From NCBI GenBank assembly GCA_965113315.1, contig OZ220364.1: a stretch of 64,000 nucleotides of DNA. One strand, written 5' to 3'. The notes beneath the pieces were generated by a model that did not search any database, had not been told where the DNA came from, and worked only from the letters and a program-made list of their open reading frames with translations. The stretch's first letter is position 1. Each line of letters begins with the position of its first letter. This document shows, one piece after another, positions 1-64,000 of this stretch. The translations under genes and the position numbers were made by a program. The DNA is from Podarcis vaucheri. Taxonomy: Eukaryota.

Positions 1-1016
1 TTTTAGTTCCTCTGAGCAGTTTCATTTTAGGGAAAGCTTTAACTGGCTGAAGTACCTGGTGAATCTGTCCTGGCAACAGAGCCAATTTAGCAGGGTGCTA
101 AGTTAGGCTTGCCCATCTGTTTCTGACTTGACTTTAGAATAGCAGGGCTTTGTTTCTTCCCCAGTGTCTGCTTTCAGTGGACCAGCAGATGTTCTGGTTG
201 CTATCTTGTTAGCAAGGAAGTGTTATACTCAAGACCTCAGGTAGCCAACCTGTGACTCTCTGGGTGTTGTTGTATTCCAGCTCCCATCAGCCCCAGCCAG
301 CATGGCCAAAGATCATGATGGAATTTTTACTTATTATTTTTTAATAACCTGTGTAGCCTGCTTTTCATCACAGATGTGAAATACAAAATAAAAAATCTGG
401 GAGGCCACTGGTTAGTGACCTCTGCTTATGTGAGTGGGCAACAAAGATCACCTAATGTTCAGAAAATTGGTGCCTGTTATGCAAGTAGATGTAAATTGAC
501 TAACACTATATAGATATCTAAAAGACACCAGCCCTGCGTATAAGGCAAAGTTATCTGTTGTTGACTATATCCTCAAGTCATTGACACCTTTTACTCTGCG
601 GGTATCTCTACATGTTGGCAAATTAGTAGTCCACTAGATGGAGCAGAAGCTATAGTTGTTGGATGGCTCAGTAAATAGGAATGGTTACATTTTGCAGTTG
701 TGGACTAAAATGAAATGAATGGGAAAGATCTGCCTGCTTGGTTCTTGTGTTTTGTAGCTGCCAAGTGGGGAGAGTGGCTTGAAATGGACATGCATTAATA
801 GCTGTAAATGTACTCTGGGTGGTGTTAAGGTCCTATATAAACTATAGATCTGTTATGAGTTCTTAATATGTATATTTAAAAAAAGAATGAATAGCACTTT
901 CTAGAAAAAAGTGGCATCTTCATATATAATGGTTGCTATAATAGAGATGGGTTTAGTAAATTATTTCCTGAATCCTGCATAGGGACCTAGGAGCCTAGGC
1001 ACAATACATCTAAATA

Positions 1017-1258
1017 CAGTGGTACCTTGGTTCTCGAACTTAATCCGTTCTGGGAGTATGTTTGACTCCCAAAACTGTTCGAAAACCAAGGCATGGCTTC
1101 CAATTGGCTTCAGAAGCTTCTTGCACCCAAGCGGAAGCCGTGTCGGACATCTGGCTTCCGAAAAACGTTCGCAAACCGGAATGCTTACTTCCAGGTTTGC
1201 GGCATTCGGGAGCCAATTTGTTTGGGAGCCAAGCCATTCGAGACCCCAGGTACCGCTG
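1017..1258. mobile_element. Tc1/mariner (Tigger/pogo-like) MITE
   Basis: TIRs CAGTGGTACCT...AGGTACCGCTG flanked by TA on both sides. Confidence 0.85.
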
Positions 1259-2009
1259 TATTTCCTAAACATGCCATAACAGTTATATGCAATCCAAATT
1301 GGTATCTCATTTGATTTGGCAAAACAGGACTCCAGTTGGTGGGGAAACACTTGAAAATTAGGAATACTAGGTGATGGTGGGTACTGTTGTGTCAGGCAAA
1401 CTTGTTCACTCCATCCCAGTTTCTCTTAATTTCTTACTTTCTCTTGATAGTATGTGTGGACTGACAATGGTATGTTCTTGGTAACCTATTGATTTGATTG
1501 CCTTTATAGTACATCTTGGCTCCCTTAATAATTTTTAGTACTGGGAGTGCACTTTTAGCATTACCAGAACCCTGGTGGTTGAATAGTCTGGTATAGCTCT
1601 GTCCACTTGTTGAAGAGCAGCTAGCCTCCTTGTTAAAGGTGAAGGGGCAGGATGCTTCTTCCATGTCAATCAGGCCCTTGACTGGAGAGCTTTAGTAGCA
1701 AAGTTCCTTGATTCTTGTTGGGCAACCTTAATTTCTTCAAGAACAGTGGAGATTGGATTAGGCCCTGACTCTGGGACTAGGTTTGGTGTTCCCTCCAAAT
1801 GCCCTGGGCTGCAGCCTGACCTGCTCAATGCTCTCTTGAGAAAGCATTTGGAAGAGGAAGAAAAGCAGGAGCACAATTTTCTAAAAAACAGAGCAGAGTT
1901 GGTTTCTGTATGAATAGCTTTGAATTGTGGAAACCGGAGATGATGTCTGTAGACTCTGTTACTGTGGCTGTCAATGTCTGTTTCTGAGTGAATTAATTAT
2001 CTTTTTCAG

Positions 2010-2080
2010 TTACCAGACTGGAAGAGAGGGAAGCAGAACTGAAGAAAGAATACAATGCTCTTCATTCAAGACATACAGAG
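2010..2080 (+). CDS. SPAG9: SPAG9 exon (TRLEEREAELKKEYNALHSRHTE), RH1/LZI region
   Basis: tttttcag acceptor, GAG|gtaggt donor, 71 nt, phase 1 to 0. Confidence 0.93.
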
Positions 2081-3399
2081 GTAGGTAAAGAGATATTCCT
2101 TGGAGCTGTGCTTTGAGAAGGCAGCTGTGCATCAGGGACTTGGTGGGAAGGGCATCAAGGGAGCTTCTACTGCACCCGTGTTTGCCAAGGGCTCTCTAAA
2201 GCTTTTGCTGTGAGTTTTTGGAAGGTTTTCCGTGTGTTCATTGAAATCCTTTATATTAAATTGTAGGGCAGAGCCGGATTGATATTGGCAGCATGCATGA
2301 TCCTAACATGATGTTTGCTGAGATGACTGAATTGAGGGGCAGGGGTGGGATGCAGGCTTATTAGCTTATTAGCCTAGCGGGAAACCAGAGTTCCCACTTA
2401 GTTTGTTTCAACTCTTTCTTTGCTTGAAAAGGTAGTCTGTCACCTTAGATAGTCATGTCACCCATTATGTTTCACGTGACTTAGAGAAAGACCTGATGAT
2501 TAGCAGTCAAATTTCTTGAGATATGCCAAGACCCTCCTTGGGGAGTACAACTTACTTTTATTTTATTTTATTTCCCCCCTGCAGCTTCTCTATTATATTA
2601 CACATTTTGAGTTTAGTACAAATATTCTTTGTTCAAAATATTGATAAATCGAACTGCTTATTTGCAAGAACAATTTGGCCAATGTAATTATGGTCAAGTT
2701 GATATAAACTTGTATTAGAAAAAAGCCCTCTCTGTTGCATGGAAACCAGTAGAAAAAAACTAAATTTTGTGACCAGTATTCATTAGCAGACGTGCATGAT
2801 TTTGTTGGCTAAGGCATGTTTCATTATAAGGCCTTCTGACTTGCTTGAGGCATTTCTAGACAAAGACAATTGGGAGTTACACCAGGCCTCAATGTTTGCT
2901 CCAACACCTCTTGCTCAGTAACAAATGTCACTTACTGGCAAATTGGAAGATGAGGAATTCTGAGGTGGCTGGTCCATCTCCCCGCCCTGCACTAAGTCCC
3001 TCTAATAAAATGGCTGCCCATGTGGTTCTGTAGGGGCAGCCATGTATTTTTCTTGGCAGAGTCAGCATGTTGTAATTTGCAGCTCCATTTTCAATGTGTG
3101 CTGTTGTAGCAGATACAATTTTTAGCTGCTTAGAGTAGCTATTACCTGTGAGGGAAGAAGAAAAATAGAAAAGGCAGCATTTGGAGAACTTCATAACAGT
3201 GTCAGTATTCGGAAAACTTGAAAAATCAGATCCAGGAGCTCTTTGAGGAAACCTGATTTTCTAGATCCATTTCAGTCGGGGGTTTAGGCCTGGTTTTTGT
3301 CACAGAAACTGCTTTGATTGCCCTATATGATCTGTGTCGAGTGAGGGACAGGGAAAACGTGTCCTTGTTAATTCTCCTCGACCTCTCAGCTTGGAATCT

Positions 3400-3930
3400 T
3401 CAGCTGGTTCAGTGACCAGGTTTCTCACTAGGACAAGACAATTTGAGTATGTCATGCCAATCCTGACCCGATTGCACTGGCAACCAATAAATTTTTGGGC
3501 CCAATTCAAAGTGCTGGTTTTGATCTTCAAAGCCTTAAACAGCTCAGAACCACAATACCTCAAGGACCACCTCTCTATGAACTGACCTGGAACGTGTGAT
3601 CATCAGTTGAGGCCCTTCTTCGTGTGCCTCCTCTGTGAGAAATCCAGAGGGTGGCAACATGAGAACAGGCCTTTTCTGCAGTGACTCCCTGTTTGTGGAA
3701 TGTTCTCCCCAGGGAGGCTTTCCTGGCACCTTCATTACAAATCTTTAGGCACCAGGCAAAAGCATTTCTCTTCTCCCAAGACCTATGGCTAATTAAACAG
3801 TCTAAGGCCTTTTAAACTGTGTGTTACTGTTTTTGTTTCTTACTATTTTATGTATTTTTAATGTTTTTATATTGTAAACCACCCTGTGATCCTTGCATAA
3901 AGGGAAGTGATTTATTTATTTATTTAAAAT
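3400..3930 (+). mobile_element. L2-like LINE 3' fragment (degraded)
   Basis: Remnant peptide PILTRLHWQPINFWAQFKVLVLIFKALN typical of L2 ORF2 end; (TTTA)n tail; boundaries approximate. Confidence 0.65.
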
Positions 3931-4581
3931 AAAAACTCGAAGGCTGACCATGTTCCAGTATGTACGTTTGAATGGAGATTGATTGAATTCCTCAAGCCAA
4001 CTCTAGATGTTTTGTGTGCCTGATGTTGTCAGCTTGAACTTTGTAACAAGTAGAAAAAATGCAGGGTACAACAGCTTTATATTTTTTGCTTTAAAAAGCG
4101 AACGCAGTCTTACAAAATAGTATTGTTGCCAATGCTGCAGCCTAGGTCCTGGTTGTTAGAAAAACCCTTGGCGATGAAAAGGGCTGTGAAAGGAAAATGC
4201 ACATACTGTTGGTGTTGATTGCAACCAGCAAAACCTTTTCCTTCCACACAACTACTTATGTAACTGATATGTTGAGTCGCCCGTTGACAGATCTTGACAT
4301 TATGTGAGTGGACATAGAGAAAAGTATGCAGTAGTAGAAGATAAATATTCAGCTTGATAAACAAGGATGAAGATCTGTAGGTTTTTAACTTCATGTGATT
4401 AAGATAGCAATGCACATTTGGCTTCTTCAGGAATATTGTGTAGGACCATATTTATTTTTAATCCATTTTTTCAGACATCAGTTGTGAGTCACTCTGGGAT
4501 ATGTTAATAATTCTATACAGTGCTGGTAGCTGGCGCTTGAACATAAATGAAAATGAGGGTTTAGCGAGCAGGAAGAGCCTA

Positions 4582-4907
4582 TGACAGGGAGCAGTTCGGA
4601 CTCCAAAGCTGCAGCAGAGCAGAAGGTCAAGAGACTTCTGAAGAACCCAGAGAGTCTCTCTCTCCTGCTGGATAATGGATAATGAGGAGGGCAGGACAGA
4701 GAGCAGAGGGAAACATCCAGGAAAGGAGGAGCCTTAGTAAGGGCGGAAGGCAGGGACCTCTGTCCTGGCAACTGCTCCATAGGGGCAGGACCTACTGGGA
4801 AGTGTTGCTGAGTTGTATGCCATTTCCTGGAATAAAGAGTTAACTTCACTGACAACAGAGCCCTGCGTCTTTCACGCTGATTTGTGTCTATGACTCCCAC
4901 CCTGACA
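4582..4907 (+). mobile_element. Probable solo LTR
   Basis: TGACAGGG...CCCTGACA inverted termini, AATAAA at 4831; TSD unclear. Confidence 0.55.
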
Positions 4908-7900
4908 CTTGATATGTCTCATTCACTTACACTTAGTACAGTACTTAGGAACCTAGAGACTGTAAGGCAATCTGATCCAGGGCTTGGTGGACAACAAACT
5001 CTATCCCCACCGAAGTCAGAAAGCATCTATGGCTTCAGCTCATTGGGAAGATGATAGGAACACTGTCAGAGAAGGAGGTGAACCCAGCCGTTCAGAGTCA
5101 GGATTGTGTGGTGATTTAAAACAAAAATCAAAATCCTTACTGATATATTCACAGCTAAGTCCTCTTTATGTCGTGATTTAGTGAGGACAAGGCAGAAAGG
5201 GCAGATTCGAATGCTGTCTACTCTCACTTCTTGCAGGACACACGCACACAAAGTCTCTTATCCTGCCTTTCTCTGATTTTTTTAAAAAAAATTAGAGGGT
5301 CTTGAAAGCTGAGTAGCTTAACCTTCCACCATGCAATATGACTCATGGCCCTGTTTGCACGTTAACTGTGAGTTATAGTTTGTAGCAAACTATGGCTTAC
5401 CATAAACAAGCAAAAGAGAAGCCTTTGGAATGGGGAATTTATCATTATTGTGGACCATAAGTGGCAGAACAAGTTCTTCAAAAAGAATCACTTCATGGTA
5501 GAAGGAATCCCACCAGCAATAGATGAACAGAACTTTCTGCCCATATTCAATCTTTGAGGTGTATTTGCATGTCCCAGTAAGAATCAGTCAGAGGTGTTAC
5601 CTTCACTTTTCATACTCATCAAGGACAGAGCATCGTTTCTTGGATTCACTAGTGCCCAGTGAGTTAATTAGACCATTAGCCGTCTTCGTGGCCCAACTGG
5701 TGGGGACATCGTGGCATCCAGGGACACATGTTGGAAAGTATTTGGGAAAGTACCCCATTTTTCAGAGTTGTCTGCTCTAAGCTATGTTGCATTTTATAAG
5801 AAGGAAACATTCAGGTATGGAGTGATATCTTTGCTAGCTTGTAATCAATAACAGTATTGGAAAACCATTGTGGTAGCTTCTGTACAACCAGCCAAGAATG
5901 GGCTGAAAGAAATGGTTGTAATGATGGGAGAACTGCACACATGAAAAAGCCACCTTGGATCACTTGGTTATCTAGTCAAATCAGTTTGTGTCAATAACCT
6001 CCATAATTCTCATCCTGATTCTGTAAATCATTAATGCAAAACAAAGAGTAGTCTTTTTGATTAGGTATTGCATATGACATCCTAGTAGAAGTACTCTATG
6101 TTGATTCAGCTGATTCAGGCAATGAAAACTAATTTGGATGCTGCCTTAGTGCTCCTTTTAGAAGCAAAAGAGAGAATAGAAATTTCTAAACCAAAAAAAT
6201 GTCATTAAACCAGTTGTGATTTATGAAGACTTAAGGTGTGATAGCCAGCTAAGTCATACTTTGGGTAGACCCACCCCACTGAAATCAATGGGCAAGTTAT
6301 AGTAGTTTATTGATTTCAATGTACCTATTCCAAGTATGGCTTAGTTGGATATCATTCAAGGCTATTATTAATGTACGTCCAGCCTGGCAAGTGTAATTGA
6401 AAAACTTAAATGATCAAGACTTTATAAAAAAAGAACAGAGCAGCAACTCTACAGCTCCAAGATATGAATACGATTAGAATATTGAAAAATCACATTTGAT
6501 CTCAATAATGGAAACTAACATCTCTACTATTTTTTTAGGTATGCTCTCTTTCTTTGCTATGTCTGGTTACATGTGCTGATTTGGTTCAGCTCTTCCTTCA
6601 ACAGTTGCATCAGTGCAAAACCTGCTATTTTAACAGATATTGAGTAATTACAAGGATTAGAAGGACTCATCTCTAGGCTACTTGTCATAGATTTCCCTCC
6701 TGGAGAGCAGCCAAGTATGAACAGAATAATTGGTTGCAAGCACATGAATGAATGCTGGTAAAATTGAAGCATTAGTTTTTAAGATATGATTGGAAGCAGT
6801 TATATTTTGGGTGGGGGAGGAATTGTGTACCACTGTCCAGTGGTTCACATTGATCCATCTCTGCCTTTTCGTGACTGTTGACCAACACTCTGTGTTTTGA
6901 CTTTATGTGGCCACCCATCCTTGTTGCTTAAGTCATAGATTACTTCAGGTCAAGAAGGTGATAAATTTACACTGACATATATGTCTTTGGGAGAGAAACA
7001 GATTGTCTAAAAACAGAACTAGCGAAAATATTTCTGTGTTAATGATCATGTTTGGCTGTTTTGGCTACATGGCAGTCTATGTGCTACTTTTGATAATATT
7101 TTGACTTTTGTGAACAGTAAGCTAAATCAATTTTTATTCCTGGTTTATTAGCCAGGGAAACACATAACTTGATTATTTATGAGCAAATGTGGTTAATGCT
7201 TCAACTCTTGGAAAACCTAAGTTTTATTCCTGTCCCATCACACCTTTTGAATATGTGTAAAACAATTTGATTTTCAACAGAACCACCATGTTAATGAAAA
7301 AAAGGATAAAGACATTTTTGAAATGGAATTTCCTTCCAGATCCTGGTAGGAAAAGCTTATTTGTAAGTTACACAGACCTTTCTCCCCAATATATTGAACT
7401 AGATGCATTAAATATCTTGTACTACAAGGATTCAGGATCTGTTGCTCTTCAAAATCTTGGGCTGTCAGCCCCAGTTGCTATGTCCAGGGACCAGGGATGG
7501 TGGAATTGCTAGTACAGCACCATCTGGAGGGTGCTGGGTTGGGGAGGCTGATGTATTCTTAATTTGGAAGGGTGGTTTGTAATAATAGCAGGTATGTATA
7601 AATCCCTGGTTATGAAATGATAACCAGAAGGATAATTATGTATTTGTTTTGTAAACTTTATCTTCCGTTGGATTGTTTTTGAATGATGAGTGGGTTACAA
7701 ATTATTCCTCTTTAATATTCTGCATTTCAGCATTAAAAAGTTTGGGCAACAATTGCAAATATCCCAGTGAGGTTAACTTAATTGAAGCCATTACATTATC
7801 AGTACTGGCAAAGCAAAAGTCAACAATAGCGTCATAACTGTTGCTGTTCGGGGTGCTGAAAAGACAATTGAAGAAAAAGAGCAAGTGGAAGCCATTGTAA

Positions 7901-10758
7901 CTATTCTTACATAGCTCTGCTGTGCTAAGTGCATGTAGCTTGTGTCACTTATCTATTGTCTTGAAAAAGTCTTGCTACTCTTCCAATGCTTGTCAGATGA
8001 CAATGGTTATTTGTAATACTGAACAAGTTTAATGCTTCATAGTATGGGGGTAGCAAATAAGCAGGGTTCCAACCATGAGCCACTGCAACTTGAGAACGCT
8101 AACTTTAACATTTGCAACTCCCTGCTGTGTAGAAAGCATGATTTCTCCCTACTACAGAAAATCTGTCACTGTATAGGATTTCAGCAGAAGCTCCTTCGGG
8201 GAATTGGGAACCCCATTCAAGATCCAGGAGAAGCATCACCTGAGTATCCGTTATGAAGGTGTCGGTCTCCCAGACACAATTGAGATGATTGAATTTTGAG
8301 TGTTGACAGATGTACTGGAGTGATACGAATGTGCATAATTTTATGGCTTCTTCTCTTCCCAAAATGTCAGGGACAAGTTAACATGCACCACCAATTTTGG
8401 AGTAAAGAAGAAATAGTTTGAGGGTGTTGTAGTCATATGTGGTTACATGGGTTGGGGTAGGGAGAGATGCATTTTTTGAGGAACAATGAAGGTAATCTTT
8501 ATACCTCCATAAATCCGAATCGTAATATATGACTCTATTCTGATATGGTTGGCTGTGTCTTCTAAAATCTGATATAAAATGGTATACATTGAAATTTTAT
8601 TTATAATTCCTTTTAACTGTGCATCCGGTTGAACTCTCTCACAAGCTTTATGGGCCATGAGTAAATCAATTTGTAAGCTGAAGAACTTTTAAGTACCTGA
8701 AGTTTTTTTAGACCCAGTAACAAATTGACTCAATACATTTTTAAAATCAGATATTTAAGAAGGTGGTACACATAGTTTCAATTGTGGTATAATTATTTTT
8801 TATCGGAAGCAATCTTGTGGGCATATATAGCAGAAAAGTGGAACATGAGGAAAATGAATAAATTAATCATTTGCATAGCAACTGCACATGCCAGTCCTTA
8901 ATGGGAAAAATAATGTTGTATCCAGTGCAGCCATTTTATTCCAGTGTAGATTTTGGTGACATGCAGGGAGAGGAAGGGAAACAAGTTTGGATATTGTCCT
9001 TAGTGTAAAGAAATAGTATTTTAATGTTTTGAAGTTGGTTTATTTATTGTTTGTTTGTAAGTCATATTGGAAATAGTTGTGTATTTTAAAGGTGGAATAT
9101 AAATGATAAATAATTGTCATTATATTTCCCACTGTGTTTTAAAAAGAAAGAGTGGCAGCTGTGTCACATGTGTTTGAGATGCAGAGTATTCACAAATCAC
9201 TTAGACATTCAAATCGGCTGACGGTGCAAACAAGACCTCACAATATCATCAGTATAACAATGTTAACATTTTTTAAAGTATTCCGTTGGTAGTTATTAAT
9301 GGTAAACACTATTTCTTCTGCTTCCTTCATTATTTGGGCACTAGTAATGCAGAACTAACTGCTTGCAGCTTAGAGCTTAATCTAAAATGTCCCCGAAGGC
9401 TGGAAAAAACAATTATGTTGCATATTGAGTGACCACAGTGTGATATTATCTGATGTGATGGTTTGTTCAGCTGTAAATAGTTTCATTTGCACTAGTTATT
9501 AGTTCTGCTGTGGAGAGAATTGTATTAAAATGTTGCCTATTGAAAAAATTGTATTTTCATGTTAAGGTCATATGTTCCTTCAGAGAGACTGAGAGATTTT
9601 TTCCCCTATATGTTTTAATCTTAGAGATATTTTAGGTACCTCTTGTAAAAGTGCATCTGAATCCTGTGGACATGTAACTTTTTTCTCTGCATCTTCTTGT
9701 CCTCCGTCATGGCCAGAAATGTTCAATGTTTCCCTCGTTGACTCCTTCCTAGCCACTTAGGGGAAACAACACATTTAGAACACATCTTCGGAGAGAAGAT
9801 TTAAAAAAAGCTTAACAAACCTCTTTAATTAAGTTACCTTACCTTGGAATTTGGACAGGTAGGGCACAATTTCAGACCCTTGTGGAATGATGGTGCCTTA
9901 ATTCTCAGATTAAAAAGAAGTCCATGGGGTTGCTAGGATCCTTTGGAGTACATTTCGTTGTGCTGAAAACTTTAGAGAGTACAGCTGGGTGAACTGGGTC
10001 TGGAATCAGCCTAGTGTGACTGATTATGGAGCCACACAAAATCAACAGATTTGGGATGAGATGTGATGGAGGATAACATGCCAAGTTCAAGGGGAATAAA
10101 ATCGGAAACTATTTGACATTTTACTTTTACCTTATTGCTTTTAAGATGTGATGCACCTAGGATCCCACTTCAGTATAGAGCAGGTTTCAGGCTCATATCT
10201 GCCCTGCTCTGCCCTTTGTACATGAAAGAAAGCATAGGAGTCGTGCCTGAAGAAACCTGTTCATTTTGCAAAATACATGAAAGATACGTGTACTGTGTGT
10301 TTTCTCAGTTTACTCTTGCATCTCTTCCACTCACTGGGCCTCCTGTCTATTCTGTCAATTTGCACCCGGGTGAAAAACTATTGGTGTGTATTTGTATTGT
10401 GCTGCTCAGATTGCTGTTTGCATATGCTGGAATGGGGACCTTGGAATAATCAAGACAGTCAGTGTAAAAGATCAACGAATAGCCTTCTCAAGGTGTGTTG
10501 TCAAGGTGAAATTTCTGTGCATACTGGGAGGGGAAAATAACATTGCTGTAAAAAAGATATTTAATGGTAAAATGTCTTGATACTTAGGTTACTTCATAAA
10601 TGGAATTAAGTTTATGATCCGAAAACAAAATACTCATAGTACCTTAAGAGAAGGTTTATTCTTTGGAGCAGGTGGTGGAGGCATATATTGTATTTCCATT
10701 CTGCTTAAACAGATATGAATAGTTTTCTAAAGTAATCCCCCCTCCTTCTTAATAACAG

Positions 10759-10853
10759 ATGATTCATAATTACATGGAGCACTTGGAAAGAGCCAAACTT
10801 CATCAACTGACTGGGGGTGACCAGCTAGAACCCATCATGCACAGTAGAACTAG
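10759..10853 (+). CDS. SPAG9: SPAG9 exon (MIHNYMEHLERAKLHQLTGGDQLEPIMHSRT)
   Basis: aacag acceptor, AG|gtaagc donor, 95 nt, phase 0 to 2. Confidence 0.93.
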
Positions 10854-11149
10854 GTAAGCTTTACCGATCTTTGGCTGAAGATAATCTATTATATTTTATC
10901 TTAAAGACTTGGTTCTTTGTCTTCAAACATTAGGCTGAATGATGGGGTGGAATTATTCATAATTGCAGTATATGAGGGGTTATCGGAAGGGGCGGGTTAT
11001 GTTTTTGCTGTTGGGACACTTCAAGGCCTGGACTGGCTATCTGCTAATATTTTAACTTTAAGCTTGTACACATATATCTGGTATGACAAGCTGTCCCTCC
11101 TTTTCATTTTCAAAAAAAGCAGCAGCGAAAAGATTAGCAATTAAAGGTT

Positions 11150-11589
11150 TTGAAATAATTGAATCGCGGTTGTCTGATGTGTACCTTCGGGCACATGTCT
11201 GTGAGAGGGCGTCTCTGGCGGAAGCCTTGTGACTACATTATGTAGATGTCGGAGCCTCCCATCCAATGAACTGGAGCTGAGCAGCCGAGGTTTGAAGTAG
11301 TGGGGAGGAGAAAGAGGCGATCAAGCTTGCTTGTATCTTTAGGTTGCTGCATAGATGCTGGGGAGAAGAGAAGCAGCTCCATGGTGGTTTTTTCTCCCGG
11401 TTAGGTGGGGGGGGAGAGTGAGGTGATGTCATTTTGCTTTGGAGCGGCTGCTGCGGAAGAGAGTGGAAAGCCGCTGCTGATGGCATTGTTTTTGTGGCAG
11501 CAAGTGAATGACAGACACTCACTACAAAGATACTCCCTTGTCCCCTGCGTAGCCTTGGTTCTTGCAATTCACCATGCCAGCGCAGCGCC
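11150..11589 (+). promoter_or_regulatory. Putative internal promoter / 5' UTR of short JIP4 isoform
   Basis: Local CpG/GC rise, CCAAT at 11263, TGATGTCA (CRE-like) at 11424, directly upstream of the alternative start ATG; TSS not determinable. Confidence 0.5.
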
Positions 11590-11750
11590 ATGAGTCCTGG
11601 ATGCATGCTGCTATTGGTGTTTGGCTTCGTTGGCGGGGCGGTGGTCATTAATTCAGCTATTTTAGTCTCTCTCTCTGTTTTGCTGCTTGTGCACTTTTCT
11701 ATATCCACTGGCGTGCCAGCTCTGACGCAGAACTTACCAAGGATTCTCAG
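11590..11750 (+). CDS. SPAG9: Alternative first coding exon, hydrophobic N-terminus MSPGCMLLLVFGFVGGAVVINSAILVSLSVLLLVHFSISTGVPALTQNLPRILR
   Basis: GCCATG start; CAG|gtaccc donor in phase 2, compatible with the exon at 15830; near-identical to the recalled mammalian short JIP4 N-terminus. Confidence 0.85.
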
Positions 11751-12728
11751 GTACCCTGAACTACGGAGCCTTCTGTCATTTTTGCTGTATTCTTTGTTCT
11801 CTGCTTCCCATTATTTCTCTTCTCTTGGGAGGGGAGGCAGGAAGGAGAGGGTGGGAAGATGCTAATCTCTTAAGTGTCTGTTTCAGGCAGAATCTAGTCT
11901 CGGTGTCTATAGGCTGTGCAAAAATCATAAAAGACCTGTTTTAAAATGTAAAAATTGGCTTCATTGTGCTTTCTTTGAGACTACAAAGTCATTTGTGTTC
12001 TTGAAGGCTATTAGCTTTTCTCTTTTTATTGCTGAATCCTGTAAACGGCATAAAAGTGCTATGTGAATACATTGTGGACAAAGCTTGTATTCACTGTATT
12101 GTCAGGTGCTTGACTAATGCTGGGCAGCCTTGCTTCTGTGGTCGTTTAGGCCTTTCATTTATTTGGTTGGTGCTTTACTCCAGAGAATTCTGCAGAATCT
12201 GCTAGCGGATAGTCTGTGAAACTATTATAATAGCACCTTTGCATCTTTTTGTAAATCGAATGCTGACAAGCTAAGGTGTAGACTGTAGAGTGAAGAAATA
12301 GGGTTTAAATATCTTGAATTATAAGAGCAATGGCAAAACTCTTTTCATAGGAGATTGTAATTTGACCAGTAATATGGCTTTCTGAAAACTTCTGTTATGT
12401 ATTTAAAAGTATGTAATCCAGTACTTTGATGCATCAGGGCAGAATTTGATTGTGCTTAGTAAGCAAAAGTAAAAAAATCAAAGTGCAACTTTTTACAATA
12501 TAGCAAACACTGTTTCTAACTTTATTATGGCTAATATAATTGGTAGCATCCATACTACCCATTGTGAATAATTTTACCTTTGTTGTTACGTAAAAAAAAT
12601 GTTGTTATGTAAAGTGAGCTTCATCCATGTCTTTAAAACAGCATTGTTGACCAAATAGACATTGCTTTACCTCTGATTCTTAGATTCTGCTGGGGGAGGA
12701 TTCCCAAATATTTTATGTTACCCCAGAA

Positions 12729-12791
12729 TTGCAGGGGTTGGACTAGGTGACCCTTGTGGTCCCTTCCAGCTCAACAGTTCTGTGATTCTAA
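12729..12791 (+). mobile_element. CR1 LINE 3' end
   Basis: GGTTGGACTAG..GACC..GGTCCCTTCCA..TTCTGTGATTCTA tail. Confidence 0.7.
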
Positions 12792-15700
12792 GTGCAGGAA
12801 GGAATGATGAGGTGGAACACCACCAAGGGAATGCAAGAATCCGATCTCATTAGAGTTAATTTCACATTAGCAGTAAAAGAAAATGTAAAGTTTTATTCAC
12901 AAGGATCTGTGTGGTTCCCTTGGTGTGTTATCTTCTAGTAAGCTTTTAATACTTCGAATGCATATGTTTAGACATAATGCTAAACCAGGTTTTTAGAATA
13001 TGGAGTTTGGAATATCATTCAAACCCTAAAGTGTAGTTAATATTTTCTGCTTGTACTAGAATTAAACCAACTTCATTAACTGTGGTGTGATGGTCATAGA
13101 ATCGTAGAATTGTTGGTTTGCTTCTGCTAAACATAGCTAAGATTAACCACAATTTGTTCAGATTCAGACAACATGGCAAGCTACAGATAATTAAAAAGAT
13201 GCAAAAGTTTCTAGACTCCTCACTGTAGGAGGAGGGGAAAGAAGGAGCTTGCAAACCCAGGGAAAGGTTAGGCTCATTTTTGTAATTCTAAACTATGGTT
13301 TAGCATTACATCCAAACCAGCCATGTGTGTTGGTGTTTTCAGTATTTTGCCTGTTGTTGAATATGGCTTATCTGCAAGTACTTTTTAAAGGTTTTGTAGT
13401 AAATAGAAAATTCAGATCATGTACGTTTGCCTAGAACTATAGAGAATTTGGCTGCAATCCCTCATAGCTGTAATTTTCAGTAGCTGACCGCTAACCTTTA
13501 CTTGGTTTAGTGGATTAACAATGAATGTGTGACTTTGTACTGAATCAATGGTATGTTTTTAGATAGTGGCATTTACAGAATAAAAAGAGCTCTTAATGTT
13601 CTTTCATGGCATGGCATGTGTATATAGGAAAATGCTGTGTGGGAGATAGCATTTAAGAAGTCCTTAGTATACAGTACTTGCTTATATTGAGTATTTTTAT
13701 TACAATGTTTTGTTTGTAGAATTCAAATATTTATAAAATAATATTTATACAGCAGTAGAAAACATCAAGAGTAATTAGTTTTGGGAAGTAGTTTTGTAGC
13801 AGGGTACAACAGGCAAGTCTTTCCAAGGTCATTCTGGTTTCTACATTTAGCAGATGCTAGTCTGTGCATCTTGAATCTCTTCTCTCTTTGACAAACATGA
13901 AAATTAATATTAAAAGTAGATGAAAAGTTCCCTGACCTCAGAGCTTCCTTTAATTAAAAAAAAATTTTTTTGGCATGCACAGTAAGAAGATCATTGGTTA
14001 GCATGTTCAATAATCTCAAATGTATGTGTCCTGGTCCCTTATCTTTAAATAAATTTTAAAAAAGGTAAAAAATACATTGCAGAAATTGGCGTTCTAACAC
14101 GCCCTGTGTGTAAACGAGTTGACTTCATTTTGAACCCAGAAGGAGAGAGAATTCTCACCTCCTCATTCAGGATTCTCCAGTCGCCTATTTTTGACCCTAA
14201 AATGTAGCGTAGTGAAACTTTATCAAAATAATTTGAAGAAGGCATCAATAACACAGGCTTAAGTGGAGCTTCTTCCCCTCACTCATATGCTTTTTACAAA
14301 TGTAAGAATACTAAATAAGCTACTTGAATGATTTCTAACAGTCATAGCAAAAAGTCTGGTCAGTTGTGCCACAATTCCTACAGAATAGTTACAGTGACAA
14401 GCTTTGCAGTGCAGCGACCTTTACTGCTGTGGTGATTTGATACTTGCTTCAGTAATTCATCCATACATAGTAGAAAAATTAACCCGTCACTCAACCAAAA
14501 CCTTATTATTATCATTGCTTGCACAGTTACAACATTAGACAGATTGGCAGACAGTAAAGTCACATAAACAAGAATTTGCCTAATTATCTCTCCTTTGTTT
14601 CTGTTCCAGTAAATTAAAGTTTAAATAAAAGATTCCATTGGCCAGTTAACTAAGATGTGTTTTATCATTTCTTCATTGCCAAGCTTAGTAATGATGCTAA
14701 ATAGGTATTGCTTCTGCATAGCACCAATTCTGTGTGAGTTTTATAGAGGAGGGTCAACTGCATCATGCTAGGGATAGAGTTCTCCACCGGGGAGGAATAT
14801 GAAGAGACCCCTTGTATTATACGACTGGAAGATGTTTGTACTGTCAAAGTAAACTCTTGGATCATATGTACAAACCAGTATTGAAATAAGGAACGTTGCC
14901 TCAGTTTAGCACTGGGGATTTCCGCTTTTAGAAATTTGTGTCCAAAAAGAGCCCTTAATTGTTCCTGCATTGGTTGAAAGACCATATTTTTCTTCTTCTT
15001 GGATTTCTCTGCCTAACTAGAGACTTTTTAGAAGTTTTAACAGTCTCCTAACGAAACAGCATTGGATAGAAACTCGCACTCTTGCTGATTGTATATGCAT
15101 GATAGTGTCCATGGCTAATATTTAATCACTTGCTCAGTTACACTTTTGTTTTCCTTCTGGTAGTTTTCTGTCCCCAGTTCATATACAGTCTAAGCTGAAT
15201 CTGTTTGAGACCCAGGTATTTTGCATTGTTTTGTTAATCAGACCCGAATGCTTTTATTCTATTATCTTTCAAAATCTGCTGTTTTCAAATCCAATGTCTA
15301 GGTCTTCTACATGCTGCCATACATTTGAAGTATGTCTTTGCCCACATTGTTTTGTGGATGCTTGCAAATTTTAAGCCCCACCTCCACAGCACTGGTGTAA
15401 GCTAAGGCTTTGTTGTCATAGCTACTGACAGTCAATTTAATTATAGTAAAAATCATTACAAACAGCACCCCTGAGAAACGAGTGGCTGTAATCTAATACT
15501 TACATGTAGAAACTCGTGAGAGAACAGTTATCTGAAATGTACTTTGAAATTGCTAATTATTCTTAACTCTTTTATTTCTAATCTTCAGTTTCATAAAGTA
15601 TCGAAGTGGCTTACAACATTAAAAATATAATAAAACTACTCCATAAATATCCATACAGCGTAATTAAAAAGTCAATAAAACAGATAGCAGTTGGTTAAAA

Positions 15701-15829
15701 AGAGAAATTAATATTGTGAAGGCCTGGTTACAGGAACTAAATATCAGCTTTTACTACTTCTCCTGAGATTCGAAGGTCTGTTCAGTGTAAGAAATGAAAG
15801 CAAATAACTTGGTTTTTCCTTCCCAGCAG

Positions 15830-15983
15830 AAAGGAACCTCCCATATCATTGGGCATCTTCCCACTACCTCCAGGAGATGCACTTCTCACACCTGATAATC
15901 ACAGAGGAACAGTGGAAACTCCTGGGTCAGATAATTGGAAGTTCCGTGAACTAAGTCAGCCACGTTCCCGCACCAGTTTAAAG
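15830..15983 (+). CDS. SPAG9: SPAG9 exon (KEPPISLGIFPLPPGDALLTPD...SLK), JNK-binding region
   Basis: tcccagcag NAGNAG acceptor, AAG|gtgacc donor, 154 nt. Confidence 0.92.
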
Positions 15984-17027
15984 GTGACCTAGTGCTTTTA
16001 TTTTTCCCATCTGGTGAGGTTTTAATAATATGTTTCCTATGATGCATTGTGCCTGGTTGAAATCTAAGCCCCAAACTATCTTTCTTTAGTTCCTAATCTT
16101 CTTAAAATGAGACTCTTTCCAGGTGAGTTGAAGGTGAGTCTTTTTTCTATTATATGTTTTGATGAATGGGTCTCAGGTTGCACTGGACTATGGGGGAAGA
16201 CCAGGACCTCAATTCTGGTTTTCCAGGTACACCACACCCTTTTCACCAGTTTTCTAGATGGGTAGAGTGCCTTTTCTAACTCCTCCATTTCTTGTCTCTC
16301 TGAATTAACTAATATTTCAAGCTACAGTTTTCTTTTAGATGGGTTGGGGTTATGTGTTAGGTTTTTTCAACTACACTATACTGCTCAGATAACTGTTGCA
16401 TAACGTCTGTAACCTTTAGAAGTATTTAAGGTATCCTAGATTGTACAGTATCCACCTAGCAGGCATTTGTTAAGCTCTGAAGTGGTTTACTAAAATCCAC
16501 TGAGTACAAGTCGGAAGTCCTTTCCATTTAAATTTCTTAGAATTCTTTAGGCAGTTCAATATCGAAATCTTTAATCAGTTGTTACAGCTTGGGGTTGATT
16601 ATCCAGCAGCCAAAAGGTGATGTTCCTTGATCATTCTTCCATGTCTGTGTACAGCTAGGTGGATTATGTGCAAGTCAAATTGTCTGGTTAAGGGACATCT
16701 TTTGCACTCTTGGGACACTGTGAAACTGTATTCTGAAATGCAGAAACTAAAGTACTGTAAAGTAAACTGAGAAAAACAATGTCTCTGAACTTGTGCCTGA
16801 TGCTTATTCTTTCATCATGTGTGCCATTTGACACAGCTCTAAAGCCCCTAGTTGCTCCACAATTTGTGCCAGTACATTCTGTGCCCCCACATCTCTCTTA
16901 GATCCTATGTATGTAGCCCATAGGAGGCCTTAGGTGAGTTGCATCCATATAGAGTGTCTCCCTGTCCCTTTGCAGTTGTAAAGTAGATTGTACACATGAG
17001 TGTGGAAGGTAAAGAAGGCAAAGAATA

Positions 17028-17394
17028 GGTAAAGGTAAAGGACCCCTGGACGGTTAAGTCCTGTCAATGGTGACTGTGGGGTTGTAGCGCTCATCTTGCT
17101 TTCAGGCCGAGGGAGCCAGCGTTTGTCCACAGACAGTTTTCAGGGTCATGTGGTTGGCATGACTAAACCATTTCTGGCACTGTGGAACACCATGACGGAA
17201 ACCAAAGCTCATGGAAACGCTGTTCACCTTCCCGCCACAGTGGTACCTATTCATCTACTTGCACTGGTGTGCTTTCAAATTGCTAGGTTGGCAGGAGCTA
17301 GCAACGGGAGCTCACCCTATTGCAGGGATTCAAACCACCAACCTTCTGATCAGCAAGCCAAAGAGACTCAGTGGTTTAGACCACAGCGCTACCC
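17028..17394 (-). mobile_element. Sauria SINE
   Basis: (AAAGGT)n tail on + strand; TSD GCAAAGAATA at 17018-17027 and 17395-17404; homologous to copies at 32230 and 56516. Confidence 0.88.
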
Positions 17395-19680
17395 GCAAAG
17401 AATATTGCACATTTAAGGTGGGATAGATAGTTAAAGGAAGTTGTCAAGAATGTACAGGCTATACAATTGGATTACGGAAGGGGACAGTAAAAAGATACAA
17501 CTCTTGTAACCCGCTTTGTAAACCCTTCAGGCTAAACTGCATGCTTGGGGAGACTCCCTCCTAACCGATTAGCAAAACCATTTCTTGGGAAGAGCAAAAT
17601 TTGCTAAGTTATGTGTCTATTCTACACAATACTCCATTCTGTGTTGTTGGGGTTTTTTTTGCCCTGCTCTTTCATGAAAGACATCAGGGTGGTCTTCCTA
17701 GTTCTTGCCCTACCTGTTTTATCCAAACAGTCACCCTGTGAGATTGGTTAGGGTGAAAAATGATAACGGTGTTAACACATAATGCCAAGTTATAGTTAAT
17801 TCTAACCATGGTATGTTGAATATACCATGAATCATAGAAACATATAAACTGCAGCTTGTTTCTCCCAAGCTTGATTTGTTTCCCCCTCTGCTCTTGCCTC
17901 ATACCTTTATAGCTGGACATATGCCTGGGGTGGCCAGATAAACCATGGTTAAGCAAGAATGCCAGGTTCAGACATAACACCAAACTGTAATTAAAATGAA
18001 CCACAGTTTATAAGCAAACAGCAAACCATAGCATCGTATTCTGGCTTGTTGCCAGAAAACAAAAATGGTTAGTCTGCTGGGCCGGGTTCACACTTTGGCT
18101 AAATAGGCAATGGTTTTGCATTATGTGCTCAAGTCCCTTGGCTAGTCCAGTGAGCTTCACTACCAAGTGGGGATTTGAACCCAGGCTTTTCACTATTCTA
18201 AGTTTGATATTCTTGGTGGTAGTCAACTTAAGGTATACTCTGGGTAGACCAACTGATATTAATGAACCTAGCTTAGCCATATTAATTAATATCAATGAGC
18301 CTAAGTAAATCTTGGTTGAATGTCAGCCACTATTTGCCGACATACCCGCTGTTTGCCTAGGACTGTGCCTCCTGCCCCAGATGAATAGAGGAAGGGAAGG
18401 GGAGGGAAGGAGGAGAACGCATGATTTTTGAGGCCAGAATAGATGTCACATCACTTAGAATCGTAATGAGAAAGTAAGGAAAAACAAATTAATACCCGCA
18501 GTCAGTTTTGGATGAAGCATTAGCTAATGTTTGCCCAGACAGTTGGATAATTCAAGTGCAGGAGCAGAAATGCAGCAGTTGCAGTAGATCCGTAGAATTC
18601 TAATTATGAAACTGGGCTAATCTGTTTCTCGGTTAAACTATTCAAACTAAGCTCTGAGGTTTTCCTTGGCCCCCTTCTGTTGGCAGTTGGGCCATTTGTT
18701 GTGAGCGTTTTGTCTGCTAAGGTCAGTGAGTGGTCTGTGTGCTGCATTCTTTCCTGGATGCAGCTGGAATACAGACGTTGGGAAACGTTTAAACAAAAGT
18801 CAAGTTCTTATTCCGCTTGAGTGCGGAGCTCTGTGGATACACTTGGTTACGACTGCAGTTTCCTCTCCATGAGTGATTAGGCTAAATTACTGAGGAGTGT
18901 CGGAACTGTGTGGCTTTTTTTGGAAGAGTGGGTGAGATCCAAGAAATTGGGAGAGGAGAAGGGCAGTTGTATTAAATAGTGTACAGTACTTTTAAAATGT
19001 TCTACAAGTTTCTGGTTGGGGCAGGCTGTGAAAGCATGTTACTAGGCTTGACCATTATCATTTAGTATGCCCTGGACTGGGAGGCACAACTTGATGGAGA
19101 TGCTCATCAGTTTCTAGCATGGAGTTATCTGATCTGCAGGAGAGAGTGAGGAACACTGGCTCGGGGCTGAGTGGTTGCAGTCCTAGACCAGAATCTAGTA
19201 ATTTTCTCAGCCAGTTCAGAGTGAGACATTGAAGCAATGTATATATAGTTTATATTTAACATTTTATCACTTGAGTTTGGCCTTTAATATGGTTTAGATA
19301 ATTTCCTCGAAATAGGATGGAAAATCAATCCATATAACATGCTGCTATCAATTCACTACATTTCCCCCTAGGAGGTAGTATTTATTAAGGTTTAATGATT
19401 AAAGTGGTCTTTATCTCTGCTTCATACTGATGTACTTACTACCAAAATGCACTTACTAGAGAGTAAGCTGAATTTAACATAGTGGGACTGACTTCTGAGT
19501 ACACATAGGTTGTACTGTAAACCCTCAATTTTGTTTCCTCATAAGCAGTTTTGGAATAAATGTTGCCTCCTTCCACAAAGGCATGAAAGTACAAGCTTCT
19601 CCTTGAGTGGGTTTGTTACAGGCTGGACCAGGGAAGATACTTTATGACAAAACTAGAAGGATATAGACCCAAAGATGTTT

Positions 19681-20057
19681 GCGGCCTCGGTCCAGTATAC
19701 CTGAAGGAGCGTCTCCACCTCCATCGTTCTGCCTGGACACTGAGTTCCAGTGCTGAGGGCCTTCTGGTGAGAAGAAGCCTCACTGCGAGAAGCCAGGTTA
19801 CAGGGAACCAGGCAGAGGGCCTTATCGGTAGTGGCACCCGCCCTGTGGAACACCCTCCCACCAGATGTCAAAGAAATAAACAACTATATGACATTTAGAA
19901 GACATCTGAAGGCAACCCTGTTTAGGGAAGCTTTTAATGTTTGACGCACTATTGTATTTTAATATTTTGTTGGAAGCCGCCCAGAGTGGCTGGGGAAACC
20001 CAGCCAGATGGGTAGGGTATAAATAGTAAATTATTATTAAATTATTATTATTATTAT
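19681..20057 (+). mobile_element. L2-like LINE 3' end
   Basis: GLGPVYLKERL remnant, (TTA)n tail; the 3' part is the near reverse complement of 61927-62057. Confidence 0.72.
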
Positions 20058-21575
20058 TGCAGTCTCCGAATTGTCAAGCTTAAGCTAGAAGGATAGTCAT
20101 ATCTTGGCAAAAACACTTTGCTAAAGGGACGGAATTCACATGGCCCAAATCTGGAAGCTGAAAGAAGTGTTAAGAGGGCAGGTCAAGAGCCAAGAAATGG
20201 GGGGTTGGGGCGAGCAAGGCAGTCTGCTAGCAGGAGCAAGGGAAAACACAGGTGTGATTCAGAGAACAACCTGTGATGGTGGTTGCAATGATGGAAGAGT
20301 GAAGCAGAATGTTTGGATGGGACCTAGGTTAGGTGTTGGCAAATCTGGTACTTCTGGGCAAGGCCAAAGAGCTATGGTAGAATTGTTCACCAGGTCCCAG
20401 AATTGCCCTGATGCTGCAAGATTGCTGCTGGCAAAAGTGCTTCAGTGTACAGGATTTTTATTCAAGGTGAGGCACTGATATTTGCATCTGCCATATGTAG
20501 TATCTTTGTCACAGAGGAATGTGCTACCGCTGATGTTCTTCCCTCTTATCAGTTTCTTGGCAGACGCCCAAGCTTGGATCAGAATTATTTGCTAAGTATT
20601 TCATTGTCTGCAGTTGGGGCCATACTATATATAATGATACAGAAAACTAGTGCTTTAAGCAAGAGTCTGTCCCATTCATATGTAAAGCAGGGGATACAAT
20701 TTAAATCTCAAAAGGGGTATAGGCAAGGAGTTGCTTGACCCTTCACCTTTCACGTATCTGACCTTGGAGAAGTGTCGTGAGAGGATTTTTGACATAACAT
20801 TGAAATTGAGATTTTCTCTTTTTGTCATATGCCACTATAAATGGATCTGTTGAAATGCCACTCTGATGTACTTCTTTATGCAAATGCTAAGCAAGTGTTC
20901 TGTAAAGCTTTGAAATTTAATGCTGGATTGCCCAGTGTTGCATTTGTAGTTTCAGTCTGTTTCAACAATATGGTCGTAACCCGTTATTTTGCAGTATGAA
21001 AGAGGATCACAAGGACTTGTGTAGGCAAAATGTCTCTTAAATTCAGCTATGTTTTCTGCTTGTAATACACTTAGTTCTTACATTAGTTCCTGGAAAAAGT
21101 ATGTTTTTTGAGCCATTGAGAATGATCTTGGAACTTTCCATGGCACAGTTTGCTCAACTGAATACTAAGAAGAAGCAGTACACTTTCTGTGTTGACCATT
21201 ATTTTTTTACCTAACTTATAGAATTTCTCTCTCTCCTCCCTCCTTTCACTGTAAATGATTTCAAAGCACCTTGCAACAACAATAAAAACAAATAAATCAG
21301 ACAAAAATGCACTGTCAAAAAGCATTTAAATCACGCGTATAGAAACAGCAGAGCCAGTATAAACAGTATCTAATTTTTTTAAGAGAGATGTTGAATACTT
21401 TTACAACCATGGGAGAATAGGACAGATTTTTCCTCGCTCCTGAAAGGTAACTAAGATGGTGTTATGCAGACATGTCTAGGAGGAGAACTGGCTCCAACAT
21501 GTCTAGTATCCATCCGGTGACTGGGAATGTTATCATATAAATTCTGTAATTACTTTGAATTTCTCTACACTTTAG

Positions 21576-21765
21576 GATGAACTTTCTGATGTTAGCCAAG
21601 CAGGTTCCAAATGTACTACGCCAGTCTTAACTGCTGCTTCAGATGTCCTTGCGCCTGCTGAATCTCCCTCGAAAGACCACAAGGAAGGGCTTGAGAAGGA
21701 CTCCGATATAGGGAACAAGAACATTGAAGTGCAAGTAGCCCAAGAAACAAGAAATGTGTCTATTG
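21576..21765 (+). CDS. SPAG9: SPAG9 exon (DELSDVSQAGSK...QETRNVSI)
   Basis: tttag acceptor, G|gtaagt donor, 190 nt. Confidence 0.93.
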
Positions 21766-22454
21766 GTAAGTTCCTAGAATAGATTGTGTGGCTAGAGCCA
21801 ATACTATGCACACTTTAAAACTGAATTTTTTTTCTGTCTTACGTGTAAATATGTGTGCGTACTAATTTCCAGAAGAATAGTTATTGATTAATATTTAGAG
21901 GAACGGGTGATGTTCTTGATTAATATTTAGGAAACATGGTGTTCTTGTGTAATAAGGTGCAAGTATGTTTGGGTGTGGTTATCACACTAGGGTTGGGGAC
22001 AAAATTGTCCCCATGGCTTCCAAATCCATTGTATGGTCTATGAAGTATAAATATTCATACCTCCTTTATGTACTTAAATTAATAAAATGTACTTAGAATG
22101 AATTAATAAAATGTTAAAGATCTATAAACTGGAAAAAACTATTTCTTATATGGAAATGTGTTTTGTGCAGAAAGTGTCTTCTTTGTGAAGTCACCCTTGC
22201 AGTAAAAAATTACTGTAACATTTAAGGGGCAATGGAGTGGCCATTTAACTTGTTGGCAGTGTAATTTTATAGTTCAGATGTCGGTTCAGCCGTGAATCTC
22301 TCTGGTCTTTGGCAGTGCTTAATCTCATAATTTAGCCCTTGCTTCATTGGGGTTGCTGTGGAATTAAAATAAGATACATAGTAGTTCCCTTAAGCTCTTG
22401 GGATAGGATGAAAAAGAAATGGGAATAAATAGTTACTTCTGATCTGTTCCCCAG

Positions 22455-22554
22455 GTTCTAATGAAAATGAAGACAAATCTGAAGTTCAGGCAATCATCGA
22501 ATCCACTCCAGAGCTGGATATGGATAAAGACCTTAGTGGATATAAAGGTTCAAG
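22455..22554 (+). CDS. SPAG9: SPAG9 exon (SNENEDKSEVQAIIESTPELDMDKDLSGYKGS)
   Basis: cccag acceptor, AG|gtattt donor, 100 nt. Confidence 0.94.
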
Positions 22555-23063
22555 GTATTTTGCTGAACACTTCTCATCAGTAAAGATCTTCGGGTGGGGG
22601 AATGTACAGGGCAGGGTTCAGCTAAGTTGTTCATGCACTGGGCCTTTCCCCCCACCTCCTGTGCATCCCCATACCCCCTAGGCCTGCTCCGTATGACTGG
22701 GGAAACCCTCCAGAACAGGTTTAAGTGAAGGCGGGGGTGGGAGGAAGTCCCATTGCGCAGCAGACCTTGTTCCCTGCATGCATACTTAATGCTATGTTGA
22801 ATTCCACTTATAAGCTCCCAACAGTCTTGTTGGGCTGATGCCAGGACCCCAAAGGCCTATACGTGGCCCACGTTGCATAGGACGCTTGGGAATGTCTGAA
22901 GCAATACAGTTGTCCACTGTGCTGCTGCTCTGCTTTTGACTGCCTGTCCGCCCAGTGCAAAGGGTCCTGATCTGCCGAGAAGATCAGAGCAGTTTGTTAT
23001 GCAGCAGTCATTGTCCTTTTACTCAGGGTCTTCCAGAAGAGCTAAGAACAGTGTGTGTGAGAG

Positions 23064-23342
23064 CAGTAGCGAAGCTGCATGCTCTGCTACTGGGGGCAGA
23101 GAGCAGGCGGGGGTGTGGCTGGCGCCCCGGAGGGCGTGGCATGCTGTCCGCAGGGGTGTGGCACGCATCCTGAGGGTGTGGCTTGCGTTCTGGGGGCATG
23201 GTGTGCCACCTGTGGGGGCGTGGCGCCCGGCACGAGGGTGGGTGCGCGCCGCATGTCCGGGGAGGCCGCCATGATGGCACCCTGCTGGAATAGTGGTGCC
23301 AAGGGTGGTCTGCGCCCTCCGCACCCCGTTCCTCCGCCAGTG
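23064..23342. mobile_element. GC/CpG-rich MITE (hAT-like)
   Basis: Imperfect TIRs CAGTAGCGAAG...CTCCGCCAGTG, partial 8-bp TSD (..GAGAG). Confidence 0.55.
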
Positions 23343-23659
23343 CAAGAGAGTCTTGTGCTGCTTCTGATCTGCTTAAGTGCTCCAGAATGCAAGGGCAGAG
23401 GATTCTTGGAGTGAGAAGTTAAGGACCTCCTACTGGTGCCGTGGGGAGGTGGGCCAGAGGAAAGGAGTGAAAGCCAGACAAGTGGATGAGAGGAAGAGTA
23501 ACCCAGGTGACGAGCTGTGCATTTGGGGTAAAAGTGGGGAGGAAGCATTACCTTGACACATGTGCCTTATGCCTCTGCCCCATGACAGTTAAGGGCACCC
23601 ACTGGTAGGTTTCTGGCACATAATTCTAGAGCCACACCTGACTGTAATGCCTGACTTAT

Positions 23660-23800
23660 ATTGGCGGTTGCCAATGTGGCGCCCTCCAGATGCTGTTGGA
23701 CTACAACTCCCATCATCCTCAGTTGTTGGCTGTGCTAGCTGAGGGTTTATGGATGTTGTAGTCCAACAAAATCTGGAGGGCACCACATTGGCTACCACTG
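23660..23800. mobile_element. Palindromic hAT MITE (GGACTACAACTCCC family)
   Basis: Internal palindrome shared with 28799, 33838 and 34017. Confidence 0.7.
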
Positions 23801-23967
23801 CTTATTGCAGCATTAGCTTTTATGGGCTAGAACCCACATTGTCAGACGCATGAAGTGATTTAGAAGACCATGTGCCCGCACATATTGACACTCATTTGTG
23901 TGCGTACATTTACATATTTTAAAAACTTTTATTCCCCTGACTTTTAAATTCCAATTCTGTTGTGCAG

Positions 23968-24089
23968 CACACCTACCAAAGGCATAGAGAACAAAGCATT
24001 TGATCGTAATACAGAATCACTGTTCGAAGAACTATCTTCTGCTGGCACTGGTCTGATAGGGGATGTGGATGAAGGAGCAGACCTACTGG
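23968..24089 (+). CDS. SPAG9: SPAG9 exon ([24 protein letters not shown]...GADLL)
   Basis: gcag acceptor, G|gtaagt donor, 122 nt. Confidence 0.95.
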
Positions 24090-27000
24090 GTAAGTGGGTA
24101 TTCTCAAAAAATCCTGTTGATTTCCATCCATTTCTTCAGCTTAAGAACTGTGAAGGTAATTGTTCTGTGAGAGTTGAGGAATGAAGTTGTTGAGAAAAGT
24201 ATTCATGTTCAGTACTTCGTTTTAAGTAAGCTTCTTCTATATATAAAATGGTTACTAATTAAAAATGGTGAAGTTGAAAACATTCAGTCTCCTACATGAG
24301 GTTTTTACCAAAGGGAGTCTTTTGATTATTTATTCAGAACTCTGCTTTAGTGCAGTCCTAGGTTGCACTCAGAAGTAAGTTCCATTGAGTCCCTGATAGG
24401 TTTGGGTAAGGTTTCAGAGCAGGTGTAGCAGCTACTCACCAGGTGAGAAGGAAGTCATGTGACATGGGGAGGATATCTGAAACAGCGCCCAGAACCATCA
24501 GCCTGTACAATAATATGCAGAGGCACAAGACTACCTGAATAATGAAGTGAATCAAGCATTTGCTCTTGAGTTTTTAAGGACTGGTGAAATAACCAGTTTA
24601 ATTTGGTAAATAGCAAGCTGAAAATAGAGCCCTCATTGGCTGCTCCTGTCTCTTTTGGTCATCAGCATACAAGGGCAGGAGGGGGCCTCATTTCTGAAAT
24701 ACGGTCATCCTCCATTCTTTGATATGCAGAGGTCCCTCTCGATACCCTTTCTAACGACCCCCATCCAGATCCATTACAGCCTAGATGATTTTTCCAGATC
24801 GGAACTTCTCCACCAGCTATAGTTAAAGGAGATGAGCCCAGTTCCACAGTCAGTTCTGTTAAAGAATGTAAGACTATCCCCATTAGGAGGATTGCTAAAC
24901 CTACATAATAAATAAACCTAGCACTGCTCAAACTTTGTAGATTCCAATTTGATGCAAATCAAGGCCCAGTAGCAGTTTGGTGGGTTGGTTCTTGCAGGCT
25001 GTCAGCAGATGTCTTCTGCAGTGTCAAACATTGGCATCATATGGAATCAGTAAGCCAGATGCCTCTATAGCAGCCCTATACTCCGCTGTAAGAGGGGCAC
25101 ATTTTGTAATGTACACTATTTCCCCAAGCAGATTTTCTATTTTGGGTCACGAAGAAGACCAAAGAGGCCCATTTAAAAGGATCAGAAAAAGGCAAATGTT
25201 TGTAATTGCTAAATATTATTTTGGACTGTGAGCCTAAGATTCTAGCTAGCCATGGGCACAATAGAAGATGAAGGTTTGGTTACTGAGTGGAAAAACTCAA
25301 GCTGAATGGGATTCGCCTGCCCCTCTCTCTCCTGTGCTTCCAGAAAAGTCTCTAGAGGGTCAGTGGCCCCTTCTGAAGAGCATGCAATGAGGAGTGATGG
25401 GCTGCAGTGGGAAGAGGGAATCGCCCAAAATCAGCTGTAGGCCAAGTTTGCAAAATGTCATATTTGCAGAGCTACAAGCGAGACCTTGAATTCAGATTTA
25501 AATTCAGCAAATGGAATAGTAGTCTATAAGTACTCACAGAAGGAAACAATGTTGACAAGGGAGTGTTTCCAGCTGATCAGGAAGAAAAATAGACAGCTAC
25601 CCAGTTGTGTCGCATCTCTGGGATGGTTGCCATGACTTTGTGTGAAAATGTCAGAATTGTTCAGGTTAGCCAGAATCCTCACTTCCTTTTAGTGTACATG
25701 CCTGAACTGTGTAACCCAAGCACAAGCATTAAAGGGCCAGGTGGTTGAGCTCAACTGCCGTGCTCCCCCTGATAGAGCACATATGTGTGCCTTCTCCATA
25801 CCACACACTCCAGATTCTGTTGAGCAATTGAGGTAGGCCAATATCACTTGGCAACTGCGGCTAGTGGGATTGCTGTTTTGTCTGTTTCCCTATGGCGCAA
25901 CTTCATTTTTATGCTACAATGTCAGCACAGCATGGTATATGCCAGGCACTGCTGCAGTCATGGGAATGAAAATAAAGGTTTCAGTAGTAGTTCTGCTCTT
26001 TCTGGAGTTGAGCAGGAAACATGCCCTGGCATAGCCCAGGTGCCAGGATTTTTTTTTATTTTATTGGAAGGTAGTTACCCTAGTTACAAAACTCTGCATG
26101 TAGCCTCAGCTAGAATTATGCGTTTCAACAGATCTGCTGCAGATACTCAAGTACATTTTCTTCTCTTTGTGGTGGGCAATATAAATTTCATTCATCTATT
26201 TCAAACAGCATTTATGATTTGACTTTATTTAAAAATTAAAAAAGCATTACAAGTATTTGGCTTTCGAATAAGGGGGAGTCACATATGTAGCTTGGTGAAT
26301 AGCATCAGTCTTCTCCATTCGTTGTCCTCTGAAATTAAGTTGGCTGATTTGAATGAATATACGATGGACAGCATTAACTAGTGAAATGGAGAGTCTTGAC
26401 TCTACTGATGTCCTTTTAATGGGTTTATTAATGAGTTGCTTTTAAAGCTCTTGATGTCTGTTTTAAGAGAGGGTTGCAAAGACAACTCGCATAGCCCGGA
26501 TTAGGGATGAGGAACCTGCTACCCTCCTGATGTTGGTGGAGCACAGTTTCCATCACTCCTGACCTTTGGCCATCATGGCTGGATGGGAATAGAATCCAAC
26601 ATTTGAAGGGTAGGAGGATCCCAGACTTTAGCCTGGATCTTCTAGGATTTGAAGGGAAACGACTAAATGCGGCAGAATAATCCTAATGTGTTTATACAGA
26701 AGTCCTACTGAGTTCAGTGGGACCCAATTTGAAATAAGTGTACATTTTGTATGAAATGCCCTGTTTTGTAGCGTGATATGCAATATATCTGCTGTTTGAC
26801 TTATGGAGCATGGTTCCACAATGTTAGTTTACATGGGATTCTCCAATTTTCTTTCTCTTGGGCTGCATACCCAGGGGAATATTCTGGTGTGTATGCTTTT
26901 TATATTTTCAAAAGTGATTGTTTTGAAGTTCAATATTCTTGGCTGCTGCTATCATAATATATGTTGTTATTTTGGTTTTTATCCTGCTTGGTATCTTCCC

Positions 27001-27531
27001 CCCCCCCCCAACCATTTTGTTTGATAATCGTTTCTCTGTTAGGGACACCAGCAGTTAAAAGTGTAGTGCAAATAACTCAAGTCTATCTCTACGAACAGCA
27101 ATTTTTGAAATCCTCAAAAAACTCAAACTTCAGCCACTTTTGAAGAAAAGACCCATTATTTTCTACAGCTATAGGCAGATACTGGCCCTAGTTCTGTCTT
27201 GTGAAACCACCCAAACATGGAGAAGCAGTTGGAAATAAGAACAGGGTTTGAAGTATTTTGTATTCTCATTTTGTATCCTCCCTGGGGTCTGGGGATGAAG
27301 GGCAGTATAAACAAACCAACCAGCAAACCTTCTGAAACCATCATGACTGTTTGCTGATCACTGAGTACAGGGCCCCCTTCTTTTGTATTTAAAGCACAAG
27401 CACATGTCAAACGCATTGTAGGATGTAAATTGAAGAGCTGGCTAGTTGGAGGGCATGAAGAATGCATTGTGATGCTGCTATCCTGGCAGAATGAGGGCAG
27501 GGTTCCTTTCTCCTGTGCAGCAAGTGCAGTA

Positions 27532-27866
27532 CAGTGGTGCCTCACAAGACGAAAAGAATCCGTTCTGTGATTCTCTTCGTCTAGCGGTTTTTTTGTCTTG
27601 CGAAGCAAGCCCATTGAAGGATTAGCGGATTAGCGCTATTAGCGGCTTTTAGCGGCTTATCTGCTGATCGGATCAGCTGATAAGCGGCTTAGCCGCTTAG
27701 AAAAGGGGGGGGGAGGAAAAAAACCCAGCAGGAACTCGCAAGACATTGTCGTCTTGTGAAGCAAGCCCATAGGAAATTCGTTTTGCGAAGCACCTCCAAA
27801 ACGGAAAACTCTTTCGTCTAGCGAGTTTTCCATCTTGCGAGGCATTCGTCTTGCGGGGCACCACTG
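27532..27866. mobile_element. Tc1/mariner (Tigger/pogo-like) MITE
   Basis: TIRs CAGTGGTGCC..CAAGACGAA / TTCGTCTTG..GGCACCACTG, TA TSD. Confidence 0.85.
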
Positions 27867-27869
27867 TAC

Positions 27870-28038
27870 ATAGGAAGCTGCCTTATACTGATTCAGACCA
27901 CAGATCCACCTAGCTCGGCATTGGCAGCAGCTCCTCGGGGTTTCAGGCAGAGTTCTCTCCCATCCCTACCTGGAGATTGAACCTTCTTGAGACCTTCTGC
28001 GTGCAAAATAAGTGCTCTGCCATTGAGCTGCAGCCCCT
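27870..28038 (-). mobile_element. tRNA-derived SINE
   Basis: Reverse strand begins GGGGCTGCAGCTCAATGGCAGAGCAC (A-box) and ends AGGCAGCTTCCTAT; related copy at 33739-34178. Confidence 0.65.
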
Positions 28039-28798
28039 CTCCAACAGGGAGACTTCTTGCAGGTGGATTTTGATCTGTGCATCTGCGTCAGCACTGTGAG
28101 AGCGGCCACATAAAAGCGAGATACCTTGTTTCCTTGGCATCAGTCAGCATTCCATGTCCTTTAGAGAATATGATCCTTGTTTCTCAGAAGAGTACATTCA
28201 GTATGCTTAAGGAATCGAGGAGCAAGATATTGGCCTTGTTCCAGTGACTTCGTCCACTACTCCAGTGGGTGCACAGAGCTCCCCTCCTTGTGCAGGTACT
28301 TACCTGTTCATTTCAATAGAGTGGGCACTTTGTGGTGTAAATATATGGACTTGCCCTCCCTGCCTCCTGCCAGGTGAGCAGTGCAGCCCATTTGCTGCGG
28401 AGAAGCACTAAATTACTACGTGCTTATTCTGTTTGAGGAGTTGGTCTCATTTGCTCAGTTTTGCAAATACATGTGTAAATAGCAAATACGTTTCAACGCT
28501 ATACACATTTTAGCAGGGTCTTAATTTTCCTAGATTTGCCCAGAAACCTGTAACCTTTCATTGGCCTGTGTTCTAAGATTGATGTAAGAAGCGAAGGCCA
28601 GTTTAAACACCCAGGGTTTATTTATGGTGAGCCATCAAGAATGTAGCTATGACATTGCCACTTCCCCAAAATATTACTGGAATGTTATAACTTTATATAC
28701 CTTTCAGAGGTCTGAAATGTGTAGCTGTTGGTATATTATAAGCTGTAAAGGTCATCCCCATAATCCCCAGCTGCCAGTGTTTGTAACACCATTTATAC

Positions 28799-28934
28799 CA
28801 AGCATCCCCAAACTCAGCCCTCCAGCTGTTTTGGGACTACAATTCCCATCATCCCTGACCACTGGTCCTGTTAGCTAGGGATGATGGGAGTTGTAGTCCC
28901 AAAACAGCTGGAGGGCCGAGTTTCGGGATGCCTG
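28799..28934. mobile_element. Palindromic hAT MITE
   Basis: Near-perfect hairpin, perfect 8-bp TSD ATTTATAC. Confidence 0.88.
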
Positions 28935-29872
28935 ATTTATACCAACAAACCATGTACGGTCTCCACTGTCCCTTCCCCAAAAAGATACTGCAGTGATGGG
29001 AAAAGTGCGGAATAAGGCAACTAAAATGGTCAAGAACATTTTCTGCTTTGTGGAAACCCTTAAGCATTTGGGACTTTAGGAAAAGAAAAAGGGATGATGT
29101 GGGACAGGTAAATTATGTGTGGCTTGGAAAGACTAGATGGGTGGGTGTGTCCTTTTGGCTTTGCCTTGGGTTTATTAAGTTAAATTGGGCACTACCTTAT
29201 TTTCATATGTGTGTGTGTGAGTGTGTGTGTGTGAGTGTGTGTGTGTGTTCACACCCACCCACACCCACGCCTTCATCAAAAAGAACCAAGGAAAGTAATT
29301 CAAAGCGAACCAAAGAAAGAAGTGCGTGGCTGACATGCAACCCATAATTAACTGATTAAATTCCCTATTTTAAAATGTGGTGATGGCCATGGGCAGGGGG
29401 CTTCAAGAGGCAGTGGCAGGAGGTGGGGATTAGTCAGTCTTGAAGGGTGTACGTCTTTCTACAACCTCCCTGGCTAAATGGAAACCCTATTTTCAGCAGT
29501 GTTACCTTTCGGGATTTAGATTCCTGGGGACAAACTAAAGAAGAAAGGCTGTTGCTTTCATAGCCTCTTTACAGGTTTCTTGGAGGTTCCAATGTTAGAG
29601 ATGGGATGCCGGACTAGAGCAATGCTTGGTCCACTGAGGCTTCTCCTAGATCTTGACCATACTTTTTGACACTACTCTCTTTTAACTGTTTATGTCTTAC
29701 TATATGAGTCATTTTTAAATGAGAACATAATTTGGCTTCAGACGTTTACTGCTGGCTTTGCTTTGAAATCACTCACATCTCTAGTATTGTGCTGTACCTC
29801 ACTCATACTCCTCTCCTTACATGAAATATTTCTTCTTCTTCTTGCTCTTCATGGGATTCATGGGCTTTAAAG

Positions 29873-29887
29873 ACCTTAATTTCTTTG
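29873..29887 (+). CDS. SPAG9: Candidate 15-nt microexon (adds DLNFF)
   Basis: ttaaag|ACCTTAATTTCTTTG|gtaagg; phase 1-1, no stop; resembles the recalled JIP3 alternative insert (..DDFFG) at the same position. Confidence 0.7.
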
Positions 29888-30548
29888 GTAAGGTATCATC
29901 TCATTTGGGGAACATTTGCAAGGGCGTTGCATTGTCTTTGAGCTTTTTCATGTTCTGCATCTCTTCTCTGTGTTGTGACACGGCTTTCAGCATCAAATAT
30001 ACGTAATTTAAATTTGTAGTGTAAACTTTAATTGATTTTCAACACTTGTTTTAATACAATTTATTTTCTGCAAGAGCAGTTAAACATTGGATTCTTGGAC
30101 TGAAAATATTTTGCATTGTTCTTCTGGGCTTCAGAGAGCCTACCTGTTGAACACTTTAAAAGTCCAGCAAGATTTAGTTTTGAAAACTGTTGTTTTCAGC
30201 TATTAAGGAATCAGGTGCTTCGATAAACTCCAAGAACTATCCTACCTGCATAGGTTGTTCTTCCATTTTTATATTTTATTGACAGTTTGACAGGTGGCTT
30301 GAGAAGTAGTATGCAACACTATTAAATAAATGATTGAATACATTTCAGTGGAGGAAGCTAATCTGCGTGCAAGCAGTGCAGTTCCTTCCATTGAAATTAA
30401 TGTGGAGTCCCACTTACATAGTAGCCCCACATGAACCTCGGAGCAGCATACACTAAACTCTGTATCAGGGTGCATAAGTTTGAGAACTGGCACTTGCACT
30501 AGTAATTTCAATGTTTTTAAGCTGTTTACTCTGTTCTGTCTTTGCAAG

Positions 30549-30606
30549 GAATGGGTCGTGAAGTTGAAAACCTTATCTTAGAAAATACACAACTGCTAGA
30601 AACCAA
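30549..30606 (+). CDS. SPAG9: SPAG9 exon (MGREVENLILENTQLLET), start of LZII
   Basis: AAG acceptor, AA|gtgagt donor, 58 nt. Confidence 0.94.
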
Positions 30607-30823
30607 GTGAGTAACTTTTTCAGCTGTTGAACATAGAATTTCTTCTGCTAAACTTGTTTTAAAATTGATCATGAGACTGGTTGCTGGTTCATAAAGGATA
30701 TAATCAATTATTCCCAAGGCCCTTGTTCCATATATCCACGTGACAGATGTAGGTTAGTTGATGCTTTAGGTGTTTGCACTATTCTGATCTCTAATGGTTA
30801 ATATAATTAATATAATAGGCTGT

Positions 30824-30955
30824 CTAGTCATGCTGGCCACATGACCCAGAAAGCTGTCTCTGGACAATCGCCAGCTTCCTCGGCCTAAAGTGCCGCAGCC
30901 CCATAGTCTTCTTTGGCTGGACTTAACCATCCGGAGGTCCTTTACCTTTTACCTT
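30824..30955 (+). mobile_element. 5'-truncated Sauria SINE
   Basis: GTCATGCTGGCCACATGACC...CCTTTACCTTTTACCTT tail. Confidence 0.75.
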
Positions 30956-31113
30956 ACATATTCCTTTAGTTCATGAAAGGTACAAAATTACAAAACGCAC
31001 AGGGAATGTCAGAACACTAGAGCTTGGGTTTCTTAAGTGTAGCTGACCATCAATAGCTTCAGGACAATCAGAAACAACTCTCCCTCATTCACTAATTTGT
31101 TTGTTCCCAAGAG

Positions 31114-31244
31114 CAGTGCTTTTTTTTCTTTAAAAATATTTAGGGGTGCTCTCATTTTCCTACTTGAAATACTGCCCCTCAATGAGGCCAAACTTAGATT
31201 CACAAAATGTTTATGGGTATGCGTACCCCCAGGAAAAAGCACTG
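31114..31244. mobile_element. hAT MITE
   Basis: TIRs CAGTGCTTTTT/AAAAAGCACTG, TSD CCCAAGAG/TCCAAGAG. Confidence 0.8.
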
Positions 31245-31482
31245 TCCAAGAGGATCTGTTTAGATGTTGCAGAGCTAGACTAGTTTAGGCGGGGCTAACG
31301 TTTTTGGGGCACAGGGTTCACCAACCCTCTGGGGCCACACGCAGTTGTGGACATGGCCAAAAGAGGGCGTGGCCACTCAGCACTCTCACATGTGCGCAGA
31401 CACCCACAGGCATACTGCCCCCCCCCCCAGGTGTACAGATCAGATAAGGAGGTGGGTTATTGCCGAGTACTGTGTTCACTTA

Positions 31483-31744
31483 CCCGTATTTTTCGCCCTA
31501 TAAGACGCACCAGACTATAAGACGCAACTAGTTTTTGGAGGAGGAAAACAAGAAAAAAAAATATATTCTGAATCTCAGAAGCCAGAACAACAAGAGGAAT
31601 TGCTGCAGCGCAAGCAGCGGTCCCTTTTGCTATTCTGGCTTCTGGGATAGCTGCACAGCCTGCATTCGCTCCATAAGACGCACACACATTTCCCCTTACT
31701 TTTTAGGAGGAAAAAAGTGAGTCTTATAGAGCAAAAAAATACGG
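31483..31744. mobile_element. Tc2-like mariner MITE
   Basis: TIRs CCGTATTTTT..CTATAAGAC / GTCTTATAG..AAAAATACGG, TA flanks. Confidence 0.8.
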
Positions 31745-32229
31745 TAATCATTTTTGCTGCTGTCAAATTTAGAGGGGTCCTGGGGGGCAATATTAGACAC
31801 CCCCCAAATTGAGGGTTAGACAACCCTGAGCTAGTCCAATATGGCATATTATACTATTTGCCGAATAAAAACAAATGTTGCAAACTAAGTTTTGTGCAAG
31901 CTATTGAAACTACTGCTGTGAATAGAAACGGGACACAAAATATGAATCTGGGGCAGCCAGTGCCAACTTAATGCTGTGGCAATTGTTCCATCAGGGCAAA
32001 CATTTCAGCTGGCCAGATGTGGTGATGCACCCTCCCCATACTGCTCTGGGGATTCTCCTTGTGGAAGTTGTAGTGCAGGCTTCCGCTAGTGGGACTCATT
32101 AGTTTCATACTGCCCAAAGCTATTTTTGTAAGTGGGGGGAGGGGTATAACTCTTTGTCGCTTGAATTCCTATGATAGGATTGAAATAACGGTCGTAAAAA
32201 TAAATAGATCAATTTCTGTGATACTGGTA

Positions 32230-32582
32230 AAGATAAAGGAACCTCTGATCATTAAGTCCAGTCGTGACCGACTCTGGGGTTGCGGCGCTCATCTCGCTTT
32301 ATTGGCCGAGGGAGCCGGCGTACAGCTTCCAGGTCATGTGGCCAGCATGATGAAGCCGCTTCTGGCGAACCAGAGCAGCACACGGAAACACTGTTTACCT
32401 TCCCGCCGGAGCAGTACCTATTTATCTACTTGCACTTTGACGTGCTTTCGAACTGCTAGGTGGGCAGGATCAGGGACTGAGCAACAGGAGCTCACCCCGT
32501 TGCGGGGATTCGAACTGCCGACCTTCTGATCAGCAAGTCCTAGGCTCTGTCGTTTAACCCACAGTGCCACCCGCGTCCCTCA
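32230..32582 (-). mobile_element. Sauria SINE
   Basis: Full length; 13-bp TSD TGTGATACTGGTA at 32217 and 32583. Confidence 0.9.
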
Positions 32583-32632
32583 TGTGATACTGGTAGAAAT
32601 GACCTAATTACAGCTATCTTTGTTGTCTTCAG

Positions 32633-32785
32633 AAATGCCTTGAATGTGGTGAAGAATGACTTAATAGCAAAAGTAGATGAGCTCACCTGCGAGAAGGATG
32701 TGCTGAAAGGAGAGCTGGAAGCTGTAAAACTGGCCAAACAAAAGCTTGAAGAGAAGAACAAGGAATTGGAAGAAGAACTTAGAAA
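32633..32785 (+). CDS. SPAG9: SPAG9 exon ([21 protein letters not shown]...EEELR), LZII
   Basis: ttcag acceptor, AA|gtgagt donor, 153 nt. Confidence 0.95.
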
Positions 32786-32878
32786 GTGAGTGTAATACGC
32801 ATGTTTCATGTACAGCAGAGAAGATCTTACCAGGGATTCTGCAACTAACTTCACTGATAACTCTTGCATCTTGTTTAG

Positions 32879-32930
32879 AGCCCGTGCGGAAGCAGAAGAA
32901 GCGAGGCAAAAAGCAAAGGAAGACGATGAT
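32879..32930 (+). CDS. SPAG9: SPAG9 exon (ARAEAEEARQKAKEDDD)
   Basis: tttag acceptor after a 93-nt intron, GAT|gtatgt donor, 52 nt. Confidence 0.93.
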
Positions 32931-33323
32931 GTATGTAATTGTATTGGCAGCTTTTTATCTAATCCTGTTTCTTATTTGTGTAACATTGCTCTTAAAATAC
33001 CCTGACCTTTTGAAAGAGTTTTTGAGAAGAAGTGTGCACTTGTCCTTTCTTTATCTGCTGCAACTCCTCTTGCAGTTGTAGAGTGGACTATGACATCTGG
33101 GGGATGCTGAATTAGTCTGCTTCCTCCACCCCACTCCTCCTTTGGACACCAAGGGTCTGTGAGGGGCTGCTTCCATTGTTGGCACTGTCTCTTCCCGCCC
33201 ATTACTGCACTTTATATATAGCTATAAACACCTGTAAATTATTTCGAAACGACTGGTCTTAGGCCCTTAGCGCAGTTCATTGGTGATGGAAGAGAAAGTA
33301 ACTCCTCCTTAAACTGTACATAA

Positions 33324-33527
<204 letters not shown>

Positions 33528-33561
33528 TAGTATTTGACGGTTATGGTTGCAATGCTGGATA

Positions 33562-33563
<2 letters not shown>

Positions 33564-33593
<30 letters not shown>
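33564..33593. repeat. (CT)n microsatellite, followed by a CR1 3' end (about 33600-33660)
   Basis: Direct reading. Confidence 0.85.
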
Positions 33594-33598
<5 letters not shown>

Positions 33599-33837
33599 AT
33601 TGCAGTGGGTTGGACTAAATAATCCTTTGGTCCCTTCCAACTGTACCAATCTGTGATTTTGTGAAACTGCTGCTATTATTGTATTGCATTGTGGAGAGTA
33701 GATTATTTTTAACAGTAAAAGGGGGCAGGGCCATCAAAGGGGAAGGGCTGTAGCCCTTCTACATACTTCGCATGTAGAACATCCCAGGTTAACTTCCCAA
33801 GTAGGGCTGAGAGAGAGTCCTGCCTGAAAGCCTAGAG

Positions 33838-33975
33838 CAGCGGTTCTCAACCTGTGGGTCCCCAGATGATGTTGGACTACAACTCCCACCATCCCTGAGC
33901 TCTGGCCTTGCTAGCTAGGGGTGATGGGAGTTGTAGTTCAACAACATCTGGGGACCCACAGGTTGAGAAAGGCTG
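33838..33975. mobile_element. Palindromic hAT MITE
   Basis: TIR ..TTCTCAACCTGTGGGTCCCCAGATG; TSD GCCTAGAG/CTCTAGAG. Confidence 0.85.
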
Positions 33976-34016
33976 CTCTAGAGAGTTGCTGCCAGTCAGG
34001 GCAGAAAATAATGAGC

Positions 34017-34152
34017 CAATGTTTCTCAAGCTTGTGTGTCCAGCTGTTGTTGGACTACAACTCGTATCATCCCTGACTTCTGGTCCTGCTAGCTAGAGAT
34101 GATGGCAGTTGTAGTCTGGCAACAGCCGGGGAACCAGGTTTGAGAAACACTG
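34017..34152. mobile_element. Palindromic hAT MITE
   Basis: CAATGTTTCTCAA...TTGAGAAACACTG termini, same internal hairpin family. Confidence 0.8.
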
Positions 34153-35173
34153 AGCTAGATGGACCAGGCAGCTTCCTACCCTCCCCACCCATTGCTTAGC
34201 TCTTGGCATTCCCCCCCCCCACCCAAAAGCTGGGCACACATTTAGTATCATATCTCTGAATAAAGAGATGGTGCTTGGCAGACAGACCCCAAGGAGATGA
34301 TCTGCAGCAGTAGGAGGGGCGTAGTGCACCTCTCACTTTGAACTTCTTCCCTAGGCACTCCTGTACTTTTAACATCTCATTTGACTGCCACCTAATGGTT
34401 GGATGTGATTGCTACAGTTTAGTTTTACTACGGAAAGATATTTAGACCTCTTTGTGACTAAGTTGACTTGTTTTGCATGAGCCACTTTCTACCATGGAGC
34501 AGTCCCCATATTCCTTGCACATGCAGCTTTTGCAGCCATAATGCTTGGTACTTCCTCTTCTGAAATTATTTTGTACACTTGGCTGTTTGGAACTGCTTTC
34601 CTAATGCATGCATGAGGTGGACAAAACCGTCATTGAGCAGTGGATGATCTTGTCAGGAACTTAACCTGTAAAATCAGCAGTGAACAAAAAAACAGATTGA
34701 AAAGCGCTTGATGCCCTTACACTGTTTACCCTTCACCAGATAGACTTCATCAGATATATGTGTGTGTGTTATACCCTTCACCAGATATATGTTTGTGTGT
34801 TTTTAGGGGATGAGCGGTCAAAATAGTAACTTGAATTTTTAGAATATGCAGATACTAATTTTGTTGAACAGTAATCTAACTTCATGTACAACTAAACCCA
34901 GAACAGGTTTAGAGGGCATGTGGCAGATACACAGGAAGAAGAATGGAAATGTCTTTCTGCTCAAACAGGCCTTGTTCTGCAGACACATGCCCCACTTAGC
35001 ACTATGTTAAATTGCACCCTGTTTATTCAGCAATCCCTCCCCACCCACCTCATCAATTTAATAGTATTGTATCTTGCAATCAGACAAGAGCCGTTTGCTA
35101 CTTTGATGTGTTGTGCAGAGCATTCTAGGTCATCCTATTGCTCAGCTAATTAGCTTTTGATTTTTTTCTTCAG

Positions 35174-35230
35174 GGCATCACGAGAAAATCCAGCCATGCA
35201 AGAGAAGAAGAGATCAAGCCTTTGGCAGTT
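35174..35230 (+). CDS. SPAG9: SPAG9 exon (ASRENPAMQEKKRSSLWQ)
   Basis: ttcag acceptor, TT|gtaagt donor, 57 nt. Confidence 0.94.
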
Positions 35231-35340
35231 GTAAGTACTGAAACGCAATCAGATGCTGGTATTATGCACAAAAGCCTTTTTTGTTTCTTTACTGCGCAAG
35301 GAACCAATAACAACAAACCTATTTTCTCTTTGCCGTCTAG

Positions 35341-35352
35341 AATGCCAACTGG
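35341..35352 (+). CDS. SPAG9: Candidate 12-nt microexon (WQFFSRL becomes WQLMPTGFSRL)
   Basis: ttttctctttgccgtctag|AATGCCAACTGG|gtaaga; phase 2-2; UGC just upstream of the AG; similar to a recalled mammalian VPTR insert isoform. Confidence 0.78.
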
Positions 35353-36808
35353 GTAAGACTGACCTTAAAGACAGATTGTAAGATGCATCTTGCAATGTTG
35401 GTTATGCACTTGGCCGAGAAACATAACTGCCTTAATCTAATTGTGGCATTAAAAAGAAGAAACCAGAATTCTAACACAAGAGTGCAGAGTTTTGTTAGCA
35501 GCTGTTCTATGAATATGAAAGTAAACTGAAGTTTGGGTAGCTTTTGGTGTGGTTTGCATATAATTTCAAGTACCCCAGAACTTGGTGTGAGAATTTGTGA
35601 AGTGCTAATTTATGTTCCTTGTTCTAAACGTAATTACTGAAGCCAAATGTGAGAGAGTACTAAAATTGTGAGAGATTAATTATTGTGTGATTAAATATTA
35701 AAATATTGTGTATCCCAGAAGTTATTTTATTTAATACTTTTTGGGGGTTTTAAGATTTAATAGAAATCTTTGGGCTCCTGTCTAAAGAGTAGTGAATCTG
35801 CAGGACTTGGCTGTGAAGGTGCTGGATTCTTGTGGGACTGTGTTTCTTTTACCTTTATTGTAGTTCATATTCTGAACTGAAACCAATCTTGTCCATCCCT
35901 ACCTTTTGCTGTGGGGAAACAGAATAGTACATTGAAGTTATGGATCCTCTATATCTGGACTCATAGTCTGGTAGTCTAGTAAACTTGCACTCGGTGGCAT
36001 ACACATGATATACACAATGATATTTAGGTTATATGAAATGCTTTGGGCAAACCATCTGCAATCCTTACAACAATCTTGTAGGCTATGCCAGATTTATCTC
36101 CCTGTTATAAATAATGGTGAGATGGAGGCAGCATCCTGCCTAAGGAACATTTACCAAGCTCCATGATGAGTTGTGTGACTTATGGAGCAAAGCTCATGCT
36201 TTTAATCACTATGGCACATCAGCTCAGATAATGATCAAACTGCTTGTGTGCCTATAAATTTTGGGGAAACTATACTGTTTATCAATGCTTCAGAGCCTGA
36301 ATTACTGAGTGGGGTTGCCTATGGTGGCCTTAACTATCTCGGGTCTAGAAATTTGCTATACAGATAGAGAAGCATTTCAGATTTTCAGGTGGAGGAGTCC
36401 AGCCCACCCTGTGACCTCAGAATGAAGGGCAGGCAATAAAAAGATGGAAATTAAAGTAAATACATGAAAATAAAAATAGGAACCAGCATCACTTTTTTTT
36501 GGTACCAGCCCTGTATTTTATAGAAAGCTGTTTTTAACACCACCAGAGCATTCTCTAGCCCCTGCATAAATGCCAAGTCTTTATCTTCATTCTTGGCTTG
36601 AATGTGCATGGAATAGTTATTATGAGTGTTGCAAACGTAATGCTGCTGTTCTGATGGTGTGAGCTGTGTGGGACAGTTAATGGCTGCTGTGTTTGGGCCC
36701 ATTCTTTTCTTACTACGTTTCCTTACTCATTGCTGTCCATTTGATGCCAGTTTGGCTTTTGGGTGTGTCTGTGTACTCACATGCCTCTACTTTTTTTGTG
36801 GTCTCCAG

Positions 36809-36982
36809 TTTTAGCAGACTATTCAGCTCATCAGGCAATACTGCTAAGAAACCAGAACCGCCAGTTAATGTTAAGTACAATGCTCCAACCTCCCACATTA
36901 CTCCATCAGTCAAGAAAAGAAGCAGCACTTTATCCCAGTTACCCAGTGACAAATCAAAAGCCTTCGATTTCCTCAGTGAAGA
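36809..36982 (+). CDS. SPAG9: SPAG9 exon (FSRLFSSSGNTAKKPEPP...FDFLSE)
   Basis: tccag acceptor, GA|gtaaga donor, 174 nt. Confidence 0.94.
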
Positions 36983-38222
36983 GTAAGACTTGCTTTGCTT
37001 ATACAAACTAAAAGTATGCCAGCAATATAGAATTATTTGAATATATCAGCAAGGCCAGCATGTATTGTAGTAGAAATATCAAAACCAGGGTTCAGGTTGA
37101 TCAAACCTTGAAGTATTGGAATAACAGATAGTAGCTGTTGGATTTTTATGGACAAAAAGAAGACTGTGTGCTTAAATGTGGTAGCCTCTGTTGCATAACA
37201 GTTACAACAATTTATTCAACTTATTATGCTTGGGGGCTGCATAACTAGTTAGCCTGCCATGCCAGAATCTTGCTTGTTCTCAGAAATATCCTCGCCCATA
37301 TTTATCTAGTTATCTGGTCCAAACATGGAATTAAGCAGTACCCTTGTCCGTTTTGATACTTCTGTGTAAAATAACCCATGATATCCACACAGCACACACT
37401 AATGTGGCATGTTGCCTTTGGGGAGGGGTATACCTTAAGTATAATGCCCTTTACTGTCTTACTTGAACTAATGTAACTTGTGCTTAAAATCCCTCAGTGC
37501 CTTTCAGCACTGTTTTTCGTTTCCTCAACAGTTTTTCCATTCACAGTGCTCAGTTTGTATGTTTTGCCCAGGTAGAGCTTTTGTTAATTGTGTTTGCAAA
37601 GTTAGCATGAATCAGAGGAGCCCAGAAGCGCATGTCACCAGTGCTCTGATGTATCTGTGGCTGGCTCCTCCTGGCACAGTGAAAGGTGCTATAATCTATG
37701 CAGCACTAAATGGTGTAGGACCAGAGCAGTTCAGGGACAGTCTCCTCCCATGGTACCCCATTAGGAACCCTATGATCTTATTAGACCAAATGAGCCAAGA
37801 GAGAACTGAACTGGGACATTTGAAAAGTTTGCCAGGATATGCACAACCTCCTAACAACTTTTGGAACTGCAAAAAAGTAGCCCAGCTTGGTTTGGGCAAA
37901 TATTTCAGCAAGCAAAGGAATGTGGTTGTGGAGTGAAGTGGGGGGGGGGGGAGGAATAACAGAAGTCTGAATCAGCATTGTCAAGTCCTCATCAAATAAA
38001 AGTGTTGTTGTCCTCTCTTCAGAGGTTGGTGGAAGGCATCCTGGGTTTCCAGGTATAACCAGAAGCCTCTTAAGGCTGTTAGTGTGAGAGATGAAGGGGT
38101 GGAATGGAAAATCCTCTCCATGATTAGAATTCCCAAATCCTCAGGTCATATGGCCTGATTGTTACATTAGAGAACCCGCTTTGGGTGGAATACAGAATAT
38201 GGGTAATTTAAAAAGACCTTCA

Positions 38223-38479
38223 CAGATCGTGAAGCTGAGGCTCCAGTACTTTGGCCACCTCATGAAAAGAGAAGACTCCCTGGAAAAGACCCTGATGTTG
38301 GGAAAGATGGAGGGCACAAGGAGAAGGGGACGACAGAGGACAAGATGGTTAGATAGTGTCTTCGAAGCTACCAGCATGAGTGTGACCAAACTGCAGGAGG
38401 CAGTGGAAGACAGAAGTGCCTGGCGTGCTCTGGTCCATGGGGTCACCAAGAGTTGGACACGACTAAATGACTAAACAAC
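38223..38479 (+). mobile_element. BovB (RTE) LINE 3' end
   Basis: Peptide KLRLQYFGHLMKREDSLEKTLMLGKMEGTRRRGRQRTRWLD; (CAA)-type tail; TSD AAAAAGACCTTCA at 38210 and 38480. Confidence 0.9.
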
Positions 38480-38848
38480 AAAAAGACCTTCAAATTACAG
38501 CTTTCCACCATACCAGTTTGGTCGCAGCGTCAGACGTTGCTTCCCCCTCTTTATCCAAATATGTTACCAGATGCAGACTTCAGCAGCAGGCCGTGCCAGA
38601 GAGCCATGCTGCCCTAAAAACCTTAGAAGTATTGTGCTGACAGTTTCTCACTGAGAGAAAAAAACAAGTGCCTTGAAAGAAGTAAAGCGTCCAGGGAGTA
38701 ATACAGATTTCACTTGCGTATTAACTTTGAATAACCTCTTCTGCCACTTCCTACATAACTTTGAAAAGTTTTATTTTGGGCTAATGGGGATTGGAAGGTA
38801 TAGAGGAGCTTGGAATAAAAAAAAAATGTGTCCCTCCCTTTTGCCAAG

Positions 38849-38978
38849 GTCTGAGGCCAGTCTTGCCTCACGTAGAGAGCAGAAGAGAGAACAGTACCGC
38901 CAAGTGAAAGCCCATGTTCAGAAGGAAGACGGTAGAGTGCAAGCTTTTGGTTGGAGCCTTCCTCAGAAATATAAACAG
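38849..38978 (+). CDS. SPAG9: SPAG9 exon ([43 protein letters not shown])
   Basis: AAG acceptor, CAG|gtattg donor, 130 nt. Confidence 0.94.
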
Positions 38979-39167
38979 GTATTGTGTTCATCCCTGTTCA
39001 TGTGTTTTAGTTTGGGGATATTGTGGTGGCAGGTCACTGAAGGCATTTTCATTTTCAGCAAGGTGGGAAACCTGTAACCCTCCAGATTCCATCAACCTCA
39101 GCCAAAACATGGAGCTATTTAAATACCTGTGCAGAGATTATCATGCCTACAAATTGCCATATAGAAT

Positions 39168-39380
39168 TATTATTATTATTAATTAAATTTCTATACCATA
39201 CTTCATCTGAGGATCACAGGACAGTTTACAGTATAAAAACGCAAAAATGCATACTATAGAAAGGAAGAAAAATAACACACACACACCAGTTTTAAAGGCC
39301 ATAGATTGTTTAATTAGCCAAAGGCCTGGGAGAAGAGGAATGTTTTTGCCTGATGCCTAAATACATGTAATGAAGGCACC
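39168..39380 (-). mobile_element. L2-like 3' end
   Basis: Reverse-complement similarity to 3725-3920; (ATT)n tail. Confidence 0.6.
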
Positions 39381-40238
39381 ACACAAGAATAATACCTTGA
39401 CAAAGCTAAAGCAAAATTGACAATTAAAAACAGCAAGTTTGGGGCACTTTAAAGACTAGCAACTTTATTGTGGCACACACTTTTGTGGGTGACAATAATG
39501 TTAAGAGTGGCCATTCATAAAAATTAAAAAGATGTTAAAAACACAGGCATCCTGGTATTGGTAAGCCAAGTAACAAGTGTAGCGTGATAAAAATCATTTA
39601 TCTCCACAAGTTTATCAACTTGAACCTCTCATCAATTTCACATTGCAGTCTTCCTTTAAAACCAAGTATTACACAAAGCCTCCTTACAGCTCCACAGAAA
39701 ACTAAAGCATCCTTGAAAGGGTTAGAAAGGATTTTAAAAAGCCTAGCAAAATGAAGGCAGGATTAACATAGTGCAGGTATGGGACTGAGCAAAGCAGTTT
39801 AGCCCTGCATTTTGAAATTACAGGGCTGCTGCTGAAAGGAGACCTAAAACAAGGAAACTCTAAGCAGGGTCCCATCTGAACTCAGGAACCTGCATGTTGC
39901 ACAAAGGATTTCTGGTTAATAGTTGAAGGCAATTCCTTTGTGGTAATCACAAAGCGTTGGTGATCTGTGGAGCTATCATGTTTACTTGTAAAACATGTAA
40001 AACATGAAACTTTCTTAATCCTTCTTAGTAAAAGGCAGAATTTTCCCATTTAAACACAAATGCTGCTGTTCAGAAAGAACAACTAGCAATAAAAGGTCAC
40101 TGAGCTGTGGGAAGAGTGGGATGGCTTTGTGTTCAAACCTCTTTGTAATGGAATGTTGTTACTGCACATTTTTCTGAAGTTTGAGAACATGTGTGCTACC
40201 TTGCATATTTTTATGGGAAATGTTTCAAGGTCTTAAAC

Positions 40239-40559
40239 CATGGGTAGGCAAACTAAGGCCTGGGGGCCGGATCCGGCCCAATCACCTTCTAGATCCGGCC
40301 TGTGGACGGTCCAGGAATCAGCATGTTTTTATATGAGTAGAATGGGACCTTTTATTTAAAATGCATCTCTGGGTTATTTGAGGGGCCTGCCTGGTGTTTT
40401 TACATGAGTAGAATGTGTGCTTTGTTTAAAATGCATCTCTGGATTATTTGTGGGGCATAGGAATTCGTTCATTCCCCCCCAAAAAAAAATATAGTCCACC
40501 CCCACAAGGTCTGAGGGGCAGTGGACTGGCCCCCTGCTGAAAAAGTTTGCTGACCCCTG
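40239..40559. mobile_element. hAT-Charlie MITE, OC1/OposCharlie1-like
   Basis: TIRs CATGGGTAGGCAAACT / AGTTTGCTGACCCCTG; perfect TSD TCTTAAAC; internal tandem duplication. Confidence 0.85.
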
Positions 40560-40919
40560 TCTTAAACTATGATCTGCATAGATAAGTATAGCTTTAACCC
40601 CATCCCAGTCTTTGTGCATAAGGCTTTGTTTATTTTACACTCGTCCCCCCCACTCTTTTTATATTAGCTGCTGAGAAGGGCCTCTTAGCTAATCTGGCAA
40701 GATAGACTTTTAAAATTACAATACTGCCCCCCTCTGGCTTTGATCTCACTAGTGTATGACTTTAAAATGAGTGGATCTATGATTGTTCTTCCCAGACAGT
40801 CTAATATTCTGGTCATCTAAGCAAACCTATCAAATTCTGACATGGGCTTGTGACAAACTGGTCTGTAAGATGCCAGAAACGTTTTGAAGCAAAGCAAATA
40901 TTTCTTTCTCACTTTTTAG

Positions 40920-41015
40920 GTTGTAAATGGTGGTGGCCAGGGGGATAACAAAATGAAGAACTTACCTGTGCCTGTTTACCTAAGGCCACTTGATGAAAAG
41001 GATACATCCATGAAG
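40920..41015 (+). CDS. SPAG9: SPAG9 exon ([32 protein letters not shown])
   Basis: tttag acceptor, AAG|gtacac donor, 96 nt. Confidence 0.94.
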
Positions 41016-41341
41016 GTACACCTGTCTTCCTTTTTCTCCAGTTCCTATTTTCAAATAAAGAATGCCCCATTAGTGATTTTTAGATGAGGCCTAATTCAGC
41101 ACGAGCAAGTTATATCCTTTTTAGGTTCTGAGCAACGCCTAGTTTAATTTAAATTGCAGGTGCTTAATAAATACTTTTGAGAAACTCTGGTTTTTAAATA
41201 TTGTCATATTGTTATTTCCCTAAAAGCATAATGTATGATAGGGTACAAACAAATGTTTGCTGTCTTTTTACGTCTTATAAAAAGACATGAGAACCAGGTT
41301 TTCCCAGTGGGTTTTTATAAAGTTCACTTGTTGTTTTGTAG

Positions 41342-41509
41342 CTTTGGTGTGCTGTAGGAGTTAATTTATCGGGAGGGAAGACAAGAGATGGCGGTTCAGT
41401 GGTTGGTGCCAGTGTGTTCTACAACGATGTGACGACTCTAGATGCAGAGAGCAACAAACAGAGGAGTGCATCACAGAGTAGCTTGGATAGATTAGATCAA
41501 GAACTCAAG
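41342..41509 (+). CDS. SPAG9: SPAG9 exon (LWCAVGVNLSGGKTRDGG...LDQELK)
   Basis: gtag acceptor, AAG|gtaagg donor, 168 nt. Confidence 0.95.
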
Positions 41510-42251
41510 GTAAGGTCAGAGGTATAATCAAAATGTGAAACTGTTTGCAAATCTATTAACACTTCAAGAAAATAGAAAACTTCAATATTGTGTTCATAAT
41601 TCAATAATTATGGCATGATTCGTTCAAAAACATTTTGGTGCCTGCTCATGAACAAGAACCAGTCTTTGCTTGCTAGTTCGCTAGTCTTCATTAGACCCCA
41701 GATTTCCATGGAAAAACATTCATTTGCTTTTACAGCACGTTTTGTATTGTATCCGTCCATCTAGCTCTAGGTTCCATTAGATGCTTCTTGGTTCCAAAGC
41801 TTTTATAGTGGCCAGGTGGAGCATTTGGAGAAGACGAAAAAATCTAGTTCCACAAGACCAACATGTTTATGGCGTGACAGAAAACTTGCCTGTTCGGTTT
41901 AGTTCATGAAAGTGTATTTTGCATAGCTATGAAAATAATGGGGGGGAGTTTGTGTGTAAAACTACCTGCAACACTCCTGGTATTTAGTAATTCTGGTTGC
42001 TTATTCGTCTGTATTTGTAGGAAATGCATGTAGCAATTCACAATGTGATTCTCTCCCACCCCCCACCAAATAAAAATGAGGTTGAACCAGTAAACTAGTA
42101 AACTCTAAAATGACACTGTGACCCAGTTGGCTAAGCCCAGTGATGGCTTCAGATGATCAGGCAAACATGAGGGTTTCCTAGCAGAGAATATTGTGGCTGT
42201 AGTGCTCCTCCCGCCATCCGGCTGGTGCCTTGCTTCCCAGGGCTAAACCAG

Positions 42252-42504
42252 GGAGGAGGAGGAGGAGGAGGAGTTTGGATTTGATATCCCGCTTTATCAC
42301 TACCCGAAGGAGTCTCAAAGCGGCTAACATTCTCCTTTCCCTTCCTCCCTCACAACAAACACTCTGTGAGGTGAGTGGGGCTGAGAGACTTCAGAGAAGT
42401 GTGACTAGCCCAAGGTCACCCAGCAGCTGCATGTGGAGGAGCGGAGATGCGAACCCGGTTCCCCAGATTACGAGACTACCGCTCTTAACCACTACACCAC
42501 ACTG
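42252..42504 (-). mobile_element. tRNA-derived CORE/MIR-like SINE (Squam3-like)
   Basis: Reverse strand CCAGTGTGGTGTAGTGGTTAAGAGC A-box and GGTTCGCATC B-box; (CTC)n tail. Confidence 0.75.
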
Positions 42505-42831
42505 GGATTGTTTTCATCATTGCAAGGCTAGTTGTCTCACTTCAGACAAACTACAAACTGTAACCGAGGCTTGTTCTTGGTTGTGGGCAGTTTGTTTGAT
42601 GGAAAGCAGTTGTCAGCCTGGGTTTGGACATAACCTTGGCAGGATCATGGCATAGCTCTGAGTAGCGCAGTAGAACGAGGGGAAGAGTTCAGTAGTCTTA
42701 ATCTTCTTTCTGGGAAACCCACACCTTTGCTCATTCACACTAATACATGGTTTAGGTTAGTGTTATATGCAAACTAGCCCTGCATATTGTGTAATGTTTA
42801 CTTTGATTGGTCTTGGTTTCCGCCTACACAG

Positions 42832-43003
42832 GACCAGCAGAAAGAGCTGAGAAACCAGGAAGAATTGTCAAGCCTTGTGTGGATCTGTACTAGCACCCAC
42901 TCTGCTACAAAAGTCATCATTGTAGATGCCAACCAGCCAGGAAACATCCTTGACAGTTTCATTGTTTGTAATTCTCATGTGCTTTGTATAGCTAGTGTAC
43001 CAG
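42832..43003 (+). CDS. SPAG9: SPAG9 exon (DQQKELRNQEELSSLVWICTS...CIASVP)
   Basis: acag acceptor, CAG|gtaaga donor, 172 nt. Confidence 0.95.
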
Positions 43004-43598
43004 GTAAGAGACTCAGGTGAGGGGGGCAATTACTTGAGTTAACATGGGTTTGCTTCTGTCTGTTTTGGAACTGCTGTTAAAATTCAGCTGGGCAGTAAGC
43101 CTTTTTCAGGTAGTCATAATGTGTATAAATTGGCCAGTAAACTCCAAGTCAATTCAGGTTTTGCTATGGATTGTTACTGAGCAACCTGATTCGTTCAAAA
43201 TGTGGCTAAGCCATGATTTGTTTAACTTCCAACTTTTTTTGTACATCAGACAAAACAAGCTGCAACAACTTCGCTATGATCCGTAAGGTTAAGCCTGGTT
43301 TCTTTAACCAACTATGGTTAAAACAAACAAATGTGCATTACCTGCAAGAACAACCAAGGAGTAACTTGCTATGTAAAGTGTGAAAGCCCTCCATTTAATG
43401 TCTGAGGGTAGAATATAACATAGTGCTAAGTCCTGTGTTCTGTCAGCACAAGAATTTCTGCTTGTGCAATGGTGCATTCTCCCCTATCCCCCTAAACCAG
43501 TTTTAGGCTTCACCCAACCCTCAGGAACAGATTTGGGGAGGGTGTGGGGAGGAGGGGGGGACGTCTGGTTGCGTAAGTGGAAATCCTTATTGCATAGC

Positions 43599-43599
<1 letters not shown>

Positions 43600-43641
<42 letters not shown>
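43600..43641. repeat. (AAT)n microsatellite
   Basis: Direct reading. Confidence 0.95.
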
Positions 43642-43642
<1 letters not shown>

Positions 43643-44351
43643 TGTACCCCACCCTCCTCTGAGCAGCTAACATCATATAAATAATACAATATGCATAAAA
43701 ATAATCAATCAATCCTGCCCTGTATTTTTAAAAGAAGCTAATAATTGCTGCTATAGGTAGACAAATATATACTTAATTTACATTATTTATTTAGGAGTTT
43801 TTGGTGGTGCTATTACATTGTGTTATATACAGAGTCTTTTATCTGCACCTGTGTCTGAAGCCCTAACTCCATTAAAGCAGTGCTGTAAATTCTTCCTAAG
43901 AAGCTTATATGAAATGGTTTTAGTCATGTCATCGCTGCACCAACAATTAAAACCTTTGCTGTCAGAAATGCTTCTTTGTTTTGGCTGTTCAAAACAAGTA
44001 GAATCCTAGTAACTAGACAAGTTCAACAAGTATGTTTTAGGAACTCTCCCTTTTATTTCTGAACACTAAGAATTAATTGCTTTGTTTGTACCTTTTACAT
44101 CATAGCAACCATACATATAACAATTCCCTCTTCTTAATGCCTGTTTTCAAATCTACTTCTGACTCGTTCTTATATTTCACTGAAATCTGGTGGGTAAGCT
44201 ATGTGATGGCATGCATTAGCTTTGATAGATTTTGTGTTACGATACACATGACAGCAAATTGCAAATATTTTATGAAAACCACCAACCCGCAAAGGGTACT
44301 GAAAAGTTAACTATCCAAGGTACTGAATGAAACCTTACATTTTTGTTTCAG

Positions 44352-44579
44352 GAGCCCGCGAAACTGACTATCCTACAGGAGAAGAAGGGTCACAAGAACT
44401 GGACTCTGGTCTGGTAGACAAATCATCCTTGTCTGGCAGTATGAATAGCAACAGCTCAGCAGAAACAGACAGTCTTTTAGGAGGAATCACAGTAGTTGGT
44501 TGTACAGCAGAGGGTATTACAGGGCCTTCTGCTGTCCACAGTGCCAATGGTGCCTCCCCCGAGACAAATAAACAGCCAG
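44352..44579 (+). CDS. SPAG9: SPAG9 exon (ARETDYPTGEE...ETNKQP)
   Basis: ttcag acceptor, CAG|gtatga donor, 228 nt. Confidence 0.94.
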
Positions 44580-45074
44580 GTATGAAAACATTCACAATTT
44601 TTATTCAAAATGTAGTTTGTTGCAGCATGGAAAATTGTTGAGTTATCGCATTTTAAAATGGAAGCAAAAACTTTCAGATCTCCTTGCAGGGAGGAAAGAT
44701 GGTTTACCGGAGAGTGACCAAGCATGAAGCTCTTTCACATAATGCTTTTATCGTATAGTTTAGTGTTGCATCCAAACATGGCCTGTTTGTCCGAAGGAGA
44801 AGCCTTGCACTTCTTCTAAGTGATAACCACAGGGTTAATTATAATTGAGCCTCTTCACACCTCCATCTATCCATCCATCCAGGGGATGTAAAAGTATATA
44901 ATTAGTAGCAGACAACATGCTTGTAGTCCATTTGAGCTTATTAATGCAACATGCTGATTTGTTACAGAAGAAAGTGTGTTCTTTGTAGCAGGGATGGAGC
45001 ATACATAATACAATGATGCCGCTTAGCAAACAGACTTGACACAGACTAATTCTGCCACTTGGCCATTCTACATA

Positions 45075-45285
45075 CAGTGAGGGGGGAAAGTATTTGATCC
45101 CCTGCTAAATTTGCCCTCTGATGAAGAAATGACCAGTCCATAATTTTAATGGTAGGTTTATTGTTAGCTGTGAGAGAGAGAATAACAACAAAAAAGCCCC
45201 AGAAACCCAAAAGGTCAGAGATTGATGTGCATTATAATGAGTGAAATAAGTATTAGATCCCCTATCAACCAGCCAGATGTCACTG
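45075..45285. mobile_element. Internally deleted IR/DR-type Tc1 element
   Basis: TA-CAGTGA...TCACTG-TA; direct repeats AAGTATTWGATCCCCT at 45088 and 45248. Confidence 0.75.
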
Positions 45286-45446
45286 TACATCACCTTATCT
45301 TCTCAGTTTAGATATGTCTCTCCTGTATAAAAAACAAAAAGGAACGTAGAAAGAACCAAAGGAGTGACTCATTAGGGCACACATTTTCATGCATGCTTTC
45401 TTGTAGTAAGGGACTGAGTGACCTATAACTGAAAAATGTACCTTAG

Positions 45447-45642
45447 ACGTTTCAGCTGAGAATGATGCAGTGGACGAGAACATTCAGACGGCAGAGGAAG
45501 CGACCGAGGCGACGGAAGTCAATGCTGGCTCAGGAGAAGAAGCTGCAGATATTGCACAAACTGGAGTCTACACAGAACATGTCTTCACAGATCCTTTGGG
45601 AGTTCAGGACACCGTAGAGGGTTCTCCAGCGTTTCAGCCTAG
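45447..45642 (+). CDS. SPAG9: SPAG9 exon (VSAENDAVDENIQTAEEATEAT...PAFQP)
   Basis: cttag acceptor (in-frame alternative start at 45456), AG|gtatgc donor, 196 nt. Confidence 0.9.
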
Positions 45643-45856
45643 GTATGCCCCCCTTTGCATGAACAGAAAAGGAGTAGTAAGGGCAGAAAGAGATTATACT
45701 GCATTTCTAATGACAAATGTGTTAACATTTTGTGGTACTGAGCTCCCAAATTTAAATTGGAATTGCTAGAATGTGCAGACTAAGTAAAGGAGTATTGAAA
45801 CAAGCCTAGTGTACTTTGTGTACTTTTTAACCATTTGACTTTCCCCTTCCTCTCAG

Positions 45857-45979
45857 CAACGAGTCAGATTTGTATAAGGATGTTGCCGTATTGCCAAATG
45901 AGCAGGATCTCGTAAGAGAAGAAGCACAGAAAATGAGCAGCCTTTTGCCAACAATGTGGCTTGGAGCCCAGAATGGATG
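45857..45979 (+). CDS. SPAG9: SPAG9 exon (NESDLYKD...KMSSLLPTMWLGAQNG)
   Basis: ctcag acceptor, TG|gtaaac donor, 123 nt. Confidence 0.94.
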
Positions 45980-46274
45980 GTAAACCAAGAACCTTAATTC
46001 CAAACTATTTCACTAATAGAAATGTGTCTAGTGATCAGTTCAGTTTTTTCCTTTTCTGAGGCTGGTAAATAAACTCTCTTTTTAAAAAAAAAAAAAAAAT
46101 GAAACCTCAACCTTGAAATTTGCTCTGAATTACAGATTCAGGTGAGATTTTTAAACAATTAACACCGATGATTGACTAAGCCCCAATTAATCTTGTCACC
46201 CAGTCATCTGCATATTCAGTCAGTGATGTGAGACTCAGCCAAGTAACTTAAAGCTGACACTTGAAAGTGGGAGG

Positions 46275-46417
46275 TCACGCATGCACAGACGCACAAAATA
46301 ACGTCATGCGCATGCACAGAAGTGGCGATTCACGACACACGTAGATGTAGGTTGCATTCTGCTCATGTTGAGAATGGGCCTTTGGAATGGATCCTGTTCG
46401 CACCAGAGGTACCACTG
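46275..46417. mobile_element. Truncated Tigger-like MITE (right TIR only)
   Basis: Ends GAGGTACCACTG-TA; left boundary approximate. Confidence 0.55.
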
Positions 46418-47459
46418 TAGTTATACAGAAGATTTAAAAGCAGAGCAGCAGCTAAAACCAATTTCTGGTAAAAGAAGGCAGGGGGGACTTAAAAAACAGT
46501 CCTCCACTCTATGATTTACATTTCTGTCCCACCATTCCCCCCAAAGGAGTCCAGTGAGCCTGCCTGAGGAGAGCATTAGGTAAATTAGAGCACCACTGTC
46601 AGAAAGGCAATTTTCTTGGGTTGCCGCCTGCATAACTTTTGACAGGAAGCACTCGGAGAAGGGCCCCCGGCAACAGTCTTAAAGCATGGTGGATATTTAC
46701 TGTTGCCTGTCTCATCCCTGCCTCCCTCCAAAAGCCCAGGATAGAAGGCTTTGCCGCAAGCCTAATTGCAACAGGGATAGGATGGGTTTGGAGGTTAGCT
46801 CTCCCCTAGCTAGCTGTGATACACACCCCTGCCGCCACCCCCTGTTGAAAATGTCCCTGCCACAAGTAGACTTGAAATAAACCTTCTTCTTGGCACTTTG
46901 TCCCATTCCCTTCTGCAGTTAGATTCGGAAATTGATTCCAATTAAAGGCTTTGTTCAAGTCTAATTGTAGTGTGAGAGGGAATGAATGTAAGAGGGAGGG
47001 AGGGTTGGAGAGAGAGATCTTTCAGGAAGATCGCACCACTTCCATCCTGTTAGGCCTGAAAAAAGCTATAGCATTTTTGTCCAGCCCTAATTGCTGATGG
47101 CAGGGGCTAATGTGCATGTGGTGCCCACAACAATTTATCAAGTTCCCAAATGTGCCCGCTATGTCAAAAGGGTTTGTGGCCTCAGTAAAGGTCTTTAAAG
47201 GTAAGCACTAGCATTTTGAATTAAATGATCCATTAGCTACTGACAGCAAGTTTAGATTCCTGAAAAGGGCACCAGCAAAGCTGAACAGAATTAAGCTACT
47301 GAAATAACCTAATTCAGGCTGGGCAAAGCAATATTGTTTAAGCCAACTTGTGATTTATTTACTTTTAAGCTAACAGCTATAAACAATACTGCCATTTTTA
47401 AATGCTAATATGGATTTTGGAATATTGGATTTTTAATTAATCTGACTTTATCGTTGCAG

Positions 47460-47540
47460 CTTATATGTTCATTCTTCAGTGGCTCAGTGGAGAAAATGTG
47501 TTCATGCAATTAAACTTAAAGATTCTATACTCAGTATAGT
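47460..47540 (+). CDS. SPAG9: SPAG9 exon ([26 protein letters not shown])
   Basis: tgcag acceptor, GT|gtaagt donor, 81 nt. Confidence 0.94.
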
Positions 47541-48483
47541 GTAAGTTTCTATAAAATTAATTTTTTCCCCATAATGATATTCACATTTCTGTAGTTTAAA
47601 ATGGAGTTAGCTGAGTAGAAAATAATTACACTAAAAATAGCTTCTGTGAAATGCTGGTTCAGAAAAGTTTGGGGGTTTTTTTGGAGGGGGGTTTGAAGAA
47701 GAGAATGGCACATTGGGAATTGTCAGCAAGAAAATAGAAAGTGATGTATTTGTTGGCAATCATAAAGCTGTCATTGATGATCCTTCAAGGAATGTTTGTA
47801 GCTGGGATGTCACACCCACTGAAAGCTAGGAGGGAAAAGTGTGCAAGCAAATTTTCCCACAGTCTTTAAGTAATATTGCTGGTTGAGCAGGACAATCTAT
47901 GAGCAGAGATAGGTTCACAAAAATCTATCTTCCCACATCACAAGCATGAAATGTTGCTGTGGGAGTCCCCCCCCCCCCAAAAAAAAAATAAATTACTGAT
48001 ACCTGTTCTAGGGTATGTCCTGTGTGATCCTACATTGCATGAGCATGCGGTTGGGTTTTTGTTTGTTTGTTCATCTCCTTCAGTGGTTTGTACCATAGCT
48101 TGGGGAGGAAGGCGCTTTTGTAGTGGCCAAGCGTATTGTCTTATAAAATAGGAAACTCAATAAATCTTCTCCTGCTCTGAAATAGTTTACTGAGGTTCTT
48201 TGGGGCTTGGTTAAGAGATAAAACAATGGCTTAAAAGACCATGAATAAATATTATTACCATGTCTTCGTATGCTAATTAGGATAACAATTTCAGTTGAGT
48301 CTCATTTATATGTGAAGTTTAGACAGATGGCATGCACTGATCGCCTGTTAGGGAGAGGGTGCCAACATAGGATGTGTTTGTTTTTGTGTGTAGTGTTGAC
48401 AGGGCTTAATGAGCACAACAATCTATTACTATGGTCAGAGTTTCCTCATAATAATATACATTTTCCCTTTCTTTCTTTTCTAG

Positions 48484-48551
48484 ACATGTAAAAGGAATAG
48501 TATTAGTTGCACTAGCAGATGGAACTTTAGCAATATTTCACAGAGGAGTAG
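48484..48551 (+). CDS. SPAG9: SPAG9 exon (HVKGIVLVALADGTLAIFHRGV)
   Basis: tctag acceptor, G|gtaagc donor, 68 nt. Confidence 0.94.
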
Positions 48552-48728
48552 GTAAGCTTTCTATTTATACACCCTAGAACTGTCACATATTTATATGTCT
48601 GGTCTGCTTCTAAAATGTGGATACGTTGCTTCTAAAATATGGATACATTGCAGACCTTTACAGATCATCTGCTCAGTGGGAAATCTTGTAATTCTTGGGA
48701 TAATATTGACCAAAAAATGAAGTCCTCC

Positions 48729-48730
48729 AT

Positions 48731-48768
<38 letters not shown>

Positions 48769-48803
48769 TTACTACTATTACCACCACCATCATCATCACC
48801 ATC
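48729..48803. repeat. Compound (TAC)n/(CAC)n/(CAT)n microsatellite
   Basis: Direct reading. Confidence 0.9.
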
Positions 48804-49638
48804 AATTTATTTATTTCTACCCCACCCTTTTCTCTGATGGGACTCAATGTAGCTTTATTCCATCTCCAAGTAGTATAAAGAGCCATCAAGAATGTTGACT
48901 TCCCTCTCTTCCCATTCATCTCTGTTCCCCTTAAAATATGCGGCTTCATTGCGGGCTTCATACTTGCAGTCCTTTGGATAGCCTGGTGCTGTTTTCACTG
49001 CTGTCCTGTGCATGAGCAATGGATGGGTAGAGGCTCATTTGCCTGTGTGTAGCATCCTTTTAGGAACTGATGCGCCGTAGAGCACGTTGAGGATACCTAA
49101 ATGTGAAGGTATCTCTTTTGCTTGTTTGTGTTCAAATAGATCTGAACTATTGCCTTATGTACAAGTCAGTGTGTCATGATTTCTAAACATCCACTGTTCT
49201 GTGGGTGGTATTGCTGTTTTGGGTTTATTTTGCCTATCAGAGCACTTGAATGCCTATAAAGAATACGCCACATAGCTTAAATGAGTATTCCTTGAATGTA
49301 AGGCATGGGTGTCTGGGCATTTATTCTTTGTCACCCTTCCTGCGTTTGGTGCTACCCAGATGTTTTTGCGCTGCAACTTCTATCTGCCACAGATAGCGGT
49401 CAGAATTGATAGAAGTTGTGACCTGAAACATCTTGAGGGCAGGTTGACAGAGGCTTCTTTATGCCATTATGGATTTTATCTGTTCCCTATACAGTTATGG
49501 ATTTGAATAATGGAAAATAAGTGAATAGAAATGTAGTAGTATACCTATTTTAGTCATGTACACAAATTAACATTTGCAGACAAGGTTTGCTCATCCCCTT
49601 AATAATTTCTTCTTCTTCCTCTTCTTCTTCTTCTTCAG

Positions 49639-49787
49639 ATGGGCAATGGGACTTGACAAACTATCACCTTCTAGATTTGGGCCGACCTCACCATTCAATC
49701 CGGTGTATGACTGTGGTACACGATAAAGTCTGGTGCGGCTACAGAAACAAAATTTATGTGGTTCAGCCGAAAGCCATGAAAATAGAG
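49639..49787 (+). CDS. SPAG9: SPAG9 exon ([22 protein letters not shown]...AMKIE)
   Basis: (TCT)n-cag acceptor, non-canonical GAG|gcaagt donor, 149 nt. Confidence 0.94.
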
Positions 49788-50173
49788 GCAAGTTAAAGCA
49801 ACCATTTAAAATTGGTGAATAATCAGGGAGAACTCATTTAGAAGAAAGGAGGTTAAGTAGGAAATGAGATTATATGGCATAAAGAGAACATCTATGAAGG
49901 CCAAGCAAGCAGGATCATAAGTTATACATGACCATAAATATGTGAAAAATCACTGTCAGAAGATAGCCATTAGTAAATATTGCTAATTCAGTAGATTTAC
50001 CTTTGATCCATTGAAGGACGGCTGGAGGAGATCACAGGGGGCTCACAGGATCAATTTTTTTTTTAAAAGCAGATTTTAGAGCACTGATGCATACTAAACA
50101 AAAGAGCCATTGCCGATCCTCTCTTAACAGTGTTACTGAGAGGGGGGGGGGGAAAGATGTGATCTTATTTTAT

Positions 50174-50378
50174 TACAGATAGGTAGCCGTGTTGGTCTGC
50201 CATAGTCAAAATAAAAAAATTCCTTCCAGTAGCACCTTAAAGACCAACTAAGTTAGTTCTTGGTATGAGCTTTCGTGTGCATGGTATCTGAAGAAGTGTG
50301 CATGCACACGAAAGCTCATACCAAGAACTAACTTAGTTGGTCTTTAAGGTGCTACTGGAAGGAATTTTTTTATTTTGA
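50174..50378. mobile_element. Penelope-like relic forming a perfect 78-bp inverted repeat
   Basis: Arms 50206-50283 and 50301-50378; flanking duplication GATCTTATTTTAT; family call from recall of squamate Penelope ends. Confidence 0.7.
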
Positions 50379-50445
50379 TCTTATTTTATCTTAGTAATGT
50401 GTAAACTGGAGGCATTGGAGAAGTATTTTATTATGCATTCCTTAA

Positions 50446-50652
<207 letters not shown>

Positions 50653-50998
50653 TGAATCGGACAAGTCACCTTCTTGTACAAATGAAAAGACATGGATGAC
50701 TAATGTTGCTGGCTGAACACCCTACAAATTACTGCATAGTGATGGCATGTAGTTCTAGTTGCACTACAAATAGTAGTAAGGTCTTGTGTGTAATTTCCTC
50801 TAAGGAAAACGTGAGATGTGAGGCCTTCAAGGGCATAACGGGGAGGCACTAAGAAGACCATTGACTACAGTGTCAACAGAGTTTAAGGTCCTTTATCTTG
50901 TCCTTCGAAATGAGAAGACAGTCTCCTTGGGAAAAGAGAAGAATAGGAAATGTTAGGCGCAATTTTTCATGGGGCAAAATAAGTTGAACTTTACTATA

Positions 50999-51224
50999 CA
51001 GTGGTACCTCGGGTTAATTATTTAATTCGTTCCGGAGGTCTGTTCTTAACCTGAAACTGTTCTTAACCTGAAGCACCACTTTAGCTAATGGGGCTTCCCG
51101 CTGCTGCCACGCTGCTGGTGCACGATTTCTGTTCTCATCCTGAAGCAAAGTTCTTAACCCGAGGTAATATTTCTGGGTTAGCGGAGTCTGTAACCTGAAG
51201 CGTATGTAACCAGAGGTACCACTG
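50999..51224. mobile_element. Tc1/mariner (Tigger/pogo-like) MITE
   Basis: TIRs CAGTGGTACCTC.GGTTA / TAACC.GAGGTACCACTG, TA TSD. Confidence 0.87.
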
Positions 51225-51610
51225 TACTTTTAACTTCGGGAGTTTCCTCTTCATATCTTTATTTCAATCTTTAAAAGCTCCAGCTAGCTCAGTATTGTTG
51301 ACGCTGGCTGCAGCTCTCCAGTTTTTCAGTGAAGTTTTTTTCCCATCACCACTTGGAGATGTGGGGATTGAACCTGAGATATTTTGCATGCAGAGCATTG
51401 TATCTGCCATCAAATTACATGGGGACGGCCATGGAGCTAAGGAACTGTTTGGAGATTTAAAGAACCCGAGTCATTCAAAGAACAAAGAGTTTCCAGAACT
51501 TCTCTTTTTGTTTGTTTATAAAACATGGAGTAAAGTTAGGTTTAAAATGGGACATTTCCTGCAGATATGTATCTTTTGGTTTCTAATGAGTGTTGCTGTG
51601 TTTGTTTCAG

Positions 51611-51724
51611 GTACTGGAAAACTGGGATTTTCATTTGTGAGAATCACAGCTCTCATGGTGTCCTGCAATCGGTTGTGGGTTGGGACAGGCAACGGCGTCA
51701 TTATCTCCATTCCATTAACAGAAA
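51611..51724 (+). CDS. SPAG9: SPAG9 exon (TGKLGFSFVRITALMVSCNRLWVGTGNGVIISIPLTE)
   Basis: ttcag acceptor, A|gtaagt donor, 114 nt. Confidence 0.95.
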
Positions 51725-53486
51725 GTAAGTGCGATAAGAAAAGTAGATTAAACAAGAATGCCACTATTTCAGACCAGATAAACTCTTGCGCTGGCCCGTG
51801 TTTGGTGTTCTCCAGCAACTCTGGTAAATTTTCTGATTTCAGTCTGGTCCGATTCTGTAGTTTTCACAGGGATTCTCAGGGACTGGCAGCTTCATATACT
51901 AAGACAACAGCAAACCTCCTCAGAGATTTGATGGTACTCCTCTGTATTTACAATTGCAAGCAGATGGAGGTGGGCACACTAGATGTAATGCTAAGTAAGT
52001 CCTTAGAAAACACATCAGTTTTCTAATTTAATAGCAAATGAGGGGCTTATCTAACAACTTTGTGCCTCGTCATCTTCCCACTGCGTCAGCCACTTCTCCC
52101 TCTTCAATAGACCCAACCCAACTGTAATGCTGCTGCTTTCATCCTTCTGCCCTGTTTGCTTTGGAATTCCTGATAGATTCTGCAGGTGATGCCTTTCTCT
52201 TCTCTGGCTGCCACAATCCCAGCCCCTAGCTAGAAAAACAGACATAGAGGGAGCTGCTTCTGTTCCGAGCTTGTAAATGCTAGGGACGACTAGATTCAAT
52301 TTCTAACTATTTTCTGGATCTGCCTAAAATGTACACGCGATTAAGGAAACTGTTATAAAATACTATTTTGTTTAATACCCAGCCCACTTCATTCCATAAA
52401 TCCTTGCCCCAAAACTCTCTGCTTGGGGCTTCCATTTTTGAATACTTATTTAATCATGTTTAAATAACTACAGATTTTTCTCTCACTATGCTGAAAATGC
52501 ACACTTTTCTAGTATAATATTGGTGTAATGCTGGGGTGGACTGTTGTGGGTTGTCATGGTATATTTTGCTATTGATGAATTCTTTCATATCAGTTGCTTT
52601 GAACACCACATGCATTGTTTTCCATGCTGTACCATTACATTGATCATCCATTAAATGTCCGGTTTTGCGTTGCAATTATGTGCATTCAATCAAAAACAAC
52701 TACTTTGAATTGCAACAGTTTTTAAAATGGTGAAAATGCTCCCGAAAATCAGCTACATATTCACCTTAGGCATTTTTTTTAAAATAAAATGCAGTTAACT
52801 TTTTTTTAGAGGATAGAAAAGAGGAATTGGTGTTTTTTTATATATATGCTTCTAGGACTAAATAGGCAAGAATATGTAGAGATTGCTGAGCTGGACAGAT
52901 ATCCTTACCGCCACCAGTTGTTTTAGCAACAGGTGCTCCCAACTCCATATAAGGTGTTCTAACGATTGTGACGATAATGTTTGTGACATTATCCTTACCA
53001 CCTAGACAGCATCAGTGGAACTTCAGAGGAATAGGTAAGTATGGGGGTGGTGGAGGGGAAAAAGTCGGGTGACAGCTACCCACCCCCTTACCTAAGACAA
53101 TGCCCACTGCTTGTTGGCACACAAACTAAAATGTGAGAAACAGAGCTGGTGGATCTTTTTTTTTCCCCCTTTCCCTTTCCTGGAGGAGGAGATGGCAGTC
53201 TTATTCCTGTCAAATTTGATGGTGTCCGTTCTTGAAGAAAAGAGAGAAAGGGGAAACGCAGTTTGCCAATATGTCAGAATATTAAAGGTGCTCCTACTTC
53301 CTTTGGCCACTGAAGCTGAAAGAAAGATGTTCATTTATCTCCTTCTGATTGTACCTTCTTGTAGTTAGGAGCTTAATATATAAAGCTCTTATCAAAAACC
53401 AGAACGCAAGTGGTGGGTTCTCATTAATCCTTCTCCTCTGCTGTCATACCTATCCATTTTTCCCCTTTCCTCCTTTCTTACTTTAG

Positions 53487-53525
53487 CTGTAATCCTCCAC
53501 CAGGGACGTTTACTGGGGCTGAGGG
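53487..53525 (+). CDS. SPAG9: 39-nt cassette exon (TVILHQGRLLGLR)
   Basis: Long pyrimidine tract + tag, G|gtaagt donor, phase 1-1; matches the recalled SPAG9 alternative exon and the JIP3 equivalent. Confidence 0.9.
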
Positions 53526-54577
53526 GTAAGTGCTGATCCCAAACAAAAAACAGTTCTGTTTTCTCAGGCTTCTCTAATAGCCACTCTGAGGCTGTTTCCC
53601 ATTTCTCTAAAATTTACTCCCCCCCCCCCTTTGTATGTTCCTAAACCGTTTTTCCACTTGAGGTTACCTGCATTGCAGTTTTTTATGTTTGCTAAATGAC
53701 CACCAAACCCGCTGAGCAGTTTAGTGTCTTCATCTTTTGTTGCAGCTGAACTTTTCATGCCGGCTTCTTGTTTTTCTTCCAGCACCATTTGTAATATCAT
53801 AACCTTATAAGTGTCATTAATCCACATCATATTTCTCTTGTTACAAATCACATTTCTTTCCCTCTTCTGATACTGTTACGAGTGGAGATAGTTTTGTGTG
53901 TCTAGCATACAAAATCACTTTGTGGAATTGAAACTAAGGACTTAAAATACGCCCCCATTCGTTGCCTCTCTCTCCTTCCCAACTCTTGGCTTTAAGAGAT
54001 CTAAGAATCATGGTTGCCAAGAAATATTTTCTTTAAAAGGAGAGTTCTGTGGCAGTTTAAAGGCAGGCTAAATTTATTGGAGCAAAAGCCTTTGTGGACA
54101 TGTCCATTGAAGCCAATGTCACAATAAATGTGTTTGTTTTTAAGGTGCCAAAGAACTTTGGAGTGTTGGTTACAGCAGACTAACAAGACTATCCTCTGGA
54201 ATTCCCTTCTTGAGCATCATTTACCTATGTTAGAAGTCTATATTTCACTGATAAGCCCAGTCCGTGGATCCCCTGTGGAAAAATCTGACATGCATACTTT
54301 TTGTGAATATAGGTTTTGTTTTGCAAAAACGTACAATTTATGCTAGACTAGCAAACTACTCCCTTTCTTCCCTGAGGTATTTCAAATAACTAAGCATGCT
54401 GTCTTATTCCTTTCCAGCTCTGTCTTGAAACGGCATCTTCTTGCCCTTTTGTTTCATTTATCTAAGTTGGCTTTAGCTTCTAGACTGGTAACCGTGTGGT
54501 TTCGTGATGAAACCGAACTTTGCCATATTTGCAGCTGTCCCTTTCAAGTGGGAAACATTTCCTTTCTCTCTCCCTAG

Positions 54578-54754
54578 CTAACAAAGCAGCAGCAGGTTCT
54601 GGCAACCGTCCAGGCAGCGTAATACGTGTATATGGCGATGAAAACAGTGATAAAGTGACACCTGGGACCTTTATACCTTATTGTTCAATGGCACACGCAC
54701 AGCTTTGTTTTCATGGGCATCGTGATGCTGTTAAATTCTTCGTTGCAGTACCTG
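54578..54754 (+). CDS. SPAG9: SPAG9 exon ([20 protein letters not shown]...KFFVAVP)
   Basis: cctag acceptor, G|gtaagt donor, 177 nt. Confidence 0.95.
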
Positions 54755-55763
54755 GTAAGTTTTGTGCGGGACTCCTCCATTCAGTTTTCAGGTTTTTTTT
54801 TTACAGTTAACGTGCTGAGTGTGACGGTCATGGATGATATTCCACATGGTGCTAGCAGATAAAATGTAGCTCTCCCTTCTGCTCCTCCCTCTTGCAGCTT
54901 CCCATGACACTCTTAATCTGCTCCAGAGGAACTTCCAAACGTCTGGAGCAGGTTTTGGCATGGAGGGCGGGGAAGAAAGGAAGGGGAAGTCTCATTGCGG
55001 ACAATGAAAGTCTGTTGTGCAAACGGGCTGGTGAATGGATGGAAAGACCAGCAAGGAGATGATTACCAGAGTCTAGACAAGAACTGACTGGAGCTTTGTT
55101 GGCAAGCTTTTCAGTTCCATCATCTCATGCAGGAGGAAAAAGTATAGTTTGTTGCTTCAACAACTAACCAATTGTACCAGCAAGGTGCAATTCAAAGGCC
55201 TCGTTGAATCCCAGCCATCAATACTCCCCTCAAGTATTGTTAATATTCAGGGAAAGAGATACCAGCTTTGCTGCACCTCTCAATTTTTGCAAGAATGCCA
55301 TAGTTTTAATTTTAAGCGGGTTACCTATACAGTGCAAACGTTAAGCAATGTGTCACTACTCAGAAATATTTATTTATGAAAGGCACTTAATAACTAGCAT
55401 ATCTAAGCGGAGCGCATAAAAATAAACCATACAGAGAGTAAAACAAAAAAGTCGTCATAAAACTGAGTGCTACCTTAATTTTTGCTGTCCCAATGTTTAC
55501 AATTTCTTTTCATGCGTCGTGAGAGATGACAATAGTTTAGCAAAGATGTTTAAGATTATCTAGGCAAGAAGGTCAGACACACTTAGTAGTGAAGCAGGGA
55601 GTGACAGTCATTAAGTTTTTTTGTAATACAACGAGAAGGGTTTTTCTTTTTGTTTGTGGGGGGATGGGGACGGACGACTGTTTGTCAGCATCTGCTTAAT
55701 GACTTCAGGAACAGTACTCCATAAATCATAATGTTGTTGATGCTTCCCCCCCCCCAACATTAG

Positions 55764-55910
55764 GTCAGGTTATTTGTCCACAGACAGGAGGAGGCCCAGA
55801 GCCACCCAGTGATAAATCTGCCATATCCACGCAGGAATCCAACAGCCAGGCTCCCTTAAAATCCATGTTGGTGATAAGTGGAGGAGAAGGGTACATTGAC
55901 TTCAGGATGG
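55764..55910 (+). CDS. SPAG9: SPAG9 exon (QVICPQTGGG...SMLVISGGEGYIDFRM)
   Basis: ttag acceptor, G|gtaaga donor, 147 nt. Confidence 0.94.
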
Positions 55911-56515
55911 GTAAGAACCTTTAATTAACTTAGAACAATTCAATAAAATGCTAGAAGATATGATCACTTCTTTCCACCCCGACTGAACTATGATTTGAGG
56001 ATGGTTTGATTTCAGAAGGTTTCCCAAAACTCCCCTAAACTTCTGTATTGTCGATGAACTTGTATCAGTGACAATTTAGACAGGCCGGATTATCCATAGC
56101 AATGGATTGGAAATGAAAAATCTTCTTCCGGCCTGATGGGTCGTCAAATATCCTCAACAAGCGGCAGGTACTACTCACCTCATCTCTGGCTGTGTCTCAA
56201 ATTGCAACCAGTTCACAGTGTCCCATAAAACTCCATGGAAGCCATTGATAACTAATCCCATCACTGTGCCTCCCCTGTTTTCCACTTAATCCCACTCTGG
56301 GTTCCTAGTTTTGATAGCAATGCGGTGATGAAGGTATGAACCTGATGCACCTTTCCATAGTTTATGGCTAGTAAACCCTTTTTTTAAAAAAAATAATCCC
56401 ATTTATTCAAGCCTGTGATTATCAGAACATTTGATTTCCCCCTCCCCCTTTCATAAAACAGATTGTTTTGAATTATACAAATTATTCCAATTTTGTTCCT
56501 AGTAATTCTGGCATA

Positions 56516-56868
56516 GGGACGCGGGTGGTGCTGTGGGTTAAACCACAGAGCCTAGGACTTCCTGATCAGAAGGTCAGAGGTTCGAATCCCTGTGACGGGG
56601 TGAGCTCCCGTTGCTCGGTCCCTGCTCCTGCCCACCTAGCAGTTCGAAATCACGTCAAGTGCAAGTAGATAAATAGGTACCGCTCCAGCGGGAAGGCAAA
56701 CAGCATTTCTGTGCGCTTCTCTGGTTCGCCAGAAGCAACTTAGTCATGCTGGCCACATGACCCGGAAGCTGTATGCCAGCTCCCTCGGCCAATAAAGCGA
56801 GATGAGCGCTGCAACCCCAGAGTCGGCCACGACTGGACCTAATGGTCAGGGGTCCCTTTATCTTTACC
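56516..56868 (+). mobile_element. Sauria SINE
   Basis: GGGACGCGGGTGG start, GGTTCGAATCC B-box, CCTTTA tail; TSD TAATTCTGGYAT at 56503 and 56869. Confidence 0.9.
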
Positions 56869-57049
56869 TAATTCTGGTATGCTGCTTGTTACAGATTACT
56901 GCCAGGAGACTACAAAAGAGTTTAGATTTTTTTCTGTCACTGTTTCATGCTGGTTTTCACATATGTGTTATTTGTTTATTGTTGGGAGCCGCTTTGAGTT
57001 GCTTCTCAAATGTGTCTGGCAAGTTTAATAAATGGCTTTTGCTTCCAAG

Positions 57050-57552
57050 TGAGACCGGGTTGCGCTTGGGCCACCAGGTGCCACCCCCGCCTCAGCACGG
57101 TGCAGGGTAGCATCCCATGTCACACTGAGGGTGTCCCGGCCACGCCATTTGCCAGACGACCAATCAGGACGCTGTGGGGGCGTGGCCGGGGCCAATTTAA
57201 ACCACGGCGCGACTCTGGAATCATGTGTAAGGGTATTCCGTTAAAGGGATCCAGGGGTGTGGCTCTTGTCTGAAGCCCGGGGAGGGGCTAGGGCTATGCC
57301 ATGACCCCAGCAGGAACCCAGGGGGGCTCGAGTTGACCCACATCGGCGGGGCTCTCCCTACTGGTGATTTACCCTTCCAGACTTCCTGCAAGGCGGGCAG
57401 GAGTCAGATATAGTCTGTGGATGCAATGCCCAAGTCAATACCGCTCACATTCTGTAACCAATAAAGTTGTGGCCTAAATTTTGCCCATTAAGACTAACCT
57501 AAATTCTGTGTCCTTGTGTCTTTATTATCCTGGGGGTGGCTTGGGGGTCTTG
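57050..57552 (+). mobile_element. Probable solo LTR (CpG-rich)
   Basis: TGAGACC...GGTCTTG termini, CCAAT at 57160, TTTAAA at 57196, AATAAA at 57460, GT-rich U5-like end; no clean TSD. Confidence 0.6.
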
Positions 57553-57877
57553 AAGTGCAAATAATAATGAGAAGAGAAACCCATTTGTGTTAGGGGCAGG
57601 CTACTGTTGTATTCTTTAAGAGCTCTCTGGTTCTTAAACTTTAGCAGTACCATTGCAGACATGGCGGGCAACAGATGGCAATGGGTTATATGTGTGCTAT
57701 TATGTGCATACATACATAACCTGCAACATGGTGTATTTTAGTAATATTTCTGTTTTCATTGAGTTCAGGCGACAGCTGTTTTTCCTTTGGACTCAAATTT
57801 CTAGTGGGCTACTGCAGCCTTTCTTTGTATCCCCTGGAATCACCTGTTCACATAAAATGTTCTGCCTTCCTTCCCAG

Positions 57878-57993
57878 GTGATGAAGTTGGTGAATCAGAA
57901 ATCCTTGGAGAGGCACTACAACTAGAGCCTTCTGTAGCCAAAGCTGAGAGGAGCCACCTGATAGTGTGGCAGGTTATGTGCGGCAGTGAATAA
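57878..57993 (+). CDS. SPAG9: SPAG9 last coding exon (DEVGESEILGEALQLEPSVAKAERSHLIVWQVMCGSE*)
   Basis: cccag acceptor, TAA at 57991-57993. Confidence 0.95.
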
Positions 57994-60900
57994 GCCCCTC
58001 CCTCGGAAAGCGGCTTGAGACTGCAAAAGCTTTTGCATGTCTTTTGTTTTCATTTTGTTTCTGTGGAACCTGTTTCACTACATTTGAGCATTTCTTTGCC
58101 ATTTGACTTTATATCACATACCTCTCAAACCTTAACAATACAAGAAATTTGCTTGTGCTGTTTTACTGCATCAGTGTTACGCAGCGAGAACAAATTGGTT
58201 TCCCCAGACAAATGCTGTACAGTAATTAGGTCTCCCAAATGCCCCACTGCAATAGAATTCAGTTTATTTTATGGTGCCACTTTTACAACAAATTTAGTCG
58301 AAGCATCTTGAATTCATCTGCACATTTGAGTAAAACAGCAAAGTTATTTCCGGTGTACTGTTTCAAAAATATCAGATGAATTATATCTAAGTGTCATTCT
58401 GTGCATTCGGTGAGGATTAAAACAAGATGTAAGTTCTTTATTTTTTCACTTCTAAATCCTCCCAAGCTTGTTTGCCCTGATGTATTGAATGTGCTTTGCT
58501 CATATCAAGGTCCATGGGCTGATAACATAAAGTTTCTTGTTTAATTGCCAGTAGCACTAAAGATGAAAAGTACTGCCCTTAATAATGATAATTGTGGTAT
58601 TTTATGGGGAGAATCCTTTCCTAGTTTCCCTATGTACTTGGGACGTAATCAAGCTGTTCCCATCTTGATTAATCTCAAAGAATATTCTTAGAATTATTTG
58701 CAGCCTGATTGTATGTTCCTTGGGCAGAGGATAGGTCACCTTTGCACACCTATCATCTTGGATCCCAGCTGGTCAGGTTCATGATACGTGACGTAAACAG
58801 ACTCAAATAGGGAGCAAATTAGCTGAGAGCTTTTAACTACTCAAGTGAAAAATCACCCCTAAATTGGTTCCAGATGCATTGTTGTTTATAATCCATTTAA
58901 CTATGTATGTGAAATTGTATGCAGAGAGTTGCCGATCACTTGCAATGGTGTGGTCACTTACGTTAATGGGACAGAATCACTGTAAATGGTCTGGGAGTCT
59001 ACCCCCGAGTCTGAGGAAACAAAAATAACTCCATCCAACTCATTCTGTTTTACTACAAGCTTTGGAAAGCGTGATCTCCTTTGCTACAGATTTCCCCAAT
59101 TGAATGCTAGCCTTTTAATTCCTTAAAAGGTGTAGCAGCTTCCTAATATTTCATTTCTTGGAAAGTATGAATTAAAATATTAATGTTCATCTGGTACCTG
59201 CCAAGAGACTGTGGCTATTCCCATTAGATGGGAGCAGATTTTAGTGACAGAATGGAAGATTTTCAAAAGCGTTTCAAATTAAGTAAAGGAACAGTCTTGA
59301 AAAACTGCCTAAACATTTTTATGCAATAGGAGCAGTTTGGGATCTGTCAAGGAAACATGTATTTATATATAATATATATACACACACACACACACATTAA
59401 TTTTTTTAAAATCATGTTAAGCTGAGATCTATTGTGTAAATATTTATTTAGGCAGCTTTTTAAAAAAAGAAATGAGCGTCTTACCTGATTAAAAAAAAAT
59501 TAGTAAAACAACATTCAGGTCTATTGGTTATAGATTTATATGTATAAATACTTTTTAAGCACCATATTTTGTACACAACAGATAAGTTCTGGTAAGTATG
59601 TATTTAGACCATGAAATGTGTGGTTAAAATTTATTGAATGTCTTTGGTAATAGAATTTTTTCCTCCAATATGCCAAAAGCGATAAGTGATCACAATTTAC
59701 TCAACATTTTCAAATGGCTAAACTGTGTTTAGAAAATTTGAGAAAACGAACCCTGATCTAAAAACCTTATGGAAGATCCAGAAAAGCATGTAGCTTTTTC
59801 TCGTCTTTGTTTTCCAGAATGCTCTCACGTGCATAAATACACCACACTCATTTGTGTTGCAAATCCAAGCACTTATCCAATACTGGAGAGAATGCAATTC
59901 AATTTGGAGAGGATGTTCAGAGGGGGTAAAGGCCTTTTGCTGCATGTGCCTAACTTGGCACAGAGAACTGTATCAAGACACACATTTTGGCTTTTATACT
60001 ACCCACTCCTAGCTGTATGTACAGCATGTAATATTGTGTGTCCAAATGAAATGCTCACTAATTCTTCACAGTTTCATGAGCCCATCAACTTTAAATCCTG
60101 CACTCTTGTGGGCACCTCTGTAATCCTTTCATGGTATGATTTCTTGGAAAGTATTCTCCAGATCGTTTATGGGTGGCTGAATCGCTACATTCACATTCTT
60201 GGAAAAACATACTTATTTTCCATTTTAGTGTGGTGCTTTCCTTAATTATTATTTTTTTTAAATTAAGGAGCTATTTCTCCGAAGTGCTTCACTGCTGTCA
60301 GACAATAGATGCACCTGGGTAGCATTTTTAATAGCTTGCCAGTTGTAGTGAGTAAACTGAGCCATTCTGTTCTCATCGAGTCAAGTGCTATTCACAGCAG
60401 AGGAGTCAACGGTCCAGCAGAGACTTCAGCACTATTTTTCAGTGCAAGTGAGAGATTGGCACATGTTCTCTTTCCCTTGTTCATTTTTAAATGTATCCCT
60501 TGTCGTAAAGAATAGCAGGTTTAGATGGTGGACGTCACCACCATTCACTAAGATTTAAACACTCCCCGTTCCAGCGCACTTTTTAAACGATAGGTGGTAA
60601 AGCTCGCTAAATTTCATGCATCAAATGATTGCCTAAAAGAATAAATAATCTGTTTTGAGAATGTCTTATGTATCACGTACTCATAGTTCTAAAATCAGGA
60701 GTTGGAATGAATCTCTTGATAGTTAACAGTTTGTTAATAGTTTGAGAGAGCATTTCAAGCACAAAAATATGCAGCACATGATTTGTCTGAATAGATGTGT
60801 CTTGCATGGTAAAAGGTAAAATGAAATTTATATATCCTGCCATACTGTTCATTTCTTTGTAAGGTCTTCCTGCGTTGGGTCAGTTAGAACTGGCAGAGTG

Positions 60901-61555
60901 TAGACACTTTATCATAGGCTGCCTTAGTAACTACAAAATGTTTTTATAATCTTCTAATATGCTAACTGTTCTAATGAACATGGTGTCTTGAAGATAATGT
61001 GTAACTGAATATTTATTTCCATGTGAGTATTATGAAAGTTACCAAAGGACTGAAACTGACTTGGCACTCTTGCAGTTGACCCTGTGCATAAAGGATCTTA
61101 TAAAGATCCTAAATTTGTAAAAATGACACAGAGTGGAAAAAACACATTTCTTTGTGGATGCTAACTTTATTTTCCTAACAGGGTTATGCCATATTGTAAC
61201 AACCTATGTTGCACCTCAAAACTTTGTTCTATCCACTAAATATTTTTCCTTCCCTCTAACAATTTCTTTGCTGCACATTTCTCAATCTTTTAAACATGTT
61301 TTAACACATTTTATGGTCTTTAATTTTTCTGAAAATGTTGTCTAGACACTTTATGCTGAATTTTAATTGCCTCTGTAACCTTGAGATGGATACTGCAGCA
61401 TTAAAATTGCTGTCTGTTTAAAACTTGAGGCTTCTTTCTGTGAGCCAGAAAGCTCATATAGCAGTGAAGTTATTTCAGTATTTATTATTGAATCCTTGGG
61501 GGTTCAGAATGTAACTTTGTACATGAAATATATATAAATATGTATATGAAACGCA
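57994..61555 (+). other. SPAG9: SPAG9 3' UTR (3' end approximate)
   Basis: AT-rich, no recognisable transposons; AATAAA at 60640, ATTAAA at 58416/59171/61400; TGTA motifs, TATAAA near 61533 and GT-rich sequence after it. Confidence 0.55.
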
Positions 61556-61926
61556 TCCTTGCTTTAGTGTCTTTCTTACACCCCTGTGATGAGGTTATAA
61601 TAATTAAGGATTTATTCCATCTTGTCAGAAATAGCTTTTTGCAAGAGTAATGCAAAGATGACCACAGATTGATTTTTATGCTGTCATGTATTCAGCATGT
61701 ATTTGTGTGGTTAAGGAAATGTAGGTGATTACACCTATGCAACCCCATACTTTACCTGACCAAATTGGCCATGGTAACAGCCACTTAATAACAATAATGA
61801 AAAGACAAAACTCCAAATGTCATTTTGTAAGCACCATTGATTCATATTGTTGAAGTATGTAAGGTCTTCATGTCATTATTGAGTAGAAGAGATGCATGGA
61901 GAAAGGAGGACTCAAGGCACCCTTTG

Positions 61927-62057
61927 TAATAATAATAATAATAATTTATTATTTATACCCCGCCCATCTGGCTGGGTTTCCACAGCCACTCTGTGCGGCT
62001 TCCAACAGAATATTAAAATACAATAGTCTATTAAACATTAAAAGCTTCCCTAAACAG
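61927..62057 (-). mobile_element. L2-like 3' end
   Basis: Near reverse complement of 19918-20057. Confidence 0.72.
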
Positions 62058-62128
62058 TGCTTTCTAGCAGGTACCTTGCACCCCTATTAACTGTATGTAA
62101 TAAGGATATCATGTGGCTAACCTAAAAG

Positions 62129-62328
62129 NNNNNNNNNNNNNNNNNNNNNNNNNNNNNNNNNNNNNNNNNNNNNNNNNNNNNNNNNNNNNNNNNNNNNNNN
62201 NNNNNNNNNNNNNNNNNNNNNNNNNNNNNNNNNNNNNNNNNNNNNNNNNNNNNNNNNNNNNNNNNNNNNNNNNNNNNNNNNNNNNNNNNNNNNNNNNNNN
62301 NNNNNNNNNNNNNNNNNNNNNNNNNNNN
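62129..62328. other. Assembly gap (200 N)
   Basis: Run of N. Confidence 1.
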
Positions 62329-64000
62329 GGGCTCTCTTGCTCCTCCTCCCTAGGTGCACAAAAGAAACAGCAACCCCTGATTTAGCATTATGTCTGAACC
62401 AGAGATTGTGGATTTTGGGGGAGCAAACAATCCATGGCTTTGGATCAGACATAGTGCTAAGTCAGGGATTACTTTCTGCAACTAGTGGGAAGGAACAAAG
62501 TGGTTAAGATCAGCAGGTATGTGGTAAAAATGTAGATGTGCAAACCAAGCTCAGTCTTATTATCACTTAGACTTGCAATTTAAAACCCTGGATTTACTTT
62601 CCTCATATTTTGAGAGAGATGCAACAAGAGAAATGTATATGGGGTCCCAGCATTCTGGTGTAGTGATCTGTGGATTATAATTAGTCAACTGACAGGTAAA
62701 ATGAGTATTGTACTTCAAAACCAGAGTTCATCCTTTTGTGTGCTAGGAAGTGCTCTGTGGTGTAACCATTACAAAGATTAATCTGAAGACGATTATGGTG
62801 CTGTTCTGCCATCACTTCCCTAGAAAAATCTGCATATACTACAGATCATACTCTATTCTCAGGTGATACCATAAATTTATGGCACCCCATGCTTTGCCCC
62901 AGTGATGTCCAAAAGTAGTGATTGGCCACTGGGTCGTAGATCAATCTTTTGAGTGTCAGCATTTGAGAATAGGGATTCCCAGCAGAATACTTTTGTGTTC
63001 AAATTACCAGAGATTAAACTTTCCCCTCCCAAGGAAAATTTGTGTTTCTAGTACTGTAATATTTTTTTTTAATGTTAACTTCCAAAGTTCAAAGAGGACA
63101 GTTAGTATAATTAGATTTTGTCAGTTCCCAGCAAAGTATTTCCATATCTGGCGGAAATTCCCTTAGTTTGTTACATGGGCACTTCTGTCAGAGAAATCCA
63201 GTTTGCAGTTTTAAAAGCTCAGTTCTACCATTCATTACCTTTGTTTCCCCCCAACATCATTTCTCTTCATTAAATAGATGGCCCTCACATGCCAAAAATT
63301 AGCTGATGAATCATAGCCTAAGCATGAGTAGGATTTCCCTCATGACTCTAGCTGGGATGGAAAAGTTGGGCGTTACTTTTTTCTGTCCATGTTGCCAAAC
63401 TGCTCCACTTGGCAGTTAAGCCAGTTTGCACGATGGGCTGTTGGAGTCTCTGAAGTGAAAATACAAATCAGCTTATTAAGGTCAAGAGGAGAATGTGAGA
63501 CTATGAATGAGGTCTGATTTGCCTCTTATACCAAAGTCTCTTTACAAAAGTAAAAGTTGCTGCTTCTGTGTTTGGCATCACCTGTTACACAAGAGCTTTA
63601 TTTTGATTTTTAACAAGCAGTTAAAATGTTGGACGTTGAAATATATTTTTTCTGGAAGATTATAAGGAAAAGTAAGTCATTTCCTGCAAATCAGATGTTT
63701 CTGTTTCTTTGGGCTTGCAGTACCTTAGTGGCCCCAAAAAAGGGATGCAGAGGTGTGAAGACAGAGGGCTGAACTTAATGGGACATGCAGTCATACGCCT
63801 CTATTTTTAAACCAAAACAGCCTCTGGAAGCTGTGAGCTTGAACAGAGGAAGGGAACAGAGAGAGAGATGGCTGCTTAATCCTGTCCCTCATTCTTTCCA
63901 TTTAAGATCCCTCTCACTTTTCTCAACTGCTTTTCTGCCTGCAGTACACACACACACACACACACGTACGTGTGCCTGTATATATTTTTTTCCCTTCACG

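Follow-up and report, generated by a model that had tools for sequence, protein, structure and literature searches.

An alternative SPAG9/JIP4 exon predicted to exchange the motor-binding head for a conserved membrane anchor

As judged from its sequence, an alternative exon of SPAG9 in the lizard Podarcis vaucheri would provide JIP4 with a conserved hydrophobic N-terminus in place of the RH1-LZI head, and the resulting isoform is fairly likely to be a membrane-anchored, motor-activation-deficient fixed platform holding Rab, ARF, kinesin-light-chain and MAPK partners. The exon itself is real and ancient but not new, since many genomes carry an annotation of the isoform. Within the consulted parts of the freely accessible SPAG9/JIP4 full-text literature, no functional study of the N-terminus of this isoform was found.

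The alternative exon and its place in the gene

In the window, i.e., the whole stretch of 64,000 nucleotides analysed (contig OZ220364.1), tblastn with four named lizard proteins places exons of SPAG9/JIP4 between about 2010 and 57990 (+ strand); the RH1-coding exons lie upstream of the window. Assignment to JIP4 is based on this match exon by exon and on the LZII region of the isoform protein P0030, which scores 111.7 bits on JIP4 against 88.2 on JIP3. The features considered are as follows:

2010..2080, + strand: canonical 71-nt exon (LZI coiled coil), missing from the alternative isoform
10759..10853, + strand: canonical 95-nt exon, replaced by the alternative exon at the splice to 15830
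11553..11589, + strand: segment 5' of the ATG, after the in-frame acceptor TAG 11550-11552; contains the out-of-frame ATG 11574
11590..11750, + strand: alternative (probably first) SPAG9/JIP4 exon, coding part; 53 codons plus 2 nt, phase-2 donor
11605..11706, + strand: hydrophobic core of 34 uncharged, Pro-free residues (6-39), predicted to act as a membrane anchor
11707..11750, + strand: variable linker, residues 40-54, in which R51 and R54 provide the positive charge on the C side
15830..15983, + strand: first shared exon, opening with the MAPK docking-like motif R/KEPPISLGIF; NAGNAG acceptor
21576..57990, + strand: other shared SPAG9 exons (LZII, RH2, WD40 region), retained in the isoform

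The coding part of the alternative exon is 161 nt long and extends from ATG 11590 (context GCGCC-ATG-A) to the donor CAG/GTACCC at 11750/11751. Once joined to the acceptor CCCAGCAG/A at 15829/15830, its frame runs without stop through the 154-nt exon 15830-15983, codon 54 (Arg) of the exon peptide being split by the junction; if left unspliced, the same frame ends after 91 residues. An earlier sequence-only reading of this DNA had proposed 54 codons and a phase-2 donor in frame with 15830, which holds with the refinement to 53 codons plus 2 nt. The exon is located about 740 nt into the intron following the 95-nt exon 10759-10853; the two exons have the same phase at their donors (2) and the same acceptor (15830). 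The exchange of the RH1-LZI head claimed by that reading is likewise borne out, with the alternative exon substituting for about 196 upstream residues (RH1 plus LZI) and the Pfam domain of RH1 (PF09744) gone from isoform P0030 but present in the RH1-bearing protein P0048.

The 54-residue query matched 159 proteins among 302 candidates (at least 120 of them listed, 98 of those named), and 72 named matches among those listed, about one per species, were aligned, unnamed proteins and most redundant isoforms being left out. As many as 67 of these 72 models run directly into the docking-motif exon and 66 begin at the Met of ATG 11590. Together with an in-frame stop 5' of the ATG (11509-11511) and a slightly raised CpG o/e around the exon (0.45 vs 0.28), the latter figure bears indirectly on whether the exon has its own start, and the exon is accordingly a probable first exon. 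Alternatively, 11553-11750 could also, or mainly, be an internal 198-nt cassette spliced after the 95-nt exon by use of the in-frame acceptor at 11553, in which case a full-length JIP4 with RH1-LZI and an internal hairpin would constitute an anchored motor adaptor. The pyrimidine tract of the TAG acceptor (0.82) matches those of most other acceptors in the gene for richness, no stop interrupts the joined frame, and position 11553 is used by two lizard “hypothetical protein” models (P0046, P0048). Such a cassette nonetheless appears very improbable considering the large majority of models beginning at Met, the inconsistent positions at which the remaining fused models join, and the 13 added residues, which vary more than the core does and have no counterpart in fish.

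Around the shared acceptor, a tandem NAGNAG (CAGCAG) occupies 15824-15829, where use of the upstream AG would add one codon; “S-R-K-E” forms are seen in Paramormyrops and Myxocyprinus models. Four Sceloporus RefSeq isoforms exhibit 13 extra residues between the exon and the docking motif, no counterpart of which was found in the window intron 11751-15829. Repeat scans gave nothing notable. Elsewhere in the window, the longest frame is a 275-codon stop-free stretch on the + strand (51199-52023) that encloses a match to a SPAG9 exon (about 51610-51876), and an assembly gap of 200 N (62129-62328) lies 3' of the last coding exon.

A hydrophobic N-terminus and its predicted membrane insertion

The exon peptide is devoid of charge over 50 residues, the first charged residue being R51, and its 34-residue core (mean Kyte-Doolittle hydropathy of residues 6-39, 2.2) carries G12xxxG16 and a central N21-S22. 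The uncharged hydrophobic run previously sized at about 30 residues is thus present with other dimensions, namely 50 for the charge-free run and 34 for the core. As a control for chance, the first 54 residues of each of the 142 ATG-started frames of at least 50 aa on both strands of the window were compared: the frame of ATG 11590 had the highest 34-residue hydrophobicity (2.31, the runner-up reaching 1.67) and was the sole one with a 50-residue charge-free run. In all 37 species with near-full-length proteins, the core comprises 33-34 residues with zero charge and zero proline, and it is followed by a C-flank carrying a net charge of +1 to +3, against 0 (32 species) or +1 (five species) on the N side; as such, an isoform-specific N-terminal hydrophobic segment followed by a positive C-flank, the hallmark sought for a first-exon signal-anchor, was found in 37 of 37. 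The 54-residue peptide had no match in Pfam, PDB or the ESM Atlas.

AlphaFold modelling of the exon peptide from 38 sequences returned one confident straight helix of 37 residues (residues 3-39; pLDDT of the first 30 residues, 90-98), which in this model exceeds the length needed to span a bilayer. The full-length model of P0030 (pLDDT 36) is not usable, and the break it displays in the helix at 13-21, at pLDDT 31-39, does not count as evidence; the homodimer prediction for the 54-residue peptide (score 0.05) is uninformative for or against pairing. From these properties, the isoform is probably an integral-membrane JIP4. The earlier claim of a membrane anchor stands as regards the anchor-like character of the peptide, i.e., its 34-residue uncharged core, insertion itself being a sequence-based expectation.

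According to the positive-inside rule, a positively charged flank stays cytosolic, and the positive charges on the C side would accordingly hold the JIP4 body in the cytosol. As for topology, two arrangements come close to an even choice, namely (i) a helical hairpin turning at N21-S22 with both ends cytosolic, towards which the balance tips slightly, and (ii) one long tilted helix with its N-terminus out. The 34-residue run with N21-S22 in its centre fits the hairpin, Asn being a strong turn former, and the toleration of G4R in frogs and salmon was counted in the same direction, whereas the straight confident model and the shortness of 34 residues for two spans were counted against it. That a central turn residue in a long hydrophobic run leads to a hairpin is described in the consulted parts of two papers (PMC8657811, PMC2628428). 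The small residues show no preference for one face of the helix (p 0.84-0.98); G12xxxG16 and the invariant N21 could drive helix packing, and C5 could be acylated if cytosolic.

Instead of inserting in a membrane, the helix might bind a soluble partner or JIP4 itself, or be a cleaved signal, or a degron shortening the lifetime of the isoform. Interfaces are typically conserved to a very high degree, and S39-T40-G41 looks like a signal-peptidase site, for which the -3/-1 rule applies. Still, the 34 uncharged residues with their high mean hydropathy (2.2) present no amphipathic face, the positive N-region is missing in 32 of the 37 species, and secretion would leave a cytosolic scaffold in the lumen; this set of alternatives is considered improbable compared with membrane anchoring.

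Regarding the membrane of destination, the comparison is with plectin 1b, which receives from its alternative first exon a signal-anchor with a net positive C-flank that puts a cytosolic cytoskeletal linker in an organelle membrane, in this instance mitochondria, through a transmembrane segment of 23 residues and mean hydropathy 1.49 (part of PMC2426950). Because the JIP4 core exceeds this mitochondrial anchor in both length (34 residues) and hydrophobicity (2.2), entry into the ER is suggested for the isoform.

Conservation and the level of selection

The 72 models aligned from the matches listed are proteins of mammals, birds, crocodilians, turtles, lizards, frogs, sturgeon, teleosts, a ray and sharks, with 85-91% identity over the exon peptide in the cartilaginous fishes; on this sequence evidence, the exon is at least as old as the jawed vertebrates. 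Near-invariance from lizard to mammal had been put forward beforehand and, considering the sharks and rays, was understated, while the nearly identical N-terminus ascribed there to a mammalian short JIP4 could be located in chimpanzee, marmot, dog, goat and opossum-relative proteins (98% match). Over residues 1-35, mean identity amounts to 98.0% (36 species against Sceloporus in the 37-species set), compared with 80.7% for the linker, 87.2% for LZII and 94.2% for WD40, so that among non-overlapping windows this segment is the second most conserved of the protein, with only RH2 (99.9%) higher. When changes were counted by parsimony, with the protein body providing the tree, the 34 core sites had 11 and the 15 linker sites 34 (p=7e-10), i.e., a seven-fold rise in the rate of change within the exon where the hydrophobic core ends; among body windows, 22 of 1092 are as quiet as the core. 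A phmmer search against 1.84 billion representatives yielded 21 matches, all at least 78% identical and none between 1e-10 and 1e-3, which is weak evidence that the peptide has no JIP3 or invertebrate counterpart, weak for full-length paralogues because full-length isoforms hide behind cluster representatives. The sole match labelled “JIP3” among those listed, the Bagarius protein P0101, is JIP4 by sequence.

Selection on the exon peptide at the protein level is favoured because conservation falls within the exon where the core ends and because the changes are conservative. Distinct core substitutions are conservative in 9 of 10 cases where single-base changes predict 53% (p about 0.02), and small or polar columns changed in 0 of 12 cases versus 8 of 22 for large hydrophobic columns (p=0.03), these values relating to 10 hand-listed events in similarity-selected matches, with an assumed transition weight and several tests run. 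The sequence-only reading had offered either a selected product or an overlapping constraint on the nucleotides; the former gains from the strong conservation, the conservative changes and the boundary at the core end, to the level of favoured, and the latter is weakened, without losing all probability.

Indeed, conservation might operate mainly on DNA or RNA (promoter, enhancer, splicing or uORF), with the hydrophobicity of the peptide as a by-product or the protein scarce and unimportant. In keeping with this, the in-frame reading of the 13 codons 5' of the ATG agrees with two lizards at 12 and 10 of the 13 residues and with a rodent at 8, upstream ORFs overlap ATG 11590, and the invariance is greater than a generic anchor requires. 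Nevertheless, the upstream segment is unalignable in teleosts, where the core is still 92-100% identical, and both the seven-fold rate jump inside the exon and the conservative nature of the substitutions speak against it; besides, no RNA structure signal was detected in the exon region (z=0.03) and Rfam returned 0 matches at E<=1. As the main cause of conservation, a constraint of this type is deemed unlikely in comparison with protein-level selection. Some nucleotide-level constraint around the start is likely, though, because the upstream codons are kept in amniotes and ATG 11574 overlaps the start.

This out-of-frame ATG 11574 has a good context (CACCATGC) and opens a 25-codon frame (11574-11651) overlapping the main start, which may limit translation from ATG 11590; at the protein level, the “SPC” reading spanning it is also present in two lizards and a rodent. 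A second upstream frame (11426-11593, with ATGs at 11426 and 11480) terminates on a TGA overlapping the main ATG (ATGA), and this may be a simple consequence of the Met-Ser codons. On the minus strand, the longest stop-free frame (190 codons, 11238-11810) has wobble positions in common with the sense frame; as a functional 190-aa frame it was rejected, since the part over the exon stays open in 57% of synonymous recodings and the upstream length is attained in about 10% of shuffles, which is compatible with chance.

Retained partner sites, proposed function and related proteins

The regions downstream of the swap are all retained in the isoform, namely the MAPK docking-like motif, LZII (PF16471, at 247-317 of P0030), RH2, the Phafin2-binding region and the WD40 region. 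The isoform matches JIP3 204-569 including the RH2 helix, and residues about 343-377 are what we take to be RH2. Directly after the linker, R/KEPPISLGIF aligns to JIP3 RKERPTSLNVF and is presumably a JNK site; R51 and R54 of the linker reconstitute the basic cluster before it. This motif fits, by its sequence, the D-site pattern, i.e., a basic cluster then hydrophobic-X-hydrophobic (part of PMC2928751). In the full-length model, the approximately 190 residues between the anchor and LZII have no confident structure, and as modelled this spacer is long enough for a tether.

The motor binding ascribed to the lost head agrees with the consulted parts of PMC9284427, PMC6831827 and PMC13499124, in which RH1 binds the dynein light intermediate chain and the kinesin heavy chain (PMC9284427, PMC13499124) and LZI corresponds to JIP4 residues 67-182 (PMC6831827). 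From similarly partial sources, LZII partners are kinesin light chain, p150 and ARF6 (PMC6831827), and the Phafin2 binding region of JIP4 is 566-767 (PMC8325962). The product had been viewed as a JNK/p38 scaffold; while retention of the docking-like motif agrees with that view, it is too narrow, because the retained LZII, RH2, Phafin2-binding and WD40 regions indicate membrane traffic.

Under the preferred reading, (i) an alternative promoter within the intron that follows the 95-nt exon would give a SPAG9 transcript with an anchor-coding first exon, (ii) the anchor would replace the RH1-LZI head of about 196 residues, and (iii) the 34-residue uncharged core would insert in a membrane, most likely the ER during synthesis, with the JIP4 body cytosolic. 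Without RH1, (iv) the protein would bind neither dynein light intermediate chain nor kinesin heavy chain and would not be a motor-activating adaptor, (v) still offering the docking-like motif, LZII (for kinesin light chain, p150 and ARF6), RH2 (for phospho-Rab) and the Phafin2 and WD40 regions. Rather than being recruited and transporting cargo, (vi) it would be a permanently anchored platform or tether keeping JIP4 partners and MAPKs at one membrane. The helix would furthermore pack against a specific intramembrane target, i.e., itself, its other half or a partner, instead of being a generic anchor, as suggested by a near-invariance that extends to all small and polar positions; conservation of an anchor close to that of RH2 would imply a specific intramembrane partner.

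Studies of JIP4 treat it as a soluble adaptor that TMEM55B, phospho-Rab10, ARF6 and Phafin2 recruit to lysosomes and endosomes. A membrane-integral JIP4 lacking the site for dynein and kinesin heavy chain would act otherwise, as a tether, a brake or a local MAPK platform. Shared-exon knockouts and human truncating variants hit both forms, and rescues with long cDNA restore one only. A more specific and rather unlikely elaboration is that a hairpin-anchored JIP4 embedded in the ER, kept for >400 million years in jawed vertebrates and deficient in motor activation, captures lysosomes or endosomes marked by phospho-Rab10, ARF6 or Phafin2 in trans at ER contacts, there loading kinesin light chain or braking transport, and would represent an overlooked LRRK2-pathway tether. 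Were this true, shared-exon knockouts would remove the tether along with the long form, and rescues with the long isoform would miss it. Protrudin/ZFYVE27 and spastin M1 are anchored in the ER by a hairpin and engage kinesin-1, endosomes or microtubules, and spastin exists as anchored and soluble N-terminal isoforms; their sequences are unrelated to the JIP4 exon and they serve as a working analogy only.

An anchor encoded by a first exon on a cytosolic linker is a design already known from plectin 1b and dystonin-a2. In plectin 1b, as far as the consulted part of PMC2426950 describes it, the anchor is added to an intact protein, whereas the JIP4 exon removes the motor-binding domain; no sequence relation was seen between the plectin 1b anchor and the JIP4 exon peptide. 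In dystonin-a2, an isoform-specific N-terminal transmembrane domain directs a cytoskeletal linker to ER and perinuclear membranes (part of PMC3279385); this protein, whose function has been tested, is a spectraplakin and not an RH1/RH2 adaptor.

Reported SPAG9 products comprise JLP (1307 aa), the p38-selective JIP4 (1142 aa) and SPAG9 (766 aa) (parts of PMC5341948, PMC2211295), the 1142-aa JIP4 of Kelkar et al. (2005) being likewise, in the consulted text, an N-terminally different SPAG9 product without the JLP N-terminus. An in-frame ATG opens the 95-nt exon at 10759, and a product started there would have the length of the literature JIP4 (1307-165=1142), the corresponding Met being residue 165 in a teleost. 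The swap at 11590 predicts about 1164 or 1178 aa, the same lengths occurring among the matches listed, and for this reason the isoform is probably not the classic 1142-aa JIP4; if it were, p38 data and localisation would already exist. A SPAG9 poison exon (part of PMC11632617) appears to lie elsewhere, its forward primer resembling, by eye, a more upstream canonical exon. The annotated short SPAG9/JIP4 isoforms (1164-1191 aa class, NCBI/UniRef) possess the same exon, at 98% over 54 residues in mammals, turtles and lizards, and nothing structural differs in the lizard of the window, which has L9 in the exon peptide, as in three other models, and KEPP in the docking-like motif (15836-15838), as in Sceloporus and Phrynocephalus, the usual form being KERP and that of sharks REPPR.

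Follow-up and report, generated by a model that had tools for sequence, protein, structure and literature searches.

Five codons, spliced in or left out immediately before the second leucine zipper (LZII) of SPAG9/JIP4, pose two questions in a Podarcis lizard: in which cells is so small an exon used, and what could it change in the protein? The exon lies in a 64,000-nt stretch of DNA, here called the window. The original prediction saw in it a neural microexon driven by NOVA. Several lines of evidence favour, with good confidence, another answer: this 15-nt exon in the lizard is orthologous to the SPAG9 retina microexon, likely included mainly in photoreceptors and likely under SRRM3, and it is predicted to lengthen the linker in front of the zipper.

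The gene and its 15-nt exon

Sequence matches identify the gene as lizard SPAG9/JIP4, with its 5' exons outside the window. Residues 143-1319 of a lacertid JIP4 protein (P0072) map in exon order to 2009-57990 on the + strand, and the matched regions follow one another as part of RH1/LZI, LZII, RH2 and WD40. The window is single-copy within the 1.61-Gb genome. The exon upstream of the insertion site is 100% identical to JIP4 records versus 65% to a second locus of the same genome, and this second genomic match is JIP3-like (MAPK8IP3).

The intron between the upstream exon, which ends at 24089, and the downstream exon, which starts at 30549, measures 6,459 nt and offers 176 in-frame, stop-free AG..GT candidates of 9-30 nt. 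A donor-consensus scan of the intron with a cut-off of 7/9 matches missed both true microexon donors (the second microexon is described below) and was replaced by scoring based on orthology. Against the orthologous insert DHNFF, 29873-29887 has a BLOSUM62 score of 21, the highest among the 23 candidates of 15 nt; the runner-up scores 7. Both flanking junctions are in phase 1, and inclusion of the exon adds DLNFF without a stop or a change of frame. The letters and coordinates first given for an AG/GT exon that yields GADLL-DLNFF-GMGREV ahead of LZII are confirmed, and the exon is a microexon by its length (at most 27 nt), its AG/GT sites and its preservation of the frame (Table 1).

Table 1. 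Features at the insertion site of SPAG9/JIP4 and in the equivalent JIP3 intron; positions refer to the window unless a contig is named.
Feature	Position	Strand	Basis or remark
Upstream SPAG9/JIP4 exon, 122 nt, phase-1 end after GADLL	23968..24089	+	tblastn, lacertid JIP4 100% identical; donor used in RNA reads
LFEEL, at the Spindly motif position (LYHEL in JIP3)	24020..24034	+	alignment to JIP3 chain 8pr2_B; binding by JIP4 putative
UGC at -11 of the 12-nt microexon	26864..26866	+	putative SRRM3/4-type element
12-nt microexon, adds GEYS	26875..26886	+	acceptor CAG, donor GTGTGT
Upstream YCAY cluster (29709, 29769, 29773, 29799, 29803, 29849, 29858)	29709..29861	+	predicted NOVA silencer
AG-free zone, about -90 to -2	29785..29870	+	contains pyrimidine run 29829-29843 and UGC at 29790 and 29843
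15-nt microexon, adds DLNFF	29873..29887	+	sequence; acceptor AAG at 29870-29872, donor GTAAGG; orthologue of HsaEX0061188 / MmuEX0044507 / GgaEX0010439 / DreEX0008317
Downstream exon, 58 nt, start of LZII (GMGREV...)	30549..30606	+	acceptor used in RNA reads
JIP3 12-nt exon, GEFS	G000:C36:38991503-38991514		equivalent intron, same genome
JIP3 18-nt exon, VRDDFF	G000:C36:38994190-38994207		equivalent intron, same genome

A retina microexon catalogued in four vertebrates

Human, mouse, chicken and zebrafish all have a 15-nt exon in SPAG9 that Ciampi et al. (2022; PMC9303857) count among the retina microexons. In Dataset S1 of that paper, PSI for retina, other and neural samples is 73.66, 0.97 and 5.32 in human, 54.73, 0.11 and 2.68 in mouse, 42.39, 0.71 and 11.69 in chicken, and 80.4, 0.43 and 6.1 in zebrafish. 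The corresponding values for a 12-nt zebrafish neighbour (DreEX0008316) are 27.02, 0.08 and 1.21. SPAG9 is not named in the main text of PMC9303857, and its tables give no exon letters; the match to the lizard rests on gene, length, site and protein records. Table S5 places the human exon beside M392-G393-R394-E395 of PDB 2W83, which is the start of the chain matching the lizard downstream exon and hence the same junction.

The lizard exon has the gene, intron and length of HsaEX0061188, and DLNFF shares four of five residues with DHNFF. Like the catalogued exon, it sits before M-G-R-E of LZII and has a 12-nt neighbour; it differs in carrying L rather than H at residue 2 and in that its inclusion is deduced from the orthologues. 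It corresponds to a SPAG9 microexon already on record for vertebrates and is not new. Present in the catalogue for four vertebrates, the exon itself is ordinary as a discovery.

This comparison does not support the label "neural": in the four species the orthologues are enriched in retina, where inclusion is 42-80%, and reach only 2.7-11.7% in neural samples (PMC9303857). Because neural inclusion of the orthologues is so low, an RT-PCR on brain could look nearly negative. By analogy with the orthologues, a retina-type pattern of inclusion very probably holds in the Podarcis lizard.

Experiments on the orthologues point to the regulator. In the tables of PMC9303857, the dPSI of the human exon is +17 for SRRM3, +25 to +84 in seven lines for SRRM4, and -0.7 and +7.9 for MSI1. 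Zebrafish eyes at 5 dpf have a PSI of 60.38 in the wild type versus 14.9 in the srrm3 mutant, both being 0 at 60 hpf. SRRM3, shown to promote inclusion of the orthologous exons, would be expected to do the same in lizard photoreceptors. MSI1 was rejected as a regulator because it has little effect on the human SPAG9 exon (PMC9303857).

Splicing signals around the 15-nt exon

The pyrimidine run upstream of the exon is pure over 15 nt, and UGC occurs at -30 and -83. Even the nearer of the two lies farther off than the UGC at -11 of the 12-nt exon, which counts somewhat against an SRRM3/4-type element. SRRM3 probably acts through the pyrimidine/UC run together with UGC. RBFOX was rejected as a regulator, TGCATG being absent within 500 nt downstream of the exon.

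The original prediction also described many YCAY motifs in the flanks and regarded the exon as a NOVA target. The pyrimidine run, UGC and YCAY are all present. Seven copies lie in the 200 nt upstream and three in the 200 nt downstream. Compared with 2,000 dinucleotide shuffles, the upstream excess is borderline (p = 0.063 for the six copies within 110 nt and p = 0.034 for the seven within 200 nt) in windows picked after the motifs had been seen. Of the 110-nt windows in the 64 kb, about 1% have at least six YCAY, and the count at 20 other approximate exon starts never exceeds three. Four of the upstream words double as a branch-point pattern (YTNAY). The downstream intronic YCAY cluster that marks a NOVA-activated exon was not found, as the three copies in 100 nt are at chance (shuffle mean 2.6, p = 0.51).

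These counts bear on the original proposal of a pan-neural microexon that NOVA activates in brain. The seven upstream and three downstream YCAY speak for it, and two published observations lean the same way: a neural PSI of 11.69 in chicken (PMC9303857), and the climb of the paralogous JIP3 18-nt exon in whole-zebrafish RT-PCR, where it stands at 0 after 12 h and at 0.92 after 48 h, a rise to about 0.9 over 12-72 h (PMC12626420). The proposal is nonetheless improbable, given the low neural and high retinal PSI of the orthologues, the position of the YCAY cluster on the upstream, repressive side, and the chance-level count downstream. The activators that have been tested are SRRM3 and SRRM4.

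A repressive role for NOVA fits the location of the motifs better. Retina microexons as a class have an excess of Nova motifs on their upstream side, from which bound Nova is predicted to reduce inclusion (a hypothesis framed for the class), and Nova is low in photoreceptors (PMC9303857). NOVA bound to the upstream YCAY cluster could hold the 15-nt exon out of other neurons, a role that falls just short of being favoured.

A second microexon and the JIP3 pair

The 15-nt exon is one of two microexons in the intron, the other of which, 12 nt long, was overlooked in the original prediction. It was located because a four-residue insert in protein records pointed to it. Segment 26875-26886 scores 22 against the orthologous insert, the top of 33 twelve-nt candidates, the next scoring 12, and GEYS is annotated in Lacerta agilis and in further protein records.

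One 10-nt word occurs upstream of both microexons, at 26832 (-43) and at 29850 (-23), and is otherwise absent from both strands of the window. A word loosely similar to it accompanies the JIP3 18-nt exon. The word is possibly a shared splicing element or the trace of an old duplication.

In the same genome, the 12-nt and 18-nt exons of JIP3 match the JIP4 pair in intron, order and phase. A stretch of 15 letters, made up of the last nine exon nucleotides and six donor nucleotides, is identical between the 15-nt and the 18-nt exon, and the 12-nt exons of the two genes have an identical GTGTGTAT donor. The only other 15-mer common to the JIP3 and JIP4 introns is a TTC repeat. Between two introns as long as these, chance would produce about 0.08 shared 15-mers, so the case for homology rests also on position, phase, order and the 12-nt exons. 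Given this agreement with the JIP3 exons in order and phase, the microexon pair likely predates the JIP3/JIP4 duplication. The original prediction named an alternative ..DDFFG insert of JIP3 at the same junction, and the lizard VRDDFF exon bears this out. UGC is absent within 60 nt of the JIP3 18-nt exon.

The two longer microexons differ in length, 18 versus 15 nt, and in published context, the JIP3 exon being described as a brain-development microexon whose deletion in zebrafish leads to mild differences in brain activity (PMC12626420). The text of that paper and the 12 supplement files searched do not mention spag9. A preprint (bioRxiv 10.64898/2026.09.05.749416) treats syd/SPAG9/MAPK8IP3 as a hotspot of neural microexons with convergent gains. 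It reports that knockout of an 18-nt neural microexon of Drosophila syd causes hyperactivity and fewer offspring, and it raises the same kinesin-1, dynein-dynactin and ARF6 hypothesis for that exon. The syd exon resembles the SPAG9 exon in gene family and in its protein position adjoining LZII; the preprint describes it as convergent with the vertebrate exons, and it is set beside the SPAG9 exon here by description alone. Within vertebrates, the letter-level homology of both microexons between lizard JIP3 and JIP4 argues for common descent, a homology that may already stand in the figures of the preprint (Fig. 5j).

Conservation of the insert and its probable use in the lizard

Protein records that span the junction are largely RNA-supported gene models. 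From 280 proteins examined, 39 were excluded as not spanning the junction (fragments or intron read-through). Among the 241 counted, the stretch between GADLL and GMG[RK]EV has no insert in 96, the 12-nt insert only in 17, the 15-nt insert only in 43, both in 84 and an odd insert in one; part of the set was sought for insert-bearing records, so these counts describe a range and not a prevalence. DHNFF occurs in placental mammals, birds, Anolis and Hemicordylus, DHNFL in a marsupial, DRNFF in a turtle and DLNFF in Denticeps. Other teleosts have DLSLI-type inserts, the sequence having drifted in this group. At residue 2, where the lizard has L, the other amniote records compared carry H or R; L is found in fish records as well.

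The claim of an old, conserved microexon adjoining LZII is upheld by the occurrence of the same insert in mammals, birds, a turtle, other lizards and fishes. The further claim that the exon is invisible to annotation fails, because many public protein records include it, although the five-residue insert is found in none of the 15 listed members of a lacertid cluster of 62; GEYS is found in three of these 15. A presumptive YxxL sorting or LIR-like motif across the two exons was rejected, since H or R occupies that place in records from other amniotes.

Four RNA runs from this lizard group, of unlabelled tissue and searched over 23900-30700, contain only the skip junction, with 11, 2 and 0 reads plus one contig. 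Among the matches listed, which are crowded by repeats, none of these 13 raw reads and one contig includes the 15-nt exon. Inclusion in the lizard is inferred rather than seen because the four runs gave only skipping, and this skipping leaves inclusion in retina equally compatible with the data.

Could the exon be a decaying or silent remnant in the lizard lineage? The skipping in the four runs and the insert's absence from the 15 listed lacertid records (of 62) would fit such decay, as would the change from H to L and the AAG acceptor. However, the splice sites, the frame, the pyrimidine run and the AG-free zone are all intact, L at residue 2 also occurs in fish records, and inclusion of ~1% outside retina predicts absence from non-retina RNA. 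Decay is a very improbable reading, and the preferred one remains an exon used mainly in photoreceptors.

The linker between the Spindly motif and LZII

The Spindly motif of JIP3 anchors the protein to the dynactin pointed end, and ARF6 is bound by LZII at a distance of about 7.5 nm (PMC7615804). By alignment, both JIP4 microexons fall exactly between the corresponding motif and LZII, which makes the published JIP3 pointed-end, ARF6 and motility assays applicable to a photoreceptor microexon. The linker from the Spindly motif to the zipper has 19 residues when both exons are skipped; one exon brings it to 23 or 24, and both to 28. A literature search, with most subscription papers outside its reach, found neither functional work on the JIP4 exon nor binding data for its insert; PMC12772503, PMC4633719 and PMC13719587 provide general background.

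Structures offer some guidance on what the insert might do. In the ARF6-JIP4 crystal chain and in the chains of isolated JIP3 LZII, the match begins no earlier than the M that follows the insertion site, which means that the insert was absent when these complexes formed. The JIP3 chain of PDB 8PR2 includes both inserts. An AlphaFold2 monomer of a bird isoform without the two exons (P0270) runs as a single helix from GADLL into LZII, and in that of a bird isoform with both (P0280) the helix is interrupted by a six-residue coil. In both models the pLDDT at the site is below 50 and the mean over the model is 35-38, and a break in the helix on inclusion is a hint only.

The simplest mode of action would be mechanical: as a spacer or helix break, the insert would shift the zipper that binds ARF6 and KLC relative to the dynactin anchor and thereby tune vesicle transport in photoreceptors. 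This prediction is tentative. Its main rival, somewhat unlikely but still to be reckoned with, is that the N-F-F end of the insert forms a new contact surface for a partner, for example dynactin p25/p62 or some cargo factor of photoreceptors. Retention of FF and the donor between JIP3 (D-F-F) and JIP4, and in most amniote records, is consistent with such a surface, as is the model in which the JIP3 microexon residues (with a numbering offset) open the LZII segment 406-495 at the dynactin pointed end (PMC7615804). Against it, LSLI-type residues take this place in many records from teleosts, and the needs of splicing may explain nucleotide conservation beside the donor.

The two paralogues suggest a broader and rather unlikely scheme. 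A microexon pair present before the duplication would have undergone a later regulatory split, JIP3 becoming broadly neuronal in its use and the JIP4 15-nt exon confined to photoreceptors. The four linker lengths would form a ruler with four states, placed between the Spindly motif that binds dynactin and the zipper that binds ARF6 and kinesin light chain. During outer-segment transport, this ruler would set how the adaptor changes over between the dynein and kinesin motors.

Other features of the locus

The remainder of the window holds several minor features. High-copy interspersed repeats at ~27530-27960 and 28800-28925 draw thousands of unrelated RNA reads, and a run of 200 N at 62129-62328, downstream of the last coding exon, is an assembly gap or a masked stretch. 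Inside the open reading stretch 32631-32930, lacertid isoforms skip ~93 nt at 32786-32880, which could be a short frame-preserving intron whose retention is possible. In the WD40 region, a 39-nt exon at ~53487-53525 follows a long pyrimidine tract and is found in lacertid isoforms; it is presumably an alternatively spliced exon of SPAG9.
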